From positions 690,521 through 754,520 of the forward strand of contig NC_069005.1 of the NCBI RefSeq assembly GCF_001194135.2: a DNA stretch of 64,000 nucleotides, in the 5' to 3' direction. Source of the stretch: Octopus bimaculoides. Taxonomy: Eukaryota. The notes beneath the pieces are model-generated. The model ran no database searches. It saw only the letters and a list, made by a program, of their open reading frames with translations, and was not told where the DNA came from. A program made the position numbers and the translations under genes. Of the stretch, positions 1 through 64,000 are shown in pieces; position 1 is the stretch's first letter, and each line of letters starts with the position of its first letter.

Positions 1-692
1 AGTCAGATTTAGAGATAAAATGTCAAAATGTTGATTGGGTATTTGGAAAGAATTTTAGACAACAAAATATTGGTCATTTGACAAAATCTCAGAACCGTAG
101 ACTCTAAGATGTAAAATATGTCCTACACAAACTCATCTTCAGATCAAAACAGTAAAACTGAAATGTTCTGGAATGTTTTTTTTTTATGTTTTTTGGTTTT
201 AGTTTTATTTCTTTATGACTTTGTAGTTTTGTGGTGGTTTTTTTGTGTCATATGTTTTATTCAATATCTAAATGGTGTATTCATTGTGGCTAATATTATT
301 ATTATCATTGATAAACCAACAGGAATTTGAGCTTTAATAATTCAGATTCACCTCATTTCAAATCCTGTGAATTTCATTGTCACGACTTCAAGAATTGTAC
401 ATTTTTTTTTCTGTTTTGTCAACAAGTTCATCTCTAATGCCAAACTGAATTCTATCACCTCTGCATACCATTCAAAGTTGAGTGTTGATAGGCTATAAGT
501 GTGCTAAATCAAAGTAATATTGCATCTAAAGTCTTTTATAAGATTAAAGCCAGGATTAAGATGGATTTGGAGATAAAATACCCAATTGTCAATTGAGGAA
601 AGAATGCTTGACCACAAAATATTTGATCAAATCTTATGGTGATTTGATCAAATTGCCAGATTTGAATCCAACCAATACAGTAGATAACTCAC

Positions 693-2310
693 CTGTAGCA
701 AGTGTATCAAATGAAGATTACTGTTGATCCCTGGATGGTTGAAAGTATTTGTTTTGTCCAATGATGAGGGACGAATCAGTCCAGACAAATTATGGCATGG
801 AGTAAGAGATGAAGTCCAATTGAAAATGGCTGAATTAGTTTATATTGTAGTGTTTTCTTGTTTTAAAAAGTAATTTTAATGGAAAGAAGTAAAGTAAGAG
901 GAACAAGACAGCGAAAGCAAAATATGTCTTTAACTGCAGGAGAGAGAGAGAGAGAGAGAGAGGCACCAGTTTCACTGCAGAAAGAATTCTGCTGCATGTA
1001 GAGACTGTTCCCTGTGCACTCATTGCACTTACTGGCAACTCCTGCTTCCAGAAAACGAAGCGAGGACTCTACACACAAATGGTATTCTCTTCGTTTCCCA
1101 TCTCTTCTGCTGCCTCAGCTCATAGACTCACATATAGACATTAGTTTCAGTATCACAAATCATGTAACTCTAGGCAAATAACATACACAATTGTAATTTT
1201 AAATGTCATTTCTTTTTAACGCTGCCTTGTCCAATGAACTGAGGCTATGGTACCATGTGGCCTTAAACCCTGGCCACCAAAATCTAAGAAACGTTCAGTC
1301 AAAATTTTGATGGAAAACTTACAAAGAATGGCAATCTCTTATTTTTAGTAGAAAAGGTCTTTTTTCTTATTGTTTCAAGTCAAACTTCTGATTGTTTATG
1401 TTTTGAAAATGTAGTTAAAAACCCCAGTTTTTATTGGAATATATCCTACATTGGCGATGAGTTCCTGGCAACGAGAATAAACCATGTCTAATCCTCTTTC
1501 ATAGCCCATCAAATGTTTGTCAAAATTCAGCTGATGTTAAACAGGAGTTTCACCTGACACCTTCAGGTATTCGATGATAATAATAATAATAACAACAACA
1601 ACAACAACAACAATGAGTAGAACTTGATATTCTAAGATAGAAGAAAGATGTTTGACTTGTACTCTTTTGCTTTTGTATCTGGATGCATGGGACGAAGCAC
1701 ACATTAACACAGGCTGCTGCACATTTTGCATAACAACACCAACACGTGCTTCTTTGTTGCTACTAACATATTTTACATTGAAATGCATACACAGCTGTCT
1801 GTGTACACACCATCATAAACGCATACTTTATACACACACACCTGTTTGGGAGACCAATTACCAAATTATTATTTAGTGATTTTAGAAAGAATTCTTTCCT
1901 TATGTTCACCCTTTTGATGCCAACCCACCAGTGACCACTTCTGGTTCTCTAATCCAAATTAAAATATTCCATTAAAATTTCATGTTAATTTGTTCCAAAC
2001 ACCAGCTTAAATAATGACAAAGCTATTAAATTCTCCGTTATTTTCCAAATTAATTGAAACAAACTGAGATCATTTCAAGAGAAATATTGTAACAAAAGGG
2101 CATCTTTTTTGTGTGTTTGTATAAGGGAGCATATGGTGGTTAGACCGCCATTGATGTGTTGATTGTTTGATATATTTTGAAAGCATAAAATTTGTCTTAC
2201 TTTGAAGTCACTGGACTCCCAGACAGGAGTCTCTCCTTCTCGTCTTTGGTGAAGTTTGGCTTGAGAGCCTCCAGCTTTTTATTCTCTGACATGTTCATTG
2301 TTTGGCTGAA
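693..2310 (-). other. Possible spliced minus-strand transcript of unknown product (candidate exons about 2310-2201, 1069-1033, 830-693)
   Basis: Strong minus-strand donors (GTAAG at 2200-2196, GTAAG at 1032-1028, GTGAG at 692-688). Open frames MNMSENKKLEALKPNFTKDEKERLLSGSPVTSK, SSLRFLEAGVA and IFNWTSSLTPCHNLSGLIRP...HLLQ. No protein family recognised and the exon chain could not be closed. Confidence 0.25.
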
Positions 2311-4060
2311 TGGTCAAGTTTTGCTTTGCATCCATGAGTTCCCTGGATCAATCTCAGTGCATGGCATCCTGAACAAGTGTCGTTTCCTCCTATCAGGTTG
2401 ACCCATAACTTTGGGAGTGAAATTGGGCTGATGGAAACTGTTCTAAAGCCCATTGGGGGGATTTTAGCTGGAATTCAAAAGGTATGGCTCTGTGTCATGT
2501 TGATTCTGCCTGACAATTTCCATTGAGGATACTCGCGTGTCTGTGGTATATCCAGCCAGTTTGCACCTTAATTCAAGGGCAGGTAATTCAGTCAAACAAT
2601 TGAATACTCAAATGGAGAGCTGTCATTCTAGGTTTGACAACATGCGTAGCAATAAATATTGCCTATAGAGAGTCAGAAAACTTCTATAAACTGAGATTAT
2701 TTTAGCAATTGGTAGACAAAAACTCCCTCTTGAAGTGCTTAACATTTAAAGCAAACAAACAAGGGGAATAACTTCAATAAATTAAAATTGAAATTTTTGG
2801 AACCAGCATAGGAAGTGGACGGGTGTGCTTTTTTGAGGCAATTGGTGGGAGGTAGATGTTTCAGTCTTATTAGATCTCCTCAGCAGAGCATATTCTACTT
2901 GTTTATATAAAAATAGTTTGGTTTTGTGTGTAAATGTGTATTTTTTAGTGTTTTATTAGGTTTTTATTTTTTCATTAAAGCTTTTGTTCTTTTTATTTGT
3001 TTTTTTTTGTAAACTTTTATTTTTGTTTATGTCTTCAAATGACAATAACAACCACAGAGGTTTGTGTGGACATCGTCCGTATTATAAATATATTTTTTTA
3101 AGAGTATTTTCTGAGACCAACAAGGACCATGGCAAGTGAGAGGCAGCTTCTATATGGTTGCCTTACATGCTTGAAACAACAGCCAAGTCTTCCTAAACTC
3201 AAACCCTGTCATCTTAATTAAACAAGGGGAAGGACACATTGAACAGTATAGTCCCAGATACCCCTAAAAACATGGGATGGCCGTTGTTTCAGGGACCCTT
3301 TCACCACAGGCTTGCTTACCTTTAATTTATGCAGCTATTTACATATCAGTACATTTGTTAGCATTATATATATATATCATCATCATCATCAATATCTAAC
3401 ATCTGTTTTCCATGCTGGCATGGGTTGGAAGGCTTCACAAGAACTGGCAAGGCCAAAGGCTGCACCAGGTTCCATGGTCTGTTTTGGTTTGGTTTCTATA
3501 GCTGGATTCCCTTCCTAAAAGAGTGTACTGGGTGCTTTTTACATGGCACCAACACTTTTATGTGACACCTCAGTTTTAGGATCACATTCTGGTGTGGTGG
3601 GCAGGTCTTCTGTTAACTGATATTTGTGCATAAGTCATAAATTTGTATGTATAAAAAAAAAGCAATTAGCCTGGCTGTTTAAGCCACATACATTCCAATG
3701 TTTGTAATTGTGTGTGTATACATACAAGCTGCGTCCATGTATTGGCCAATTAATACCAGATAATGTGGTAAATGAACAAAATCACTGCCAATTCTTCAGG
3801 GATGTTGGAACACGTGGGAGGGGGGGCAATGATCGAGTTGGTTTCTTCTCCTGGAGCTAACAACATTACGCAAACAGTCTTCTATTTGTATGTCCCCCTC
3901 CCTCCCTGTCCTGCATAGTTCCTGGCCTCTCTCTCTGGTTGTTCATTACTGTCACCCATGTTCTTCATCTCTCTCTCTTTCTCTCTAAATTTCCAAAGAC
4001 AGATGTTCTTTGCTCTGTTTGTATTTCAAGATTTAATGTTTACTGCATGCTATATGCAAA

Positions 4061-4109
<49 letters not shown>

Positions 4110-5000
4110 TGAGCTGACTCTGTGTACTTACACCTATTTGTCTGCAGTGAGAAATTTTCTCCATCACAAAATACAGTGAAAGACTTCCTCATGAGCACAA
4201 ATATATCATGTCTGCTTATGTGTTTCTGGAGACTGAAAGAAGCCCATTGTATATGTAGGGGTGGTAGTGTTTAAATTGCAAGCTATGAGCCAGGTTGTTG
4301 TTGTCCTTGCTCCTTTCATGACTGAAGATGTGTGAAATAAGAAATCCCTTATTTGAAAAACTGATAAGGGTTAGAAACAGGAAGAGCATCCAACTATAAA
4401 ACAATGAAATATTCCTAATCCATGTCAGTGTAGAAAAATGAATGGATGTAAGATGAATACATGGCGTCATTTTACATGTTTCTATTTCTAAATATATGTT
4501 TGTCTGTCTTTAAACAATAAGTCTTTCTTAAGGTACGTGGACATCATGATGGGGAAGTGTATTTCATTTCAAGAGATTCATTATTTATGTTTTAAAGATT
4601 TCAAATATTTAGTTTTTGTTAAGAAAATCTTTGAGCTACGTTGCTTAATCAGTTTGCTGTTCCATTTTTTTTCTGATCCACCAAAGCAGATTAACACCAG
4701 CTACAGCCGAATATTTTTTTCCATTTTTCTTCTCCAATCAAAGATGGTTTGGTAAAATATTCTTCTTTGCTTGGTTTGTTTGTTTGATGCACCCCCCACT
4801 TACTAATACTAATATTTTGTTTTTTTTATTTTGATGTATTTTTGATTTAATGGATTTTAGTTTAAAAATTGGTATTTCTAAATTGTTTTACCATATATTT
4901 ATGTATATATATATGATGTATGTATAACCTGTGTGTGAATATCTAATATACACATTGAAATAATGTTTAAATATATTTTTGTATTTGAAGTTTGTGGCTC

Positions 5001-5205
5001 TTTACCCTGTTACCAGATCTCTGTTGAAATACACTTTTGATCCAATTAATTTTGAAAATAATTAAGAATTTAATAAATAATTATTAAGTTGGTGCTGGAA
5101 ACACGAAATTCTGATGGAAAGAAGTTCTGGTTCAGATCACTTAAAAACAGAAAGTATCAAAGATATCAGGGGTGGTCACATGTGGATTGATATCAAAAGA
5201 GTTAA
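5001..5205 (+). mobile_element. MITE-like ~200-bp dispersed repeat with TTAACCCT...AAGRGTTAA ends (representative copy)
   Basis: Shared core attaattttgaaaataat...attaagctggtgtttggaac...aaattttgatggaa. Other approximate copies at 1920-2100(-), 16800-16950(+), 30285-30480(+), 35198-35385(-), 53095-53297(+), 56950-57125(+), 62900-63060(-). No coding capacity. Confidence 0.65.
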
Positions 5206-6273
5206 CTTTAGTTTTTTCAACATGTATTTGTGTATACACATTACCTGTTGATTAGTTATTTCTATAAAGCAGGTGATTAGCTCATATTTTAATGCTGTTT
5301 TGCTATAATGACACAAATGTGTCCAAAGTCATGTGGGACATGGTACTGATGATAGCCAACTCGTTAGAAATACATTCACTGGTTCCATTAGAAGGTGTCT
5401 TGAAATGCCAATTGTGTTCAGTGAGAAATGTTCTCAACAGCAAATTGGTGAATCTGGCCTTTGTACAAATCAAATTACGTCCCAAACACTTTTGAACAGA
5501 TATGTTTGTTTACGAATATAGTTAATTATGTTAATGAACTGTTAATTAATCAGCCAACTCTAGAACACAGCTGCATTTGCCATTTTGGTAATTTAAAGTT
5601 CTTACAATGTCTTACAAACATAGATATTATATACTTGTGTATGTGACTTTATACATACATGTATGAATTCACGTCTGTATGATTCTATATATGTATTAAT
5701 ACATTTATCTAGCTATGTATATATATATATCATTCATTCATCATCATCATCGTTTAACGTCCGCTTTCCATGCTAGCATGGNNNNNNNNNNNNNNNNNNN
5801 NNNNNNNNNNNNNNNNNNNNNNNNNNNNNNNNNNNNNNNNNNNNNNNNNNNNNNNNNNNNNNNNNNNNNNNNNNNNNNNNNTAAATATATATAAATAGAT
5901 AAATACAAATAAAGACATATATATATATATATATAAAATAAATATATACAAATAAAGAAATATATAAATATAAATAAATATATATATAGATATGTATAAA
6001 TAAATATAGATATATATAAATATATATATAGATATATATAAATAGAAATATATAAATAAATAAATATATATAAATAAATAAATATATATTAATAGATATA
6101 TATAAATAAATAAATATATATAAATAAATATATATTTTGATACTTTCTCATTCGTCAAGTGTCGATTTAATTCTGTAGGAAATTGGTAAAGAGCCGACAG
6201 TATATGTAGACAAGTGTGTATACGCGTCAGTGGTATTACTTGTGTATAATACATCTTTTATTTTCCATCTCAG

Positions 6274-6492
6274 AACTTCGATCCGAAAGTGGTGATGGAG
6301 GAGGTGAAGATGCTGACTGCAACCGTAGAGAAGTTGGATAAGCGCATTGAAGAACTCGAGTCGAGGCTGGCAGCTCTTGAGAGCGATGAAGAAGAAGACC
6401 ACAACAACGACAATGATGATGAAGGAGATAATAATGATAAAGACGATGACGATGACAATGACGACAGCAAAGTTGATGACATGCCCAGCTAG
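6274..6492 (+). CDS. Terminal coding exon: short heptad coiled coil plus acidic tail, coronin-like C-terminus (tentative)
   Basis: Polypyrimidine acceptor ttttccatctcag at 6261-6273, then NFDPKVVMEEVKMLTATVEKLDKRIEELESRLAALE plus a D/E/N-rich tail and TAG. Regular a/d hydrophobic pattern and two R-h-x-x-h-E trimerisation motifs (RIEELE, RLAALE), as in coronin C-termini. No upstream exons were identified in 1-6270. Confidence 0.55.
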   Translation, partial: NFDPKVVMEEVKMLTATVEKLDKRIEELESRLAALESDEEEDHNNDNDDEGDNNDKDDDDDNDDSKVDDMPS

Positions 6493-7620
6493 ACTGTTTT
6501 TAATTAACTGCTAAATGCCATGACAATATATATATATATATATATATCTATAAAATATATATATAATATGTATGTGTGCATACATATATATATATATGTA
6601 CGTATATATATATATATATATATATGCACATNNNNNNNNNNNNNNNNNNNNNNNNNNNNNNNNNNNNNNNNNNNNNNNNNNNNNNNNNNNNNNNNNNNNN
6701 NNNNNNNNNNNNNNNNNNNNNNNNNNNNNNNNNNNNNNNNNNNNNNNNNNNNNNNNNNNNNNNNNNNNNNNNNNNNNNNNNNNNNNNNNNNNNNNNNNNN
6801 NNNNNNNNNNNNNNNNNNNNNNNNNNNNNNNAATGAGAAAAAAGACCCCCACCCTCCACCGATTGTAAAAAAAAAACAATTTATCAATGTCTATCTTTCT
6901 TTCCTTCCTTCTCGCCCATTATCTCATTAGACTGCTGTTATCTTTCTTCCTTATTTTCTTTTATGATACACATAGTCTTTATACACTATATATAATATAT
7001 ACACTCATGTATACACACACACAGAGACTTAACCAATTTACATGTATATATTGTATAAATATGCAACAAAGTTTAGGTCCACACTCAAGCACGTATGTAT
7101 ATCTGGATATAATACCAAAGGAGTGTGTGTATGTGTATATTAAATGTTTAATGTGTGTGTAATACATATATATGTTTGTATGTTTTACATAAAGTTCACA
7201 AATTTGAACTATCTTGTATAGCAACGAGACAAGTTTCAACATTTCAAATTTGCAAACTTTATTAAATGATCCTTTTTAATTTTTATATAGTTTTTCTTTT
7301 TATTTTCGTCTTTTCATTAATTAAGCACACACAATATTATTTGAAAACAAAACAAAAACCTACACAAGGGCAGACTAGATTTTACTTTAATTATTGTAAA
7401 ACCCCCAAGCATTATTCATTGACTGGTTCCCTTCCAGTTGCTCTTTTTCTTCTTTCTTTTTATTCATGAATGCAAGGATGGCTTCAACGTAAAAATCATC
7501 CCCAAAGAACAACCCTCATTCTATTGACAGTTTGTTTACAAAACTTCAAGATATGTACTTCACTCTCTCTCTCTCTCATTTATTTCAATGAAATAAATGT
7601 GTAGGAAACATGTAACCCTT

Positions 7621-7654
<34 letters not shown>

Positions 7655-8904
7655 GTATCTCTAAATGCATTGCACAGACTTTCATAAAACAGTGTCATTC
7701 GATATTTAAGTTGGTTTCATTGAAATCTTTTTGTTGAATAATTTAAAGTAGATTACATTGGAAACCATAAACCCTTCCTAGCAAGGAAGCTTCTAAATCG
7801 TTGCTTTACCTGCTCAATATAACAACCAATTTCTAAGCTATCCTCAAAATAAAGGTCATATTTTAGGTCCAAAANNNNNNNNNNNNNNNNNNNNNNNNNN
7901 NNNNNNNNNNNNNNNNNNNNNNNNNNNNNNNNNNNNNNNNNNNNNNNNNNNNNNNNNNNNNNNNNNNNNNNNNNNNNNNNNNNNNNNNNNNNNNNNNNNN
8001 NNNNNNNNNNNNNNNNNNNNNNNNNNNNNNNNNNNNNNNNNNNNNNNNNNNNNNNNNNNNNNNNNNNNNNNNNNNNNNNNNNNNNNNNNNNNNNNNNNNN
8101 NNNNNNNNNNNNNNNNNNNNNNNNNNNNNNNNNNNNNNNNNNNNNNNNNNNNNNNNNNNNNNNNNNNNNNNNNNNNNNNNNNNNNNNNNNNNNNNNNNNN
8201 NNNNNNNNNNNNNNNNNNNNNNNNNNNNNNNNNNNNNNNNNNNNNNNNNNNNNNNNNNNNNNNNNNNNNNNNNNNNNNNNNNNNNNNNNNNNNNNNNNNN
8301 NNNNNNNNNNNNNNNNNNNNNNNNNNNNNNNNNNNNNNNNNNNNNNNNNNNNNNNNNNNNNNNNNNNNNNNNNNNNNNNNNNNNNNNNNNNNNNNNNNNN
8401 NNNNNNNNNNNNNNNNNNNNNNNNNNNNNNNNNNNNNNNNNNNNNNNNNNNNNNNNNNNNNNNNNNNNNNNNNNNNNNNNNNNNNNNNNNNNNNNNNNNN
8501 NNNNNNNNNNNNNNNNNNNNNNNNNNNNNNNNNNNNNNNNNNNNNNNNNNNNNNNNNNNNNNNNNCTGACCAAAATATATACACACACACACATATATAC
8601 AAAAATACACGTCTGTTGGTGTAAAATAATCTTACCTACACCCAAAACAGAGAAAATTTGATACATCTGCCCCTCTTCACGACCATTTTTTAAAATATTT
8701 TTTTTTCTTTTGAAGAAATAATAAAAAAATATTTTCCTGGCTTTCAAAAGTTAGTTGATTCCATCAGTTTGTTCATTTAGCTAATTATGTTAATCAGTTA
8801 AACCTCTAACTCTACATTAATTACTTTGGTTTGGAAATACGATTTTAGATTTTACTTAAAAAAAAAAAAAAAAAACATTTTTTTTAAAGAATTTTTTGGG
8901 GTAA

Positions 8905-9255
8905 AGCATGGCTAAGGTTAAGAAGCTTGCTTTGCAACCAAAGGGTTTTGGGTTCAGTCCCACTGTATGGCACCTCGAGCAAGTGTTTTCTATATTACCA
9001 GGTTCGTTAATGCCTTTTGAGAAAATTTGGTAGGTGGAAACTGTGTTGAAGCTCCATTGTGTATGTATGTGTATATATGTATCCATACACCTACATGTGT
9101 GTGTTTATTCTCCGCACCACCTGCGTTAGTTTATTTACATGCCTGTAACAGTTCAATAGAATAAAGTACCAGGTTTAAGAGTCCTGGGGTCGATTTGTGC
9201 GACTAAATCATTCAAGGCAGTGCCCCAACATGGCCATGGTTCAATGATTTTAAGT
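8905..9255 (+). mobile_element. tRNA-derived SINE family 2 (representative copy)
   Basis: Head gcatggctaaggttaagaagcttgc...gggttcagtcccact, body ...ggtggaaactgtg, a (TG/TA)n spacer and a 3' aataaagtaccagg...ggggtcgatttg. Other approximate copies at 18720-18880(-), 19610-19740(-), 29500-29720(+), 31120-31260(-), 36860-36990(-), 41010-41160(-), 44840-45000(-), 45995-46140(+), 55200-55330(-). Confidence 0.8.
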
Positions 9256-9960
9256 TTAAAAAAAAAAAGCGAAACATGTTTAAAATTTGACTAAATTTGA
9301 AAACATTTTTCAAAAACAAATTTAAAAAAAAAAAAGCCAAACCCACACAGAAAGAAAAAAAAAAAACAAATTGTTATTTTTTTTGTTTTTAATGGTGAGG
9401 TGAAGTGAAGAATGAACCAAGTAGAACAGAAATCTGTTTCACTTTTTTGGTGGTGGGAGATTTCGGNNNNNNNNNNNNNNNNNNNNNNNNNNNNNNNNNN
9501 NNNNNNNNNNNNNNNNNNNNNNNNNNNNNNNNNNNNNNNNNNNNNNNNNNNNNNNNNNNNNNNNNNNNNNNNNNNNNNNNNNNNNNNNNNNNNNNNNNNN
9601 NNNNNNNNNNNNNNNNNNNNNNNNNNNNNNNNNNNNNNNNNNNNNNNNNNNNNNNNNNNNNNNNNNNNNNNNNNNNNNNNNNNNNNNNNNNNNNNNNNNN
9701 NNNNNNNNNNNNNNNNNNNNNNNNNNNNNNNNNNNNNNNNNNNNNNNNNNNNNNNNNNNNNNNNNNNNNNNNNNNNNNNNNNNNNNNNNNNNNNNNNNNN
9801 TCCACTGTTTTAACACATCATGTCCGTATGGAAACCTAAAGGAAAAAAGAGAGAGAACAAAAAACTTGATTGCATTATTCTATCATCTAACGAATAGAAA
9901 GATGTTGTTTTACGAATTTATTGTATGTTTCTGCAAATGTTTTCCCTCTTATATTCTTTT

Positions 9961-10174
9961 CTACTCTAGGCACAAGGCCCAAAATTTCTGGGGAGGGGGG
10001 GGAGGCAGTTGATTAGATTGACACCAGTACGCAACTGGTACTTAATTTATTGACTCCTGAAAGGATGGAAGGCAAAGTCAACCTCGGCAGAATTTGAACT
10101 CAGAACGTAAAGACAGATGAAATACCGGTAAGCATTTTCCCCGGCATGCTAACCATTCAGCCAGCTCGCTGCCT
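9961..10174 (-). mobile_element. tRNA-derived SINE family 1 (representative copy)
   Basis: Minus strand reads ggcagcgagctggctgaatggttagca (A box) ... ctgagttcaaatt (B box) ... ataaattaagtaccagttg body. Other approximate copies at 10600-10810(-), 27046-27231(+), 27465-27655(+), 34300-34510(-), 36570-36720(+), 37400-37610(-), and clusters in SETD6 introns. Confidence 0.85.
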
Positions 10175-11087
10175 TTCCCCGCCTGATATTAAAACGCTTC
10201 AGACAGAGTCCTGTAGCGTGAGAACAATCTGTCACATTGTGGAAAGGGGATGGTAAGAGATTCAAACAAAGGCTATTGGCACGCACACAGGTGACATCTT
10301 AAAAGTGGAATATACATGAAGTCAGCTTAATATTCAATTAAACACATCAACATTGACTGTAGCAAAGGTGTACTGGTCTAGTAGTTAAGCTGTTGTACTC
10401 ACACGGATAAGGTTGTGGTTTCAATTCTTGAACTGGGCAGAATGTTGTGTTCTTGAGCAAAACACTTCATTTCATGTTGCTCCAGAAATGAGTTTCAAAA
10501 ATAACTGGGAAGTTCACCCTGTGACAGACTAGCTTCCCGTTCAGTTGGGGACAGTTGTAATTACCATGGAAACAGGGTTAAATCACAGTCTTATGAAATG
10601 TAGGGGTTTCAAATTTTGGTTACAAGGCTAGCAATTTCGGTGGGGAGTGTTGATTATATATCCCCCACCCCACGCCCCAGTACTCGACTGGTACTTAATT
10701 TGTCGATCCTGAATGGATGAAAAGCAACTTTGGCAGAATCTGAACATAAAGATGGACAAAATGGTGCTAACCATTTGCCCCTCAGCATGCTATTGATTCT
10801 GCAAGCTCGGACCTACATATATTGCTCAAGGGTAGAGAATTGCTATGAAGTGAATTAGCAGAGGCCACGTGGAAGTGCAAGTTCAATGTCTTTCATGCAG
10901 ACGACTTTATTGATGATAAATCACTTTGTTACGTATGAAAAGAATTGCATTTGGTTAATGCTGGGAAAGCCAGGAACCAGGATATGATGGTTATGAATTT
11001 ATATGGAGAGAGGGGGGGGGGGAAGTAAAAGAAAAATGAGAGAAAGAATAAAAAGAGAACTTTTAGAAAATAAATCATTTTTTGCTT

Positions 11088-14000
11088 CTACTTACGTCTT
11101 CTCTTAAACATGACAACCATTACACAGAGTTTCGTATGGGGTGACAAATCAACAGGAATAGCTTTCACAGGGTAGAAAGCTTTACCTTTCATCGTCTGTG
11201 ATTTCGGTCTCATCAAACTGCAACAAGAAAACAAAATCTCTCTGTATTAAGCTTGGGGAACAAAAAGGTAAAATTGGAAACTGAAGATTAACCTCCAATA
11301 TTTCTGGCAGATTCTATGATTTATAAAAACACTACTGAAGACTTCATCTTCCAAACTCTACAGTTTGTTTCTTTTACTTAAAAGTAAGCTTAACAAGTCC
11401 TTTGTCAGGTTGTTCCTCCTTCCCCTAAAGACAGACTGGGTAAGGAAGCATTTGAAAGTTGACCGTTTTAGCCATGGTTTTTGTGGTCAACAGGTTTGCT
11501 TTGCAACATGGCTTCAGGTTCAGTCCCACGGGGAAGAACCTTCTAATATAAACCTAGGGCCAATCAAAGGTGTGTGTGTGGGTGTGTTTACATGTGCTTA
11601 TATGGAAGTGTGGCAGTTGATGTGGTTGTCAGTTTCTGCTGTCAACAAATTGATTGATCACTTGAAAGAGACACAAAGGGCCTTCGAACCCGTGTGAAAT
11701 AAGTGATCCCCTATTTGGAGAACAGGTTAACGGTTGGCATCCAATCATTCAGAAAACGATCAGGGTGGTGGTGGGGGAACAGAATTTTAAAAACCACAAA
11801 AATAATAATAAAACGTATGAACAGAAGAAATAAGGCAGCTGAAAGAGTAGCAATGATGTAAATGCCCCGAACATCTAACAATAATAATAACTTACTCAGT
11901 GAAATTCTGAATGGCAGCCACAGGGTTACACGAGATGTAGATCACTCGATGGATGAAATGACAGCGGCGAAGGGCGTATATCACTTTGCTTTCTGTAAAA
12001 CAAGCAGAAGAAATAACAAGTTATTGAATAGCTATAGTTCCTGGTGAAAATTTAGGACAATATTCCAGTGTGATGTACAGATCCAGCAAACTGGGATAAA
12101 ATGTGCATTACGTTGATAAACACCAGATTGTCAGTCAAATTAATGACTGCAATTAAGATTATGATTTTTCATACCAACCCATCTCAGACTATCCTCCCTC
12201 ATTCTACTAAAAGAATTTCTTTCAACCCTTCAGTATTCAGATTAAATTGAATTATAAATTCTTATCTTTTGTCGTTTTGAATTAATCAGGCATTATCTTG
12301 TTCCTTTGAGATTTTGATGATGTGATTGTATATTTTTTTTGGAATGACATTGCAAGGTAAGTGTGAGAGACCCAATCTGGTTGGTTTGAACATAAAACAG
12401 GTAGAATATTGTAGCTGGACTTGGCCAGTTTAAATGCTAAATGAAAATGAAAGTATTTCGAGAGAAATCTAGCAGCAAAGGAGCTGCCAATGATTTTAGA
12501 ATCTACATCAATACTCCCCGCCCCCTCCTCACACTCAGGTCTTCTTGAATATGTTGCATTGTATACATCCAGGAATGACAAACTGATTGCTGTGCAGTGT
12601 TGATGGAAATACTAAACTGTAAAGGAGAGATGAATAATAAGAGCAGACGAGGAGACGGCATCATGCAGTGGCAGATTGTACAGCAAAACAATAAGGTGTG
12701 AGAGGCTGCATCTGGCCAGCTTCAAACTAAAACAATATTTGGGCCGGAAGTGATTGGTTTAAGAAACCCACGACGAGATAATCCAACATATTTTTTTTCT
12801 TTAAGATGGTAGGGTGTGACTTGAAGAACATTTGGCTGTTATTTCTTGCAAGTCAAGCAACCAAATAGCAAAATTAATTAGAAAAAAAAAAAAAAAAAAA
12901 TGAATACATAAACTTACGCATTTCAGCACAAGGCGAGTCGAGTACAGCTACTGCACTTTGACCTTTCAGCCATCGGTCTAACTGGTTGGTCACTTCCTCA
13001 GCCTTTGCATGGTGGAAGATAACATTAGTCACATCTAGAGAAGAAGAGAATAACAGGTTGTAGTCATCATCAAAATATGGATTTGTAGAAACACCAGAGT
13101 ATCAGTTGAAACATTTGACAGTTTGCAGCCCTTCACAACAAACCCCACTTTCTCTTCCCATGTTCGTTACAGCCAAGTTAATTAATTATTGACAGAAAGG
13201 TTCCACCACTGTAATTAAAGACAGGAATGGAACACTGATGCCCGATTCATTGACTTGAAGAGTCCAATTCCAGCCGAAGGATAAAGCTGCCAACAAGGCA
13301 GGGATTCTATCCACAGAGATTTCTTCCTCATTTACCCGAAACCATGGAAACCAGAGATAAACACAGTCCAGTGTGGACGTCCCTGATAAGAACAGTGTTT
13401 GCATTGTGACATCAATACCATATAAGAAAGTTCATTACAGAGTTTAAAACCAAATAATAGCTTAACGAACCCTTGGTAGCAACAGAAGAGACAACCTGGC
13501 TCAGAGTGGATTTGAACTTTTGTATCATTACAAACTGTGAATTTATATTGAAGTACAGAGCAAATTGTGGAGCTGTTAATTGCAACACAGAGTGTGTTGG
13601 TAGAGAGACATTTGGCAATGGTCAACTCAAATTTGGGAGAATGTAGCTTGATGCTATTTAAGTGTGTAGCCTTCTTTCGCAACACAGAATAATGCCACAT
13701 AAATCCAATGATCCAGTATTACACCATTTAATACTCCATCCACCCAACACAGCTCTTCCTGTCTTAAAAATGACCTTAAGAACAAGAAAGTTATTTACTA
13801 AATTCTTTCTTATTCCTAAAATTTACTGAATTAAAAAAGAGTGAATCTCAACAGAAATACAGTAAGAAGAAGGGAAAGACCTGCTCAAGAGCAATCATTT
13901 CCCTTCATCAAAACCTAATCCACATCTTTCTATACAGAAATCAACAACAACCTAGGACAGTGAGTGGTACAAAGGGATAAAGTGGGGCCAGGTAAATTTG

Positions 14001-15509
14001 AGGGGGGTCAAAAAAGTTATACAGTATTACTCTGGCACATAAGGGCTTTCAATCACCACCACCACCGTCATCATCATCATATCTAATGTCCATTTTCCTT
14101 ATGTTTGCCTGGATCAAACAGTTTATTGAGACAGATTCTTTATAATGGATGTCCTTCCTGTTGCCAATGAAGTTCATATTTCTTCACAGCCAGACATGTT
14201 TTTTCAGAAGAATGGAAACGAATGATGTTCATTTGCAACAATCATGTGATGTCAGGACAAGGAAACCCTAACATACATAACACACACACACGACGGATAT
14301 CTTTCAGTTTCCGTCAACCCAATCCAATAACAAGGCTTTGGTCATCCCAGGGCTATATTAGAAGACACTTGCCCAAGAAGTTACACATTGAGATTGAACC
14401 CAAAAACCATCTGATTTGGGAAGCAAGCTTCTCACCCACACACCCACATCAACAGACAAAAAGAAAACTAAGAAAAGATTGTATTTACTGTTTAATTCCG
14501 CATTCTTCTTTGCTTCCTCGATGTTGGCAGCCCACATATCAACAGCGACAACACTTTTTACCCTCTGAAACAAAGAGGAGAGTGTGAGAAGAATTAGGGG
14601 TACAAAGGAGAAGAAGAGAAAATAGTAGATGGGGTGGGGGGTGAGTGAGAAAGAGAATGACTAAGGTAATCAGTACGAGGGGGCTGAAGGTGGTCAGTTG
14701 GCAAAGTGACCAGCATGATCGAGGAAATGCTTGGTGTGGCATTTCTGGGATCTTTTTACATTCTGAAGTCAAATTCTGCTGAGGTCTACTTTGCCTTTCA
14801 TCCTTTCAGGGGTCAACAACATAAAAGTACCAGTTAAATACTGGGGTCAATGTAATCAAACCTTTCACCCTAAAATTACTGGCCTTGTGCCAGAATGTGA
14901 AACAATATTAGAAAAAAATCCATGCAACCAGCAGTTTTTCTTCTGCCGTTTCAATCCAATGGAAGCAAGTCTTTTTTTTTTTTAATTAATTACACTTTAT
15001 CAAAATGATTTGTTAATACTGAGTTCAACAGAAGGTAGTGGGATGGTAGAAACCACAGAGCACAATGGCTGAATGTACTGCAGCTCTTAATTTCAGGCCC
15101 CAAAATTCTGAGATCAAATCTAGTCAAAATTGACTTTGGAATATATTCTATCAGCTTTAATTCTTTAGCATTCAGCCCAAATATTTCACCTGTTTTGTGC
15201 TCAAGCCAGTTAGATCTGGCCTCTCACACCTATTCTACAATGTCATTCTAAAAATATACAATCACATCATCACCGTCTCAAAGCTGAGATTAATTCAAAA
15301 CAATGTGATTAAATAAGCATTACATTGGACAGAATAAATTCAAATTCCAAAGGATTAAATGAACGAAAGAGAGTTGTGTAAAGTGGTTTGGTATTAATGT
15401 ATCAACCTGGGTAGGTTTCAGGTTAGATTTTTAACAATGGAAACAGAACCAAGTTCGGTTGTTAGTTTTATGTGCATGCATGTATATTTGTGTATATACA
15501 GTATATAAG

Positions 15510-15548
<39 letters not shown>

Positions 15549-15775
15549 GTGTGTACATGTGTATATATATATATACAAGTAGAGTAATGCCTTGATATAC
15601 AAGTTAATTTGTACCCAGAGACAGCTCGTATGAAAACACGTAAACACTTGTAAACCTGGGGTCTCGTAAAGTGGGTACTTGTAAAGTGAGGTATTATTGT
15701 ATATATATATATTTCTGGGTACAAATGTATAAAGTATATGTGGGTGTATGTATAATTGTGTGTGTGCAAGTGCAC

Positions 15776-15815
<40 letters not shown>

Positions 15816-18800
15816 NNNNNNNNNNNNNNNNNNNNNNNNNNNNNNNNNNNNNNNNNNNNNNNNNNNNNNNNNNNNNNNNNNNNNNNNNNNNNNNNNNNNN
15901 NNNNNNNNNNNNNNNNNNNNNNNNNNNNNNNNNNNNNNNNNNNNNNNNNNNNNNNNNNNNNNNNNNNNNNNNNNNNNNNNNNNNNNNNNNNNNNNNNNNN
16001 NNNNNNNNNNNNNNNNNNNNNNNNNNNNNNNNNNNNNNNNNNNNCCAACCAACAGCAATGACAACAAAGTGATAGCTAACCTTGGCAAGACTCAGTGCCA
16101 CAGTGCCAGTGCTGCAGCAGATATTAAAGACAATGTTATTTGGTTCTTCCAAGCAAAGATCACCAACCATCGTGTAGAGGAGGGCTGCAGCAGGGTTGTT
16201 GACTAGAAAAAGAAAAAGTCTGTCATCATCATAAGTTTAACACATGTTTAAATACTAGTCAAAGGTTTAATTAAAATATAATGAACGTTCTTTAAAATAT
16301 GTTGGTAAGGGTTAGAGGAGTCAATTAGCCATTGTATTGCTATTCATTTCAAACTTTTTGTCAGATGCTTTCAACCTAATGTTTTAAGGCTTCGACCCAG
16401 TATTCCTCTGATATAATACAACCCATTTGAACCCATGACCTTGTGATATCAGTGATCACATTTGTGTTCAATAGTTATGAATGAGATTGACAGAACAAGT
16501 ACTGGACTTAATAGCATGAACAGAGGGGTCAGCGACTTTTACTAAAACGCTTCATTGACCACAGTCCAATGAGCAAAACAAGGAAGAACTCTGGTTAAGA
16601 CTGGAATTGGTGGAGAAGTAAAAACTTGTGGAGAGACTTACATGAGAAGAAAGTGTCAGGATAAATGTGGAAGCTAAGTTCTAGTAACACTTCTGTGATA
16701 CACTGAAACAGACACAAAAGAAAGTTCATTAAAATGTGACAGAGGTAATTGTAATTAAGAGAGAAGTCCTCTTGCTAGAACACAAAACTTAAATAATTAA
16801 CCCATACATTAGTATATTGCTACTGAAATACACTAGTTTTGTTTTAATTGGTTTTGAAAATAATGAAAAATTTAATAAAATAACTGTCATTATTATTAAG
16901 CTGGTGTTTGGAACTTAAATTAACAGGAAATTTTGAAGAAAGGCATTTTGTAGTGTGTCGCGGGTGAAAAACATGGCAAAGTATGCTTTCACCATTTTGT
17001 TGCCATATTTTTAGTAAAAGTACATAATGTGTGATTCAATTAATTTTGAAATAAGTTTTTTCTTGAACATAAATTAAGAAGAAATGTTGATGGGAAGTTT
17101 TAAGTTGGATCATTTTAAACAATAAGTTGATGTGATAGAAGCAATCTCTGGCAGGTTGATACCAAAAGAGTTTAATAGGGATAAGGGTTTATATAACAGG
17201 GATTAATTAAAAGACAAACTAATTTTAAATTTGATTAATTGATGAATTTCATCAAAGCCAAATTTTCTTTTTCTTTGCACAGATCAATTTTTTAAATTGT
17301 ACAAAAGATGGATCATACTAATTATTTAAAAAATATATATATTTATGCTAAATAAATGTTTTTTCCTCGTTAATACTTTAATTCTTGTAGGTTAATTTTT
17401 TCTGTTTTCAATTTCTCAAGATTAGTAATTGTAAAGAAAATGATAAAAAAAATAATCATGGAAAGAAGCCAATGTCTGAGCTAAAAGAAAACAAGCAACC
17501 GATGTTACCTTCTTGCCCCATAAATGTTCGTTGACAGCATGTTGTCTACAGCTGCCAAGTCTAGTGAAAGGAAAGAAAAACCGTTTAGAGATGAGAAGCA
17601 GAAGAGCTAAAACGAAATGGCTTAAAACTGGAGGTCAGGGTTAGTCGTTTACTTCATTAAAGATGAGGACATACAAAAAACAAAAGGAAAGATTTTTTTA
17701 AAAAATGAAAAGACAAAGATATAGAAGGAAAAATAGAATAAAAGACTATAAAAGAAAAGAATTGCAGGGGAAAAAAAGGAGAATAGAAAGAAAACCCACC
17801 AAAGTCTTCCCCTAGATACAAAGTAAGAAGAGTAAGCAAAAAGTAAGCCCCACACATTGTACAGAAGCAAAAGAAAATAAGGTGTGTGTGTGTATGGGGG
17901 TAGCAGAAACAGCTGTTTTGTTAACCCCCAAAGCTGCAAGCAAGAATCATATTCAAAGAACTTCTGAAGTAATACATTATTTCATTGCTCCACCGAATTT
18001 AAAAAGAGGATGAATTGTGTCAAGAGTTTAGAGATGCCGGAGCAGAGAGCCCCGTACGGATTAAGCAATTGCCTTCCTGAAAAAAGTTCAACTGAATTGG
18101 TTGAATACTAGACCAAAAGCCTTTGTGGCTTTTGGCCATCAAAGTATTCCCAATCCGAATGTCAAGAACCTGTTTGTCTTTAAATTATGCATTTCTCAGT
18201 TCCCTTATAATTAAGTTCTCTAATTTGAGGAGAATGCCAACCATTGTTGGTAAGTAGTATACTTAACCCAATGTAAAACTATTTGTCTTTATTCACGATA
18301 AAATGCCTACAATCATATCAATTATGTGTGAGTGTGTGAATATACACACAAAAAATAATAATAAAGAATGGAATTAGCTAATTATGTTTATTGTTTCATT
18401 AACTTCAATTAAACCAATTTTGTGTCATGACATTGCCATGTCATCAATGCATGTCTGTACACATATCATAATTTAACGTCCACCTTCCATGCTAACATGG
18501 GTGGGACAAATATTCATGTACGTCTTTCTGTTTGTGCTCCCCACTGCTTGACAATCAGTATCAGTTTGTTTGTCGTAACTTAGCAGTTCAGCAAAGGAGA
18601 CTAATAAAATAGGTACCTGACTTACAAAACAAACTAAAAAACTGGAGTCAATTCATTCAATTAAAACCCTCCAACATGGCACCCCAACAACCAATAAAAG
18701 ACAAAAAAAAAACATATATACAGGACAGGCTTCTTTCACTTTCTGTCTACTATCCAATCCACTCACAAGGCTTTGGTCAGTCCGAAGCTATAGCAGAAGA

Positions 18801-21800
18801 CACTTGCCCTAGGTGCCATGCAGTGGGATTGAACCCTAGAACCATGTGGTTGTGAGACAAGCTTCTTGCTATACAGGTACGTCTGTGCCTATGTATATCT
18901 GTAAACACCCAAACACGCTCACCTGTTACTCAAGCATCTGAAGTAGAGGGATGTCACGCCACACTGGACTCCATCACCATCAGAGAAATACTCCGTCATT
19001 GCAGCTTTCTCAGCATCCACTTCATCCTGCAAATGAAAAAAAAACAAACGACAAAATCAACTCGAGTCAGCTTTGTCTGGTCTGATTCTTCCTTCTTTTA
19101 TGAGTTTTCAAGAATCTAAAGTTTGAGTGAAAGATTTTTTTTTTTTGTTGCAAATATAATATAAAAACTATTTCTTGACTTAATTCAGCAGAGAGAGGCA
19201 AAACATCTGGTTCAAAGATGAAGGGGGAAAACCTTAAGAACCTTTTGACCACAGCACTCCCAAGATGAGCCTTTAAGACAAATAGATTTATGAAGAAAGG
19301 AAAAGAAATGTTACAAGAAATGGATAACAAAAAGGAGAGGGAGAAAGAGAGAGAGAGAGAGAGATCATCATTTGATATTCAGCTTTCCTTGCTTGGATGG
19401 GTCAGACTGAATTTGTTGAGGCAGATTTTCTAGGACCAAAAGACCTTCCTGTCACCAACTTTGACCTGTTTCCAAGCAAGGTCAACGGCCAGACATGTTT
19501 AACACAGAAGATTGGAAATGAATGACCTCACTTGTATGATGGTGATGTTTATTTACAATCAGTATTGTCATGTCGAGACAAAGGGGTACACACATACAAG
19601 CATCTATACATGACAGGCTTCTTTCAGTTTCCGTCTACCAAATTAACTCACAAGGCTTTGGCTGGCCTAAGATGCCACACTACAGGACTGAACCTGAAAC
19701 CATGCGGCTGGAGAGCAAGTTTCTTAACCGTAAAGCCACACACAAAAGACCAGGCAGAGAAAACAAACGACAAAAATACTTACATCTGAGAGAAACTGAG
19801 CATAAAAAACAGGAATGATCATGATATCGTTTTGGCTGGATGTGCGAACAATCAGCTGCCTCCAGTGACCATCATGTGTCTGGTCATTGTAAACATCGTA
19901 CTGGCTCTGACGGACATACTGTTGGAACACTTTGGCGATGAGTTTCATGGAATCTGGGAGATTGTCACAGGCGTACGGTTCGCCAACAACACTAGAACCA
20001 TCACGGTAACTGCCGACCCGAAAGCCAACTATTCTTTCATTAGTGCCATTTGAGCTGCTAGCAATGGTGAATTCAGATTTATTGCGATAAGCATTCAAAA
20101 CAGGTGAAGGCCTTATCTTTTCGATTTCACAAAGAACTCCAGAATGATTCTTCATCTGTTCCTTGAGCCAATTTCTCCATTTTGGACATGTGCGGTGAAC
20201 TTCCCAACTAAATTTCACCATGGCATCTCTGACATCAGAAGCTTTACGCTAAAAAAAACATTACAAAAAAGAAAAACAAGTAAATAAACAAAAATAAAAG
20301 AAAAACCCTCATTAGCATCGTTTAATTATTCTTTCTTATTTTTGATTATGTTTAATATTTTATCATGCTTTTGTGAAGAATGAGACCTGTAGTCCCTTGC
20401 TGTAAGCCAGTTCATGTAACCTATTCAAAGGGGAATGTTGCAATAATCAGTGAAAAAGGTAAGAGGACTGATGTGATAAAAGACATTAATACTAACACTA
20501 CAAAAACATTTTGGAAAGAAACCAAAGATGTCATGGTTGGCAAGGCAAGAAAAAAAAAAAAAAACATAATATACAAAGCAAGTTCTACCTACCCTGAGCT
20601 GATCTTCATATGGTACATCACAAAATGGCAATAAGGCTCGTTTAACCCTAAGAAAAAAAGGATAAATTAAAAATAGAATTATTAATCCCAAAGTCAAATG
20701 TCCATTAGATAGATCAGTGGTTTCCAACCTGTGATCCAAGGACTCCTGGTGGTCTGCAAGCTAAATTCAAAATATCACACACACAAACTAGACGACACGT
20801 GACCTGTTGGGTCACTGACGGTTCAGGTTATAAAACAATGGAACTGATTTCAACATTGAAATGAAAGTTAATTTTATGAGGATTCACTTAAATAATTCAA
20901 TTTGTTTGCGTCAGGTTTACAAGTTCATGTTTAAGGTTTTATTGATTATTTACAGCATCTAATAGAAATAGAACTTCCAAGATAAACTTGAACCCTAGTA
21001 ACAGCATTTATTTATGTTATATGTGCACAAAAAGGAATTGTTATACAATATAAATATAAAATTAATGGAAACAATTTTCCCATTTCAGAAGGTTGTTTGG
21101 GATGTGCTAGAATCTCCCTTGAATCACACACCCTTTCCTCTGAAAATATTTACAATTTTTTCTTTTTTCTACCAAAACAGCTCCTCCCATGGTTTTTAAG
21201 TTAAATCCTTAGGTACTCTGAATCCACAGCATCTAAATGGTATTCGTTGAAAATTTTGTTAAAAAGTATCCATTCTTCTGAAAGTTATGAGGTTACAAAG
21301 TCTGTGGGGTACACATCTGTAGTTATGCCAACAAAACTATCCAGTGTTCACAGTACAGAGCAACAAGTCCAGGTTTTACTGCTTAAATTTGTGGAACCCC
21401 CCCCCCCGCCAAAAAACCCCACATATCTCAGGAATCTGTGGTCCGATTTACGCGAACCTTGTTTTATTCCATTTGCATTCATATTTCAGAGCATTTTCCC
21501 ATCATGCACTGGTTTGACTGTATTAAATGACAGGCAGGCAAGCAATGAGAAGAATTTTAGTAGTATATAGATATACATACAAGGATAAGGATATTAAAAG
21601 GGGTCTATGGAGAAACACATTTAAATAAAAGGGGTCGTTGCTAGTGAAACGGTTGGGAATCACTGAGATAGATAGATATATGATGGTGGTAGGATGGTTG
21701 TGGAGTAGATAAAGTACCTATGTCATAATTATTCTAGGTACTCTACCTTATATACTCAACAAGGAGACAGTTATAGGATGTATCTATAATTTCCAGGCCA

Positions 21801-24499
21801 AAATGTGGACATTATGAACAGTTTCTGCTGTTTTTTTTGCATTACATTTTGAACTCAGGAATCACTTCCATTTACATGACTCCCACCGCCTCTAAATCTT
21901 AAATTTCATCAGCTTAAAAGTAAACAAAAACAGTAAAAATAAAAACATTAAATCAGAAATGAATTGACTGAAATTTCCACTTTGAAATGGCGTCAGACAT
22001 GAACAGAGTTCAATAAAATTCATTTTCTCCAGAATAAGTGTCAAAGTTTAGAAAACCTCCAAATAACCACAATCACCTTTGCATTAACCTAATCCACTGG
22101 ACAATATTGTTATCTGCTGAATAGTAAATCTAAAAGTGGGACTTAGAATAGAACAGCTGATAAGAGTACCAAAGTAAGAGTAAGGTGGTGGTGGGGGTGG
22201 GAGTGTCGATAGAAATGTGGCCAACATGAAGTGAAAGAACTTAATTTACAAGAATTAAAAACAAAAAATGGTTTTCACTTACTTTTCACCAGCTGTGGTA
22301 ATATCATCTGGGATGTCTATAGATATTTTACTTTTCTTGGACTCTGACACATCCTGAGATGACCCTGCAGCAAAACACCAGGACATTCGTTATTTAATGA
22401 TGGCAGTGGTGGTAGGGTTAGCAGAGACAGTCATCATCAACTGACAGCTTCTGAATGGATTTAGTAGATGGAAGCTGAAAGAAACCTGTATATGTGTGTG
22501 TGTGTGTGTGTGTGTCTTTGTCCTCCACCACTGCTTGACAACTGGAGCTGGTGTGCTTATGCCTCCGTAACTTAGTGGTTCAGCAAAAGAAACTAATAGA
22601 ACAAGTACCAGGCTTAAGAAATATAAGTCCTGGGGTCAATTTGTTCGACTAAAACCCTTCAAGGCGGTTGCCCCAGTATGGCTGCAGTCAAATGACTGCA
22701 ACAAGTAAAACGAAAAGAAAAAAAAAAGAGTTGGAAATAATTAGTGACCTGACATTTCTGTGAACTAATTTGTATTCTTAATGCCTCATCTTTCAGATTT
22801 ATTTTGAGTTTTGAGTTGTGAAAATGGTGCTTTGTCGTGTCTTGAGAATTCCTTGTTATTTTATTTCATGAATTTTATAAACAACAACTTTGCACAGAAA
22901 CACAACAAACATCTTAAAATGGAAAAGACTTACAGAACTAAAAATAAGTATACATATCGTATGAGCTCGTGTCACGTAAAAAGCACCCAGTCCACTCTGT
23001 AAAGCGGTTAGTGTTAGGAAGGGCATCCGACCTTAGAAACCAAACCAAATCAGGTGGGAATCTAGTACAGCCCTCCAGTTTGCCAGCTCTGGTCAAACCA
23101 TCCACCCTATGCCAGCATGGGAAACGGATGATAAATGATGACGATGACGATGATGACATTACCTCTAAACACTCAATCAAATGTCACTGATTATCACTGA
23201 GACAATGTCAACTAGACTGAAATATATCGGGTTACAAGGGCGGTGGGGAAAGGGTTTTAACATCAATGAATAAAGAATGAGATATAAAATATTTTACCTG
23301 CAACATCTTTACGCTTAGCAGACAGGTTCTCAAAGCTTTGATCAGATATCTATGGAAGAAAAGAAAAGAAATAAATAAAATTGGAAATTTGTAGGGAGTA
23401 AACAATGTATGCTTATTTCATGAACCAGGAAAGGATGAAAAGCAAAGATGATTGCAATAGAACTTGAACTCACATTCTAGAGAAAGCAAAACAATTGTTT
23501 TAATAAATTAAAACGTTTAATTCATTATCCAACCCTTTCTACCAATGCTTATAAGACGTATCACTACAACTGGCAGAGCGTCTCCATCCCTCCCTCCCTC
23601 TGTAGGTCTATGTACTCCCCAAAGACAACGTATTGCAGTTATCTCCCTTGGTTCGTGTTAGTCATCTGGAAGATGGTACTGTTGGTGACATACTTCTGCC
23701 ACTGTTCATTAGTGTGTGGGAATGTAATTAACTGATAGCTCATATGATGGTAAAGTCCTCACCCAGTCAATTATTTTAGTTAAAGTCTGCTAGCAACTCA
23801 ATACCAGCCACGTTACTAACGAGCAAATGGGGACCACAAAAGCCCGTTTCCATTTCAGCCCTTACTTCTGACGCCACGGCACAACTATTTGTGGTTCATA
23901 AATGTTATTGGAAAGGCACACATTAAGAATCGTTCTGTACATGGAAATAGCAAACACTTCTTATTTGCACATCACACATCATTCACCATACGTGCAAGTG
24001 TATTATACAACATCCTAGAGAAGATAGGTGTTTCTCTTCTCCTGCAAAACACCTTATCCTGTCCTCCTTTCCTGGCACAAAGCTCCCTCCTGCAATACTG
24101 CACCCTCAGTCAGTAAAAGGGTCTTATCTTGCAAGTCACTTGGTGACCCTACTAATGCTGGTACTATGAAAAACACCCAGTCCACACTCTGTAAAGTGGT
24201 TGGCATTAGGAAGAGCATCCAGCTGGAGAGACCTTGGCAAAGCAGACACTGGGGACTTAACACAGTCTTCAGGCTTATCAGGTCTTGTCGAACCATCCAA
24301 TCCATGTCTGCATGGAAAATGGACATTTGATGATGATGATGATGTGTAATAGGGAAAGACAATTCACACGACACTTCTCTCAACAGGATTCCAACATTTT
24401 ATTAGTCAAAATTGACAGAAATATCTAAAAACCACACAAAAGCATAACAGGTCTACTTACATTGCTGTTGTTGTTTCTGTTGGTTTCGGCCTCCATCAT
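11088..24499 (-). CDS. TRMT2A-like tandem paralog ('copy B'), 13 coding exons, 483 aa, no RRM, catalytic motifs degenerate (putative pseudo-enzyme)
   Basis: GT-AG exons in phase with no internal stop: 24499-24461 (MMEAETNRNNNSN), 23349-23298, 22364-22283, 20647-20593, 20248-19784, 19026-18923, 17560-17509, 16702-16642, 16202-16081, 14564-14489, 13034-12918, 11992-11896, 11217-11088 (TAG). Eight exons equal their copy-A homologs in length (55, 104, 52, 61, 122, 76, 117, 97 nt). Retains YRNKSEF, WRQLIVRTS and YISCNP. AATAAA on the minus strand at 10906-10911. The N-terminal exon assignment is less certain than the rest. Confidence 0.9.
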
Positions 24500-24599
24500 T
24501 GAAGTCTGAAATTAAATTAAAGGAAAATATGAAATTTGAAAGACAAAACCTCAAACAGGTATCTACAGTAGCACCCTTTATGCCTCTTCATTGTTCTGC

Positions 24600-25490
24600 A
24601 TCCATGAACAGTAACAATGTTGGGAACATCCTTAAATGGGGACATGGTAAGTTGGTGTCCTTCCACCCCCAAGTACAACATATATCAAAGCAAACAGGTT
24701 TCTACCTGTACCCTCTGGTTATGAACAACAACACAGCTAAACCTTTCGCAGGGGTTGCAACCACCACAAAAGCTCTCAACTTCTGGTGATCTCTCATTGA
24801 AGCTTCACAGACCATTGCCAAAAGGAATTTGTGATTTGTCCACCTTCCTACTTACTAAGACTTTGGTTTTTTTTTTGGTTAACTCTAAGGCCCTTTGATT
24901 CTAATCCTTGCTTCCACACCTGAAACTTCTTCTCTAGTTCTTATAGTGATTCAACTATAAGAGCAAGGTCATCAGCATAGAGGAGTTCCCAGGGGCAACC
25001 TGTCTTGGATTCCTGTTATTGCTTGGAGGACTATGATGAANNNNNNNNNNNNNNNNNNNNNNNNNNNNNNNNNCTATGATGAACAAGAGGGGGCTGAGGA
25101 CTGATCCTTGGTGAACCCCTAAATGTACCTCAAATTCTTCGCTATACTTGTTGCCAACCCTCACCTTACTGACAGCATCCCTGTACATGGCTTGTACAGC
25201 TCTCACCAACCATTCATATATCCCTAGTTTCTGCATTGACCACCAGATAAGGGATTGTCAGCAAAACCCAAGTACAGAGGTTTATCTTTGGAGAGATATT
25301 TCTCCTGCAGCAGTCGGACCAGAAATATAGCATCAGTGGTGCTTCTCCCTAGCATAAACCCAAACCACTTCTCATCTAAACTAATTCTCTCCCTAATTAG
25401 TTGGGCTATGACCGTCTCCGTAATTGGGTTTGATATAACTGGGCCCTCCACACTTCTCTATAGCCTTGTTTTTACAGTAGAAATCTTTAT
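24600..25490 (-). mobile_element. Degraded non-LTR retrotransposon (RTE-like LINE) reverse-transcriptase fragment
   Basis: Broken frames give FGFMLGRSTTDAIFLVRLLQEKY, LIWWSMQKLGIYEWLVRAVQAMY, GVHQGSVLSPLLFII and ELLYADDLAL (YADD at 24968-24979), with stops and frameshifts. Confidence 0.88.
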
Positions 25491-25584
25491 AAGAGCAAGG
25501 GAATGGCAGATTCAATGGAGAATAGCATAAGACGTAATCACACATTCATGCAAATGCATAAATCCAGATACATACACACACACA

Positions 25585-26720
25585 CCTGCACAGCTGAATC
25601 AAAACCGGAACTAAAGAAGAAATTTCAGGTATGGAAGCAAGGACTGGAGTCAAAAGGGGCCTTAGAGTTTATTCAGCAAAGGCCAAAGTATCGATAAGTA
25701 GGAAAACACAAATTACAGATCCCTTCAGGGAGATGGCCCTGTTCGATATGTAGAAAAGGTGTTAGGGTAAACTCCATACGGTGTACCCGGTGCAAGCTAT
25801 GGACACATAAGTGCAGTGGTATCACTGGAAAGTAGCATTTACATGTGGCAGATGTGAAATACATGAAACACCAAGAATGTACAAAAAAGAGAATCCCTCA
25901 AATGTCAGAATAGTAGACAGTTTCTGTTACTTAGGTGACAAGTTAGTAGTGGTGGAGGTTGTTCTGAAAGCATAGCTGCAAGAATAAGAATAGGCTGGGT
26001 AACGTTCAGAGAGCTACTACTTGTGTTAGTAAGAAAAGGCCTGTCCCTCAGAGTGAAAGGCAGATTGTATGATGCCTGTGGATGAACAGCCATGCTTCAT
26101 GGCAGTGAGACATGAACTGTGACTGTTGAGTGTACATAGAAAGGCTTGAAAGAAATGAAGCTAATATACTCTGCTGGATGGATAATATCAGTGTGCAAAT
26201 ACGTATTTGAGCTGAGAGAGAAAAACTGGGTATACATGGGCATCAGGTGTAGCGTGCAAGAGAGAAGACTGCACTGGTATGGCCATGTAATGCATATGAA
26301 TGAAGACAATTGCATCAAGAGGTACCAATCTCTAAATGTGGAGAGAACATGTAGAAGGGGTAAAGCTAGCAAGACATGGGACAAAGTGGTGAGAAAGGAT
26401 CTCCAGACGTTGGGCCTCACAGAAGGGATGACAAGAAACCAAGAGCCCTGATGGTTTGTTGAGCTTGAAAAGACATGTCAAGCTAAGTAAAATTGAGGCT
26501 GTCCTTGCATACAGGCAGGTTCCCCACATCCCTCTTCAGCTGAGTGTTTCTAATCTTGCGGGTGCCATGTAAAAGCATCCAGTACACACTCTGTAAAGTG
26601 GCTGGTGTTAGGAAGGGCAACCAGCTGTAGAAACCATGCCAAAGCAGACATGAAACCAGGGCAGTTCCTGTCAAACCGTCCAACCCATACCAGGGAAATG
26701 GAAAACGGACGTTAAATTAT
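25585..26720 (+). mobile_element. 5'-truncated RTE-like LINE: post-RT region, Cys-rich segment, C-terminus and 3' tail
   Basis: KKFQVWKQGLESKG, WPCSICRKGV...CTRCKLWTH, FCYLGD, ERRLHWYGHV, RRGKASKTWDKVVRKDL. Followed by the 3' tail (..gtccaacccatacc...ggaaaacggacgttaaa) shared with many short repeats in the window. Multiple stops. Confidence 0.85.
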
Positions 26721-27999
26721 GATAAACATATGCAATACAAACACAAAATGTTTTAATTACACATTTATATATACATAATATACATATATGCATACACACA
26801 CATAATGAACAACATAGCACGAATCAGAAGTACTGAAAAAAACAACTTAAATATTTTGACACTCGAAAGCTTTCTCTTTGCCTTTTGTATTGTAACTACT
26901 ACGGCTTCTGCACCCTCGTAACTCCTCCCTTCACTATACCCACTCTTTCTCCTACAATTCCCCACCCGCTATATCGACAGTTTACGAGGAAACATTAATT
27001 ATCGGGATATGTCTCATATCCGAGCCCTCGTCCTTATCATTATTCAGCAAAATGGTAGAATCGTTAGCACGATGGGCAAAAATCATGAGCGGCATTTCGT
27101 CTGTCTTCAAGCTCTGAGTTTAAATTTGGCCGGGGCCGATAAAATAAGAACCAGTTGAATACTGAGGATCGAAATGTAATCAATCTATCCCTTTCTCCCA
27201 ACGTACTGGCTTTGGGCCAAAATTTGAAATCAATATTTTTTTTTTCTGGCTTTACGTTCGGAGTTCAAATTCCGCTGAGGTGGACGTTACCTTTCATCTT
27301 TTCGGAATCGATCAAAGAAATACTTGTCAAATACTGGAAATCAATGAAATCAACTAGCCCCCACCCCCACCGCCTCACACAAAATTGCAGGCCTTGTGCT
27401 TGAAATTCTGGGGGAGGGGGCAACTCATTTTCATCATAATAGAAAGGGTTATTACTCTTACAAGGACAGGCAAACTAGCAGAATCGTTACCGCATTTTAC
27501 AAAATACTCGGTAGCATTTCATCTGGCTTTTTCATTCCGAGTTCAAACCCAGCTGAGGTCGACTTAGTTTTTGATCCTTTTGTCGGATACCAGTTAAGTG
27601 AACCTAATCGACTTAACTACCTTCCCTAAATTCAGGCCTTATGTCTAGAGTAGAAACAATTATAAAGATTGTGATTGTTAGGAATTTAGCCGAATTCGGA
27701 GGCTCTGTTTACTAATCTAGACACAATAAAAGGGGGAGTGTTTGTGTGTGTGGTGGGGGGACGTGTTTCTTTTACTTCAACCTTATATAAGTTGGATGAA
27801 AAGTGCTGTATTTCACTGTTGTTTCAAATACATAAACCAAGTAAGCACAGTGCTTGGTCTTTTTTTGCGAAAATAAAAATAACATTTTAACTTTTATTCT
27901 TGAGGCAAGTCGAAGACGTCTCTATGTGATTGTTCTAACTTACGAGAAATAGCAGCCAAATCTCCTTCAAAACATACACTAGTCTCAAAGCAAGAAAGA

Positions 28000-29400
28000 A
28001 GAACGGATAATGTAGTCTTGAGAAGACGGAGTGGTCACGGTTGGAAAAAAATCTGATGATAAGTCTGAGTGTCGTGGTGTCTCAGGCAGGTAGACAAGAG
28101 AAACCTGCTTCAGTGTCTTTAAGAATTAAGGCGACATATGTGGTGGATATTCTATTAACATGAAAAAGACTGGCTCTCGTAATAATAATAATTGTTGTTG
28201 TGATGGAAGCAACAAAATCTGGTCTGTTTTTACGAGGCGGAAGTAAGAGGATTGAGTGACATTCATGCTTGTCACGGGCAAGAATATCAAAAACCAAAGA
28301 TGAACATAAGGTAACAAATTTATAACTGAACGAAACAAAGAATGTGTGGTAGTCATGCCTTTTCGACAACAACAACAATAATAACGGTAACTAAAATATG
28401 CCAATACCAACAGGACACGAAGAAGAAGCGGCGGCGGTAAAGGTATTTGGTTGAATTAAGGAGATTTTAGCTTGGAATTTTAATGGTTTTTCTTTTTTTG
28501 TGGGATTTAGAGAAAAATACAAATAACAGACTAGAGACGAAATAGAATTCTATCTCTCTCTCTCTCAAATAATAAATTAAATTAAACACAAAACAAACAA
28601 GAGCATCGTTGTTGTTGTCCCGTCTTTTACAACCAAACTGTTCTGGGTTTGGTGAATGGAACGGAATACAGGTAAATGGATAATTATATTAATTAAAGAC
28701 AAGACGAACAATTAAGGGTTAGTCGAGAGGATGGAAGTAAAGAACATTAAGCATTTGAAGGCGACAAAAAAATATTAATTAATAACGGATACAAGTGGTT
28801 AGTTCTTACATTAATGTCGTCTTGCAATAATCGACTACAACAAAAAACGGAGCCATTCACTGCGGAGACACCGCGCTGACGAGTGAGGTGGTGGTGGCGG
28901 CGGTGATAGTGACTACATAGACACATACACATATATAGAGAGAGACACACACATACACGTGTGTTGGACTTTTACACACAATCGCCTCGATGAGAATTTA
29001 TATAAACATACATTAACAGAATATTTTTAAATTTAATTATTTTCAAATAAAAATGTAAAAGGAAAAAAAATGATACTTACAAATGAGAAACATTTCGGTA
29101 CATTTATTATGATAATTATATATATATTTTAATATAATTATTGTAATGATTATTTGAAATGTTCGTATTTTTTGTTTTGATATTATTTACATATTTTTTT
29201 TCCAATTATTATATCGTTTACTGCTGCAACTATTATTTCTATACTATTACGAAACTAAGACTCTATCATTAAACTTAATTACATTCCCGCGCTACACCTC
29301 CTCACAACGAGGCTCCACTTAATCCTCGAGCCCAGCCTCGTTGTCGTCACCGGAAGTAAATCTTGCAGCACACTAAATAAATAAAAATGTCAATAATTTT
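28000..29400. promoter_or_regulatory. CpG-enriched candidate promoter / first exon of the TRMT2A-like paralog
   Basis: Local CpG and GC enrichment (gcggcggcgg, ccgcgctgacg). ETS-type CCGGAAGT at 29350-29357 and GCGGAAGT at 28237-28244. Candidate minus-strand first exon ending at a GTAAGA donor (28809-28804). Copy B's start exon has an acceptor at 24506-24507 and so needs an upstream UTR exon. Confidence 0.35.
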
Positions 29401-31783
29401 TTTAAAATCGTTTCTAATTGTTCTCTCTGAATATGGAGGTAGATCCGAATAAAACTTTCGTCTAAAGTCTTACTACTATTTATTTTTAAGTAAACAAAGA
29501 TGGCAGCTTGCTTCCCAACCACATCGTTCCGGGTTCAATCCCTCTGCGTGACACCTTGAGCGAGTGTCCTCTACTGTAACCCCAGACCAACTAAAGCCTT
29601 GTGAGTGGATTTCGTGGACAAAAACTGAATCCATATACATATATGTGTGTGTGTGTGCATCCAACCACCGCTTCACAATCGGTATTCGTTTGTTTACGCC
29701 CCCGGAAATTAGCCGTTCGGCAAGAAAGATTGATTTTCAACATTCAATACATTGAAGGCTTTAAACAAAACCTAAGTTGAGATTAGGAGTGTGATTCGTG
29801 ACATTTGCATTGGTTTTTCCCTTCAGTCAACACAATTTGAAGTATAAAGTGTTTTTTAAGACACCACATCTTTGAAATGGTTTTTTTTTTTGGACGGTTC
29901 TATGTATATACTTTGGGCTAGCAATCTGAATTCATCTTGAGTATTCTGTACAGATGAGCTGAAATAAATGAAATACTGATATCTGTTTATGCCTTTCAAT
30001 TCCACATTCAAAAGATACACAACATAACAGTGGTATAAATGATATTTCTGCTCTATACAACATAGTACATTATTTCACTCATTAGCAGGATATATAGGTT
30101 CAATTTAGTAACATTTGATCATGAAAACTCATTGAATAGATAACCAACCTGTTAATTTCAGATGACTGAGAAGTCCCAGTTGTAGAGTTTCTGCCCATCC
30201 TAGTCATTGGCAGAGCAAGCGAAATAATTGCAAGTGGTAATTAAGCCTGTTTGGGTCGCAAGGTGCTAATTCCATATGTTAACATTTTGTTACCATATTC
30301 TCCTGTAAATATGCCACCTTTGTTTCAAATGATTTTGAAAATAATGAAGAATTTAGAACAATAACTTTTTTTCAGAAGAAAAATTAACACAAAATTTTGA
30401 TGGAAGAAAGTTTTAATTTTGATCACTCTGAAAAAGTAAATTTTTATCATTAGAACCAGGGTCGTTCTCTAAAGGGTTGAATTATCAACATATAAATAAT
30501 GATAAACAATAAACAGATGTAACACAAACTGCAATTTATTCCAATAAGTAATAGCAATATGGGAGCAACTCAAGGGTCTGTTTTAGGTTGTCATTGCTGG
30601 CCAGGGCTTTATGAGATTGGAGTGCAAATCCTAGTTGGACCACTTTTAGTCACCTTTTATGACACAGGGAAGAAATGCTGGGTCTATCCTTAGACGTGCC
30701 TAAACCTGTTGAGGAAATATTTTTGCTAAATTGAACTCATTCTGATTTCCAATCCCAATGAAAGCTACTTCACTTTATTAATGCTCCCACCCCACCCCCC
30801 GAAAGGTCCGAAATCAACAGCATTCAATTCCAGTCAACCTATAAGTCCCAAGCTGTCTCTCACCATCATTGTTCTAATGTCCACTTTTCCATGATTGCAT
30901 GGCTTGGATGGAATTTGTTGAGGCAGATTTTTAATGGCTGGATGCTTTTCCCTTTGCTAACCCTCACCTATTTCCAAACGAGGGAATATTTCTGCATGAC
31001 TAGACATATTTTCATAAAAGATGGCAACAAGCAACACCACTTGGATAACAGTGACACTCATTTACAAATATCACACTATGTCAAGACAAAAACACACACC
31101 CATACACAATGAACTTATTCCAGTTTCTCTTTATGAAACACAGTCACAAAGCTTTGGCAGGCCTTGGGCAATAGTGAAAGATGCTTGCTCAAGATACCAT
31201 GCAGTGAGACTGAACCTGGAGCCATGTGGTCAATAAGAAAGCTTAACACCACAGTCACACCTGTGAATCTATACAGGAAAACAAACAATATGCTGTGATT
31301 GATTCAATTCTATGAACCATAAACAGAAAATGTCCGACAAAAGGACCCAGTTTTTTGTTCACTGACAGCCAGAACAGGATGAAGAACAGACATGTTTGTG
31401 ATAAAACTGGACTTTTCTACTCTCATGCCGAGGTCCCTGGCCAGTATTACACGTCTTCTTAATACACATGGTTATGTCCCCTGAAAGACCAAGCACTTTC
31501 TTTGATTCCCCACATTCTTATATATTCTACAGTAACCAAACCCACAAATTGGCCTTAAACCTTCAGATGTTATCTCAAACATAAGACAGATCAGGGAAAC
31601 CATAAAGCAACAGTTTTATTTCTCATATGTTCATCTGATGAGAGGCATATGTAGACAGTCCATCATATCAAAAAATATGAAATATATTTTAAAAATAATA
31701 TCAATCATTTACATTGTCATGATTATAATCATCATCATCAGCATTATAATCACTACTAACTTCATTTACTTTTCATATAATTG

Positions 31784-34700
31784 TTAAGATTGCATTGCAA
31801 CTTCACAGTCACTGCCGTCTGGTTTACACACTACCTCTGTTTCACAGACTTGCTTTGGCTCGCATACTTTCTCTGGTTCATTAACCTCCTCTGGTTTGCA
31901 AACTTCCACTGGTTCACAGACTTGCTTTGGTTCAGGAACTGCCTCCGATTCACAGACTTTCTGTGGCTCACAGACTTTCTCTGGTTCACAGACTTTCTCT
32001 GGTTCCTGAACTGCCTCTGGTTCACAGACTTTCTCTGGTTCCTGAACTGCNNNNNNNNNNGAACTGCCTCTGGTTCACAGACTTTCTCTGGTTCCTGAAC
32101 TGCCTCTGGTTCACAGACTTTCTCTGGTTCCTGTCTTCTCTCAAACATCACAACGAGTTCACAGTGCTTGGTATGTGGGAAAAGGTCGACTGGAATGGCT
32201 TTCACAGCAAAAAACGGCTCTCCTTTATTCCTCCGTGACTTGGGCCTCATTAAACTGCAAAAAGAGGAGGAGATTTTTAACAAAATAAAAGAACTTTTAG
32301 GTCTGAGGTGAAAATAAAAAAGTCCAGTTGTAAATTAAGATATAGTTCAGAACTGACAAACATAACAGCAAAGGTGAAAAACGGAAGATTGTCTCACAAG
32401 GTGACTTCTATACTTTGTACACACACACACACAAAGGCCACGGTGAGATATCTTTGATTGTGGGTCTGCTTAATTATAAATATGTAGAAAATGAGCAACT
32501 CAGTTGAGTGGTTAAGAGGTTTGCTTAACAGTCACAGGGTCATGAGTTCAATCCCACTGTCTGGTATCTTGTGGTAAAAGTATCTTTTACAGTCTTGAGT
32601 GAACCCAAGTATTGTGAGTAAGAAATTGGGAAGGTGGAAACTGAGTGGAAACTGTGTGAATTTCAAAGTGGACAAGGCTGGCTTTCTTCAGGGCACTCAT
32701 AGACGGCATTTATCACTATGAAGATGGAATTTGGACAATGAAGGAACTCCTAGATCACATTGATGGTACATATGCTGGGATTCTAATAAGGGGTCAAAAC
32801 ATGGCACAATCACAAGACCATAATGGAATCCATGAACCAATTCCACCCATTCCTATTATTGTTGTTCAATGCAGAATAGCCTTTGCTGGTCATTGGTATT
32901 GTGCTGAATAGCAGACCATATTGTGTGAGATTTTGGAGACTTTTACCCCTTAATAAAGGATGAAGACCCCTCAATTACATTGATGTTATTTGGTAGAGAT
33001 ACACAACATGAAATTGAGGAGCTACCATAATTAATAAGGGACAGAGATACTTGGTGTGGTGTGGGGAAAATGGATCTCAGTTGAGGAGGCTTTACCCACA
33101 TCAAAACAATAACTTACTCGGTGAAATTCTGAATGGCAGCCACAGGGTTACACGAGATGTAGATCACTCGATGGATGAAATGACAGCGGCGAAGGGCGTA
33201 CATTACTTTGGGTTCTGTAAAAACAAAAGTTGATAATGTCACACGGTTGAGAAGGAAAGACAGATTTGTGTTTTTGAATTGTTGTTTATGCTAAAGATAA
33301 ATACTAAATTGCAACATGGAAGCAACTACAAACCATCATTTCTAAGATACACATAAAGGCCTCAAAAAACCGGGATAACATCAATTGATGATTGAATCAG
33401 TAGTTCACAGGTACTTTATTTTTCAAACATCCAGAAGAATAAAAGTTTTATGCTCAAACTGGTTAGATCTGGCCTCTCCCACCGACCCACCAATGTCATT
33501 GTAAAAATAAACAATCAAATCATCAAAATCTTGATGATACAGGATGATGCATTACATTTGAGAGAGGAATTCAAATATTAAAGGGTCAAACTGGAATTAC
33601 TTACGCAGTCCCGGTCGAGGAGGATCAACAATGGCAACGGCCCTCTGACCCCTTGACCAGCTCCTCAGTTTCTCGGCAGCTTCTTCAGCTCTTGAGCAGT
33701 GGAACTCAATGTTTTTAATATCTGGAAGACAAGAATAGGTCAAATTTAATCCAATTTCATAACAGATTTGTGATAAACCCAAACAAACAAAATATTATTT
33801 ACACCAGCCTAAGTTGGGATTAAGAAAAATCTTGCTGCATCCTGACAATGAGATGCTTTTTGAGAGCTGAGCCCAAGATGTGATCACCACCATCATCATC
33901 ATCGTTTAATGTCCGTTTTCCATGATGGCATTGGCAGGACAGTTTGAGAGCAACTAGAAGCTCAGAACACTGTTCCAAACTCTGCTGCCAACTTTGGCAC
34001 GGTTTCTACGGCTGGTTACCCTTCATAACACTGACGACTTTACAGAGTGTTTCGGGTGGCACCAGCAGTGGTGAGGTCACCAAGTAACTTACAAGACAAG
34101 ATCCCCACAACTGGGGTGGGGGTGGGGAGTTAGTATTGAGGGACCGAAAAGTGCCTTATATTAGAAGAGAGACATGGCTTCCTCAGAAGGAGAGAAAGAA
34201 GGTGAAGACATGATAGGGGGAGAGCAAGGACCGTACACCCAAGTTACAGGGTGGTTCATGTAGTGCTCTTGTTTTTGATATAACAATAATGCTTTCAAAC
34301 TTTGGAACAAGGCCAGCAAGTTCGGTGTGATGGGGGGAAAGTAGAAGTCAATTCCATTGACCCCAGTTCTCAACAGTCACTTATTTTATTGACCCCAAAT
34401 GGATGAAAGGTAAAGTCAACTTCAGCAGAATTTGAACTCACAACGTAAGGACAGACGAAATGCTACTAATTATTTTGCCCAGCATGCTAACGATTCTGCT
34501 AGCTTGCTACCTTAATAAATAATATGATCATTGATTAATTCGCAGAGAAAAATCTTACCATTTAGTTTTGCATTCTTCTTAGCATCTTCAATGGCAGCAG
34601 GACAAACTTCCACACCCAAAACCCTTTGCACATGCTGAAACATTCAATAGAATAGAATTACATATGTGAAGACATGAAAGACAAGGCTCTTTTTCAATAG

Positions 34701-37700
34701 AATAGAATTACATATGTGAAGACATGAAAGACAATTCATTGTCCCCCATCCAAAGTTCATTTTCCATGCTGCTCAGTCATTTCACATCCACGGTTTCTAT
34801 GCTTGGCAACACTCAGAAACTACATAATTTGCTTCCCATCTAAGCACAAAAAAATAAAGAAAATCAGAAAAATGGAAAGCTAGTTCCGTACCTTGGCTAG
34901 AGTAAGACCGATGGTACCTGTACCACAACAGATATCAAGAACGACACTGTCTTTTTCAAGTTGACACCAATCAGCAACAAGAGAATAAAGTAAGGCCGTG
35001 GCTGGGTTGTTGACTGCAAAATGAGAAACATTCAAAATATCAAGAAATTCCACTCAAAAAATATCAGACATGATTCTTCAGTGATTAGCGAGAAAGTTAA
35101 CGGTGCCAATGTCAAAAAGTTAATGGTAGTTGGTTTCCTAAAAAACAGTTTGTTTATGACAGGTAAATGCTTCCTGGATAAAGAAAAGTAAGAACTTTAA
35201 CCCTTGTGATAAACAACTCGCCCAAGACTGCTCTTGGTTCTATGATATGAACTTGTTTTTAAAGTGAACTAAATTAAAATCTTCCATCAAAATTTGATAT
35301 CAATTTATCTCCCAGACAAAGTTATTTTATTACACTCTTCATTAATTAAAAAATTAATTGAAACAAAGGCAGTGTATTTCAGCAGAAACAAGGTAATGGA
35401 ACAGGATAATGGGGGTAATTAAAGAGATAATTAAGGTAATGGAACAGGATAAAGAAGTCAAAACACACAAATGAAGACTAACTTTGCAGATAATTTTCTT
35501 CATGGAGGTATAAGGAAAACACAACATAGTTTTAATAAACATACTTTTAGCCTCAAGAAAAAAGTAGGTACGTTTATTTTTTTTTTAATCTGTGGCTAGA
35601 AAAATGAGACTTGCCTGACTAGTTTTAGCAATTTTAATGTCCCATCAGAGTTTGGTTACTCATTTTCCTGACTACAGAGAGAAAACGAAAGCTTACAAAG
35701 GATTCACTGGATGGTCAAGAAGTTTGTCTAAGATTCTGATCTTTACTGGTAACCCCAGTGTCCAATCTCCAACCAGATTTTACATCAAGTTAAAAGACAA
35801 AAACCCCTGTGACATCTTTAACGATAACAGCATTTTAACCTCACTGGCACAGAGAGAAATTATGATGGTGCCACAAGTGCCAATGTTGACAAGTGCTGAA
35901 TAACAATGGTATTAACTGAACTAATTTTTCTAGATCAACTCACAGGTTAAGTACAACTACATATACTTTCAACAAACAACTGAGATGATGATGTTGGTGG
36001 TGATGATGATGATGAACATATTTTTATATAAATTAATGACTTACTTTGAAAAAATGCATCAGGAGAAATTTGAAAACTCAGACCCAATAAATTTTCAGTA
36101 ATCCACTGAAATATAAAAAATAACCAAACAAAATAATGACCATATAAATGATTTAAAGGTAAATGGAAGAATATTGCAAAATAAGAATAATTAGTAATCT
36201 ACACTAAAGGGGAGTAGACTGGTAAAATCGGTAGAGTGACAGAAAAAAAAACCTTGTGGTAGTTCTTCTGGGTCTTTATATTCTCAGTTCAAATCCAGCT
36301 GAGGTTGATAAAATAATGTACCAGTTATGTCCTGGTACATTATGTCATCATCATCATTGTTTTCATGTCTTTTTCTAGGCTTGCAGAGGTCAAATGGAAT
36401 TTGTTGGAAGAAGATTTTCCTTGGCTGGATGCCCTTCCTGTCACCAACCTTAGTTTCCAAGTGAGTAAATATCTCATGGAAGATTGGAAACAAACAGCAC
36501 TGCTTATATGAAGGTGACATTCATTTACAAATATCACACAAAGTCAAGATGAAGAGGCAAAACACACGGCAGCAAGCAGGTAGTGGCATTCTTGTGGAAA
36601 TTTACATTCTGAGTTCAAATCCTGCCTCAGTCAACTCTGTCTTTCATCCCTTCATGGTTGATAAACTTTCAGTCAAGTCCTGGGATCGATGTAATAGACT
36701 TATTCCTTGCCACCTTCATAACTGTTAGCCTTGACTTCTGCAACGGACCAGTGTCCGCTTGGTGAGAAACATTGTGGTCCCCGGTCATTCATACATCATG
36801 GAAACCAGGCAACCAACTATATGAGTCCTAAGTCTCAAGAAGAGCACAAACAACAGGACTCTTTCAGTTCCTATCTATGAAATCCATTCACAAGGCTTCT
36901 GGTCAGCCAGAGGCTAGAGAGGAAGATCCTTGCCTAAGGTGCCATGCAATGGGACTGAACCATGAACCATGTGATTGGGAAGCCGTGCCTGTGCCTATAT
37001 TCGAAAATCATCATCACCACCTTGATAACATACCTGAATCCAAGGATGAATAACAAGGGAAAAACCAGAAGAGGAAAGGGGGGGGGGGACAATAAATTGT
37101 TTTATGTTTTTAGGAGAGAAATTCAGTGTTGAGTGAATTGAACTGGTTTCAAATGGGAAATGATGAGATTATGTTTGCCTGAGGGGGTCAAACCCTAGCC
37201 AACTCAGTGATAAGGATCCTTGTACCAACGATGGAGATGAGACAGTTGTTCAATCCGTTAGAAATAACAGCCAAATTACACCATACTATCATAAAAACAA
37301 AAGGATACGTTGGACAATGTAGTCCTAATATTGAAAAAGGACAGTGGCCATGGTTGTACTGTCTTCGATCACAAGACTGCTCAGTCTTTCTGATTTAGAC
37401 CCAAGGCTAGCAATTTCGAGGAAAGGGGGTCAGTAGCTGATACCATTGATCCCTAGTATTTGACTGGTACTTTAATTTATCGACCCTCAAAGGATGAAAA
37501 GTGAAGTTAACCACAGCAGATTTTGAACTCAGAACATAAAGCACAAGAACAAACCCTGAAAGACATTTTCTCCAATGCCGTCATGATTCTACCAACCACT
37601 GCCCTAACCTAGGGTCAATTTACACAATAACAACAACAACAACAACAACAACAATTACAGAAAAACAAAATCTACTTCCTCTGACCTCATTGCCCATCAA

Positions 37701-39266
37701 ATGTTCATAGTTTGCTGCTTGCCGACAGCTTGATTGTCTGCAAAGAAACGGAAATAGAAATCAATAATGCATCAATAATAGAAATCCTTTCTGTTACAGG
37801 CACAAGGCCTGATATTTGAGAGGAGGGCGAAACTTACTTCTTGGTGACGCAATTGAAAAATAATGATGTTACACCACATATTTTTCCTTCACCTTCACTG
37901 AAAAATTCTTTCAATGCCTCTTTCTCAGCTTGAATCTCCTCCTGGAAAAAAAAGAGAAAAGGAAACATCCAAGTTAATCAACAGCAACAGAGGTAAGTTT
38001 ATTAGAGGAACACCATATAAGGAAACAAAGACAGCAGGAGTATGGGGGGGGGGGGTGTCTAAGACAAAGAAAAAATGCGTACGTATATGTGTGTATATTT
38101 TAAACGAGCTGAGCCTGTCCCATGTAGACGTGATTTCTCATACCTGTAATTTATGTGGGGCAAATTGACAGGACTGAGTGTTGGCTAGACCGTCTCACAG
38201 ATGTTCAAATCACACCAGGATCCACTTCATTTCAGGGTCAATAAATAAGATTCCGCATAACGGATCATATTCAACTCATTTCTTTCCAATCAAATTCCAG
38301 ATACAACAAACACGAGCAAGGCATCTGATGGTGGATCCGACAGAGCAGTGGATAGATTGCTTTGCAATAATCATTCTGGCTCTTGACAATCTGAGATGCC
38401 AGCTTTGTCTTTGATTCTTCTAAGGTTAACAAAACACAAGACCAGTCCTGGACTGGAGCCAATCTTTCCCTTTCTAACTTTTTGTCAGTCTATCTCTCTT
38501 CTGGAAGAAACTGTCTGTTATCAGGCCCAGGGAAGGATGGCTCCACCAAGTCTACAACTGTTCAAGACACATCATAAATGGCAACGGCACTGCTACAACT
38601 CCATCAAGAAGTAGAAAGCTCAAAGCAAGACAGGGCAAGATATGAAGAAAGTAAGGCCTTATTAAGGCTGGTTCCAAAGAATTTTTTTGGCTTCCTTCCG
38701 GCAAATAAGTCTATTCAGTCAGCAGCAACATATCCATTATCATCATTTTAACATCTCCTTTGCCATGCTGGCATGGGTTGGACAGATTCTAAACCCCTGA
38801 GCCTCCAATCTTGTAATCAGTCTCATAAAACAACTACAAACTCTTCAAACAAGTTTCAAGAACTCACGTCGGAAAGCTCAACAGAATGAAACTCAATAAT
38901 AGCCATCACACCCCCTCTGCTGCTGGTCCTCACAGTCAACTGCCTCCAATATCCTTCGTGAGTTTGGGCATCATAAACGGAATATTTACTTTGACGCACA
39001 TATTCTTGGAAAACCTTAGGAAGAAATTTAAAAAGAAAAAAACAATATTTAAACAAATAATTCAATTCAATGGAAGGAGATGCTATCAAAATAGACATTA
39101 ATTTCCAGAGAAACATATGCAAGCCTATTGCACAGGTAATAACATGGAAGGTGTTTTTTCAAGAGAAAAATGAACAAACTAAACAAGAATGAAAATTATG
39201 GCACATTTAAAACGAGTATAAGATGATGAAGAAAAAGAAAAGTAACAAATTATAAATAATAATGAG

Positions 39267-39307
<41 letters not shown>

Positions 39308-42300
39308 GAGGCAGCTTACTTTAGCAACTTTTTTCATGGCCTCAGGAAGGATATCACAAAGAGATGGTTCTCCAACTGCACTAGAACCATCTCGGTAACT
39401 ACCAAGCCGGAATCCAACTATTTTCTCTGGAAAAAAAAATAATAATATATATTACGACAACATATAATGTTAACTCCTCTGTGTGTGTGTGTGTACATAA
39501 ACACACATTCTTTTTTTCTTTTACTTGTTTCAGTCATTTGACTGTGGCCATGCTGGAGCACCACCTTTAGTCAAGCAAATCAACTCTAGGGATTATACTT
39601 TGTAAGCCCAGTACTTATTCTATCGGCCCTTTTGCCGAACCGCTAAGTTATGGGGACATAAATACACTAGCATCGGTTGTCAAATAATGTTGGAGGAACA
39701 AACACAGACACACACACATATATATATATATATATATGTGAAATCCATCACATACACCTGTAACAGACTGTCGTCCACAAGAACCTGTTAGCATGAAAGT
39801 CATGATTGTTACAAACAACTGCAGTGTCCACCCACCTCATCTGTTTGTCACCTTGAGTTGACAGGCTCAACAGCAAGTACACCAAACAGGAACATCAAAT
39901 GCTCCACTTTAATAGGTCCATCAAGAGCATAAGGCCAACCAGGACTCAAAATCCGCTGTTGAACCCTTTCAGAATTTACAGAATCATCCCTTCACATGTT
40001 GAGGAAGTAAAAGCTATTTTTAGAAACAAAATGTTAAGAAAGTCAAAGAAAAAAAAAACCCAAATAGAACTTACCAGATCCTTCGTGGTTTGTACCAATT
40101 GTAAACTCTGACTTATTACGATAACCAGTTAGTAATGGCTGTGGATTGAAAAAATACAAGTGAAAGCAAGAAATGCCTGGGAGAGAGAGAAATGGATAGT
40201 GAAGAAAAGAATTATGTTGATAAATATATACAAGGGGGTACCTGAGCATTTCACTTAGACAAACTGATGGAAACTAGTAGATACATTACAGAATTGCATA
40301 TGTATATAATATGTGTATATATAGTTAGAGTCCAATGAACATTACATAAAGAGTGGACAATCTGACCTTTTGGACACAGTCCTTCTTTGTTGAAAAGTTG
40401 AGAGGAAAGAAATTAATAAGACACAGCAGAGGTTTCCATCCTCAACTGAATTGCAGCCAGTTTTTTCTGTTTTGTAAAACTCTGCTGTCCTTCATTCATT
40501 TCTCTCTCTCTTCAATTTTTTCCCCTGAAGAAGGACTCTGTCCAAAATGTTGCATCTTCCAATCCTCACAGCAAGTTCACTAGATTCCTTTTTTTTTATT
40601 GATTTTACTGTATAAGTGTTGCTGACACAGACCAATGCCAACCTCTTAGGAGTCTGAAGAAGAGAAAGAGTCAAAAAATCACTCACGGAAGGCTGAATGG
40701 CAAGAATCTCACAAATGTTATCTGAAAAGAGTCGTCTGTAAAATAAGAAAGAAATCAAATAAATGATTCAGAAGAGAATTTCAGAAGATAAAACTGGGAA
40801 GCCAGTAATTTGATGAAATTAATTTTGTTAATTACACTGAAAGATGCTGTTGTCTTAAAAGACAATAATTAAATTACTGTGAAAATATTAATTGTAGTAA
40901 ATCCCTAACAAATCTCTCCCCTTATTCTCCTAAACTCTTATCTACCCACTTACCCAGGCAAACCCCGCTCCACCACTTCAGTTATACTCACCCCCACCCC
41001 AATAACTTGAGAGTATGCTTCTTTCAGTTTCCGTCTACAACACAAGGCACTGGTTGGCTCAGGGCCCATAGTACAAAACACTTGCCAAAGTGCCACGAAG
41101 TGGGATTGAACTTGAAACCATGTGGTTGCAAAGGGAATTTCTGATCCACACAGCCAAGCCACCACCTAATTAAATGACAAAATGAAACCACAAAAAAATA
41201 ACTAAAAAGATATTTACTTTTGTTCGTTGATCCATTTCTTGAGATCTGGGCAGTTGTGTAAGAGTTCCTTAGTCCATCGTTTCATAACATTTTTTATATC
41301 GTCAAACTTTCGCTGCAATCAAAGAAAAAAAAAGACAACTGGAAAAATTATAGGAACCATCATAAAACAATGTTTCTGAGTGACTTTGTGGTCAAGGTGT
41401 TGCATTTGCAATCACTAGATCATGGTTTCAATTCCCACACTGGGCACTGTGGGGTGTTCTTGAACAAAACACTTTAAAGGTAATCTTGTCATTACATTAA
41501 TTAAGTAGGTTCCACTGGCAATACTAATACCGAATCCCTGTTGAGGGATTCGGTTTACAACCAGAACTCAAAGCTGGTCGTAGAGTAAGGACTACTGCAG
41601 TTAGGTGCCGCAGTTGTGTTGGTCATGTATTTAGGAAAGACAGCAGTTTGAATAAACTGCATTTTTTATAGGGTTTGGGTCATTGAGGGCATTCAGAAAA
41701 CATTGTTTACCTTTAGTTGTTCCTCATACGTTAGGTCATGTAGTGGCATCACAGCTTTTCTGACTCTGAAATGATAATAAAAATAACGAGCCCTACAGAT
41801 TGGTTTTTATGGAATAACCTTGCAAGTTTAATTTCTATGCAACGAGTCAGGACCTTCTTTTCAACGCCAACCATTTCACAGAGTGGACCAGCTTCTCACT
41901 ATGTGGTACCAGTATGAGTGAGGCTACCAAGACAAGATCCCATAACTGAAGGGAGGGAGTTTTGAAGGAGGAGGCTTCACACCAAGTGATGAGTGGTTAG
42001 AGTATAAGAGGACAAGAACAGGTTGTATTGCTGTAGAGGAGATACATAGCTACCCCAGTTGGAAGAAGAGGAGGATACATCGGGGTATATACCCTCAACA
42101 TAGAGCCAAGTTTACACTTACATAAACCACCACAAACCTCATCATCTTAACATCTACTTGCATTGAGTCAGATGGAATGCATTAAAATCGATTTTCTTTG
42201 GCTGGAAGCCCTTCCTAGCACCAAACAAGGGAATATTTTCCTCAGTGTTCCAGGAAGACTGGCAACAAATGACACCCATTTTACTACAATCATGCAATGT

Positions 42301-45300
42301 CAAAGCAAGGAGACACAAACACACACACACACTCAGACAATAAGCTTCTTTCACTTTCCATCTACCAAATCCACTCACAAGGCACTGGTTGGCCTGAGGC
42401 TATAATAGAAGACCGAATGTGATATCAAGTGCTTGGGAGGCAGACTTAACCACACAACCATGCTTGCATTTTCATATATACATATATATATGTATGTGTG
42501 AAAACTTGTTAATTTGTGGGCAGAAGGTCTTAGAATTGCATTTTCAGGTGATTTAAAAGATGACATTTGTAACTTACCTTTCGTCGAGGGTCAGTCCATC
42601 ATTAGTGTCCACCAAGTCTTCCGATTCCTTAAACTTCTTAGCACTAGGTTCATCATTGGTTAATCCTGTAAAACCAACAGGGATAAGTTGAATCAAACTG
42701 AACGAAAGAGAAACACTTTCATAGCAGTTGGTTCTCATCTTTTCAAACAAAGCTTATTTATTTGCACTGCCTCAAATTAGTCAATGATGTGATTGTGTAT
42801 TTTTTGAATGACATTGTAAGGTAGGTGTGAGAGGCTGGATCTGACCAACCTGGACATAAAACAAGTACAATATTTGGGCCAGATATGGCCGGTTTCAATG
42901 GTAAAGAGTTAATGTCCATTAAAAAGTTCTCTCTATATTTCTGGATTAATAAGCCTTTACCACAAACTCATGCAATAACTTGAGGCAAGCAAGAGCAACG
43001 GCATAACACACGAGTTCAATTCCTAACCAAGTGACAAGTAATACGTTGATGATAACAATGAAAAATATAAGCAACTAAATTGGGAAACATTTGAACTTAC
43101 CAAAAGATTTTCGCTTTAAAACCAAAGGATCAGCAGTTGGATGGGATTTCTGAAAAAGAATTTAAAAAATGGTAATAGATAAGGCTTTAAAGATTAAAGA
43201 TTTCCAATGGCCAAATGTCTCTCGTTCTCAAAACAAGTAAAAGCAAATCTGATGCAATAAAGTGAACCAACCTTAGCAGTGACGTCATGTCCTTTCCATT
43301 GGAATCGATTCAAGATTTTCAAAGCCTTCTCACGTGCTTCTTCATCCCTATCAACACAGACAAAAAAAAAAAAAACAACAAAATTATGAACTGCATCATA
43401 TTCATAAATGGAATTGTCCATTTTAACCTTGTCTCATTCTTATTTCTGAACCTTCCCAATAAGCTTCCTTGTTTTACCTTAGCACTGGCTACGTCCACTT
43501 GCAATTCACAAGACATTATTATTTTTATTTATATCAACACATTTGTCTTTCTTGTCAACCTGTTTTTGCCAGGCCATTTTTGCAGTTCATTACTTGGCAT
43601 AAATCAACACTACACACTGACCAGAGCACATCTAGCCCTAACCCTTTTCTCAACTTCAACAGATTTTCTCTTCTCATTCCAAGTCACATCATACTCCCAC
43701 AATTTTCCCCCTTTCCATGGACAGAGAGAAAGCTATTCTGGCCAATAACAATTCCATGCATTTTAGTTCATACTTTATATATTTATACACTTTAACTACA
43801 ACTACTTCTAACAATTACATCAACTGTACTGGCCTCTTCCTTCATCCTTTAACTTCTCATCTCCTAAAACTACCTTCCTCAAGCACCCACTCAACTGAAG
43901 GGGATCTTATTAATGTGCAAATGAGAAATGGAGGTGAAAAACATCTTTACCTGAACGTGACGAAAGCAAAACCTTTGTGTGGGAAACCTTTCACTTTGAT
44001 TGGGTTCAGGTCAAGGTTGACCAGCTTCCTTTTCAGTTCCTGGGGAGAAAAAAAAAAAAGAAAGAAAATATAAACAATACAGATAAATAGAAATTGAAAA
44101 TGTTCATTGTTTAAAGGACCTGACATGCACACACACACACACACATACACACCACCATCACTTTCCAAGCTTGTATAGGATGAGGTGGAATTTGCTGAGG
44201 TAGATTTTCAATGACCAGATGCTCTTCCTGTCTGGATATGTTTTCAAGGAAGAGTAGAAATAAATAACATTGCTCTTGTGAAACTCATTTACGTTTATTA
44301 TTTAATCAAAGCAAGGACACGGACACACACATGCCTGGCTTCTCTGATGAAGATATTGTGACTTTGCTGTGTGGAACTACCAAAATTTGTATTTGTTAAC
44401 ATGTTGCCTTTGTTTATATATATATATATATATACCTACAATACTAACTTAATATTAAACTTCCTTGCATAATGTACATGGTTATATCAACCAGTCATCA
44501 ATTATCCAAAACAGCTGTAAAGATAGGACTTGTATGCACCTCTTCCTATAAATACATTCCTCACTGCTTTTCTACTTGTATACACACTGTATGTATGTAT
44601 GTATGTATGTATGTATATATCTATCTAGCCGCCGCCACCACCATCCAAAGTCCATGCTGGCAAACATTGAATGATGTGACTGGATCTGATGAGTCCAAGA
44701 ACTGCTTCATGGTCCAGTGTCTGCTTTGGCAAGATTTCTGCAGCTGGATGCTCTTCCTAATGTCAACCACTTTACAGGGGGCACCGGGTGCTTTTCTCAT
44801 ACCACCAGCATTATGTATGTATGCATGTAGAACATGGGCTTCATATACGATGGGATTCCTTCAATCCCCATGTACCAATTCCATTCATAAGCTTTGGCAG
44901 GCCCAAGGCTATAATAGGAGAGACTTGTCTCAGATGCCACACGGCGGCATTGAACCTAAAACCATGCAGCTGGGAAACAAGCTTCTTCACCACACAGCCA
45001 CCCTATTCCTATCCTCGCCTGCACATGTTTAAGCAGAGATAATTACACGTAACCTAAAAAAACCTCATCAAATAAGTGTATGTAATTAAATATAGACAAT
45101 TGTATGTAGGTCTACGAACACCAAATAAGGACAAGTAATCAGATGTAGAGATAATTGCTTGTAGACTAAAAAAAGCAGTTTGCTAACAGTAGAGAGAAAC
45201 GGTAAAGAAAATGGATTGGATTAACGAGATCAAATTATTATTGCCAGTAACGACTAGATTTTAGACCACACAAATATAGACTCATAAGAAGATGACAAGA

Positions 45301-45857
45301 GATACTTTGTTATGGAAACATGCCTGGTCTATGGAAGGGGAAAATGGCTACATTGATGATGATGATGATGAAAATGGTGGTGGTGGCGGCAGTGGTGACT
45401 GATTGCATACAAAGCAGTTGCATGTTTTAATTAAGACCAGCAAAAATCTTAGTAGAAGATGAAGGAAAACCTGACTTACAGAGAAACCAAACCTTGGTAA
45501 ATTTTGTATTTCTATCTTGAAAATCTCAGAAGTGAACTCATCTCTTTTGATGTAGGAATATTCATCCTGAATCACAGAAATCTTCTTAGAATTTACATCT
45601 TGATCACATTTGGAACTTTCTGTAGGTTTTGACTCTTCATTTGTCATTGTCACATCAGGAGATTTTGTACATTCTGCAAGCGTGGACTCTTGATTGTCTG
45701 CTAATTTTTCTTCACATGCTACCAATTCGTTACCATTTTTGATATGTTCCACACCAGTTTCAGTCGTTAAAGAACTGTCGTGGTTATTTTCCACTGAACT
45801 TCCAACACTACCAACGGCATCGTTACTGGCTTCTTTTTCTGCACTAACTTCCATCAT
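31784..45857 (-). CDS. TRMT2A: tRNA (uracil-5-)-methyltransferase homolog A, canonical copy ('copy A'), 19 coding exons, about 765 aa (last exon crosses a 10-N gap)
   Basis: GT-AG exons in consistent phase: 45857-45480, 44039-43951, 43347-43272, 43149-43101, 42665-42578, 41765-41711, 41312-41218, 40735-40687, 40138-40075, 39426-39320, 39014-38868, 37941-37838, 37737-37686, 36105-36045, 35013-34892, 34634-34559, 33721-33605, 33214-33118, 32254-31784. RRM region: [44 protein letters not shown]. Methyltransferase motifs: [66 protein letters not shown]. All match TRMT2A/TrmA-family motifs from memory. AATAAA on the minus strand at 31615-31620. Confidence 0.96.
31810..32133 (-). repeat. Coding minisatellite in the last exon of TRMT2A: 18-nt unit (36-nt higher-order), peptide xEPExV ([18 protein letters not shown])
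   Basis: Repeated gaaccagagaaagtctgt / gaaccagaggcagttcag on the minus strand, about 17 visible hexapeptide units. A 10-N gap at 32051-32060 is flanked by the same gaactgc, consistent with a collapsed array. Confidence 0.9.
34643..34734. repeat. Perfect 42-nt direct repeat (period 50) just upstream of the TRMT2A exon 16 acceptor
   Basis: ttcaatagaatagaattacatatgtgaagacatgaaagacaa at 34643-34684 and 34693-34734. Confidence 0.9.
42780..42910 (-). mobile_element. Second MITE-like dispersed repeat (agatctggcctctcacacctaccctacaatgtcattc core)
   Basis: The same core recurs at about 12290-12445(-), 15160-15330(+), 33440-33560(+) and 59770-59870(-). Confidence 0.6.
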
Positions 45858-45920
45858 GGCATCAATATTCAGATCACAGCCTGACTTTTTGGTCTCTTTT
45901 TAGTAATTTTGTTTTTGATT

Positions 45921-48900
45921 CTAGAAAGAAAAAAAAAAAAAAACTAAAAGTAAACAAAATAACAAAACATTGATAGAAGAACATAAAAGTTAGGTGCAAG
46001 CATGGCTATGTGGTTAAGAAGTTTGCCTTCCAACCACATAGTTCAGGGTTCAGTCCCATCATGTGGCATCTTAGGTAAGTATTTTCCACTATAATAACCA
46101 AAGGCCGACCAATGTCAGATGGAAACTGAGGAAGCCCACAGCATCTCGTATATATGTGTGGGGGTTGTTGTTTGTCTATGCCCCCCCCACTCCTTGATAA
46201 CTGAAGAGGGTTTCTTTACAGCCTCAAAATCTAATGGCTTTGGGCAAAGAGATCAACAGAAGAACAACTTCCGGGTCATCTCTACTAAATGTCACCACTC
46301 TGTTCTATTCGTATGTCAAGTGAAGACGGTGCCACCTTTATCCTTTCTAGACAGCACCGTGCATTCCTTACTCTTTCCCTCCCTTCTACGCTATCAACTA
46401 GCAACCAGTGAGCAAACTTGTCACTGCCACGTCAATTACTGTATTTTCTGGTGTATAAGCCACTAGTTGCTTTGTTTTACCTTCATGTTTTGATAATGTT
46501 ATTTTTAATCTAATAAAGACTTTTATATTAACAAAATGTGTTTGTTGTTTGATTACAGTAAGATAAAATCATGACAATAACAATACTTCTCATAGTTGTA
46601 AAATAAGGCATTTTGAAACTAAATACATTCGTCAACAACAAAAAGGCTGGCTGCAGACTCGTAGCTCTAAAAGTCTTTTAAACACTGGTGCGCTTTGTAT
46701 GTGGATAAAACATTGAAGTTGGGCAAACAAATGAATATATGTGTAAATATTATATTTTTCCCTTCCTGGTGTTGATTCTTCGATGTTTATTGGTTGCTCT
46801 GATGCGAGAACAAAGAAAAAGCGTGTAATATGCAACACAGGCAGTAAACAAAAGATAAAATGGAACAGAATGGTGACTGGTGACATTTAGTGGGGATGAC
46901 CCAGAAGTTGTTCTTTCTCGATTACGATCGCAAACAGCAGTTGCTTTCTTCAACTGAATACACGGTGATTGGTCAAAATTACTCAAATACAACTTTAACA
47001 CGAAATAACTTCTAAAATACGAAATTTTGTCAAAAATGTTCAAAGTAGACCGTGTTCTGCATAAGACATTCCACCAGTATACGAAGTTTCAAACTGTTTA
47101 GTTAAAAAAAATTGAGAAATCTGTGAGCCAAACTGAACAGATCCCAATGCATTTCCCCCAAACCTTTCCCAATAACTTAACTGTTTTCCGTGTTTCCTTA
47201 AATGAAATATTCTCTCCATTTCTGTGATTGCATTTTGTTCTCCGACCGAAGCCCATCGCTCCCCGTTTCCCGATGGTCTCTTGTTTAGCTCCGAGTCAGC
47301 CTCATTCGAGCAGACTTACTTTGATCAAAAGCTTTTCCAACGGGAATCGACCCAACTTTTCCCTAACCACAAAATACTTAAGATGCCACACTATCCAATG
47401 TTTCATTTCTCTATGACGGTAACGGGAGATTCGGCTATTACTGCCATGGGTTGAAGGACCGATCTAACTACAGATTGATGCCCATTCGAATTTGTTTCCG
47501 TATAACTTTCTGACATATTTTAAAATTAAATTTTAAAGAGGGTAATGTTGGTAACTTTAAAAACCCGTCAGAGATTTTCAGTTTTGGATCATTGTTTTCC
47601 TCCCCTCACGATTTTCCTTCCTCATAACGCTCTTTAAAACGCACACTTTTTAAATGACATTCTACAAAAATACGTTTTCAAAAGCGTACATTACGTAATA
47701 TTGATGATTTAGACATAGGTCTGAAGAGCAAAAAAAAAAAAAAAAAGAGAAAAGTGCTAAAATTACGAAAGTTAATGGTAACGAAATCGGGACAAGGAAA
47801 AAAAAACCGATCCAAAACTTCTTCAAAAAAGCTTTCATCGTCTAAATTTTATCAGCATAAATGTGATTTAAATCCGCGAAAATACATCTCTGAAAAATGT
47901 CATTTAAAAAATATGCACTATATAGAAAGTTGTGAGGAAACAAAGTCGAAGTGGGGCACCAAAATGTAGATAAGCCCGATACTCCGCGTCATTTCTTTAT
48001 AGCCTCAAGGCCTATAGATTAATGATATACATTACTATCAAAATCGACAACGAAAAAAATAATAAATAAATGTCAATAACTACCGTATATAATAAATAAT
48101 TGATTCAGGGAAATAATATATTTAGTGTGATTCTAGTTCCTCGTGTTCCCTACCACATGGCCATGATATCAACCATAATATAATGAATTTATAAAACCGA
48201 TGACGAGGCAAAACAAATATTTCAACTCTGGAGATTTTATCCTATAATAACAAAATAAATATTTAAAATCAATTTGCTAGGGTGATGTGTTTAGTTGATA
48301 TAAAAGAATTCGGATCTCAGCAAATAAATATTTTCGAATAAGGGCGAGTGCAGCAAAGTGGAAAATAGATTTGAAAGAAATACCAAGCAAATCGCAGATA
48401 TCCCCTCAAATTATTTCCCCGATCCTCTTAAATAAAGAACACATTCAACAATGTTGTCTCTTATCTATCTATATACATATTATAAGACAAGATGGTCACA
48501 ACTGAAATGGTTTCGATCATAGATCTAATCGAACAGAAGCTAAACACCGAAGCGATTTCCAGCTTCGTGTTTAATAAACACCATACGTACACAGAAAACA
48601 TATGTAAACGGGTATCCTCGCTTCTACGGTCCTAAGTTCATGTTGGTCTTTTACTAGGGTCCAATAGATAAGCATCTCTGGGGAAGGGGGACACTTATGT
48701 AGGTATATCCTCTATATATATACTATTATTATTTGGGTGGTGGTAAAGAACACGTACACCACCCGTTTTCAGCTGAACAAAAATGCTGACCCTAAACACC
48801 GGGTGGACGTATTCGCCACATGTACTAATTTGTGCCGGCAAGTTTATTAAGGGCAAGAAGTTAAGTCGACCCAAAATAAGGAATTTGAACATAGAACAAG

Positions 48901-49863
48901 AAATACATTAAAATGAGGAATTAATCATTTAAAAAATTAATGAAAATAAAAATACAAACAAAATAATCATCGAAATTGGCAAAAAAAGCGAAGTCCCTGT
49001 CCCTGTGTAACTCAACCAACGAGAAATACATAAATACGTAACATTTATAAGACTGTATATAATAAGGGCAAATTGAATTTAAAAGCATAAAAAGGAAGCG
49101 CAGAAAAAAGAGAAAAATTTGAATTTAAAACCGTAAAAGAAATGAAACAACAAAATATAAACTGCAAAACGCCTCATTAGTAAATGTGATTAAATCTGGG
49201 GGAATAAACGATACTTGAATCATGATTAAATATAAAGATATCGCTTTTAAAATGTATTTAATTCAGAGTTTTATGAAAAAAAGTTCATTTTTGGATGAAT
49301 TAATGTTTTTTTTTTTATCAAGATTTCTCTTTTATAAAATGTTTTGGCGTTTAAAAAGTTGTTTCAGGAGAATATAAAAAGGAAAAAAAAAGTTGTTTTG
49401 CTGAGCTTCCATAGAAAATAGAGCAATAACAATAAACATTTATCTTGTATCTCGTAAATTATTAAATATGAAAAGAGAAAAAGAAATAAATGCTGAGTTA
49501 TTTAGGGAAGACTTTCAACTTTTTACCTTTCGACGTTTCAAGCGTTAAAATATTGTTGTTGTTGGTCAACAAGGTGACACGCATACAGAGCTACAACTTT
49601 TAGTTTATTACAACAGTATTCGCTGTCTTTTTGAATAACTACAAGATATTACAGTTTAAAACGAGAAACATTTTTTCAACACTATATTTAGATCTGTAAA
49701 AATCAAAATTCAATATATTGTATAGGAAAAAATGCAAAACCAAAATAATGGCACTTTCTCCGAAACTACAAAACGACTCGTTAGTTCCCCTGTTTTTGAA
49801 ACCAGCGGGAATCTTTGTCTAGAGGAGATTGTCTTTTATAATCTTTAACCATCTGCATCGAAA
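45921..49863. promoter_or_regulatory. Divergent (putatively bidirectional) promoter region between TRMT2A and RANBP1, including TRMT2A 5'UTR exon(s)
   Basis: The two ATGs are 4007 bp apart and face away from each other. CpG dinucleotides are visibly more frequent than in gene-body introns. The TRMT2A start exon has an acceptor at 45921-45922, so an upstream UTR exon is required; a candidate donor GTAAGT lies near 47318. ATTGG at about 46968 and E2F-like TTTGGCG (49343-49349) and GCGGGAAT (49805-49812) are weak motif matches only. Confidence 0.55.
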
Positions 49864-52800
49864 ATGGCTGATGACAAGGTAAATTTTCAGTTTGATGTAT
49901 TTTACAAATATCCGTCTTGTTTTAGAAATATTCTTGATGTATTCTTGCTTGTTGCTCTACACAAATACTATGTTTTAAACTTTTATATAAAGAATAACGT
50001 GGTTGGGGTTTAGAGTTTTAAGTTATCTCCAATTGTTAATAATTCTACAAGAAATATCCTATCGTTATGTCCGTTCTCCTTTAAACTAGTTTCGTAATTT
50101 AATATAGCTTACAGATTATCAAGTTATTGTTTTATTTTCAACATCAGACTCTGAGAAACCCACCCCGTTCGTGAAGCCTTTCTCCTCAGATGAATGGATG
50201 AAGAAGCTTTACCATAATTTCAAACTTTGCTCTTGTAAAAACGAGTTTCAACCGATTTCTATTCCAGTTTAATTCCTCCACAGCTCATCAAGTGTTACTA
50301 ATGTGTCTCTATATTAAAAATAAAATGTCTAATTATTCTTAGAACACATTTTACTGGTGGACGTATTTCTTCACACTCCAAGAGTCTTATGTCTTTTGCT
50401 GAATCCTGAGAGGCACCTAATTTCTGTTGTCTAATGTAAATACTTTCATTCACAGACACAACTGCTCTACCATCTTCTATTACACACACACACACAAATA
50501 CACGATCAGTGAATATGATGTTGCTGTTTAACCATCGTCTTCATAATTATTATTGTCACTTTTTTGTAAAATTAAAACTGAAATTCTTTCATTCTTTGAA
50601 AGTTTCTTGGATTCATTTAGCTTTGGCTTCGATTTACAATCTTCCTCTAAAGATTAAGTTATTTTGAAGGAAACTTGAAGCATTCTTGGAGTTACCATTT
50701 ATATGAAAACCTATTCATTCATTTATCTTTATTTGCATTCACAACAAAACATTTTGCGTTGATGTTTTGTTTTCTCGTTTCACAAATTATTTGCTCTAAA
50801 TTTATCAACTTCCAGACGTTTTATTAACTCTCTTCGGCTTTTCTTCCCCTGAAAAGCTTATCCACCATTTACTGCAATCGAACTTTTCCTTCCCCCAGTC
50901 TTCTTTGCTATTATTCCCCACCAGTGGTTTTTGTGGTGGTTGGGGGGGGGGGCAGGGTTGCTCCCCCCCCCCATACACACCTCTCGCCACTTCTGGCATG
51001 GTTTCCATATTGGTAACTCATTGGTTTACTATTTAAAAACTCACGCACACAAAATTCTCACCCCCTCTCTTCTTCGTCTTTCCTTCAAACATGCCTCCGT
51101 GTTTTTCTATCGCAATCGAGATCAACGATTGTAATAATAAATAAATCCTCTAAACTATATTTTTAATCATTTAAGACTTCCACAAAGATAAAAGACATTA
51201 CTTCGCAGGGATGTTCCGCAAGTGTACCCTAAATACCGGGAATGGAAGTGTTTATTATTTGGCAATTTTACAAAGAATCCAAGGCAACAAGCCTCTCGTG
51301 CCCATTAATTTTCTTTTATTCTTTGGTTATTATGGACGTGAGATTGCAACAGAAGATACTGAAATGTTTTGTGGATTTTATTTGTTCGTTGTCTGGAACA
51401 GCAGGCAATATTTTATATTTTTGTATTTTGTTTTCATTGGCAAAATATAAACATGAATGCCAGCAATTACGATCAAATTATATTAGTATGTTCGCCAGGC
51501 TCTGTAATAGAAGCCGTGCCCATAACCTCTTGTGTGTTCCTATGCTGGAAGACAAGGATAAATGGATGAAGTTAAATGAATTTCTGCTCTAAAACCGAAT
51601 GAGTAAATCAGAAGGAAGCCATTGTTGTTTTTATTATTTGAAGTTAATGCCTGATGTGTATTGGTTGTTTGATTTCAGGTGAAAACCATCGAGAATAATG
51701 CTGAAGATGTTGTTGAAAGTCCAGAGATACATTTTGAGCCAATAGTGCAGCTTGCCCCAATTGATGTGAAAACTATGGAGGAAAATGAGGAAGAACTTGT
51801 GAGACTGTAAGTTGAATCCCTTTTTTTAAAAAATATATATGATGGTGCCTGTAGCTGTGTGTGCTCATATTTCCTTGTACAGATGCATCAGTGATTTTTC
51901 TTTTAACTGGTTGTTGTTTCTTTCAGTCGAGCAAAATTGTTCCGTTATGTGAATTCTGATTCACCTGAATGGAAAGAACGAGGTACTGGTGATGTGAAGT
52001 TACTCCGCAATAAGGACTGTGATCAAATCCGATTGGTAATGCGTAGAGACAAGACATTCAAGATTTGTGCCAACCATTACAGTAAGTGATCATCAACCTC
52101 GCAGCCTGCCTTACACTTCTTTTAACATCTTTGGGTTGTTTTCAGTCTCGTTTCAAATCTTCTTGTCATCAGCTTAATCTTTTATCTCAGTTTCTCTTAC
52201 CATTTGATTAATTTTTTTTATCAGACATCAAATATATTCTTCACTTCTTTCTGTCTGTCTATCCATCTCTCTCTTTCTCTCTTCTGCAGTAACTAAAAAC
52301 ATGGAGTTGAAACCAAGCAGTGGCAGTGATCGTGCCTGGGTCTGGAGCACACTGGCTGACTTTGCTGATGAAAAAACCAAACCTGAGCTGTTGGCAATTA
52401 AATTTGCTAATTCTGAAAGTATGTTTTTATAGTTATCATCAGTAGTTAACACCATTCATTTTCTCCATCTGCACATTAAAAAAATATTTTTGATTTGGCC
52501 CCATCAAATCAGTCTGTCAAAAAACAATGGGAATTTTGTGCTTACTCTTTGCTTCTGGGATTCTCTCTCTCTCTCTCATTGTGTGGTTTCTTGTTCACAT
52601 TCCTCTAATCCTTAAGAAACCCTTACAGCCATTGAGATTTTTTTTTTCTGAGTGTAGTTGATCTAGGACTACATCATTCAATGTGTTTGTGTGTCTTTTT
52701 AAGACAGTAGACTGGAATTGAGCTATTTGACTATTATTACTAGCATATTGATTGGCTGTATGGAGGAGGCTACCTTGTTAATTCCTAAGGTAGTTAACTG

Positions 52801-53881
52801 GCAGAAACAGTAGGACATTATTGGATTAAGGGTTTTGTTGAATTTAAATTTATTGCTCTGCATTCAGATCCTCCCCAAGTTGACTTAGTTTTTCATTGTT
52901 CCAGGGATGTTCTTGTAACATGTCCCTCAATCTTATTTCATCTCCTCACGTCAGGCTAAAGAGAAAACTAATCACCATGGCTGGTGTTGCAAGACTCCTT
53001 TAGAAAGATGATGCATTTCTTTTTATTCCCATCTACCAAATTCATATACAAGGATTTGATCAACCCCAATTCATAAAATAAGACCAGCAGTTGATTAACC
53101 CATTATCATATTTCTGTTGGAACACGCTACCTTTTTTTCTTTTCCAGTTAATTATGAAGAATTTAATCAAATATTTTTGTCATTATTAAACTGGTGTTTG
53201 GAGCATAAATGAACATGAAATTTTAATGCAAGGTTTTAAGAAGTTTGTATCCTACAAACCAAGGGTCGTTTCAGGTGGATTGGTATCAAGAGGATCAAAT
53301 GGATTAAACCACTTTGTAAACTGTGACTGGTTTGAGTGCAAAACAATGATTTTTTTTTTCTTTTCTTTTTTTTAAAGATGCACAGTTATTTAAAGAGAAA
53401 TTTGAGGAAGCGAAAAAAATAGTTCTCAGAAATTGTCCAGAGTCTTCCAGTAAGTATTTTACTTGGACTTGAAATTGGTGCCTCTGTGATAGATATGTAT
53501 CTGTTTATTAAAAAAATGTTTTCCCTTGAATTTCTTGAGCTGGTAGAAAGCTAAACCTATTTTCATAAAACAGGTTTAACTTTCTATCAGCTAAATTGTA
53601 GACCCAATTCCATTCGGAATTTTAGTTGAAAAACGAAACCATTGAGCCATCGACATGTGTTGCAATTACTTTTTTTTTTTTTTTTTTTTCTTGTGCTTGT
53701 AATTTTTTTAAACTTATGATAATTATAATCTAAATAATTCAGGTGAATCTGAAGAAGAACTTGCAGACAAGATTGATAAAATGAAAGTGTCATCCTCAGA
53801 AAGTGCCAAGAAAGAAGAGAAAAATGAAACGAGTTCCCCAGAGAAAGAAACGGAAAAGTCGTCCTGTACAAATGATGACAG
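49864..53881 (+). CDS. RANBP1: Ran-specific GTPase-activating protein / Ran-binding protein 1; the 3' end runs into an assembly gap
   Basis: Exons 49864-49878 (MADDK), 51679-51806, 51927-52081, 52290-52418, 53378-53449, 53743-53881+. RanBD motifs: [83 protein letters not shown]. Followed by an acidic tail with an NES-like [10 protein letters not shown]. The stop codon is hidden in the 53882-54471 gap. Confidence 0.96.
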
Positions 53882-55569
53882 NNNNNNNNNNNNNNNNNNN
53901 NNNNNNNNNNNNNNNNNNNNNNNNNNNNNNNNNNNNNNNNNNNNNNNNNNNNNNNNNNNNNNNNNNNNNNNNNNNNNNNNNNNNNNNNNNNNNNNNNNNN
54001 NNNNNNNNNNNNNNNNNNNNNNNNNNNNNNNNNNNNNNNNNNNNNNNNNNNNNNNNNNNNNNNNNNNNNNNNNNNNNNNNNNNNNNNNNNNNNNNNNNNN
54101 NNNNNNNNNNNNNNNNNNNNNNNNNNNNNNNNNNNNNNNNNNNNNNNNNNNNNNNNNNNNNNNNNNNNNNNNNNNNNNNNNNNNNNNNNNNNNNNNNNNN
54201 NNNNNNNNNNNNNNNNNNNNNNNNNNNNNNNNNNNNNNNNNNNNNNNNNNNNNNNNNNNNNNNNNNNNNNNNNNNNNNNNNNNNNNNNNNNNNNNNNNNN
54301 NNNNNNNNNNNNNNNNNNNNNNNNNNNNNNNNNNNNNNNNNNNNNNNNNNNNNNNNNNNNNNNNNNNNNNNNNNNNNNNNNNNNNNNNNNNNNNNNNNNN
54401 NNNNNNNNNNNNNNNNNNNNNNNNNNNNNNNNNNNNNNNNNNNNNNNNNNNNNNNNNNNNNNNNNNNNNNNNGATTTTTATTGTAAATATACAATTTCTA
54501 GCCACTCTGCTTTACTTCTTTTTTCCCCTTCTCTGAATTAATTTAACTTCTTTACAGAGTATTTTTTTTGTAATTCTCTGTTTTTCTCTTAATTCTTGCA
54601 ATTTTGTAAATGAAGAAAAGACAACTGCATGGTTGGTCATCTCATTTTTTTTTTTTTTTTGGTTCCACCAGCACATTTGCATCTTTCACCATTTTCTTAT
54701 GTAAAGCTGAGTATATGTTAGACTGTTCCTCCTCCTCCTCTCCCCACCCCCACTGCTGGAGAGTAATAAATGATGGTAAGTAGTCTTCAAGTGAGAATTA
54801 TTTCCCCCAAACCCATCCCCCGACTCTTCTCTCTCTGGCAGCTACTGCTGCCAACTTTGTATGATTGCTAATACAGGAATAGCTGTTTTTTCTTAAAAGG
54901 TTTCTATTTATTCCTTAACTTTTTTAAAAATAAATATCACTATAGCAACAAAATGAAATTTGTTTTTTTAATTTTGTTTGGTGGGAGCTTTCATCATTGT
55001 CGTTTTAATATCCAATTTTCCATGCTTGCATGAAGTCGATGGAATTCATTGAGGAAGATCTTCCTCCACTGTGGGATGCCCTTGTCATTGACCAGACCTG
55101 GTTTCACAAACTAAACAAACGACTTGGCTTGTATGACGGTGATGGTCGTTTATAACAATGGGACATGGAGACACAACAATCTCCTTTCGTGTTTCCATCT
55201 GCATGACCTACTCACCAAAGCATTGGTCTACCTGAGGTTATAATAGAAGACACTTACCCCAGGGTGCCACACAGTAGGATTGAACCCAAAGCCATGTGGC
55301 TGGGGAGCAAACTTCTTAACCACACAACCATAGGGTTTGTGATTGAAGTTTGCAAGGATTGGTTAATTGAAGAGGAGGGATGCAAAGTACCACTACACAG
55401 AATGGTCTGTTCCAGGTGGTTCAGTGTCTTCCACTGCTTCTGGGCCAGGAGGGAGATTTCTAATTGGAGGAAGTGGGTTCCCTCTCTGGCTTCTTCCTAA
55501 TAAGTTTCTTAGGAGTTGGACCTTCTGTAATAAGTAACAATGGCAAAACAGATTAATTTCAGCATTTAT

Positions 55570-58500
55570 TCAACACTGACAATATTTTATAAGCTTTTCT
55601 AACATTTTCTTCTGAGAGTAGGTGGTGTAGAATGCAAATCTTTTGAACGCTGGTAAATCGTCAAAATTTTCTGAAAGCAGGGTGGTGGAATCTTTTTCCA
55701 AAGTGGTTGTGTACCGGGCCAAACACTTTTCCGCAGCCCTAAAAGCAAAAAGTTTAAATCATCACTTTTCTTGTTGATCAGGTAGAAGATGCCTGCACAG
55801 TGGAATTGAACCCAAAACTTTGGTTCAGAAGCAAAGGCACAAAGCCCATGGCCAGGCTGGGGCACTGCCTTGAAGGGTTTTAATTGAACTCAGGACTATT
55901 CATTTTATGCCTGGTTCTTACTGTAGCAGTCTCTTTTGCCAAACTACTTGTCCACACTCCAGTTAGTATTGGAGGGAGACAAACGCACGTGTATACATAT
56001 ATATATATATATATGGCAGGCTTCTTTTAGTTTTCATCTACCAAATCCACTCAATGCTTTGATCAGCCCCACACAGGGACTGAACTCAAGGCCACAATAG
56101 TTGAGAAGGGAGCTTCTTAATCAGACAGCCACACCTTCACCTCTGAATAATCAATTTAAACAAACTAAAGTATTTTTATGATGTGAGAATATTTTGTTTC
56201 AATGCCTGACAGCCTCTTTTACTGGTCTATATTCCTAAAGAGAAGCTGTTTGAAAGAAGTAAATTGTAAATGAGGTGGTGGTAGAAGAAGAAGAAATTGA
56301 TGTGGCTTACTGAGTGAGTAGCTTTCTCCAGGAAGGACATAAGTTTCGAAGATCTTCTGCAAAAATCAAGAAACAAAAATACATTGTAATAAAATAGTAA
56401 AGAACAGCAGAATGAGAGAGTAGTGGAGATGTTTGGGGTAGATAGGGGTGATTGGTGGTGTTAAGAATGAGTTATGAGGTGTCAATAGGAAGTGGCTAAG
56501 AGGAAAGAGACATAAAGGTAGCAGAGAATGGGATGATGAAATACAGTCCTACTCAATTGCAGCAGTAATTAGAAGAGGGATGAGATGGTAGTAGAGAAGC
56601 AGGCTGGAATTGGAAAATATATTATTTGATTAATAATTGCCAATTGGCAGTTTTTGTTAATAACTTGTGTAATTGACTTCAGGATGTCAGGTAAATAAAC
56701 GTTCATGTTTTTCTCCGTTATATTAATAATTGTTCTTAATTTAGACACCAGGCAAACAATCTTGAATGGAGAGTCTTAGTTGATAGCATCACCTCCACCC
56801 AAGTCCTTGTACATCAAATGGCACTACACCCAGAAAGAATGTAAGGTGATGTGGGACCTTGGCAGGATTTGAACTCAGAATCTGAAGAGGTAAAAGAAAT
56901 TGTCCAAAAGGCCTTTTGGACAATCCTGCTAATCCATTGCCCTCCTTTTGTTACCATATTTCTGCTGAAATGCCTGGATTTTGCTTAAATTAATTTTGAA
57001 AAGAATGAATTCAACAAAATAATTTATCATTATTAAGTTGGTGTTTGGAACATAGTTTAATATGAAATTTTGATCCCATTAAAATGGAATTTGTATCCTA
57101 GAACCATAGGCAGGTTGGTATCAGGGGAGTTAATAAGGCAGAGGGACCAGCAATTTTGAGGGGAGGGGATTAGCTGACAGTACTTGACTGCAGCAAGATG
57201 AAAAGTAAATTTAACCTTGGTAGGATATGAACCCTGAATGTAAAAACCTGGAAGAAATACTGCAAAGCATTTGGTCAGATTCTCTGAGGGTTCTGTCCGT
57301 TCACTGCCCCCTGTTTCAAATTTTAGCACACAGCCAGCAATGTTGGGGGAGGGTTCAGTCAATTAAACTGGTACTTAATTTATCAGCCCTGAAAGGATGA
57401 AATGCAAAGTTGACCCCAGGGTATAAAACCAGAAGAACTGCTTTTGAGTATTTAGTTTCATTTGTTAACAATTCCACCATTTTACTGCCTTTGCTTTCAA
57501 GTTTTGACACAAGGCCAGCAATGTTAGCGAGGGGGGCAAATCGATCATACACAACCCCAGTGCCGAAAGGCAAAGTCAACCTCAGCAGGATTTGAACTCA
57601 GAACATAAAGAATTGGAACAAGAACAGCAAAGCGTTTTGTCTGCCAATTCTGCTCTTTCAAGTGGAAATGATTCAGCCTCAACAAATGCAAAAAAACCCA
57701 GAGAATTGACTTGGCTCGTCTCCAATTGATGATGTTTGCAGATACAAAGATACCATTCCTACCTCCATGTTGTTGTAAAGTTTATCTCTTAATTAAATAA
57801 TCAACTTGCAAATAAATAAATAAACTGCAAAAACCATCCAATCTGTGCCAAATTATGGAAGCAGGAACATTTCAAGAAATACTTACTAAAATGAAGCAGT
57901 TCTTCATCGTCATCGTAACTGTCATCACATTCGTCTTCGTCTTCATCGTCATCATTATCGTTGTCATTGTTATTTGTTTGATTTACAACATTTGGATCAA
58001 TCTGGAAACTGTCTTTTGTTTTCAAAGTCACAAACTCTGAATCATTCAGAAATAAAATCTGCAAAATTGAGAGAGAAAAGTACAATCATCATCATCATCA
58101 TCATTATTATTATTATTTTTGCTTCTGGCCTTGTGCCATTATTATCATTATAAGGTAGAAAAGTAGCAGAAATGCCTGTATACTGGACTAAATTCTTTGA
58201 AATATTGAGTTTCATCACTTTGATAAAATCGTAGCAGTTAAAAGTTGTGTCTCACTGTATAATTCAATTGGCAATAATGCCTTGTGCCAAATGGGGAAAA
58301 TCCTCACCATCACTGCCACCACCACCATCATCATTTTTAAGGTGAATTGCAGAATTATTAAAAGAATTGGATAAACAACTTGCAGTGTTTCTTTTAGCTC
58401 TTTATCTTCAGAGTGGAATTATTAAAGGATGGTGAGCTGGCAGAATTAGGAGCGCATCTGATTAACGCCTTACATTATTTGTTCTGGGTTCAAATCTCAA

Positions 58501-61500
58501 TGCCATGCTCAACTTCGTCTTTCATCCTTTTGGAGTGGATGTCAGGTGTCAGTTGAGACTGGTTGATGTAATCAACTTGACTCCCCTCCCCTCAAGATTA
58601 CTGGACCTTCTGCCAAAGTTAGAACAAATTATTATTATCATTATTTAAGGCAGTGAGCTAAAGGAATCGTTAGAACACCAGACAAAGAAATAAACCCGCA
58701 TTTCTTCCAGCTCTTTACATTCTGAGTTCAAATTCTGCTGAGGTCCACTTTGTCTTTTATCCTTTTCTGGGTCAATAAAATAAGGTAGCAGTTGAGTACT
58801 GAGGGCCATCTAACCAACCCCCCTCTCCACCAACATTTCAGGCCTTGTGCCTTTAGTAGAAAGGATTATTATTATTATCAAACCATTGAAACCATTGAAC
58901 TGGCAGAATCATTTGCCAACCAGCATTTCGTCTGTCCTTGCGTTCTGAGTTCAGATTCCACTGCAGTTAACTTTGTCTTCTATCCTTTCAGGGTCAATTA
59001 AATAAATACCAGTCATGTACTGGATCAATAAAATCTAGTTGCCTCCCCTCCCCCAAAATTTCCAGCCTTATGCCTACAGTTGAAGAAATTATCATTATTA
59101 TTATTATTAACAACCAAACAAGAAGCAACATTGATTTTCAGCTCAGTCTTTCCCATTTTTCTCACCATTTTTGTGCATCAGTTTCAAGGGAATTTCATCA
59201 ACTGCTCGGTAAGAAAACAAACAGCCTGAACAGGGTGTCAGAGAATTCCAAAATGATATTTGAAGGAGAATCAGAAAGAATGTAATGGAGAAAATCAAAG
59301 ACAAGGAACACGCTAATTCTACAACAGTTCTCAAAGTTGCTACACTTGGAAGCAAAAAATAATATTACGGTAGCAATCGAAACTTGTAGAATATGAGTTA
59401 TAAAGGAGCAAGTGGGGGCTGTGTGGTTAAGAAGCAGATTTGGCTGCTATTTTAGCATGACAAGTGACTGGATAGAAGATCCCTCGCTGGCTTGAAACTG
59501 GTGGTGGATGAGATGATAAATGTTTTGTACATGCATAAAATCATTAAACAATTATAAGGGACATTTACCTGAAGAAATAGGATCAGTTCGTCTTTTGTAA
59601 GGAAACCCCGCATGCCGAGTAGAAAGGAATCATCCTCGCTGATGATATTCTTGAAAAGCAAAAAGACAAACATAAAAATTTACTTTTGGTTTATAAGAAG
59701 AAAGTTTCATGACAAAACGATTTTAATTTAATCCTTTCAGATTATTCTGTCAAATGTTGTGCTTATTTCATTCATATTGTTTTGATTTAATCATGAATTA
59801 ATCTCATAGCTTTGGGATTTTGACATGAGGTTTCTTTTTGACATTGTAGGGAAGGTGTAAGAGGCTGAATAATTGGGTTGCCAGCAACCGTCCAACCCAT
59901 GCCAGCATGAACAACATACATTAAATGATGTGGTCAGTTGAAATGCTAAAGGGTTAAACCGTAGACTAAAACCTTTTGGTTTCTATGTGTGTGTGTGTGT
60001 GTATTTGTGCAGATCTGAATAAATATTTGTTGGCAAATGAACAAGTTTACAGGGCTTAGGGGTAGTCAAGGGCATTGTATATGAGAGAACTTGCTTTAGA
60101 GAGCAGAGCTTTTCAAAGTGGACAGCAGCATCCTTTGACGGGAAAGTAGGGAGGGTGTAAAACGTTATATGAGTAATGGGAACAAAGAAAGCAGCAGGGG
60201 AAGGCAAAACATGTACCCTTTAATTAGCCTAATTTTCAAAAAAAAAACATGTCGAAATGATCCTTGGTGTTGTGGTTATCACAACTATATACTTCATGTG
60301 TGATGTTACAACTTTATCCAGCCCCTGTATTGTGTGTATGTATGTGAAGGAATGTGGCTTAATATTTATGGTCTTTGGTTCATAATTGTAAGGTCGTGAA
60401 GTCAATTCTCAGAGACACATTGTGTTCTTGAGCAAGACACTTTATTCCACATTGCTCCTGTCCACTCAGCTGGCAAAAATGAGTCGTACCTGTAATTCAA
60501 AGGGGCCAGCCTTGTCACATTTTATGTCGCACTGAATCTGCCTAAGAACTATGTTAAGGATATGTGTGTCTGTGGAGTACTCAGCCACTTGCTGGTTAAT
60601 TTCGTGAGCAGTCTGTTCCGTTGCTCAAGTCAACTGCCAGAAACAAGTTAGTCAGTAAATGATGCAGAACAGAACTTGGATCCAGAACACACACACACAA
60701 ATAAACAAGCATATATATATATAATACATACACACACACATGTATGCCTATATACAAGCATATATACATACACAGAGCAAACATATGCTGCAAATACTCA
60801 CAGACATTAACATCATTTGCCATTTCTGTTGTAACAATTCTTCATTGTCTGCATGAACTGGCAATTCAGCTGCACTCTCTTGGAAGATTTTTATTGGGAT
60901 TTCAACCTAAGAAAGAAAGAAATCAGTAAATAGTAAAATATCTTTTTTGACCTTTTAGTCAGAAGGGAAGTCAGTATCCATGACCTTTTACAAGGTCTCT
61001 GCAAGTGGTGGCAGCAGGGAATATTAAGTTTATAAGCCCCAAATTTCACTCTATAATTGCCCATGGACATATAACTACTAACCCATAGATTCTGAGTTCA
61101 ATTCCAGGCAGGGACTTGGGAAATAAAATCAACAGAAAAAATAACATCAGCAAAAAAGAATACCTTAGCAAAGGGAACAGTGTACCCCATTAGTCAAATA
61201 AAGGGTTGTATTCGAAATTCCACCAGGACACCTAGTGGAAGGCTGGAGAGTACATCAACCAAAACGTTGTGGTAACAACAAACAAGATGAGGACAAATAT
61301 CCGTCCATTGTGATTAATGTACATAATTCCTCATCTCAAAAATATAGAATAGTAAAGACTAACATGTTTCATCTGCAATGAAAGAATACAATCAAGGGGC
61401 ATTTCACCAAACTGATCTCTCCCCAGTTTATAGAAAATCTCAAATTAGAAAGACTGCAACCCCAGAAAAGAAATAATTTCCAAAGTTAGAAAAAGAATGG

Positions 61501-64000
61501 CATTCATCTTTGAAACTGTATGAATTGATGGTGTACAATGGATGGTCGGCACTTACTGTGTCATTCACGTTCTTGGGATATGGTTCTGCAAACCCATACA
61601 TGTGTAGCAGTTGAGAATTGCTTAACATTCCGTACGTGTTATACACTTCTTCTCCCTGTAAGCAAATAAAAAAAATGCTTTACTTCACTGTTTGATGACA
61701 ACATTTTAACAATCATACATGCAAACATATACACAATATCACACTAAGCATCAGCATCTGTTTTTCCTTGCTGGGTGGGTTGGACAGTTTGACAGGATCT
61801 GATGAACCTGTCACACTTCAAAGTCAGCTTTGATATGGTTTCTATGGTTGGATGCCCTTCCTAACGCTAACCACTTCACAAGGTGTTCTGCGTGCCCTTT
61901 TTTAGTGTCACTGGCACAAATGAGGTCACAAGTAATTTGCAAGACACAGAAGAGAGAAGAAAGGAAGACACCCTCTTGGCTGAGTGTGGAGGGTTGGCTT
62001 TGTGCCAAGGGTTGAAAGGCTGAAATGGGATAGAGAGGAGCAAGGGCAAGTGTGTTGGGAGGGCTAGAGGGGAGAGAGCTTATCTATTTATATCATAGAT
62101 TTGCATTAAGCTTATGTAAAACTGAATTCTGGTCTTTGCAATGGTAAATATTGATTTGTTGCTTCTGTCAAAGTGTCAGGATTGATGAGAAAAAAAAATT
62201 CCTCAAAAGAATTAACATCTTCTCTAATTAAAAAAAAACAAGAAGAAAGAAAGAAAAATAAATCAATCATCATCATCATCAATTTAACATCCATTTTTCT
62301 GTGTTTGCATGAATTGGACAGTGTTTAAAACAGCATAGAAAGCTGACACTGAATGATAATGATGATGATGACAACAGCAGGCTTCTTTCAGTTTCCTACT
62401 TACAAGTCCTCTCTCCAAACCTCCATCATTTCATGCAAAAACATTTTACCTTCTGAATATCTTTCACGGTAATCATCTTTAAGCAAGACACTTCGTATGA
62501 CAACTCAGCATTGTGGTTGGCAACATGGTTAAGGATGTCTGCCACAGGAACCATCATGGGGGGTGCAGTGACTTGGTCCTCATCGGAGCTGTCGAGCATA
62601 GGGTTGGTGGGTTCCATGAAGCTATAAGCCATCACAAATGCCACCATCTTGTGATAGAACTTCAAGCTTTGACATTTGGGCCTACATTAACGAATAAATC
62701 AAATAAATTAATGAAATGCAGAAGAAACAGGCTCAATGCCTGTGAAGATGTTGGACACGTGTTCAAAACAAACTTGACTCCAAATAAGTTGGGAGAAAGA
62801 TAAACTGAAATCTGTACATACACCGGAATTCATAAAAAAAGAAAATCCTAATTAAATAACAAAATTTCTTAGCAATTTAACGATTCCAACACCAATCTAC
62901 TAAGACCACCCTCGGTTCAATGCTACAAACTTTCTGCTTCAAAGTAATTTAAATTAAAACTTTCCACTAAAATTTCATGTTGATTTATGGCCCAAACGTT
63001 AGCTTAATAATGACAAATTACTAAATTCAACATTATTTTCAAAATTAATCAGGAAAAAAAGGCAGAGGATTTGTTTATGCATGTGTGTGTGTGGTTTTTT
63101 TTTTGGGGGGGGGGGNNNNNNNNNNNNNNNNNNNNNNNNNNNGGGGGTATGTTTGTACGTGTGTTGTGTACATGTGTAGGTTTGCACTGATCTAAAAAAA
63201 CGCCCAGTGTTATTGCTTATATTGTTTCTCTATAAATCTCAAAGCTAAGAGTTTTAAGCATAAACAAAGTGGTGCTCCAGTATGGCCACAGTGCAATGAC
63301 TGAAATTAGTAGAAGAACCAAAAGGATAACCTACGCGAAAACATCCGGGTGTTTCTTCACAAAAGGCAAAATGACATTGTTGAAATCGGAATTGATTGAT
63401 TCCAAGTCTGACTCCACCAATTTTTTGATGTCTGTTCCTTGTAGTAATTCTGTCCGATTGGTCCTTGAGAAGAGAAATCAATAACAGATTAAGAAATATT
63501 GAAAAATGTGCAGAAAAAATATTAAAAGTTTTAAAGAACAACAAAAAAATACATGGATTTCAATAAAATACAAAGAACAACTTGTTTTGGTAAATGCTAT
63601 TTTCAAAAACTCTGAGAATGTATAAAATTGGTTATTTTACTGAAGTTAAACCAAGGCTAACATGAGTACCGCCTGACTGGCCCTCATGCCAGTGGCATGT
63701 AAAAGCACCCACTACACTATCGGAGTGGTTGGCGTTAGGAAGGGCATCAAGCTGTAGAAACATTACCAAATCAGATTGGAGCCTGGTGCAGCCTTCTGGT
63801 TCGCCAGTCCTCAGTCAAACCGTCCAACTCATGCCAGCATGGAAAGTGGACGTTAAACGATGATGATGATGATGATGATATTTATTTTTTTATCCCCTGA
63901 AATTAACCATTGTAGAGTTGCTATGTTTTTGTCTACTTACTCTGACCAAAAGAGTGGCAGTTCTAAATGCTTGAAGTCAGGAACAAGATTAAAGTAAGGC
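55570..64000 (-). CDS. SETD6: N-lysine methyltransferase SETD6; 9 exons in the window, 5' part beyond the window end
   Basis: Exons 64000-63941 ([20 protein letters not shown]), 63463-63335 (ELLQGTDI...[12 protein letters not shown]), 62681-62450 ([14 protein letters not shown]...[18 protein letters not shown]), 61655-61557 ([27 protein letters not shown]), 60906-60802, 59649-59569, 58058-57887, 56356-56311 (SWRKLL), 55738-55570 (TGA overlapping AATAAA). Phases are consistent. SET NH and NTYG signatures plus a Rubisco-LSMT-type C-terminal region. Confidence 0.94.
56745..57665 (-). mobile_element. Cluster of about 4 SINE family-1 copies, minus orientation, in a SETD6 intron
   Basis: Repeated gatttgaactcagaa / aaggatgaaa / actggtacttaattt blocks at about 56745-56945, 57125-57305, 57310-57460 and 57500-57665. 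Confidence 0.75.
58335..59085 (+). mobile_element. Cluster of about 4 SINE family-1 copies, plus orientation, in a SETD6 intron
   Basis: Repeated gagctggcagaat / ttctgagttcaaat / tcatcctttt / gccttgtgcc blocks at about 58335-58410, 58430-58625, 58645-58870 and 58905-59085. Confidence 0.78.
63674..63880 (+). mobile_element. LINE-3'-tail short repeat ending GGAAAGTGGACGTTAAACGATGATGATG (representative copy)
   Basis: Same tail as the LINE at 26560-26720. Other approximate copies at 3375-3560(-), 5740-5781(-), 22960-23160(+), 24150-24345(+), 33890-34100(-), 36345-36560(-), 44630-44800(-), 59880-59930(+), 61760-62000(-). Confidence 0.8.

Follow-up and report, generated by a model that had tools for sequence, protein, structure and literature searches.

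A tandem TRMT2A paralogue of octopods with degenerate catalytic motifs is under strong purifying selection

TRMT2A, Trm2 and TrmA are tRNA (uracil54-C5)-methyltransferases of one family (COG2265, PF05958). The usefulness of the TrmA scaffold on tRNA extends beyond methylation: the enzyme has a tRNA chaperone activity that is independent of catalysis (PMC7641329), and the C538A and E581A mutants of human TRMT2A retain tRNA binding (PMC10484741). The phenotypes of TrmA mutants, C324A among them, are documented; the covalent intermediate is almost entirely lost in Q190A, in G220D and in E358K, D299A yields no m5U, and R302A is only mildly defective (PMC1904294). The mitochondrial relative TRMT2B has no N-terminal RRM and is reported to be enzymatically active (bioRxiv 10.1101/797472). 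In a different family, NSUN7 provides a precedent for a conserved but inactive pyrimidine-C5 RNA methyltransferase (PMC12804707).

The window analysed here, a stretch of 64,000 nucleotides of Octopus bimaculoides DNA, contains two TRMT2A genes in tandem on the minus strand, which we call copy A (45854-31784) and copy B (24499-9810). Copy A has the make-up of a canonical TRMT2A, namely 19 coding exons, an RRM and an intact set of catalytic motifs; its apparent frameshift is caused by a 10-N gap (32051-32060) within the C-terminal repeat. Copy B is a degenerate TRMT2A-like paralogue. Mapping of the NCBI proteins XP_014773283/4 (both at 100% identity and with GT-AG at every junction; the former as XP_014773283.1) gave an isoform X2 CDS of 489 aa in 14 coding exons: 24499-24461, 23349-23298, 22364-22283, 20647-20593, 20248-19784, 19026-18923, 17560-17509, 16702-16642, 16202-16081, 14564-14489, 13034-12918, 11992-11896, 11217-11096 and 9835-9813, followed by the stop at 9812-9810. 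An earlier note on this DNA had described in-phase GT-AG exons without an internal stop, which the mapping bears out. It had also proposed 13 exons and 483 codons; the 482-aa protein of this model ends in KRRRK, and this end results from reading through the donor after 11096 to a stop at 11088, and the 14-exon structure replaces it. The last exon is a new micro-exon that encodes the C-terminus FHTDMMC, so that the protein ends in RRRFHTDMMC. It has no counterpart in copy A or in the outgroups, and its equivalent in Argonauta reads YRSDMMC.

Copies A and B have 12 introns in common, at the same positions and in the same phases. Exon 5 of copy B (19784-20248, 465 nt) is a fusion equivalent to exons 7-11 of copy A (95+49+64+107+147 nt), and four adjacent ancestral introns are gone within it; TRMT2A of Lingula and Crassostrea has all 18 A-type introns with matching positions and phases. 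Exon 1 of copy B directly abuts the homologue of copy A exon 4. A Pfam profile search found no RRM_1 match in copy B and one in copy A, and the 14 invariant RRM columns are all missing from copy B. In a neighbour-joining tree, copy B is nested among the cephalopod TRMT2A proteins (100% bootstrap) and groups with octopod A (81%). We conclude that copy B arose from copy A by a tandem duplication at the DNA level, before the split between Octopus and Argonauta, and that it no longer has the RRM and four adjacent introns but has gained the C-terminal micro-exon, all differences from the TRMT2A/Trm2/TrmA family; the loss of four neighbouring introns is a pattern typical of recombination with cDNA. 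Copy B resembles TRMT2B in having no N-terminal RRM, but TRMT2B is an active enzyme, whereas copy B is degenerate. Orthology with TRMT2B was considered and rejected, because copy B goes back to a local tandem duplication of A, groups with cephalopod TRMT2A and has the intron positions of A.

Several catalytic residues and the RRM are missing, and an assembly gap falls within the gene span, so that copy B might be taken for a pseudogene in decay or an artefact of annotation. The gap (a run of N at 15816-16044), however, lies wholly within intron 9 (16080-14565), 36 nt after the donor and 1,252 nt before the acceptor, and hides no coding sequence. The gap-free orthologue of O. sinensis has the same 122-nt and 76-nt exons on either side of this intron and aligns to both flanks of the gap, where the ≈ 54 nt unaccounted for are a (CA)n/(TA)n microsatellite. 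The protein join over the gap, SLAK/RVKSVVAVDM, is the same in O. sinensis and Argonauta. Intact orthologues, likewise made up of 14 GT-AG exons and degenerate in the same motifs, are present in O. sinensis, O. vulgaris and the distant octopod genus Argonauta (A. hians). Between O. bimaculoides and O. sinensis, dN/dS of copy B was 0.05-0.07 over 462 codons (pN/pS = 0.054; ML omega 0.073), with 40 synonymous (Sd) and 8 non-synonymous (Nd) differences (Fisher p = 8e-21 against neutrality); for the same pair, copy A gave the higher value of 0.10-0.13. Octopus and Argonauta copy B proteins are 84-85% identical over aligned positions at saturated dS. A pseudogene, whether processed or decaying, is refuted by the intact reading frame in four species, the 13 canonical introns and the low omega; we attach practically no weight to this explanation, and the view of the earlier note that copy B is not a decaying pseudogene stands on both counts, selection and sister-species orthologues.

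The motif differences between A and B listed in that note are all present. All nine motif strings lie on the minus strand: seven occur as uninterrupted genomic sequence, and AFFQIN and TFFSFN, which are split by a splice junction, appear in the spliced proteins. TrmA numbers are placed on copy B by means of a TrmA sequence that was checked at W202 and G360 (PMC1904294). Motif X (16643-16648, minus strand, as are all motifs below) keeps F302 (TrmA F188) next to S303, which replaces the uracil-reading Gln (TrmA Q190); the Phe and the Ser are found in every copy B orthologue. SAM motif I, FNICCSTGTVA (16096-16128), has N330 (AAT) for Asp and S334 (AGC) for Gly (TrmA G220), and the latter position is Asn in Argonauta copy B. 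The third Gly of this motif is kept, and the Glu of motif II is changed to Asp, so that an acidic residue remains. In motif IV, LDSPCAEM (12919-12942), D402, the critical residue, is kept (TrmA D299) and C405 replaces Arg (TrmA R302). The nucleophile of motif VI, C430 in YISCNP (11930-11928; TrmA C324, human C538), is present in all copy B orthologues. Finally, V473 (11123-11121) of motif VIII, DLSPHTKLCV (11121-11150), takes the place of the general-base Glu (TrmA E358, human E581). This Val (GTA/GTC) occurs in all full-length copy B orthologues, whereas the 194 other homologues that have a residue in this column all have Glu.

Of seven TrmA residues that mutagenesis has identified as important (PMC1904294), copy B has replaced four (the equivalents of Q190, G220, R302 and E358), and among 202 metazoan homologues only the six copy B proteins carry substitutions there. 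The reported loss of the Gln, the Glu and key SAM-loop residues was confirmed. The claim that copy B keeps only the nucleophilic Cys was overstated, since the Phe of motif X, the Asp of motif IV and an acidic residue in motif II are kept as well. The idea of a covalent RNA trap is disfavoured, because copy B is substituted at all three positions (Q190, G220 and E358) at which mutation nearly abolishes the covalent intermediate of TrmA.

Among 44 metazoan TRMT2A proteins we defined positions that are at least 90% invariant. In the methyltransferase domain, 21/61 of these positions are changed in both B orthologues, compared with 2/32 for the central domain (Fisher p = 0.002), and the changes cluster in the catalytic and SAM motifs. 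The tree gave a stem of 0.41 for B versus 0.10 for A, and thereafter slower rates in the B crown. Amino acid divergence between Octopus and Argonauta is 14.7% for B and 22.8% for A in the central domain, and 8.5% and 13.8%, respectively, in the methyltransferase domain, which is the best-conserved part of copy B (91% identity). Copy B thus went through a burst of substitutions in its catalytic and SAM-binding motifs, followed by purifying selection stronger than that on the active parent, and the motif changes are now frozen. That copy B is nearly unchanged from Octopus to Argonauta points to a working gene with a new job. Residue loss, purifying selection and conservation across species together mark it as a putative pseudoenzyme, a selected but catalytically degenerate paralogue.

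The family fold appears to be preserved. Copy B matched Pfam PF05958 with 46.2 bits (cutoff 23); the match ends at profile position 329/357 and therefore leaves motif VIII unmatched. Copy A retrieves copy B at E = 1e-164, and sequence matches in the PDB were RlmCD, PabTrmU54, RumA and TrmA. The AlphaFold model, for which the input alignment was dominated by active orthologues, has a mean pLDDT of 80.7, with 342 residues above 90. The best Foldseek matches of this model were 5XJ1/5XJ2, 8Z62, 1UWV/2BH2, 2JJQ and 3BT7 (E = 1e-20 to 1e-28), that is, RlmCD, RumA, PabTrmU54 and TrmA-RNA, with target TM of 0.70-0.75. Copy B is thus predicted to consist of the central beta domain and the Rossmann methyltransferase domain typical of TRMT2A/Trm2/TrmA. 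The pI of the core is 8.3-8.5.

We estimate at roughly 0.6 the probability of the following reading: copy B is a TRMT2A paralogue that functions and is maintained by selection, has very probably lost tRNA m5U methyltransferase activity and acts by binding, most likely to tRNA or T-arm-like RNA. Judged from its residues, a protein lacking the uracil-reading Gln, the Gly and Asp of motif I, the Arg of motif IV and the general-base Glu would be incapable of forming m5U and should build up no covalent adduct. The intact central domain, the basic core, the predicted fold and the conserved Cys loop suggest that it may still dock RNA stem-loops, and it could serve as a chaperone, a shield or a reader, or compete with copy A and so tune what is within its reach. 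Chaperoning by TrmA is the second function of an active enzyme (PMC7641329), whereas in copy B it would be the sole function; F106 and H125, wedge residues of TrmA, have no reliable mapping onto copy B. Like copy B, NSUN7 is a paralogue of active enzymes that has kept its cysteine motifs and has a degenerate SAM-binding site, and its role is non-catalytic; it differs in belonging to the NSUN family, in being vertebrate-wide and in that its inactivity and phenotype are experimental, whereas copy B belongs to TrmA/TRMT2, is octopod-specific and is considered inactive from sequence (PMC12804707). Two observations argue against the preferred reading. High-affinity binding of tRNA by human TRMT2A depends cooperatively on the RRM (PMC10484741), and copy B has no RRM. 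In addition, no part of the protein is better conserved than the remodelled methyltransferase domain, an observation that fits a specific, possibly catalytic pocket at least as well as a passive binding surface.

The latter point also favours an enzyme with a new chemistry or substrate, in which the motif-IV Cys (DPPR to DSPC) would replace the Glu base in a two-cysteine arrangement like that of RNA m5C methyltransferases, and the missing uracil-reading Gln would shift base specificity. Copy B has the pattern D-S-P-C (402-405) plus S-C (429-430), and the position of C405 is, we presume, that of the motif IV 'PC' Cys of m5C methyltransferases (NSUN/Trm4/RsmB). C405 is invariant across the B orthologues, constraint on the remodelled pocket exceeds that on the active pocket of A, and the nucleophile loop is 100% conserved with diverged synonymous sites (13/33 codons). 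The two-cysteine mechanism is documented, and RlmI is an m5C enzyme that is closer to the m5U enzymes (PMC2836557). Nevertheless, the homology of copy B is to m5U and not to m5C enzymes, the side chain of RumA at the Arg/Cys position touches the ribose and not C5, and a change from Arg to Cys is a single, common mutation. Furthermore, Asn has taken the place of the motif-I Asp, the position that corresponds to TrmA G220 has Ser or Asn depending on the genus, as expected if SAM binding is gone, and G220D abolishes TrmA activity (PMC1904294). We therefore consider an altered enzyme unlikely.

Coleoids recode their mRNAs extensively by A-to-I editing, and this might conditionally restore SAM binding. 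By codon inspection only, a single A-to-G change would turn AAT (Asn330) of motif I into a codon for Asp, at 16125, and AGC (Ser334) into one for Gly, at 16113. Editing, however, cannot revert the Ser (TCA) that replaced the Gln at 303 or the Val (GTA) that replaced the Glu at 473, and the Asn (AAC) at the Gly position in Argonauta would need two edits, which makes this explanation highly improbable.

Alternatively, copy B could act mainly via copy A and regulate the m5U54 activity of A, either as a non-catalytic partner or as an antagonist, be it in a heterodimer, as a scaffold or as a dominant negative. Degenerate paralogues frequently pair with an active enzyme: METTL14, DNMT3L and Trm6/TRMT6 work in obligate or regulatory complexes with active partners. 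They resemble copy B in being degenerate and retained under selection beside an active enzyme, and differ in that their complexes are known, whereas an interaction between A and B is hypothetical. O. sinensis, O. vulgaris and Argonauta hians share the gene order RanBP1/A/B, and the close tandem linkage is preserved in three genera. The 5'-most exon of the O. vulgaris copy B models has a homologue at 31556-31603 (minus strand), a candidate exon in O. bimaculoides that lies ≈ 185 nt 3' of the copy A stop and immediately follows an AATAAA (31620-31615); its proximity to the end of A suggests coupled transcription. On the other hand, TrmA and TRMT2A are described as working alone on tRNA, the human enzyme in a 1:1 ratio (PMC10484741), and the substitutions in B cluster in active-site motifs, with no identifiable surface patch. 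A role through copy A is thus possible but doubtful. Transcription of copy B is indicated indirectly by multi-isoform annotations in three species; an alternative upstream 5' exon (28810-28932, minus strand) of NCBI isoform X1, common to the O. vulgaris models, has a weakly conserved in-frame ORF and is probably 5' UTR.

Continuing sequence exchange between the two genes in the Cys exon would likewise fit a partnership. Copy B exon 12 (11992-11896), which encodes YISCNP, and its short intron flanks (11879-12003) are identical to copy A (33226-33102) at 118/125 nt, both on the minus strand, and we attribute this to gene conversion. The earlier note had described synonymous sites in the last exon as heavily substituted. 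This holds for exon 13, in which 15/24 codons for identical residues differ synonymously between A and B, but not for exon 12, in which the ≈ 125-bp conversion tract has left such differences in only 2/31 codons.

In the 64-kb Octopus bimaculoides window, the minus strand carries two TRMT2A-type genes in head-to-tail order. The canonical gene, copy A (45854-31784), has 19 coding exons, and its product has the RRM and a full set of catalytic motifs. Downstream of it is copy B, whose isoform X2 coding sequence (P0123) runs from an ATG at 24499 to a stop at 9812-9810 on the minus strand and specifies 489 aa in 14 coding exons, with every junction GT-AG. An alternative upstream exon (28932-28810, minus strand) yields NCBI isoform X1, that is XP_014773283.1 (P0001; 'tRNA (uracil-5-)-methyltransferase homolog A isoform X1'), which maps to the window at 100% identity. 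The nine motif strings cited in an earlier reading of the sequence were all present (9/9); AFFQIN and TFFSFN are split by introns and were seen in the spliced products only. The C-terminus proposed in that reading (KRRRK-stop, ending at 11088) turned out to be a read-through of the donor after 11096. In the true transcript, this donor is joined to a 23-nt micro-exon (9835-9813, minus strand) that encodes FHTDMMC; the equivalent Argonauta exon gives YRSDMMC, and the ...DMMC end is kept in Octopus and Argonauta. An N gap (9467-9800) adjoins the micro-exon, and the 3' UTR enters this gap 10 nt past the stop. The intron between the alternative 5' exon and exon 1 contains, at 25457-24958, the remnant of a retroelement: ORF fragments resembling reverse transcriptase, broken up by a 33-N gap (25041-25073).

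The copy-B frame is continuous across the N run at 15816-16044. The run lies wholly within intron 9 (16080-14565), whose donor (AAG/GTTAGC) is 36 nt before the gap and whose acceptor is 1,252 nt after it. In the gap-free O. sinensis orthologue, the flanking exons (122 and 76 nt) have the same sizes as in O. bimaculoides, and the intron aligns on both sides of the gap, leaving a ≈ 54-nt (CA)n/(TA)n microsatellite as the sole remainder. The protein join of exons 9 and 10 is the same in O. sinensis and Argonauta. Coding sequence concealed in the gap is ruled out by the intronic position and the O. sinensis alignment. In copy A, a 10-N gap (32051-32060, within the stretch 31784-32110) falls in the last exon, inside a tandem repeat of a 12-residue type, and causes an apparent frameshift; the reading frame resumes past the gap and ends ...EVAMQS. 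This gap may account for the O. bimaculoides copy-A protein being missing from the protein database. In Argonauta copy A (970 aa), this acidic repeat tail, which contains Cys, has expanded greatly.

Annotation lists B-type proteins for O. bimaculoides and O. vulgaris, with two isoforms each (one of the O. vulgaris pair retains an intron), and for O. sinensis and Argonauta hians. Mapped back to their own gap-free loci, the proteins of the last two species each gave the same 14 coding exons, flanked by canonical splice sites. The order RanBP1 (divergent), A, B is identical across three genera; Argonauta copy A lies ≈ 11 kb upstream of copy B, outside the 10-kb upstream flank. Selection statistics were computed on 462 aligned codons. 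Between O. bimaculoides and O. sinensis, copy B has 40 synonymous and 8 non-synonymous differences, and copy A 44.5 and 16.5. The corresponding pN/pS values were 0.054 for B and 0.10 for A, the ML omega values 0.073 and 0.13, and the Fisher p values against neutrality 8e-21 and 2e-18. Between Octopus and Argonauta, dS is saturated and NG86 and YN00 give no usable estimate; dN was 0.09-0.10 in B and 0.12-0.135 in A, and divergence was 14.7% versus 22.8% in the central domain and 8.5% versus 13.8% in the MTase domain. The lower omega, dN and domain divergence of copy B indicate stronger constraint on the degenerate copy than on the active one. The earlier note argued against a simple decaying pseudogene, and the intact orthologues of copy B and a dN/dS far below 1 bear this out. 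A pseudogene or an annotation artefact is refuted by the same evidence, and copy B is a live gene. In the protein database searched, entries from transcript assemblies were absent for both octopus copies.

Since 12 intron positions are common to both copies, copy B was made by duplication of genomic DNA. It lacks the RRM-coding part, exon 1 joining straight to the homologue of copy-A exon 4, and it lacks four adjacent introns between copy-A exons 7 and 11. The resulting fused exon (20248-19784, minus strand, 465 nt) equals five copy-A exons (95+49+64+107+147 nt) and was also found in copy B of O. sinensis and A. hians (465/483 nt). Lingula and Crassostrea TRMT2A have 18 introns, exactly those of octopod copy A in position and phase; it was therefore copy B, not A, that changed, by losing four introns. 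The absence of four adjacent introns is a pattern typical of cDNA recombination and suggests such an event. A processed retrocopy is ruled out by the 13 introns kept, and a partial cDNA-mediated event explains the four that are missing. Copy B also gained the 3' intron and the micro-exon. RRM loss, intron loss and micro-exon are common to Octopus and Argonauta and are thus older than their split.

An NJ tree built on 457 ungapped columns with 500 bootstrap replicates placed copy B within cephalopod TRMT2A (100%), beside octopod copy A (81%). The tree, the tandem position and the introns in common with copy A rule out a TRMT2B orthologue. The copy-B stem was four times as long as that of copy A (0.41 versus 0.10), and the crown branches were slower in copy B. 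With respect to the octopod/decapodiform split, the tree favors an octopod-specific duplication (81%), and the count of shared derived residues is ambiguous (2 versus 4 sites); copy B may instead have arisen before that split and been lost subsequently. The decapodiform proteins in the database, including that of Sepia pharaonis, were A-type, with none of B type.

The protein changes were scored against 44 metazoan TRMT2A proteins other than copy B, at the 117 columns with at least 90% invariance. Both copy-B orthologues deviate at 40 of these columns, 14 in the deleted RRM and 26 by substitution; comparable changes numbered 1-6 in control lineage pairs and 14 in one beetle pair. Invariant positions were substituted at 21/61 in the MTase domain versus 2/32 in the central domain (odds ratio 7.9, p=0.002). 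In isoform X2 numbering, the substitutions affect motif X (S297Y, A300T, Q303S, E310A), motif I (L329F, D330N, G334S/N, I338V, G339A), motif II (G351A, E353D, A358N), motif IV (V401L, P403S, R405C, G407E, L408M) and motif VIII (F466S, H471L, E473V), and only position 334 varies between genera (Ser versus Asn). Among 202 metazoan homologues, the equivalents of TrmA Q190, G220, R302 and E358 are substituted in the six copy-B proteins only. These equivalences follow a numbering of the E. coli sequence that agrees with the published W202 and G360. The nucleophilic Cys is not, as had been claimed, the only residue kept: copy B also retains a Phe in motif X (TrmA F188), an Asp in motif IV (TrmA D299), the third Gly of motif I and an acidic residue in motif II (Glu to Asp). 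Copy B passes the Pfam PF05958 threshold, with a match that ends before motif VIII, its core is basic (pI 8.3-8.5), and it is predicted still to fold like an m5U methyltransferase. The MTase domain is its most constrained part (91% Octopus-Argonauta identity), and the nucleophile-loop exon is its most conserved single exon.

Seven residues of E. coli TrmA affect formation of the covalent intermediate, activity or both: F188, Q190, G220, D299, R302, C324 and E358 (PMC1904294). Q190A forms almost no covalent intermediate and retains 14% m5U, E358K forms very little intermediate and retains 9%, and neither intermediate nor m5U is obtained with G220D or C324A; D299A makes almost no m5U, and R302A is mild (87%) (PMC1904294). 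Given that the Q190, G220 and E358 equivalents are changed and the motif-I Asp is Asn, the parsimonious inference is that copy B makes no m5U. The earlier note had also allowed for a covalently trapping protein. In RumA E424Q, the methylated adduct is trapped only with SAM present (PMC1904294). Adduct formation itself needs residues lost in copy B, so no stable trap is expected, and the Q190A, G220D and E358K phenotypes lead us to judge this model unlikely.

Most likely, copy B is a non-methylating RNA-binding protein descended from TRMT2A. The central domain, which contacts tRNA in the TrmA/TRMT2 family, is nearly untouched at invariant positions, fold and basic charge appear to persist, and the nucleophile loop is the best-conserved exon. 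Human TRMT2A, which uses C538 and E581, continues to bind tRNA when mutated to C538A or E581A (PMC10484741); tRNA folding by TrmA is independent of catalysis (PMC7641329). Copy B might serve as a tRNA chaperone or shield, a reader of unmethylated U54, a competitor of A or a binder of other stem-loops. Against RNA binding, human TRMT2A requires its RRM for high-affinity tRNA binding, and copy B has none. Caution also comes from the remodelled MTase domain being the most constrained part, which suggests that the new pocket does something specific. The earlier interpretation thus holds for conservation and selection, and is probable as regards inactivity and RNA binding.

A less likely reading of the pocket is a re-engineered enzyme. 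The change from DPPR to DSPC brings in a Cys, coinciding with loss of the Glu base, at a place where RNA m5C methyltransferases presumably have their product-release Cys. A two-cysteine mechanism and an m5U-like m5C enzyme, RlmI, are documented (PMC2836557). Two points weigh against it: motif I has degenerated and varies at the G220 position, and at the site of the DSPC Cys, RumA has an Arg that contacts the ribose. In its full form, with the motif-IV Cys replacing the Glu base in a two-cysteine, m5C-like pyrimidine-C5 enzyme, loss of the Gln shifting base specificity and SAM binding tuned by editing, we regard this proposal as very improbable. If true, catalytic mechanism and specificity would have switched within the last few hundred million years, and this would explain why the remodelled pocket is under more constraint than the parental active site. 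That editing restores SAM binding is likewise less likely: the codons of Asn330 (AAT, 16125-16123, minus strand) and Ser334 (AGC, 16113-16111, minus strand) are each one A-to-G change from Asp and Gly, but Q303S and E473V are not revertible by A-to-I. Both motif-I codons, AAT and AGC, are candidates for coleoid A-to-I recoding.

In most exons other than 12 and 13, A and B have diverged at ≈ 40-75% of synonymous comparisons. The heavy divergence noted earlier holds for exon 13 (15/24 identical-residue codons differ) and fails for the YISCNP exon, exon 12 with the nucleophile C430 (2/31). The low value is due to an A/B gene-conversion tract of ≈ 125 bp (A 33226-33102, B 12003-11879, minus strand; 118/125 nt identical) that spans the catalytic-Cys exon and 12-16 nt of intron per side. 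The YISCNP string is indeed present unchanged, but within Octopus this is partly a product of conversion. The Octopus copy-A tract differs from Argonauta B at 9-12 of 84 nt and from Argonauta A at 16-17, and its YISCNP has Ile as in copy B, at a position where Val is present in Argonauta A, decapodiform A and the outgroups. Conversion thus probably ran from B to A, and the active enzyme of Octopus probably carries a B-derived Cys exon. This exon encodes the same 33 residues in copy B of Octopus and of Argonauta despite synonymous differences in 13/33 codons, which is evidence of constraint independent of conversion.

The continuing sequence exchange, the tight linkage of A and B and a possible coupling of their transcription speak for copy B as a partner or antagonist of copy A, which we consider less likely than a role in RNA binding. 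The O. vulgaris copy-B models begin in an exon whose O. bimaculoides homologue (31603-31556) is ≈ 185 nt past the copy-A stop and directly follows an AATAAA (window 31556-31620). Transcription of copy B may start at, or read through from, the copy-A 3' end.

The octopus lineage is already noted for unusual RNA biology. As judged from its sequence, copy B is a catalytically degenerate paralogue, kept by selection, of an RNA-modifying enzyme; conserved inactive paralogues of such enzymes are a recognised kind. It resembles NSUN7, a pyrimidine-C5 RNA methyltransferase paralogue that is conserved though inactive (PMC12804707), with the inactivity of B being probable. In the literature library searched, we found nothing linking TRMT2A with octopus or citing the copy-B accessions, no degenerate paralogue described in the TrmA/Trm2/TRMT2 m5U family, and nothing relevant on pseudoenzyme paralogues of tRNA methyltransferases. 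Public annotation calls copy B merely 'TRMT2A' or 'TRMT2A-like', and transfer of the label 'm5U54 methyltransferase' by orthology is probably wrong. Copy B is a natural experiment in which evolution removed the RRM and the uracil-reading, SAM-binding and general-base residues, and the remodelled domain has been more tightly constrained than the working enzyme throughout the Octopus-Argonauta divergence. It gives direct access to the proposed functions of TrmA and Trm2 that do not depend on catalysis.

Ran-binding-domain peptides mark RanBP1 exons at ≈ 51673-53469 on the plus strand, divergent to the copy-A start (45854, minus strand). The divergent RanBP1/copy A arrangement is also annotated in O. 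sinensis and Argonauta. Mammalian RANBP1 and TRMT2A (HTF9C) also share a bidirectional promoter, and the pairing of RanBP1 with copy A would then be ancient microsynteny. Finally, a SINE-like dispersed repeat of ≈ 190 bp with a CAT/ATC run occurs in five copies (63677-63867, 26557-26723, 3385-3550, 22969-23145 and 24169-24340), two of them inside copy-B introns 1 and 2, and is also present in the O. sinensis flanks.

What the first reader, a model, noticed from the sequence alone, without database searches (positions are those of the whole stretch)
11896..11992. 80-nt perfect identity between paralogs confined to the catalytic-Cys exon (gene conversion or nucleotide-level constraint)
Copy B 11896-11992 and copy A 33118-33214 differ at only 5 of 97 nt and share an uninterrupted 80-nt run (gtgaaattct...gaagggcgta), about 26 codons with no synonymous change. 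The next exon shows synonymous differences at most comparable codons, and the flanking introns share little beyond the splice signals. The tract encodes [26 protein letters not shown], the nucleophile motif. Inference: recent, exon-limited gene conversion, possibly cDNA-mediated like the intron loss, or an RNA-level element. This also means retention of the Cys in copy B may be passive rather than selected.
Basis: partly seen in the sequence, partly recalled or inferred. Interest (0 to 1): 0.7.

Follow-up and report, generated by a model that had tools for sequence, protein, structure and literature searches.

The report
Gene conversion between octopus TRMT2A paralogs
Two old, neighbouring copies of an octopus tRNA-methylating enzyme gene differ almost everywhere, yet share one nearly identical 97-base exon because one copy was used to overwrite the other there; this is a clear but ordinary case of gene conversion.

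Summary
The window is Octopus bimaculoides. It holds two tandem TRMT2A (tRNA m5U54 methyltransferase) paralogs on the minus strand, 21.2 kb apart.

- **The signal.** The 97-nt catalytic-Cys exons (B 11896-11992, A 33118-33214) differ at 5 nt and share an 80-nt identical run. Every other exon is saturated at synonymous sites (pS about 0.82, amino-acid identity 44-72%). The next-longest identical run is 11 nt.
- **Not constraint.** Orthologues show normal synonymous divergence in this exon. The Argonauta hians B copy has the same peptide but 15/97 silent changes, and cuttlefish codons differ freely. There is no Rfam match and no unusual fold.
- **Not an artefact.** Independent O. sinensis and O. 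vulgaris assemblies show the same two copies. Their A and B exons differ at 7-8/97 nt, and the 5' boundary falls at the same place.

The cause is therefore short-tract interlocus gene conversion. It postdates the Octopus/Argonauta split and is about as old as the bimaculoides/vulgaris split, or it recurs.

Nothing supports a cDNA template. The claim that B keeps its Cys passively is not supported:
- B evolves under strong purifying selection (dN/dS about 0.02).
- B is the more likely donor.

B has lost its RRM, SAM-binding motif residues and the catalytic Glu. This is a new member of a known kind, of modest interest.

The parts
11896..11992 (-). Copy B (TRMT2A-like, XP_014773283.1) catalytic-Cys exon, 97 nt, codons 453-483 plus split codons at both ends
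   Evidence: Exact mapping of P0002 onto the window; splice sites seen
33118..33214 (-). Copy A (canonical TRMT2A) catalytic-Cys exon, 97 nt
   Evidence: Splice-junction search guided by cuttlefish TRMT2A; same exon in the O. sinensis A protein P0160
11899..11978 (-). 80-nt run in B identical to A: 26 whole codons, [26 protein letters not shown], plus 2 nt
33121..33200 (-). 80-nt run in A identical to B
11883..12000 (-). Largest alignable A/B segment in B (118 nt, 95%): exon plus 13 nt of the downstream intron and 8 nt of the acceptor tract
33105..33222 (-). Largest alignable A/B segment in A
9810..28932 (-). Copy B coding span (15 coding exons). No RRM. Fused exon 19784-20248. Degenerate motifs NICCSTGT, LDSPCAEM and HTKLCVMV, with SCNP kept
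31784..45854 (-). Copy A coding span. RRM plus an intact methyltransferase domain ([24 protein letters not shown]) and a C-terminal [12 protein letters not shown] repeat interrupted by a 10-N gap
11094..11216 (-). Next (downstream) exon of B, not converted (pS 0.745 against A 32131-32254)
12919..13032 (-). Previous (upstream) exon of B, carrying the degenerate motif IV, not converted (pS 0.91, amino-acid identity 0.44 against A 33605-33721)

Best explanation
The near-identity is the footprint of short-tract non-allelic (interlocus) gene conversion between two tandem, same-orientation TRMT2A paralogs that are otherwise anciently diverged.

**Inferred mechanism.** A break in one copy was repaired using the other copy, 21 kb away, as template. 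This copied about 80-115 bp. The tract begins 14 nt inside the Cys exon and ends at, or a few bases beyond, its donor site.

**Why this exon (inferred).**
- It encodes the nucleophile loop, the one segment where the constraints on both proteins are compatible, so a converted allele survives selection.
- Conversion anywhere else would carry B's degenerate SAM-binding or general-base motifs into A, or the reverse.
- Once homogenised, the tract is the only stretch similar enough to recombine again. It may therefore persist as a small island of concerted evolution.

**Shown.**
- The tract exists and is statistically extreme.
- Synonymous sites are homogenised.
- The event postdates the Octopus/Argonauta split and is shared by three Octopus species.
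- Both genes are under purifying selection.

**Inferred.**
- One event near the base of Octopus, or recurrent events.
- Direction B to A, at roughly two in three.
For: 1. A-B divergence per exon in O. bimaculoides is pS 0.56-0.91 everywhere (0.82 overall, saturated). In the focal exon it is 2/20.3 synonymous sites, and 0/17.7 in the core. O. sinensis and O. vulgaris show the same pattern: 0.76-0.81 elsewhere against 0.11-0.19 in the core.
2. Run-length and codon-identity tests give 0/20000 shuffles and P = 9e-9.
3. Phylogenetic incongruence. B orthologues of Octopus and Argonauta share derived features: the fused exon, loss of the RRM, and the DSPC and LCVMV motifs. They group with 100% bootstrap. 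Yet in the core, Octopus A is 0-3 nt from Octopus B, while Octopus B is 9-10 nt from Argonauta B.
4. There is no extra synonymous constraint. Orthologous pS in this exon is 0.095 (B) and 0.142 (A), against gene-wide values of 0.125 and 0.13. By my own count from the sequences printed, only 5 of 19 same-amino-acid codons match cuttlefish.
5. Four paralog-specific differences at exon positions 3, 4, 11 and 14 are conserved in all three Octopus species, which sets a common 5' boundary.
6. Independent assemblies (GCA_006345805.1, GCA_951406725.2) reproduce both copies.
7. Direction:
   - The Argonauta B peptide is identical to the Octopus tract at all 26 core codons and all 31 full codons of the exon. 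Elsewhere B-B amino-acid identity is about 0.87 and A-B about 0.55.
   - Exon GC3 is 0.60, against 0.38 in the rest of A (p = 0.019) and 0.44 in the rest of B (not significant).
Against: - No read-level data. The O. bimaculoides assembly has many N gaps and looks short-read based, so bubble-popping could have erased one to three real differences. The perfect 80/80 may then be slightly overstated; the long-read relatives show 3/80.
- Conversion between sequences only about 66% identical is mechanistically hard. This favours a tract that never diverged (continuous concerted evolution) over a single late event, and these data cannot separate the two.
- Direction is uncertain. Synonymous sites between Octopus and Argonauta are saturated (pS 0.84), so nucleotides cannot polarise the event, and no copy A from a non-Octopus octopod was available.
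- All 5 core substitutions fall on the sinensis/vulgaris side and none on the bimaculoides side. This is only weakly unusual (P about 0.03-0.09).
Confidence: 0.88

Rival explanations
1. Nucleotide-level purifying selection on an RNA element (splicing enhancer, RNA-editing duplex or structured RNA) keeps the same bases in both paralogs.
For: Identity of the exon with Argonauta B at same-amino-acid codons is somewhat above background: 18/31 and 20/29 against about 0.40 (P = 0.05 and 7e-4). Cephalopods are known, from general knowledge, to constrain sequence around RNA-editing sites.
Against: - Orthologous synonymous divergence in this exon is ordinary between Octopus species.
- 9 of 17.7 synonymous sites differ from Argonauta B.
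- By my own count from the sequences, only 5 of 19 same-amino-acid codons match cuttlefish.
- No Rfam family matches anywhere in the window.
- The exon folds no better than shuffled sequence (z = +0.45).
- Constraint cannot make two sequences that are saturated elsewhere converge on identity.
Confidence: 0.03
2. Assembly artefact: one exon copy, or its perfect identity, was created by repeat collapse or haplotype merging in the O. bimaculoides assembly.
For: The window has 2215 N in nine gaps, which is typical of a short-read scaffold. An 80-nt shared core is longer than typical k-mers. O. bimaculoides shows 0/80 where its relatives show 3/80.
Against: - Both exons sit in unique, non-alignable introns and carry 4-5 paralog-specific bases.
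- The same two-copy arrangement, the same paralog-specific bases and a near-identical core occur in two independent assemblies of other species.
- At most this rival accounts for the last one to three differences, not for the phenomenon.
Confidence: 0.05
3. cDNA-mediated (retro) conversion: a reverse-transcribed mRNA of one paralog served as the repair template, as is suspected for B's intron loss.
For: B has lost four introns in one block, which is compatible with an old cDNA-templated event. The tract lies almost wholly in coding sequence.
Against: - A cDNA template should carry the conversion across exon junctions into the adjoining exons or remove introns. Both neighbouring exons are saturated (pS 0.75 and 0.91) and both introns are present.
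- The tract begins 14 nt inside the exon.
- Identity in O. bimaculoides continues for 10 nt past the donor, then one mismatch and two more matches.
- The intron loss is shared with Argonauta, so it is far older than the conversion.
Confidence: 0.04

Closest known systems
Interlocus (non-allelic) gene conversion between tandem duplicates, as in primate gamma-globin HBG1/HBG2, alpha-globins and red/green opsins (general knowledge)
   Same: Tandem same-orientation paralogs tens of kb apart. A short tract is homogenised, silent sites included, while flanks diverge. The tract is shared among related species and locally GC-enriched.
   Different: The partners here are far more diverged (silent sites saturated, about 55% protein identity) and functionally unequal. 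The tract is very short (about 80-115 bp) and confined to one motif-coding exon.
Conversion from a pseudogene or non-functional paralog into the active gene, as in CYP21A1P to CYP21A2, GBAP1 to GBA1 and SBDSP1 to SBDS (general knowledge)
   Same: The probable donor is the catalytically degenerate copy and the recipient is the active enzyme gene next to it. The tracts are short.
   Different: B is not a pseudogene. It has intact reading frames, dN/dS about 0.02, and is conserved from Octopus to Argonauta. The transferred segment keeps the catalytic Cys and is presumably harmless. The direction is inferred, not proven.
Proposed gene conversion in octopod tandem clusters: reflectin and tyrosinase in Argonauta argo (PMC9635652, read)
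   Same: Same animal group, tandem duplicates, and concerted evolution invoked for them.
   Different: Those cases involve tracts over 1 kb among young, similar copies. This is a sub-exon island in an old pair.
TRMT2A / Trm2 / TrmA / RlmCD family of m5U methyltransferases (PF05958)
   Same: Both copies match PF05958 above its cutoff. The converted exon aligns to the 'ISCN' nucleophile loop of RlmCD.
   Different: B lacks the RRM and has replaced near-invariant residues of motif I (D to N, G to S), motif IV (DPPR to DSPC) and the general base (E to V).

Membership tests
Interlocus gene conversion tract | Two paralogous loci in the same genome, both really present | tested here: met
   A and B lie 21,222 bp apart in the window. 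The same pair occurs in O. vulgaris (L005) and O. sinensis (L004 and L006). No read-level check was possible.
Interlocus gene conversion tract | A segment whose divergence is significantly lower than in the flanking homologous sequence | tested here: met
   An 80-nt identical run against a next-longest run of 11; 0/20000 shuffles reach it. Focal pS is 0.098 against 0.82 elsewhere.
Interlocus gene conversion tract | Homogenisation includes synonymous sites and is not explained by constraint | tested here: met
   27/29 identical codons against 65/155 elsewhere. Orthologous pS in the exon is normal. Argonauta and cuttlefish differ freely at silent sites.
Interlocus gene conversion tract | Phylogenetic incongruence: the tract groups paralogs within a lineage while the flanks group orthologues | tested here: met
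   Core distances are A-B 0-3 within Octopus against 9-10 for Octopus B to Argonauta B. Outside the exon B (Octopus + Argonauta) is a 100% clade.
Interlocus gene conversion tract | GC enrichment of the tract (biased gene conversion) | tested here: inconclusive
   GC3 is 0.60 in the exon, against 0.38 in the rest of A (p = 0.019) and 0.44 in the rest of B (p = 0.14). Only 30 codons are involved.
Interlocus gene conversion tract | Ongoing exchange: shared polymorphism between the copies | not testable with these tools
   No population or read data. The only hint is position 17, where O. vulgaris B carries the A-type T and O. sinensis B does not; it is a CpG site, so parallel mutation is also possible.
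cDNA-templated conversion | Tract respects or crosses exon-exon junctions and excludes intron sequence | tested here: not met
   The tract starts 14 nt inside the exon, adjacent exons are unconverted and introns are retained. Identity continues for 10 nt past the donor (then one mismatch and two more matches) in O. bimaculoides.
TRMT2A/TrmA m5U methyltransferase (PF05958), copy A | PF05958 match; SAM motifs I and IV; nucleophile Cys; general-base Glu; N-terminal RRM | tested here: met
   The window's copy A shows [19 protein letters not shown] and HCELV in the alignment. The Glu aligns with the residue that differs E/Q between RlmCD entries 5xj1 and 5xj2. The Pfam scores come from the O. sinensis A orthologue P0160: PF05958 68.9 bits and RRM_1 24.6 bits; the window's own A protein was not scanned. 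Activity was not assayed.
TRMT2A/TrmA m5U methyltransferase (PF05958), copy B | The same catalytic and cofactor residues | tested here: not met
   B matches PF05958 (45.9 bits), but only up to profile position 329 of 357, and has no RRM. Motif I is NICCSTGT, motif IV is LDSPCAEM and the general base is replaced by Val; the same holds in Argonauta B. B is homologous to the family but probably not an active member. The nucleophile SCNP is kept.

The most novel reading that the evidence does not exclude
Copy B may be an octopod-wide, strongly conserved pseudo-methyltransferase. It has no RRM, a degenerate SAM site and no general base, yet keeps the nucleophile loop.

On this reading the Cys exon is an island of concerted evolution maintained by selection since the duplication. 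The reason would be that A and B must present the same tRNA T-loop-engaging loop, for example if B acts as a non-catalytic tRNA binder or chaperone, or as a partner or competitor of A. The conversion would then be a mechanism that keeps an enzyme and its dead paralog matched at one functional surface, rather than an accident.
Probability: 0.12. Interest if true: 0.55.

Novelty: new member of a known kind. Interest (0 to 1): 0.3.

Why it matters
- **For annotation and evolutionary analysis.** This exon must be masked in any A/B tree, dating or dN/dS estimate, because it would falsely make the paralogs look young.
- **As a textbook-quality example.** A tract of about 100 bp can persist between genes that are otherwise saturated. 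A degenerate paralog can probably overwrite the catalytic exon of the working enzyme without harm.
- **For tRNA biology.** The more interesting by-product is copy B itself: a TRMT2A-derived protein conserved from Octopus to Argonauta under strong purifying selection. It appears unable to methylate yet keeps the catalytic cysteine loop, which makes it a candidate non-catalytic tRNA-binding factor worth testing.

Tried and rejected
1. **RNA element.** An Rfam scan of the whole window found no matches. Folding of the exon gave z = +0.45. Rejected.
2. **Polarising the direction with silent sites against Argonauta B.** This failed because Octopus-Argonauta silent sites are saturated (pS 0.84). Argonauta B also has a strong GC3 shift (0.75, and 0.90 in the fused exon).
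3. **Finding a copy A from a non-Octopus octopod.**
   - The 10 kb upstream of Argonauta B holds no A exons.
   - The first protein search returned no Octopus A at all.
   - A short 114-aa query returned only 16 candidates and nothing useful.
   - Only the third search surfaced O. sinensis A.
   - No A from other octopods was obtained.
4. **Exact look-up of isoform P0135.** It failed; the longest isoform, P0160, worked.
5. **Order of A, B and decapod TRMT2A.** Unresolved by NJ bootstrap (46% against 37%), so the duplication is dated only as before the Octopus/Argonauta split and within cephalopods.
6. **Divergence times from the literature.** The paper searched gave none in its text, so ages are given in dS units only.
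7. **Other conversion tracts between A and B.** None found; the next identical run is 11 nt. One exon has a somewhat low A-B pS (0.34-0.56) but 54% amino-acid identity, so it was not pursued.
8. **Failed scripts.** Searches were also failed or empty scripts.
Full report
**What is in the window**

The window is Octopus bimaculoides. [quoted passage not shown] I call this gene copy B.

A second TRMT2A gene, copy A, lies immediately upstream on the same strand.
- Its coding exons run from 45854 to 31784.
- I modelled them with canonical GT-AG junctions, guided by cuttlefish TRMT2A (P0001, whose cluster includes Acanthosepion pharaonis TRMT2A).
- The model agrees with the annotated O. sinensis copy A protein (P0160, XP_029650874.1, 740 aa).

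Copy A has the canonical features.
- In the window's own sequence the motifs are intact: [19 protein letters not shown] and HCELV.
- Its O. sinensis orthologue P0160 scores RRM_1 at 24.6 bits and PF05958 at 68.9 bits. The window's A protein itself was not scanned.

Copy B differs in several ways.
- It has no RRM.
- Its PF05958 match (45.9 bits) stops at profile position 329 of 357.
- It replaces residues that are near-invariant in 57 outgroup TRMT2A proteins: motif I becomes NICCSTGT, motif IV becomes LDSPCAEM, and HTKHCELV becomes HTKLCVMV.
- That Glu aligns with the position that differs E/Q between the RlmCD entries 5xj1 and 5xj2. I read it as the general base, on the general knowledge that E-to-Q trap mutants are used for this family.
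- One B exon (19784-20248) corresponds to five A exons, so four introns have been lost.

**The observation**

- The two exons differ at 5 nt, at exon positions 3, 4, 11, 14 and 95.
- They share an 80-nt identical run (B 11899-11978, A 33121-33200).
- The alignable segment is 118 nt at 95%.
- Beyond about 12 nt of acceptor tract and about 13 nt after the donor, the introns do not align.

**How unusual it is**

- Per-exon Nei-Gojobori estimates between A and B give pS 0.56-0.91 in every other homologous exon. The overall value is 0.82, which is saturated; amino-acid identity is 0.44-0.72 and dN is 0.34.
- In the focal exon only 2 of 20.3 synonymous sites differ. In the 26-codon core the figure is 0 of 17.7.
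- In the 933-nt codon alignment the next-longest identical run is 11 nt, and no shuffle out of 20000 (by site or by codon) reaches 80.
- Restricting to codon pairs that encode the same amino acid removes the effect of protein conservation: 27/29 identical here against 65/155 elsewhere, P = 9e-9.

**Constraint or conversion?**

I fetched the orthologous loci:
- Argonauta hians B (P0003, locus L001);
- O. sinensis B (L004) and O. sinensis A (L006);
- O. vulgaris A 3' half plus B (L005);
- a cuttlefish transcript (L002).

Argonauta B shares B's derived features: the fused exon, the missing RRM, and the DSPC and LCVMV motifs. It groups with Octopus B at 100% bootstrap outside the focal exon. The duplication therefore predates the Octopus/Argonauta split.

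In the 80-nt core, however, the distances run the other way.
- Octopus A and B differ at 0 (bimaculoides), 3 (sinensis) and 3 (vulgaris) positions.
- Octopus B and Argonauta B differ at 9-10 positions, all silent.
- By my own count from the sequences printed, cuttlefish shares only 5 of 19 same-amino-acid codons.

Orthologous silent divergence in this exon is ordinary:
- ObiB-OvuB pS 0.095 against 0.125 gene-wide;
- ObiA-OsiA pS 0.142 against 0.13 gene-wide.

No Rfam family matches and the exon folds no better than shuffles. What remains is interlocus gene conversion.

**Artefact?**

I could not examine reads. Two independent assemblies of other species contain both copies in the same arrangement. 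They have the same four paralog-specific bases at the 5' end of the exon and a near-identical core. The phenomenon is real.

The window does have nine N gaps. Haplotype merging in a short-read assembly could have removed a few real A/B differences, so the perfect 80/80 in O. bimaculoides deserves a read-level check.

**Timing**

- The species dS between O. bimaculoides and O. sinensis/vulgaris is 0.137-0.142.
- A-B core dS is 0.19 in O. sinensis and 0.12 in O. vulgaris. That is about the age of the species split.
- The common 5' boundary in all three species fits one event in their common ancestor.
- All five core substitutions lie on the sinensis/vulgaris side.
- Zero differences in O. bimaculoides has P about 0.08 under a single event at the split. 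A later re-homogenisation in that lineage is possible but not demonstrated.
- 'Recent' should be read as within the genus, not as within the species.

Because partners only 66% identical recombine poorly, an attractive alternative is that this tract never diverged, i.e. a persistent island of concerted evolution. That predicts A near-identical to B in Argonauta as well. I could not test it: no A exons lie within 10 kb upstream of Argonauta B and no Argonauta A protein surfaced.

**Direction**

Nucleotides cannot polarise the event, because Octopus-Argonauta silent sites are saturated (pS 0.84). Two weaker lines favour B as donor.
- The Argonauta B peptide equals the Octopus tract at all 26 core codons. 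Elsewhere B-B identity is about 0.87 and A-B about 0.55. By my own rough calculation (not a tool result), 26/26 is hundreds of times more likely for a B-derived tract than for an A-derived one, unless both copies already shared this peptide.
- Exon GC3 (0.60) departs from the rest of A (0.38, p = 0.019) but not from the rest of B (0.44).

I put B to A at about two in three.

**cDNA template?**

Nothing supports it.
- The tract starts inside the exon.
- The neighbouring exons are saturated.
- Both introns remain.
- In O. bimaculoides identity continues for 10 nt into the downstream intron, followed by one mismatch and two more matches.
- B's intron loss is shared with Argonauta and is much older.

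**Is B's cysteine retained passively?**

This is not supported.
- B has dN 0.003 and dS 0.137 between Octopus species (ratio about 0.02).
- Its dN against Argonauta is 0.088.
- Across the 31 full codons of the Cys exon the peptide is unchanged between Octopus and Argonauta, although the exon carries 15 silent substitutions.
- If anything, A received the sequence.

**Mechanism and meaning**

The anatomy fits ordinary double-strand-break repair that uses the tandem paralog as template and leaves a short non-crossover tract. Selection would tolerate such an event only in the one exon where both proteins need the same sequence.

Gene conversion among octopod tandem duplicates has been proposed before, for reflectins and tyrosinases (PMC9635652). 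The kind is therefore known, and this is a clean new example.

The more intriguing by-product is copy B. It is a conserved, probably non-catalytic TRMT2A derivative that keeps the nucleophile loop.

**Verdict**

- Observation: confirmed.
- Novelty: new member of a known kind.
- Interest: modest.

Noticed in passing
window 19784-20248 (-) versus 41312-41218, 40735-40687, 40138-40075, 39426-39320, 39014-38868 (-); L001 14741-15229: One B exon equals five A exons, so four adjacent introns have been lost. Argonauta B has the same fusion, which means the loss predates the Octopus/Argonauta split. A block loss of this kind is compatible with an old cDNA-templated event.
   Followed up: partly
window 16081-16200, 12919-13032, 11094-11216 (-): Copy B replaces near-invariant TRMT2A residues: motif I D to N and G to S, motif IV DPPR to DSPC, and the general-base Glu to Val. 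It also lacks the RRM. It nevertheless evolves under very strong purifying selection (dN/dS about 0.02) and is conserved in Argonauta, so it is a probable pseudo-enzyme.
   Followed up: partly
window 31812-32169, N gap at 32051-32060: The C-terminal tail of copy A is an 18/36-nt tandem repeat encoding [12 protein letters not shown] units. The 10-N gap inside it shifts the reading frame. This probably explains why no O. bimaculoides A protein appears in the database cluster that holds O. sinensis and O. vulgaris A.
   Followed up: partly
L005 39237 and L005 7034, 7074; L004 26471; L006 27060: O. vulgaris and O. sinensis are almost identical (dS 0.004-0.009), yet each O. vulgaris copy has one of its very few differences inside this exon. 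B position 17 carries the A-type T at a CpG site; A position 57 gives Ile to Val, restoring the ancestral YVSCNP. This may reflect ongoing micro-conversion, repair-associated mutation, or chance.
   Followed up: no
L001 10001-36847 (Argonauta hians B): Argonauta B has GC3 of 0.75 overall and 0.90 in the fused exon, against 0.44 in Octopus B. This strong compositional shift saturates silent-site comparisons.
   Followed up: no
L005 1-5596 and 7029-9817: The O. vulgaris annotation splits copy A into two gene models (529 aa and 197 aa). The Cys exon falls in the second model.
   Followed up: no
window 10067-10143, 14755-14811, 27251-27307, 34405-34481, 36601-36657, 37496-37572, 57565-57641, 58714-58770 and others: An interspersed repeat family of about 100-200 nt (copies 70-85% alike, both orientations) is scattered through the introns of both genes and the flanks. 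It looks SINE-like and is unrelated to the converted tract.
   Followed up: no
window 37838-37941 (A) versus 18922-19026 (B): This exon has a lower A-B silent divergence than the others (pS 0.34 in O. sinensis, 0.46-0.56 in O. bimaculoides) despite 54% amino-acid identity. This could be chance or the worn trace of a much older exchange.
   Followed up: no
L004 31606-38703, L005 44349-51455 (opposite strand, downstream of B): The downstream neighbour in O. sinensis and O. vulgaris is a WD40 protein with a DUF1899 domain. I did not check whether it lies in the gap-rich first 9 kb of the window.
   Followed up: no

Follow-up and report, generated by a model that had tools for sequence, protein, structure and literature searches.

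Loss of four adjacent introns as a block from a diverged TRMT2A paralogue in octopods

The window, by which we mean the whole 64,000-nt stretch of Octopus bimaculoides DNA analysed here (NC_069005.1, positions 690,521 to 754,520), carries two TRMT2A genes in tandem, arranged head-to-tail and both on the minus strand. Copy A (32061..45857, minus strand) is a full-length, intact TRMT2A gene with 19 coding exons. It starts at an ATG at position 45857, is free of stop codons and has GT-AG dinucleotides at all boundaries; its 3ʹ end meets a 10-N gap within a tandem repeat. The encoded protein matches the Pfam domains RRM_1 (25.4 bits) and tRNA_U5-meth_tr (68.9 bits), and its methyltransferase domain is intact, with all catalytic motifs present. 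Annotated orthologues of copy A exist in O. sinensis (P0127, 87%) and Argonauta (P0128, 78%). Our homologue searches retrieved no annotated protein for O. bimaculoides copy A, and a literature search found no paper connecting TRMT2A and octopus.

Copy B (9810..24505, minus strand) is a TRMT2A-derived paralogue that lacks the RRM. The splice map of its annotated protein, P0002 (XP_014773283.1), is exact on the window. Counted from the MMEAETN start (ATG at position 24499), the gene has 14 coding exons; an additional exon in the annotated isoform X1 (28932-28810) is doubtful. Copy B adjoins copy A head-to-tail, 8-11 kb downstream, in both Octopus and Argonauta. The A-then-B order is kept in Argonauta with an intergenic distance of ~11 kb, and copy A was accordingly not found within the 10 kb upstream of Argonauta copy B.

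A single exon of copy B (19784..20248, minus strand; 465 nt, 155 codons, phase 0 at both ends, flanked by ...ttttag and gtaagt) encodes residues 120-274 of P0002 with an exact match. The same stretch of copy A is divided among five exons, all on the minus strand and with AG/GT flanks: exon 7 (41218..41312, 95 nt), exon 8 (40687..40735, 49 nt), exon 9 (40075..40138, 64 nt), exon 10 (39320..39426, 107 nt) and exon 11 (38868..39014, 147 nt). Together these make up 95+49+64+107+147 = 462 nt, a single open frame of 154 codons. The five exons and the fused exon align from end to end with 55% amino-acid and 60% nucleotide identity, far above chance (for comparison, the copy-B protein matches its own exon in tblastn with E = 7.7e-103), and the outer junctions of the block are in phase 0 in both copies. 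The earlier note had given the coordinates of these exons in both copies exactly to the base, and the alignment bears out its claim that five copy-A exons of 462 nt are equivalent to one copy-B exon of 465 nt with common outer junctions. The four introns missing from copy B span 39015..41217 (minus strand) in copy A, at positions and in phases common to outgroups. They are, from junction 1 to junction 4, a phase 2 intron of 482 nt (40736-41217), a phase 0 intron of 548 nt (40139-40686), a phase 1 intron of 648 nt (39427-40074) and a phase 0 intron of 305 nt (39015-39319), all on the minus strand.

Were these introns lost from copy B or gained by copy A? The earlier note had favoured loss and had marked that direction as inferred; intron mapping in outgroups now bears it out. 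Junctions 1-3 (phases 2, 0 and 1) share their alignment column and phase across copy A, Argonauta A, the bivalve Tegillarca, the brachiopod Lingula and the sea cucumber Apostichopus, and junction 4 (phase 0) does so across copy A, Argonauta A, Tegillarca, Lingula, the vent snail Gigantopelta and the cockroach Blattella. Exon lengths tell the same story. The 49/64/107/147-nt series of copy A recurs in Tegillarca, and Lingula has the lengths of copy A apart from one exon of 61 rather than 64 nt. Argonauta A matches copy A in all five lengths. Among the outgroups, the 95-nt length is found in Lingula, the 49-nt length in Tegillarca, Apostichopus and Lingula, the 64-nt length in Tegillarca and Apostichopus, the 107-nt length in Tegillarca and Lingula, and the 147-nt length in Tegillarca, Gigantopelta and Lingula. 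Since outgroup genes carry the four introns at the same position and phase, we regard the introns as ancestral and the direction, loss in copy B, as settled. Judged by the same comparisons, copy A has preserved the exon-intron structure ancestral to lophotrochozoans.

The fused exon is not confined to O. bimaculoides. It is present in O. sinensis (L015:16490-16954, 465 nt), in Argonauta hians (L005:14747-15229, 483 nt) and in Logan contigs assembled from octopus reads (L001-L004). These occurrences exclude misassembly, which the earlier note had named as a finding that would undo its reading, and they place the intron loss, as dated by these orthologues, before the Octopus-Argonauta split. No intermediate with part of the introns was seen in the four B-bearing genomes (O. 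bimaculoides, O. sinensis, Argonauta and the Logan octopus). Intron gain in copy A, or an error of assembly or annotation behind the fused exon, has a negligible probability: introns identical in position and phase occur in two molluscs (a bivalve and a gastropod) as well as in a brachiopod, an echinoderm and an insect, the fused exon occurs in four independent data sets (three besides O. bimaculoides), and no support for either idea remains.

The rest of copy B has kept its introns. Downstream of the fused exon, eight introns match copy A in position and phase, with exon lengths of 104/52/61/122/76/117/97 in both copies; upstream, three introns match in position and phase, with exon lengths of 55 and 82 versus 88 nt. 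The earlier note had described all other introns as identical. That description is correct for the introns common to both copies, but copy B has one additional 3ʹ terminal intron that is absent from copy A. Because 11 other introns are still at ancestral positions, we interpret copy B, on its gene structure, as a DNA-level duplicate and not a retrocopy. A neighbour-joining tree hints that the A/B duplication is older than the octopod stem (81% bootstrap), although the long branch of copy B makes that dating unsafe. A search of a representative library with P0002 returned no B-like cluster above 42% identity beyond the A and B clusters.

How were four introns removed while 11 were kept? We propose that copy B was formed by a DNA-level duplication that retained 11 introns at ancestral positions. 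Later, before the Octopus-Argonauta split, it lost four adjacent internal introns in one block. The loss would most likely have occurred through a single homologous-recombination or gene-conversion event, in the course of double-strand-break repair, in which a stretch of the gene was replaced from a spliced-transcript template. The template would most probably have been a partial cDNA produced by a retroelement reverse transcriptase, and the conversion tract would have run from within the 95-nt exon to within the 147-nt exon. Templated repair or recombination from a spliced transcript in one event is, in our judgement, the likely explanation for the block and the one that accounts for it best; we infer both the single event and the RNA-derived template.

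Adjacency and precision carry this argument. The standard prediction of the reverse-transcriptase model is the precise loss of adjacent introns (PMC3652778). Here, four consecutive introns are gone and the 11 others are kept, from which we infer that the four went simultaneously; under independent loss, the chance that four introns out of the 15 comparable ones fall in one run is P = 12/1365 = 0.009. Lost junctions 1, 2 and 4 are free of gaps in the alignment. At or near junction 3 there is one extra codon, seen as a single 3-nt gap at alignment nt 206-209, with the former junction after nt 208. The location given for this codon in the earlier note is thus supported by the alignment. The length difference could mean that removal was inexact there; however, the codon is not necessarily a trace of the intron loss, since the length of this loop varies across taxa: Lingula is one codon shorter, and Argonauta B is six codons longer again than Octopus B. 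The earlier note had also proposed recombination with reverse-transcribed spliced RNA, and this remains the probable and best-supported route, given the adjacency, the precision and the 11 introns kept. Retroelement reverse transcriptase is present in the O. bimaculoides genome (Pfam RVT_1), which we count in favour of the cDNA route.

The block differs from some cases of mRNA-mediated intron loss in its position. What it has in common with them is the precise deletion of adjacent introns, a preserved frame, the retention of all remaining introns and a genome rich in retroelement reverse transcriptase. In contrast to the 3ʹ bias expected of poly(A)-primed reverse transcription, the block is internal and eight introns 3ʹ of it are retained, so one has to suppose either that the conversion tract was internal or that a further recombination took place later. 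Only one version of the model predicts a 3ʹ bias, and internal losses occur commonly in other systems (PMC2395259). Loss of internal blocks is itself documented (PMC3652778, PMC2395259), and the octopus block resembles the “internal intron loss” that PMC2395259 describes in Cryptococcus and further eukaryotes. A further difference is that the octopus loss affects a diverged paralogue of a tandem pair rather than a single-copy gene.

Could the same structure have arisen in another way? Repair of a double-strand break directly from spliced mRNA, with no free cDNA intermediate, is unlikely in our assessment, although it predicts the same precise, adjacent and internal loss and fits the internal position of the block, as it needs no poly(A) priming. 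Sequence alone cannot tell it from the cDNA route. A tract of ~460 nt that crosses four junctions would be long compared with known cases of RNA-templated repair. Transcript-templated double-strand-break repair is reported to have been demonstrated in human cells (PMC12065846). We consider it very unlikely that four separate, exact genomic deletions, caused by NHEJ, microhomology-mediated repair or replication slippage, came to be neighbours by coincidence. Precise loss of single introns through double-strand-break repair is documented in animals (PMC3698931), and a deletion that was not quite exact could have left the extra codon near junction 3. Nonetheless, four independent exact events would be required, their single run is improbable even if loss is granted, and none of the four B-bearing genomes examined shows an intermediate. 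Microhomology points the same way: with copy A as a diverged proxy for the ancestral copy B, it amounts to 0, 0, 1 and 2 nt at the lost junctions and is not above that at the 14 retained introns (0-3 nt), whereas a genomic-deletion model would lead one to expect raised values.

Less likely again is that copy B is a retrocopy of a semi-processed copy-A pre-mRNA, or a chimera of such a retrocopy with genomic DNA, in which the four introns were never present. The fused block would then need no second event, and the ends of copy B do differ from those of copy A (RRM exons missing, a new 3ʹ exon), as is often the case for truncated or chimeric retrocopies. Like processed and semi-processed retrogenes, copy B has a stretch structured like spliced mRNA. 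Unlike them, it misses only four of 15 comparable introns, still has ancestral introns upstream and downstream of the block and lies in tandem with its parent; the features by which processed retrogenes are recognised, absence of most introns and a dispersed location, are not those of copy B, which is in tandem in two genera. Eleven introns remain at ancestral positions and phases, and the head-to-tail position 8-11 kb downstream of copy A in Octopus and Argonauta is the arrangement that marks unequal crossing-over. It would be far less parsimonious to suppose that a pre-mRNA still carrying 11 of its 15 introns was inserted beside its parent.

The event is very old, and synonymous sites are saturated between copies A and B; hence, the boundary of the conversion tract, the identity of the template and any intermediate allele are not recoverable. 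Identity between the copies is 0.55 in the fused region and 0.60 in the downstream exons; it is not raised in the fused region and gives no pointer to the donor transcript. Late conversion by a cDNA derived from copy A finds no support, as the fused-region identity of 0.55 is below that between copy A and cephalopod transcripts (0.64) and not above the downstream value. Nor is there a signal of A-to-I RNA editing hard-wired via cDNA: fixed A>G versus G>A differences stand at 9:8 in the fused exon and 11:24 elsewhere (Fisher P = 0.22).

The earlier note had pointed to local remnants of LINE reverse transcriptase. A degraded LINE-type remnant is indeed present in the 5ʹ intron of copy B (24851..25385, minus strand), with YADD and QGSVLSP motifs, a Pfam RVT_1 match of 43.7 bits (cut-off 29.6 bits) and an N gap (25041-25073) that splits it. 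As support for the mechanism, the remnant fails. The Argonauta loci L005 and L011 do not contain it, while the loss predates the Octopus-Argonauta split; on this comparison the remnant is young, postdates the event and is without evidential weight for the intron loss.

What has become of the protein encoded by copy B? Copy A resembles the TRMT2A/Trm2/TrmA m5U54 tRNA methyltransferases in having an RRM and a complete tRNA_U5-meth_tr domain. Copy B, in contrast, lacks the RRM, the general-base Glu, the Gln of FFQ and several residues of the SAM site and motif IV. It retains a fold-level match to tRNA methyltransferases and the nucleophilic Cys in SCNP, and YISCNP is conserved in the copy-B proteins of O. 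bimaculoides, O. sinensis and Argonauta. The general-base Glu corresponds to E358 of TrmA and E581 of hTRMT2A (residue roles from PMC10484741). This column is Glu in 99% of 116 TRMT2A proteins and aligns with the E/Q difference between the RlmCD structures 5xj1 and 5zq1; copy A has HCE, whereas all three copy-B orthologues have LCV (Glu to Val). Columns conserved at 99-100% in the family are also changed in the SAM-binding motif I (D to N, G to S/N), in motif IV (DPPRxG; DPPRPG to DSPCAE) and at the uridine contact (FFQ to FFS, Gln to Ser). Pfam RRM_1 matches copy A and not copy B, and no relics of the RRM exons were found in the window at 20-32 kb or upstream of Argonauta B (best E = 0.85). 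Strong purifying selection has nevertheless acted on copy B from a time before the Octopus and Argonauta lineages parted.

With the RRM, the SAM site and the general base gone and the RNA-attacking cysteine kept, we judge the chances to be about even that copy B is an octopod, possibly coleoid, pseudoenzyme rather than a redundant TRMT2A. Such a protein might serve as a non-catalytic binder or chaperone of tRNA or other RNA, or as a regulator of copy A.

The block loss in copy B is a new instance of a well-known process and leaves knowledge of the mechanism unchanged. Its value is as a clean, fully polarised block loss in a slowly evolving, intron-rich lophotrochozoan lineage, in which the neighbouring paralogue preserves the “before” state and exon lengths in outgroups as distant as brachiopods are the same or almost the same. 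It can be used as a teaching or benchmark example, and as a data point for internal, non-3ʹ-biased RNA-templated loss. The putative pseudoenzyme status of copy B is more interesting than the intron loss itself. Every named database record retrieved for copy B is labelled “TRMT2A”, although the protein is missing residues required for catalysis, and studies of m5U and tRNA modification in cephalopods should use copy A, not copy B. If copy B is a pseudoenzyme, the intron-loss block would be one mark of its remodelling after duplication.

In this Octopus bimaculoides window, two TRMT2A-type genes form a head-to-tail pair, both on the minus strand. Copy A, which we assembled exon by exon, runs from 45857 to ~32061 in 19 coding exons, with GT-AG boundaries throughout and no stops; among its Pfam domains are an N-terminal RRM (RRM_1, 25.4 bits) and tRNA_U5-meth_tr, which is complete (68.9 bits). 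Its terminal exon enters a tandem repeat interrupted by a 10-N assembly gap (region 32051-32254, minus strand); hence, the C-terminus, stop codon and full length are not fixed by the assembly. The tail of Argonauta copy A is a comparable acidic repeat with cysteine, and its N-terminus is a long N/S-rich extension. O. sinensis and Argonauta each have an annotated copy-A orthologue (P0127 and P0128, respectively); for O. bimaculoides copy A, no annotated record was retrieved by homologue searches of imperfect recall, one of which missed the annotated copy-B protein (P0002, XP_014773283.1). The exact splice map from that protein places copy B at 24505 to 9810 on the minus strand, plus a doubtful annotated exon at 28932-28810. 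This exon, the first of isoform X1 (MCMCLCSHYHRRHHH...), is low-complexity in appearance; the start of isoform X2, like that of the models for O. sinensis and Argonauta, is MMEAETN (ATG at 24499). The gene that follows copy B in O. sinensis is WD40/coronin-like (DUF1899; L015:31606-38703) and lies on the opposite strand.

A single copy-B exon, 20248-19784, is the counterpart of five copy-A exons. The latter (95, 49, 64, 107 and 147 nt; 462 nt in sum) are each bounded by AG/GT and join into an open frame of 154 codons, collinear with the fused exon (465 nt, 155 codons) at 55% amino-acid and 60% nucleotide identity. Both copies have phase-0 outer junctions, and the alignment has only one gap, of 3 nt at positions 206-209, former junction 3 lying after nt 208. 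The earlier note was therefore right about the five-to-one equivalence, the shared outer junctions, and the three internal junctions free of indels with an extra codon at or near the third. Its statement that downstream introns are identically placed also holds for the shared ones: the eight introns 3ʹ of the block match in position and phase, with seven intervening exons of 104, 52, 61, 122, 76, 117 and 97 nt in each copy. Three introns 5ʹ of the block, which it had not mentioned, likewise match. Outside the block, structural differences are confined to the gene ends. The RRM exons are missing from copy B, where a search for their relics was negative, and at the 3ʹ end there is one additional intron (11095-9836, minus strand, phase 1), followed by a terminal exon (9835-9810) with 23 nt of coding sequence. 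This exon encodes the C-terminus ...R(F/Y)(H/R)(T/S)DMMC; intron and exon are kept in O. sinensis and Argonauta copy B and missing from copy A and all outgroups. The RRM region of copy A is cut by a phase-2 intron (exons 43951-44039 and 43272-43347, minus strand; 89 and 76 nt) that is common to Argonauta copy A and Lingula (92 and 76 nt). The Tegillarca model has one 165-nt exon in place of these two, pointing to a separate loss of this intron in the bivalve.

Mapping introns in outgroup TRMT2A genes, a check proposed in the earlier note, gave a clear direction. Each annotated protein was placed on its own genomic locus by an exact splice mapper, and junctions were compared on a protein alignment marked with intron positions and phases. 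Exons are 95, 49, 64, 107 and 147 nt in Argonauta hians copy A, 95, 49, 61, 107 and 147 nt in the brachiopod Lingula anatina, and exactly 49, 64, 107 and 147 nt in the bivalve Tegillarca granosa. All four junctions coincide in the two A copies, Tegillarca and Lingula. The sea cucumber Apostichopus also has junctions 1-3 (phases 2, 0 and 1), and the snail Gigantopelta and the cockroach Blattella also have junction 4 (phase 0). Hence, all four introns, which are carried together by Tegillarca and Lingula, date back at least to lophotrochozoans, and outside that group a deuterostome has three of them and an insect has one. It is virtually certain that the ancestral structure is that of copy A and that, as the earlier note had supposed, the introns were lost from copy B rather than gained in copy A.

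The fused exon is present in copy B of O. sinensis (L015:16490-16954, 465 nt; exon series 39, 52, 82, 55, 465, 104, 52, 61, 122, 76, 117, 97, 122, 23) and Argonauta hians (L005:14747-15229, 483 nt), and in four independent Logan octopus genomic contigs that are ~87% identical to the window over the exon and its flanks. The loss is therefore older than the Octopus-Argonauta split, across which synonymous sites of copy B are saturated (pS 0.72-0.97). In Argonauta, copy A lies ~11 kb upstream of copy B on the same strand; thus, the tandem pair is conserved. In a neighbour-joining tree, A, B and two transcript-derived proteins, P0129 and P0130 (64-65% identity to copy A), form one clade with 100% bootstrap, and copy B falls outside A plus P0129/P0130 with 81% bootstrap. 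This position could reflect a duplication predating octopods, a placement made unsafe by the long branch of copy B. The Argonauta fused exon has a GC3 of 0.89; the remaining exons of that gene average 0.62, and the value in O. bimaculoides copy B is 0.42; introns nearby (L005 flanks 13751-14500 and 15751-16250) are GC-rich too (0.59-0.66). GC-biased gene conversion or a recombination hot spot may be responsible.

How were the four introns lost? Copy B retains 11 introns at ancestral positions and lies in tandem with copy A in two genera, which makes it a DNA-level duplicate and not a retrocopy. An origin as a semi-processed retrocopy, lacking the block from the outset, would be much less parsimonious. 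The block loss is separate from the duplication, whether as one event or a series. If four of 15 comparable introns had been lost independently, the chance of one unbroken run would be 12/1365 = 0.009. Removal was indel-free at three of the four junctions. The extra codon at the remaining junction might be taken for the scar of a deletion, but it need not be one, since this surface loop varies in length by taxon (Lingula, -1 codon; Argonauta B, +6 codons relative to Octopus B). With copy A as proxy, donor/acceptor microhomology of the lost introns is 0, 0, 1 and 2 nt, not above that of retained introns. The reverse-transcriptase model classically predicts that adjacent introns are lost precisely and together (PMC3652778), and internal-block losses lacking 3ʹ bias are well documented, the explanations offered being conversion tracts within the gene or recombination at a later stage (PMC2395259). 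Together, the run probability, junction precision, low microhomology and this precedent favour a single transcript-templated event; four separate deletions would be much less parsimonious.

We propose that one event of homologous repair or gene conversion copied the sequence of a spliced transcript into copy B, most probably by way of a partial cDNA; the conversion tract would have ended in the 95-nt exon on one side and the 147-nt exon on the other. Direct RNA-templated repair would leave an indistinguishable result. Judged from sequence comparison, it is quite likely that RNA- or cDNA-templated conversion best explains the block, with loss in B and before the Octopus-Argonauta split. The cDNA-recombination signature described in the earlier note is thus supported by adjacency and precision, while the templating step itself is one that we infer. 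As to which transcript was the donor, copies A and B are no more alike over the fused region than elsewhere, and a search for A>G changes indicative of an edited mRNA template found no excess.

The same note had cited local LINE remnants. A degraded LINE-type reverse transcriptase is indeed present in the 5ʹ intron of copy B (~25385-24851, minus strand; N gap 25041-25073), with QGSVLSP and YADD motifs, frameshifts and stops, and a Pfam RVT_1 score of 43.7 bits against a cut-off of 29.6 bits. No such remnant was found at the Argonauta A and B loci. Reverse transcriptase acts in trans. Because the loss predates the split, the enzyme works in trans and the Argonauta loci lack the remnant, this fragment carries no information on that event. 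Short dispersed repeats of one family (~8916-8993, 19666-19738, 29506-29574, 44928-45000, 46004-46089 and 55264-55330; one frame reads ...CHTVGLNPKPCGW...) occur in introns of both copies, one of them directly 3ʹ of the fused exon, as also in the Logan octopus contigs.

Copy B is named TRMT2A in every named record retrieved (O. bimaculoides XP_014773283/4, O. sinensis XP_029650873, O. vulgaris CAI9741051/2, Argonauta GAB1607961). Among 124 alignment columns at least 95% conserved across 116 metazoan TRMT2A proteins, 41 are altered in copy B (16 by the missing RRM, 25 by substitution) and seven in copy A; each of the three B orthologues examined departs from the family consensus at the substituted columns. 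SAM-binding motif I has Asp to Asn and Gly to Ser/Asn, motif IV reads DSPCAE for DPPRPG, and FFQ has become FFS, with loss of the glutamine in contact with the target uridine. HCE has become LCV, so that the general-base glutamate is gone; in the alignment, its column is the one at which RlmCD structures 5xj1 and 5zq1 differ as E/Q, and by motif it corresponds to hTRMT2A E581/TrmA E358 (PMC10484741). The SCNP cysteine, counterpart of the nucleophile C538/C324 (PMC10484741), is kept. Between Octopus and Argonauta, copy B has pN of 0.06-0.11 with saturated pS and 84-90% amino-acid identity, and is under strong purifying selection. These features suggest that copy B is likely a pseudoenzyme, conserved but no longer catalytic. 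With the block loss, a well-known kind of event gains one more example; the probable pseudoenzyme is the more interesting lead.
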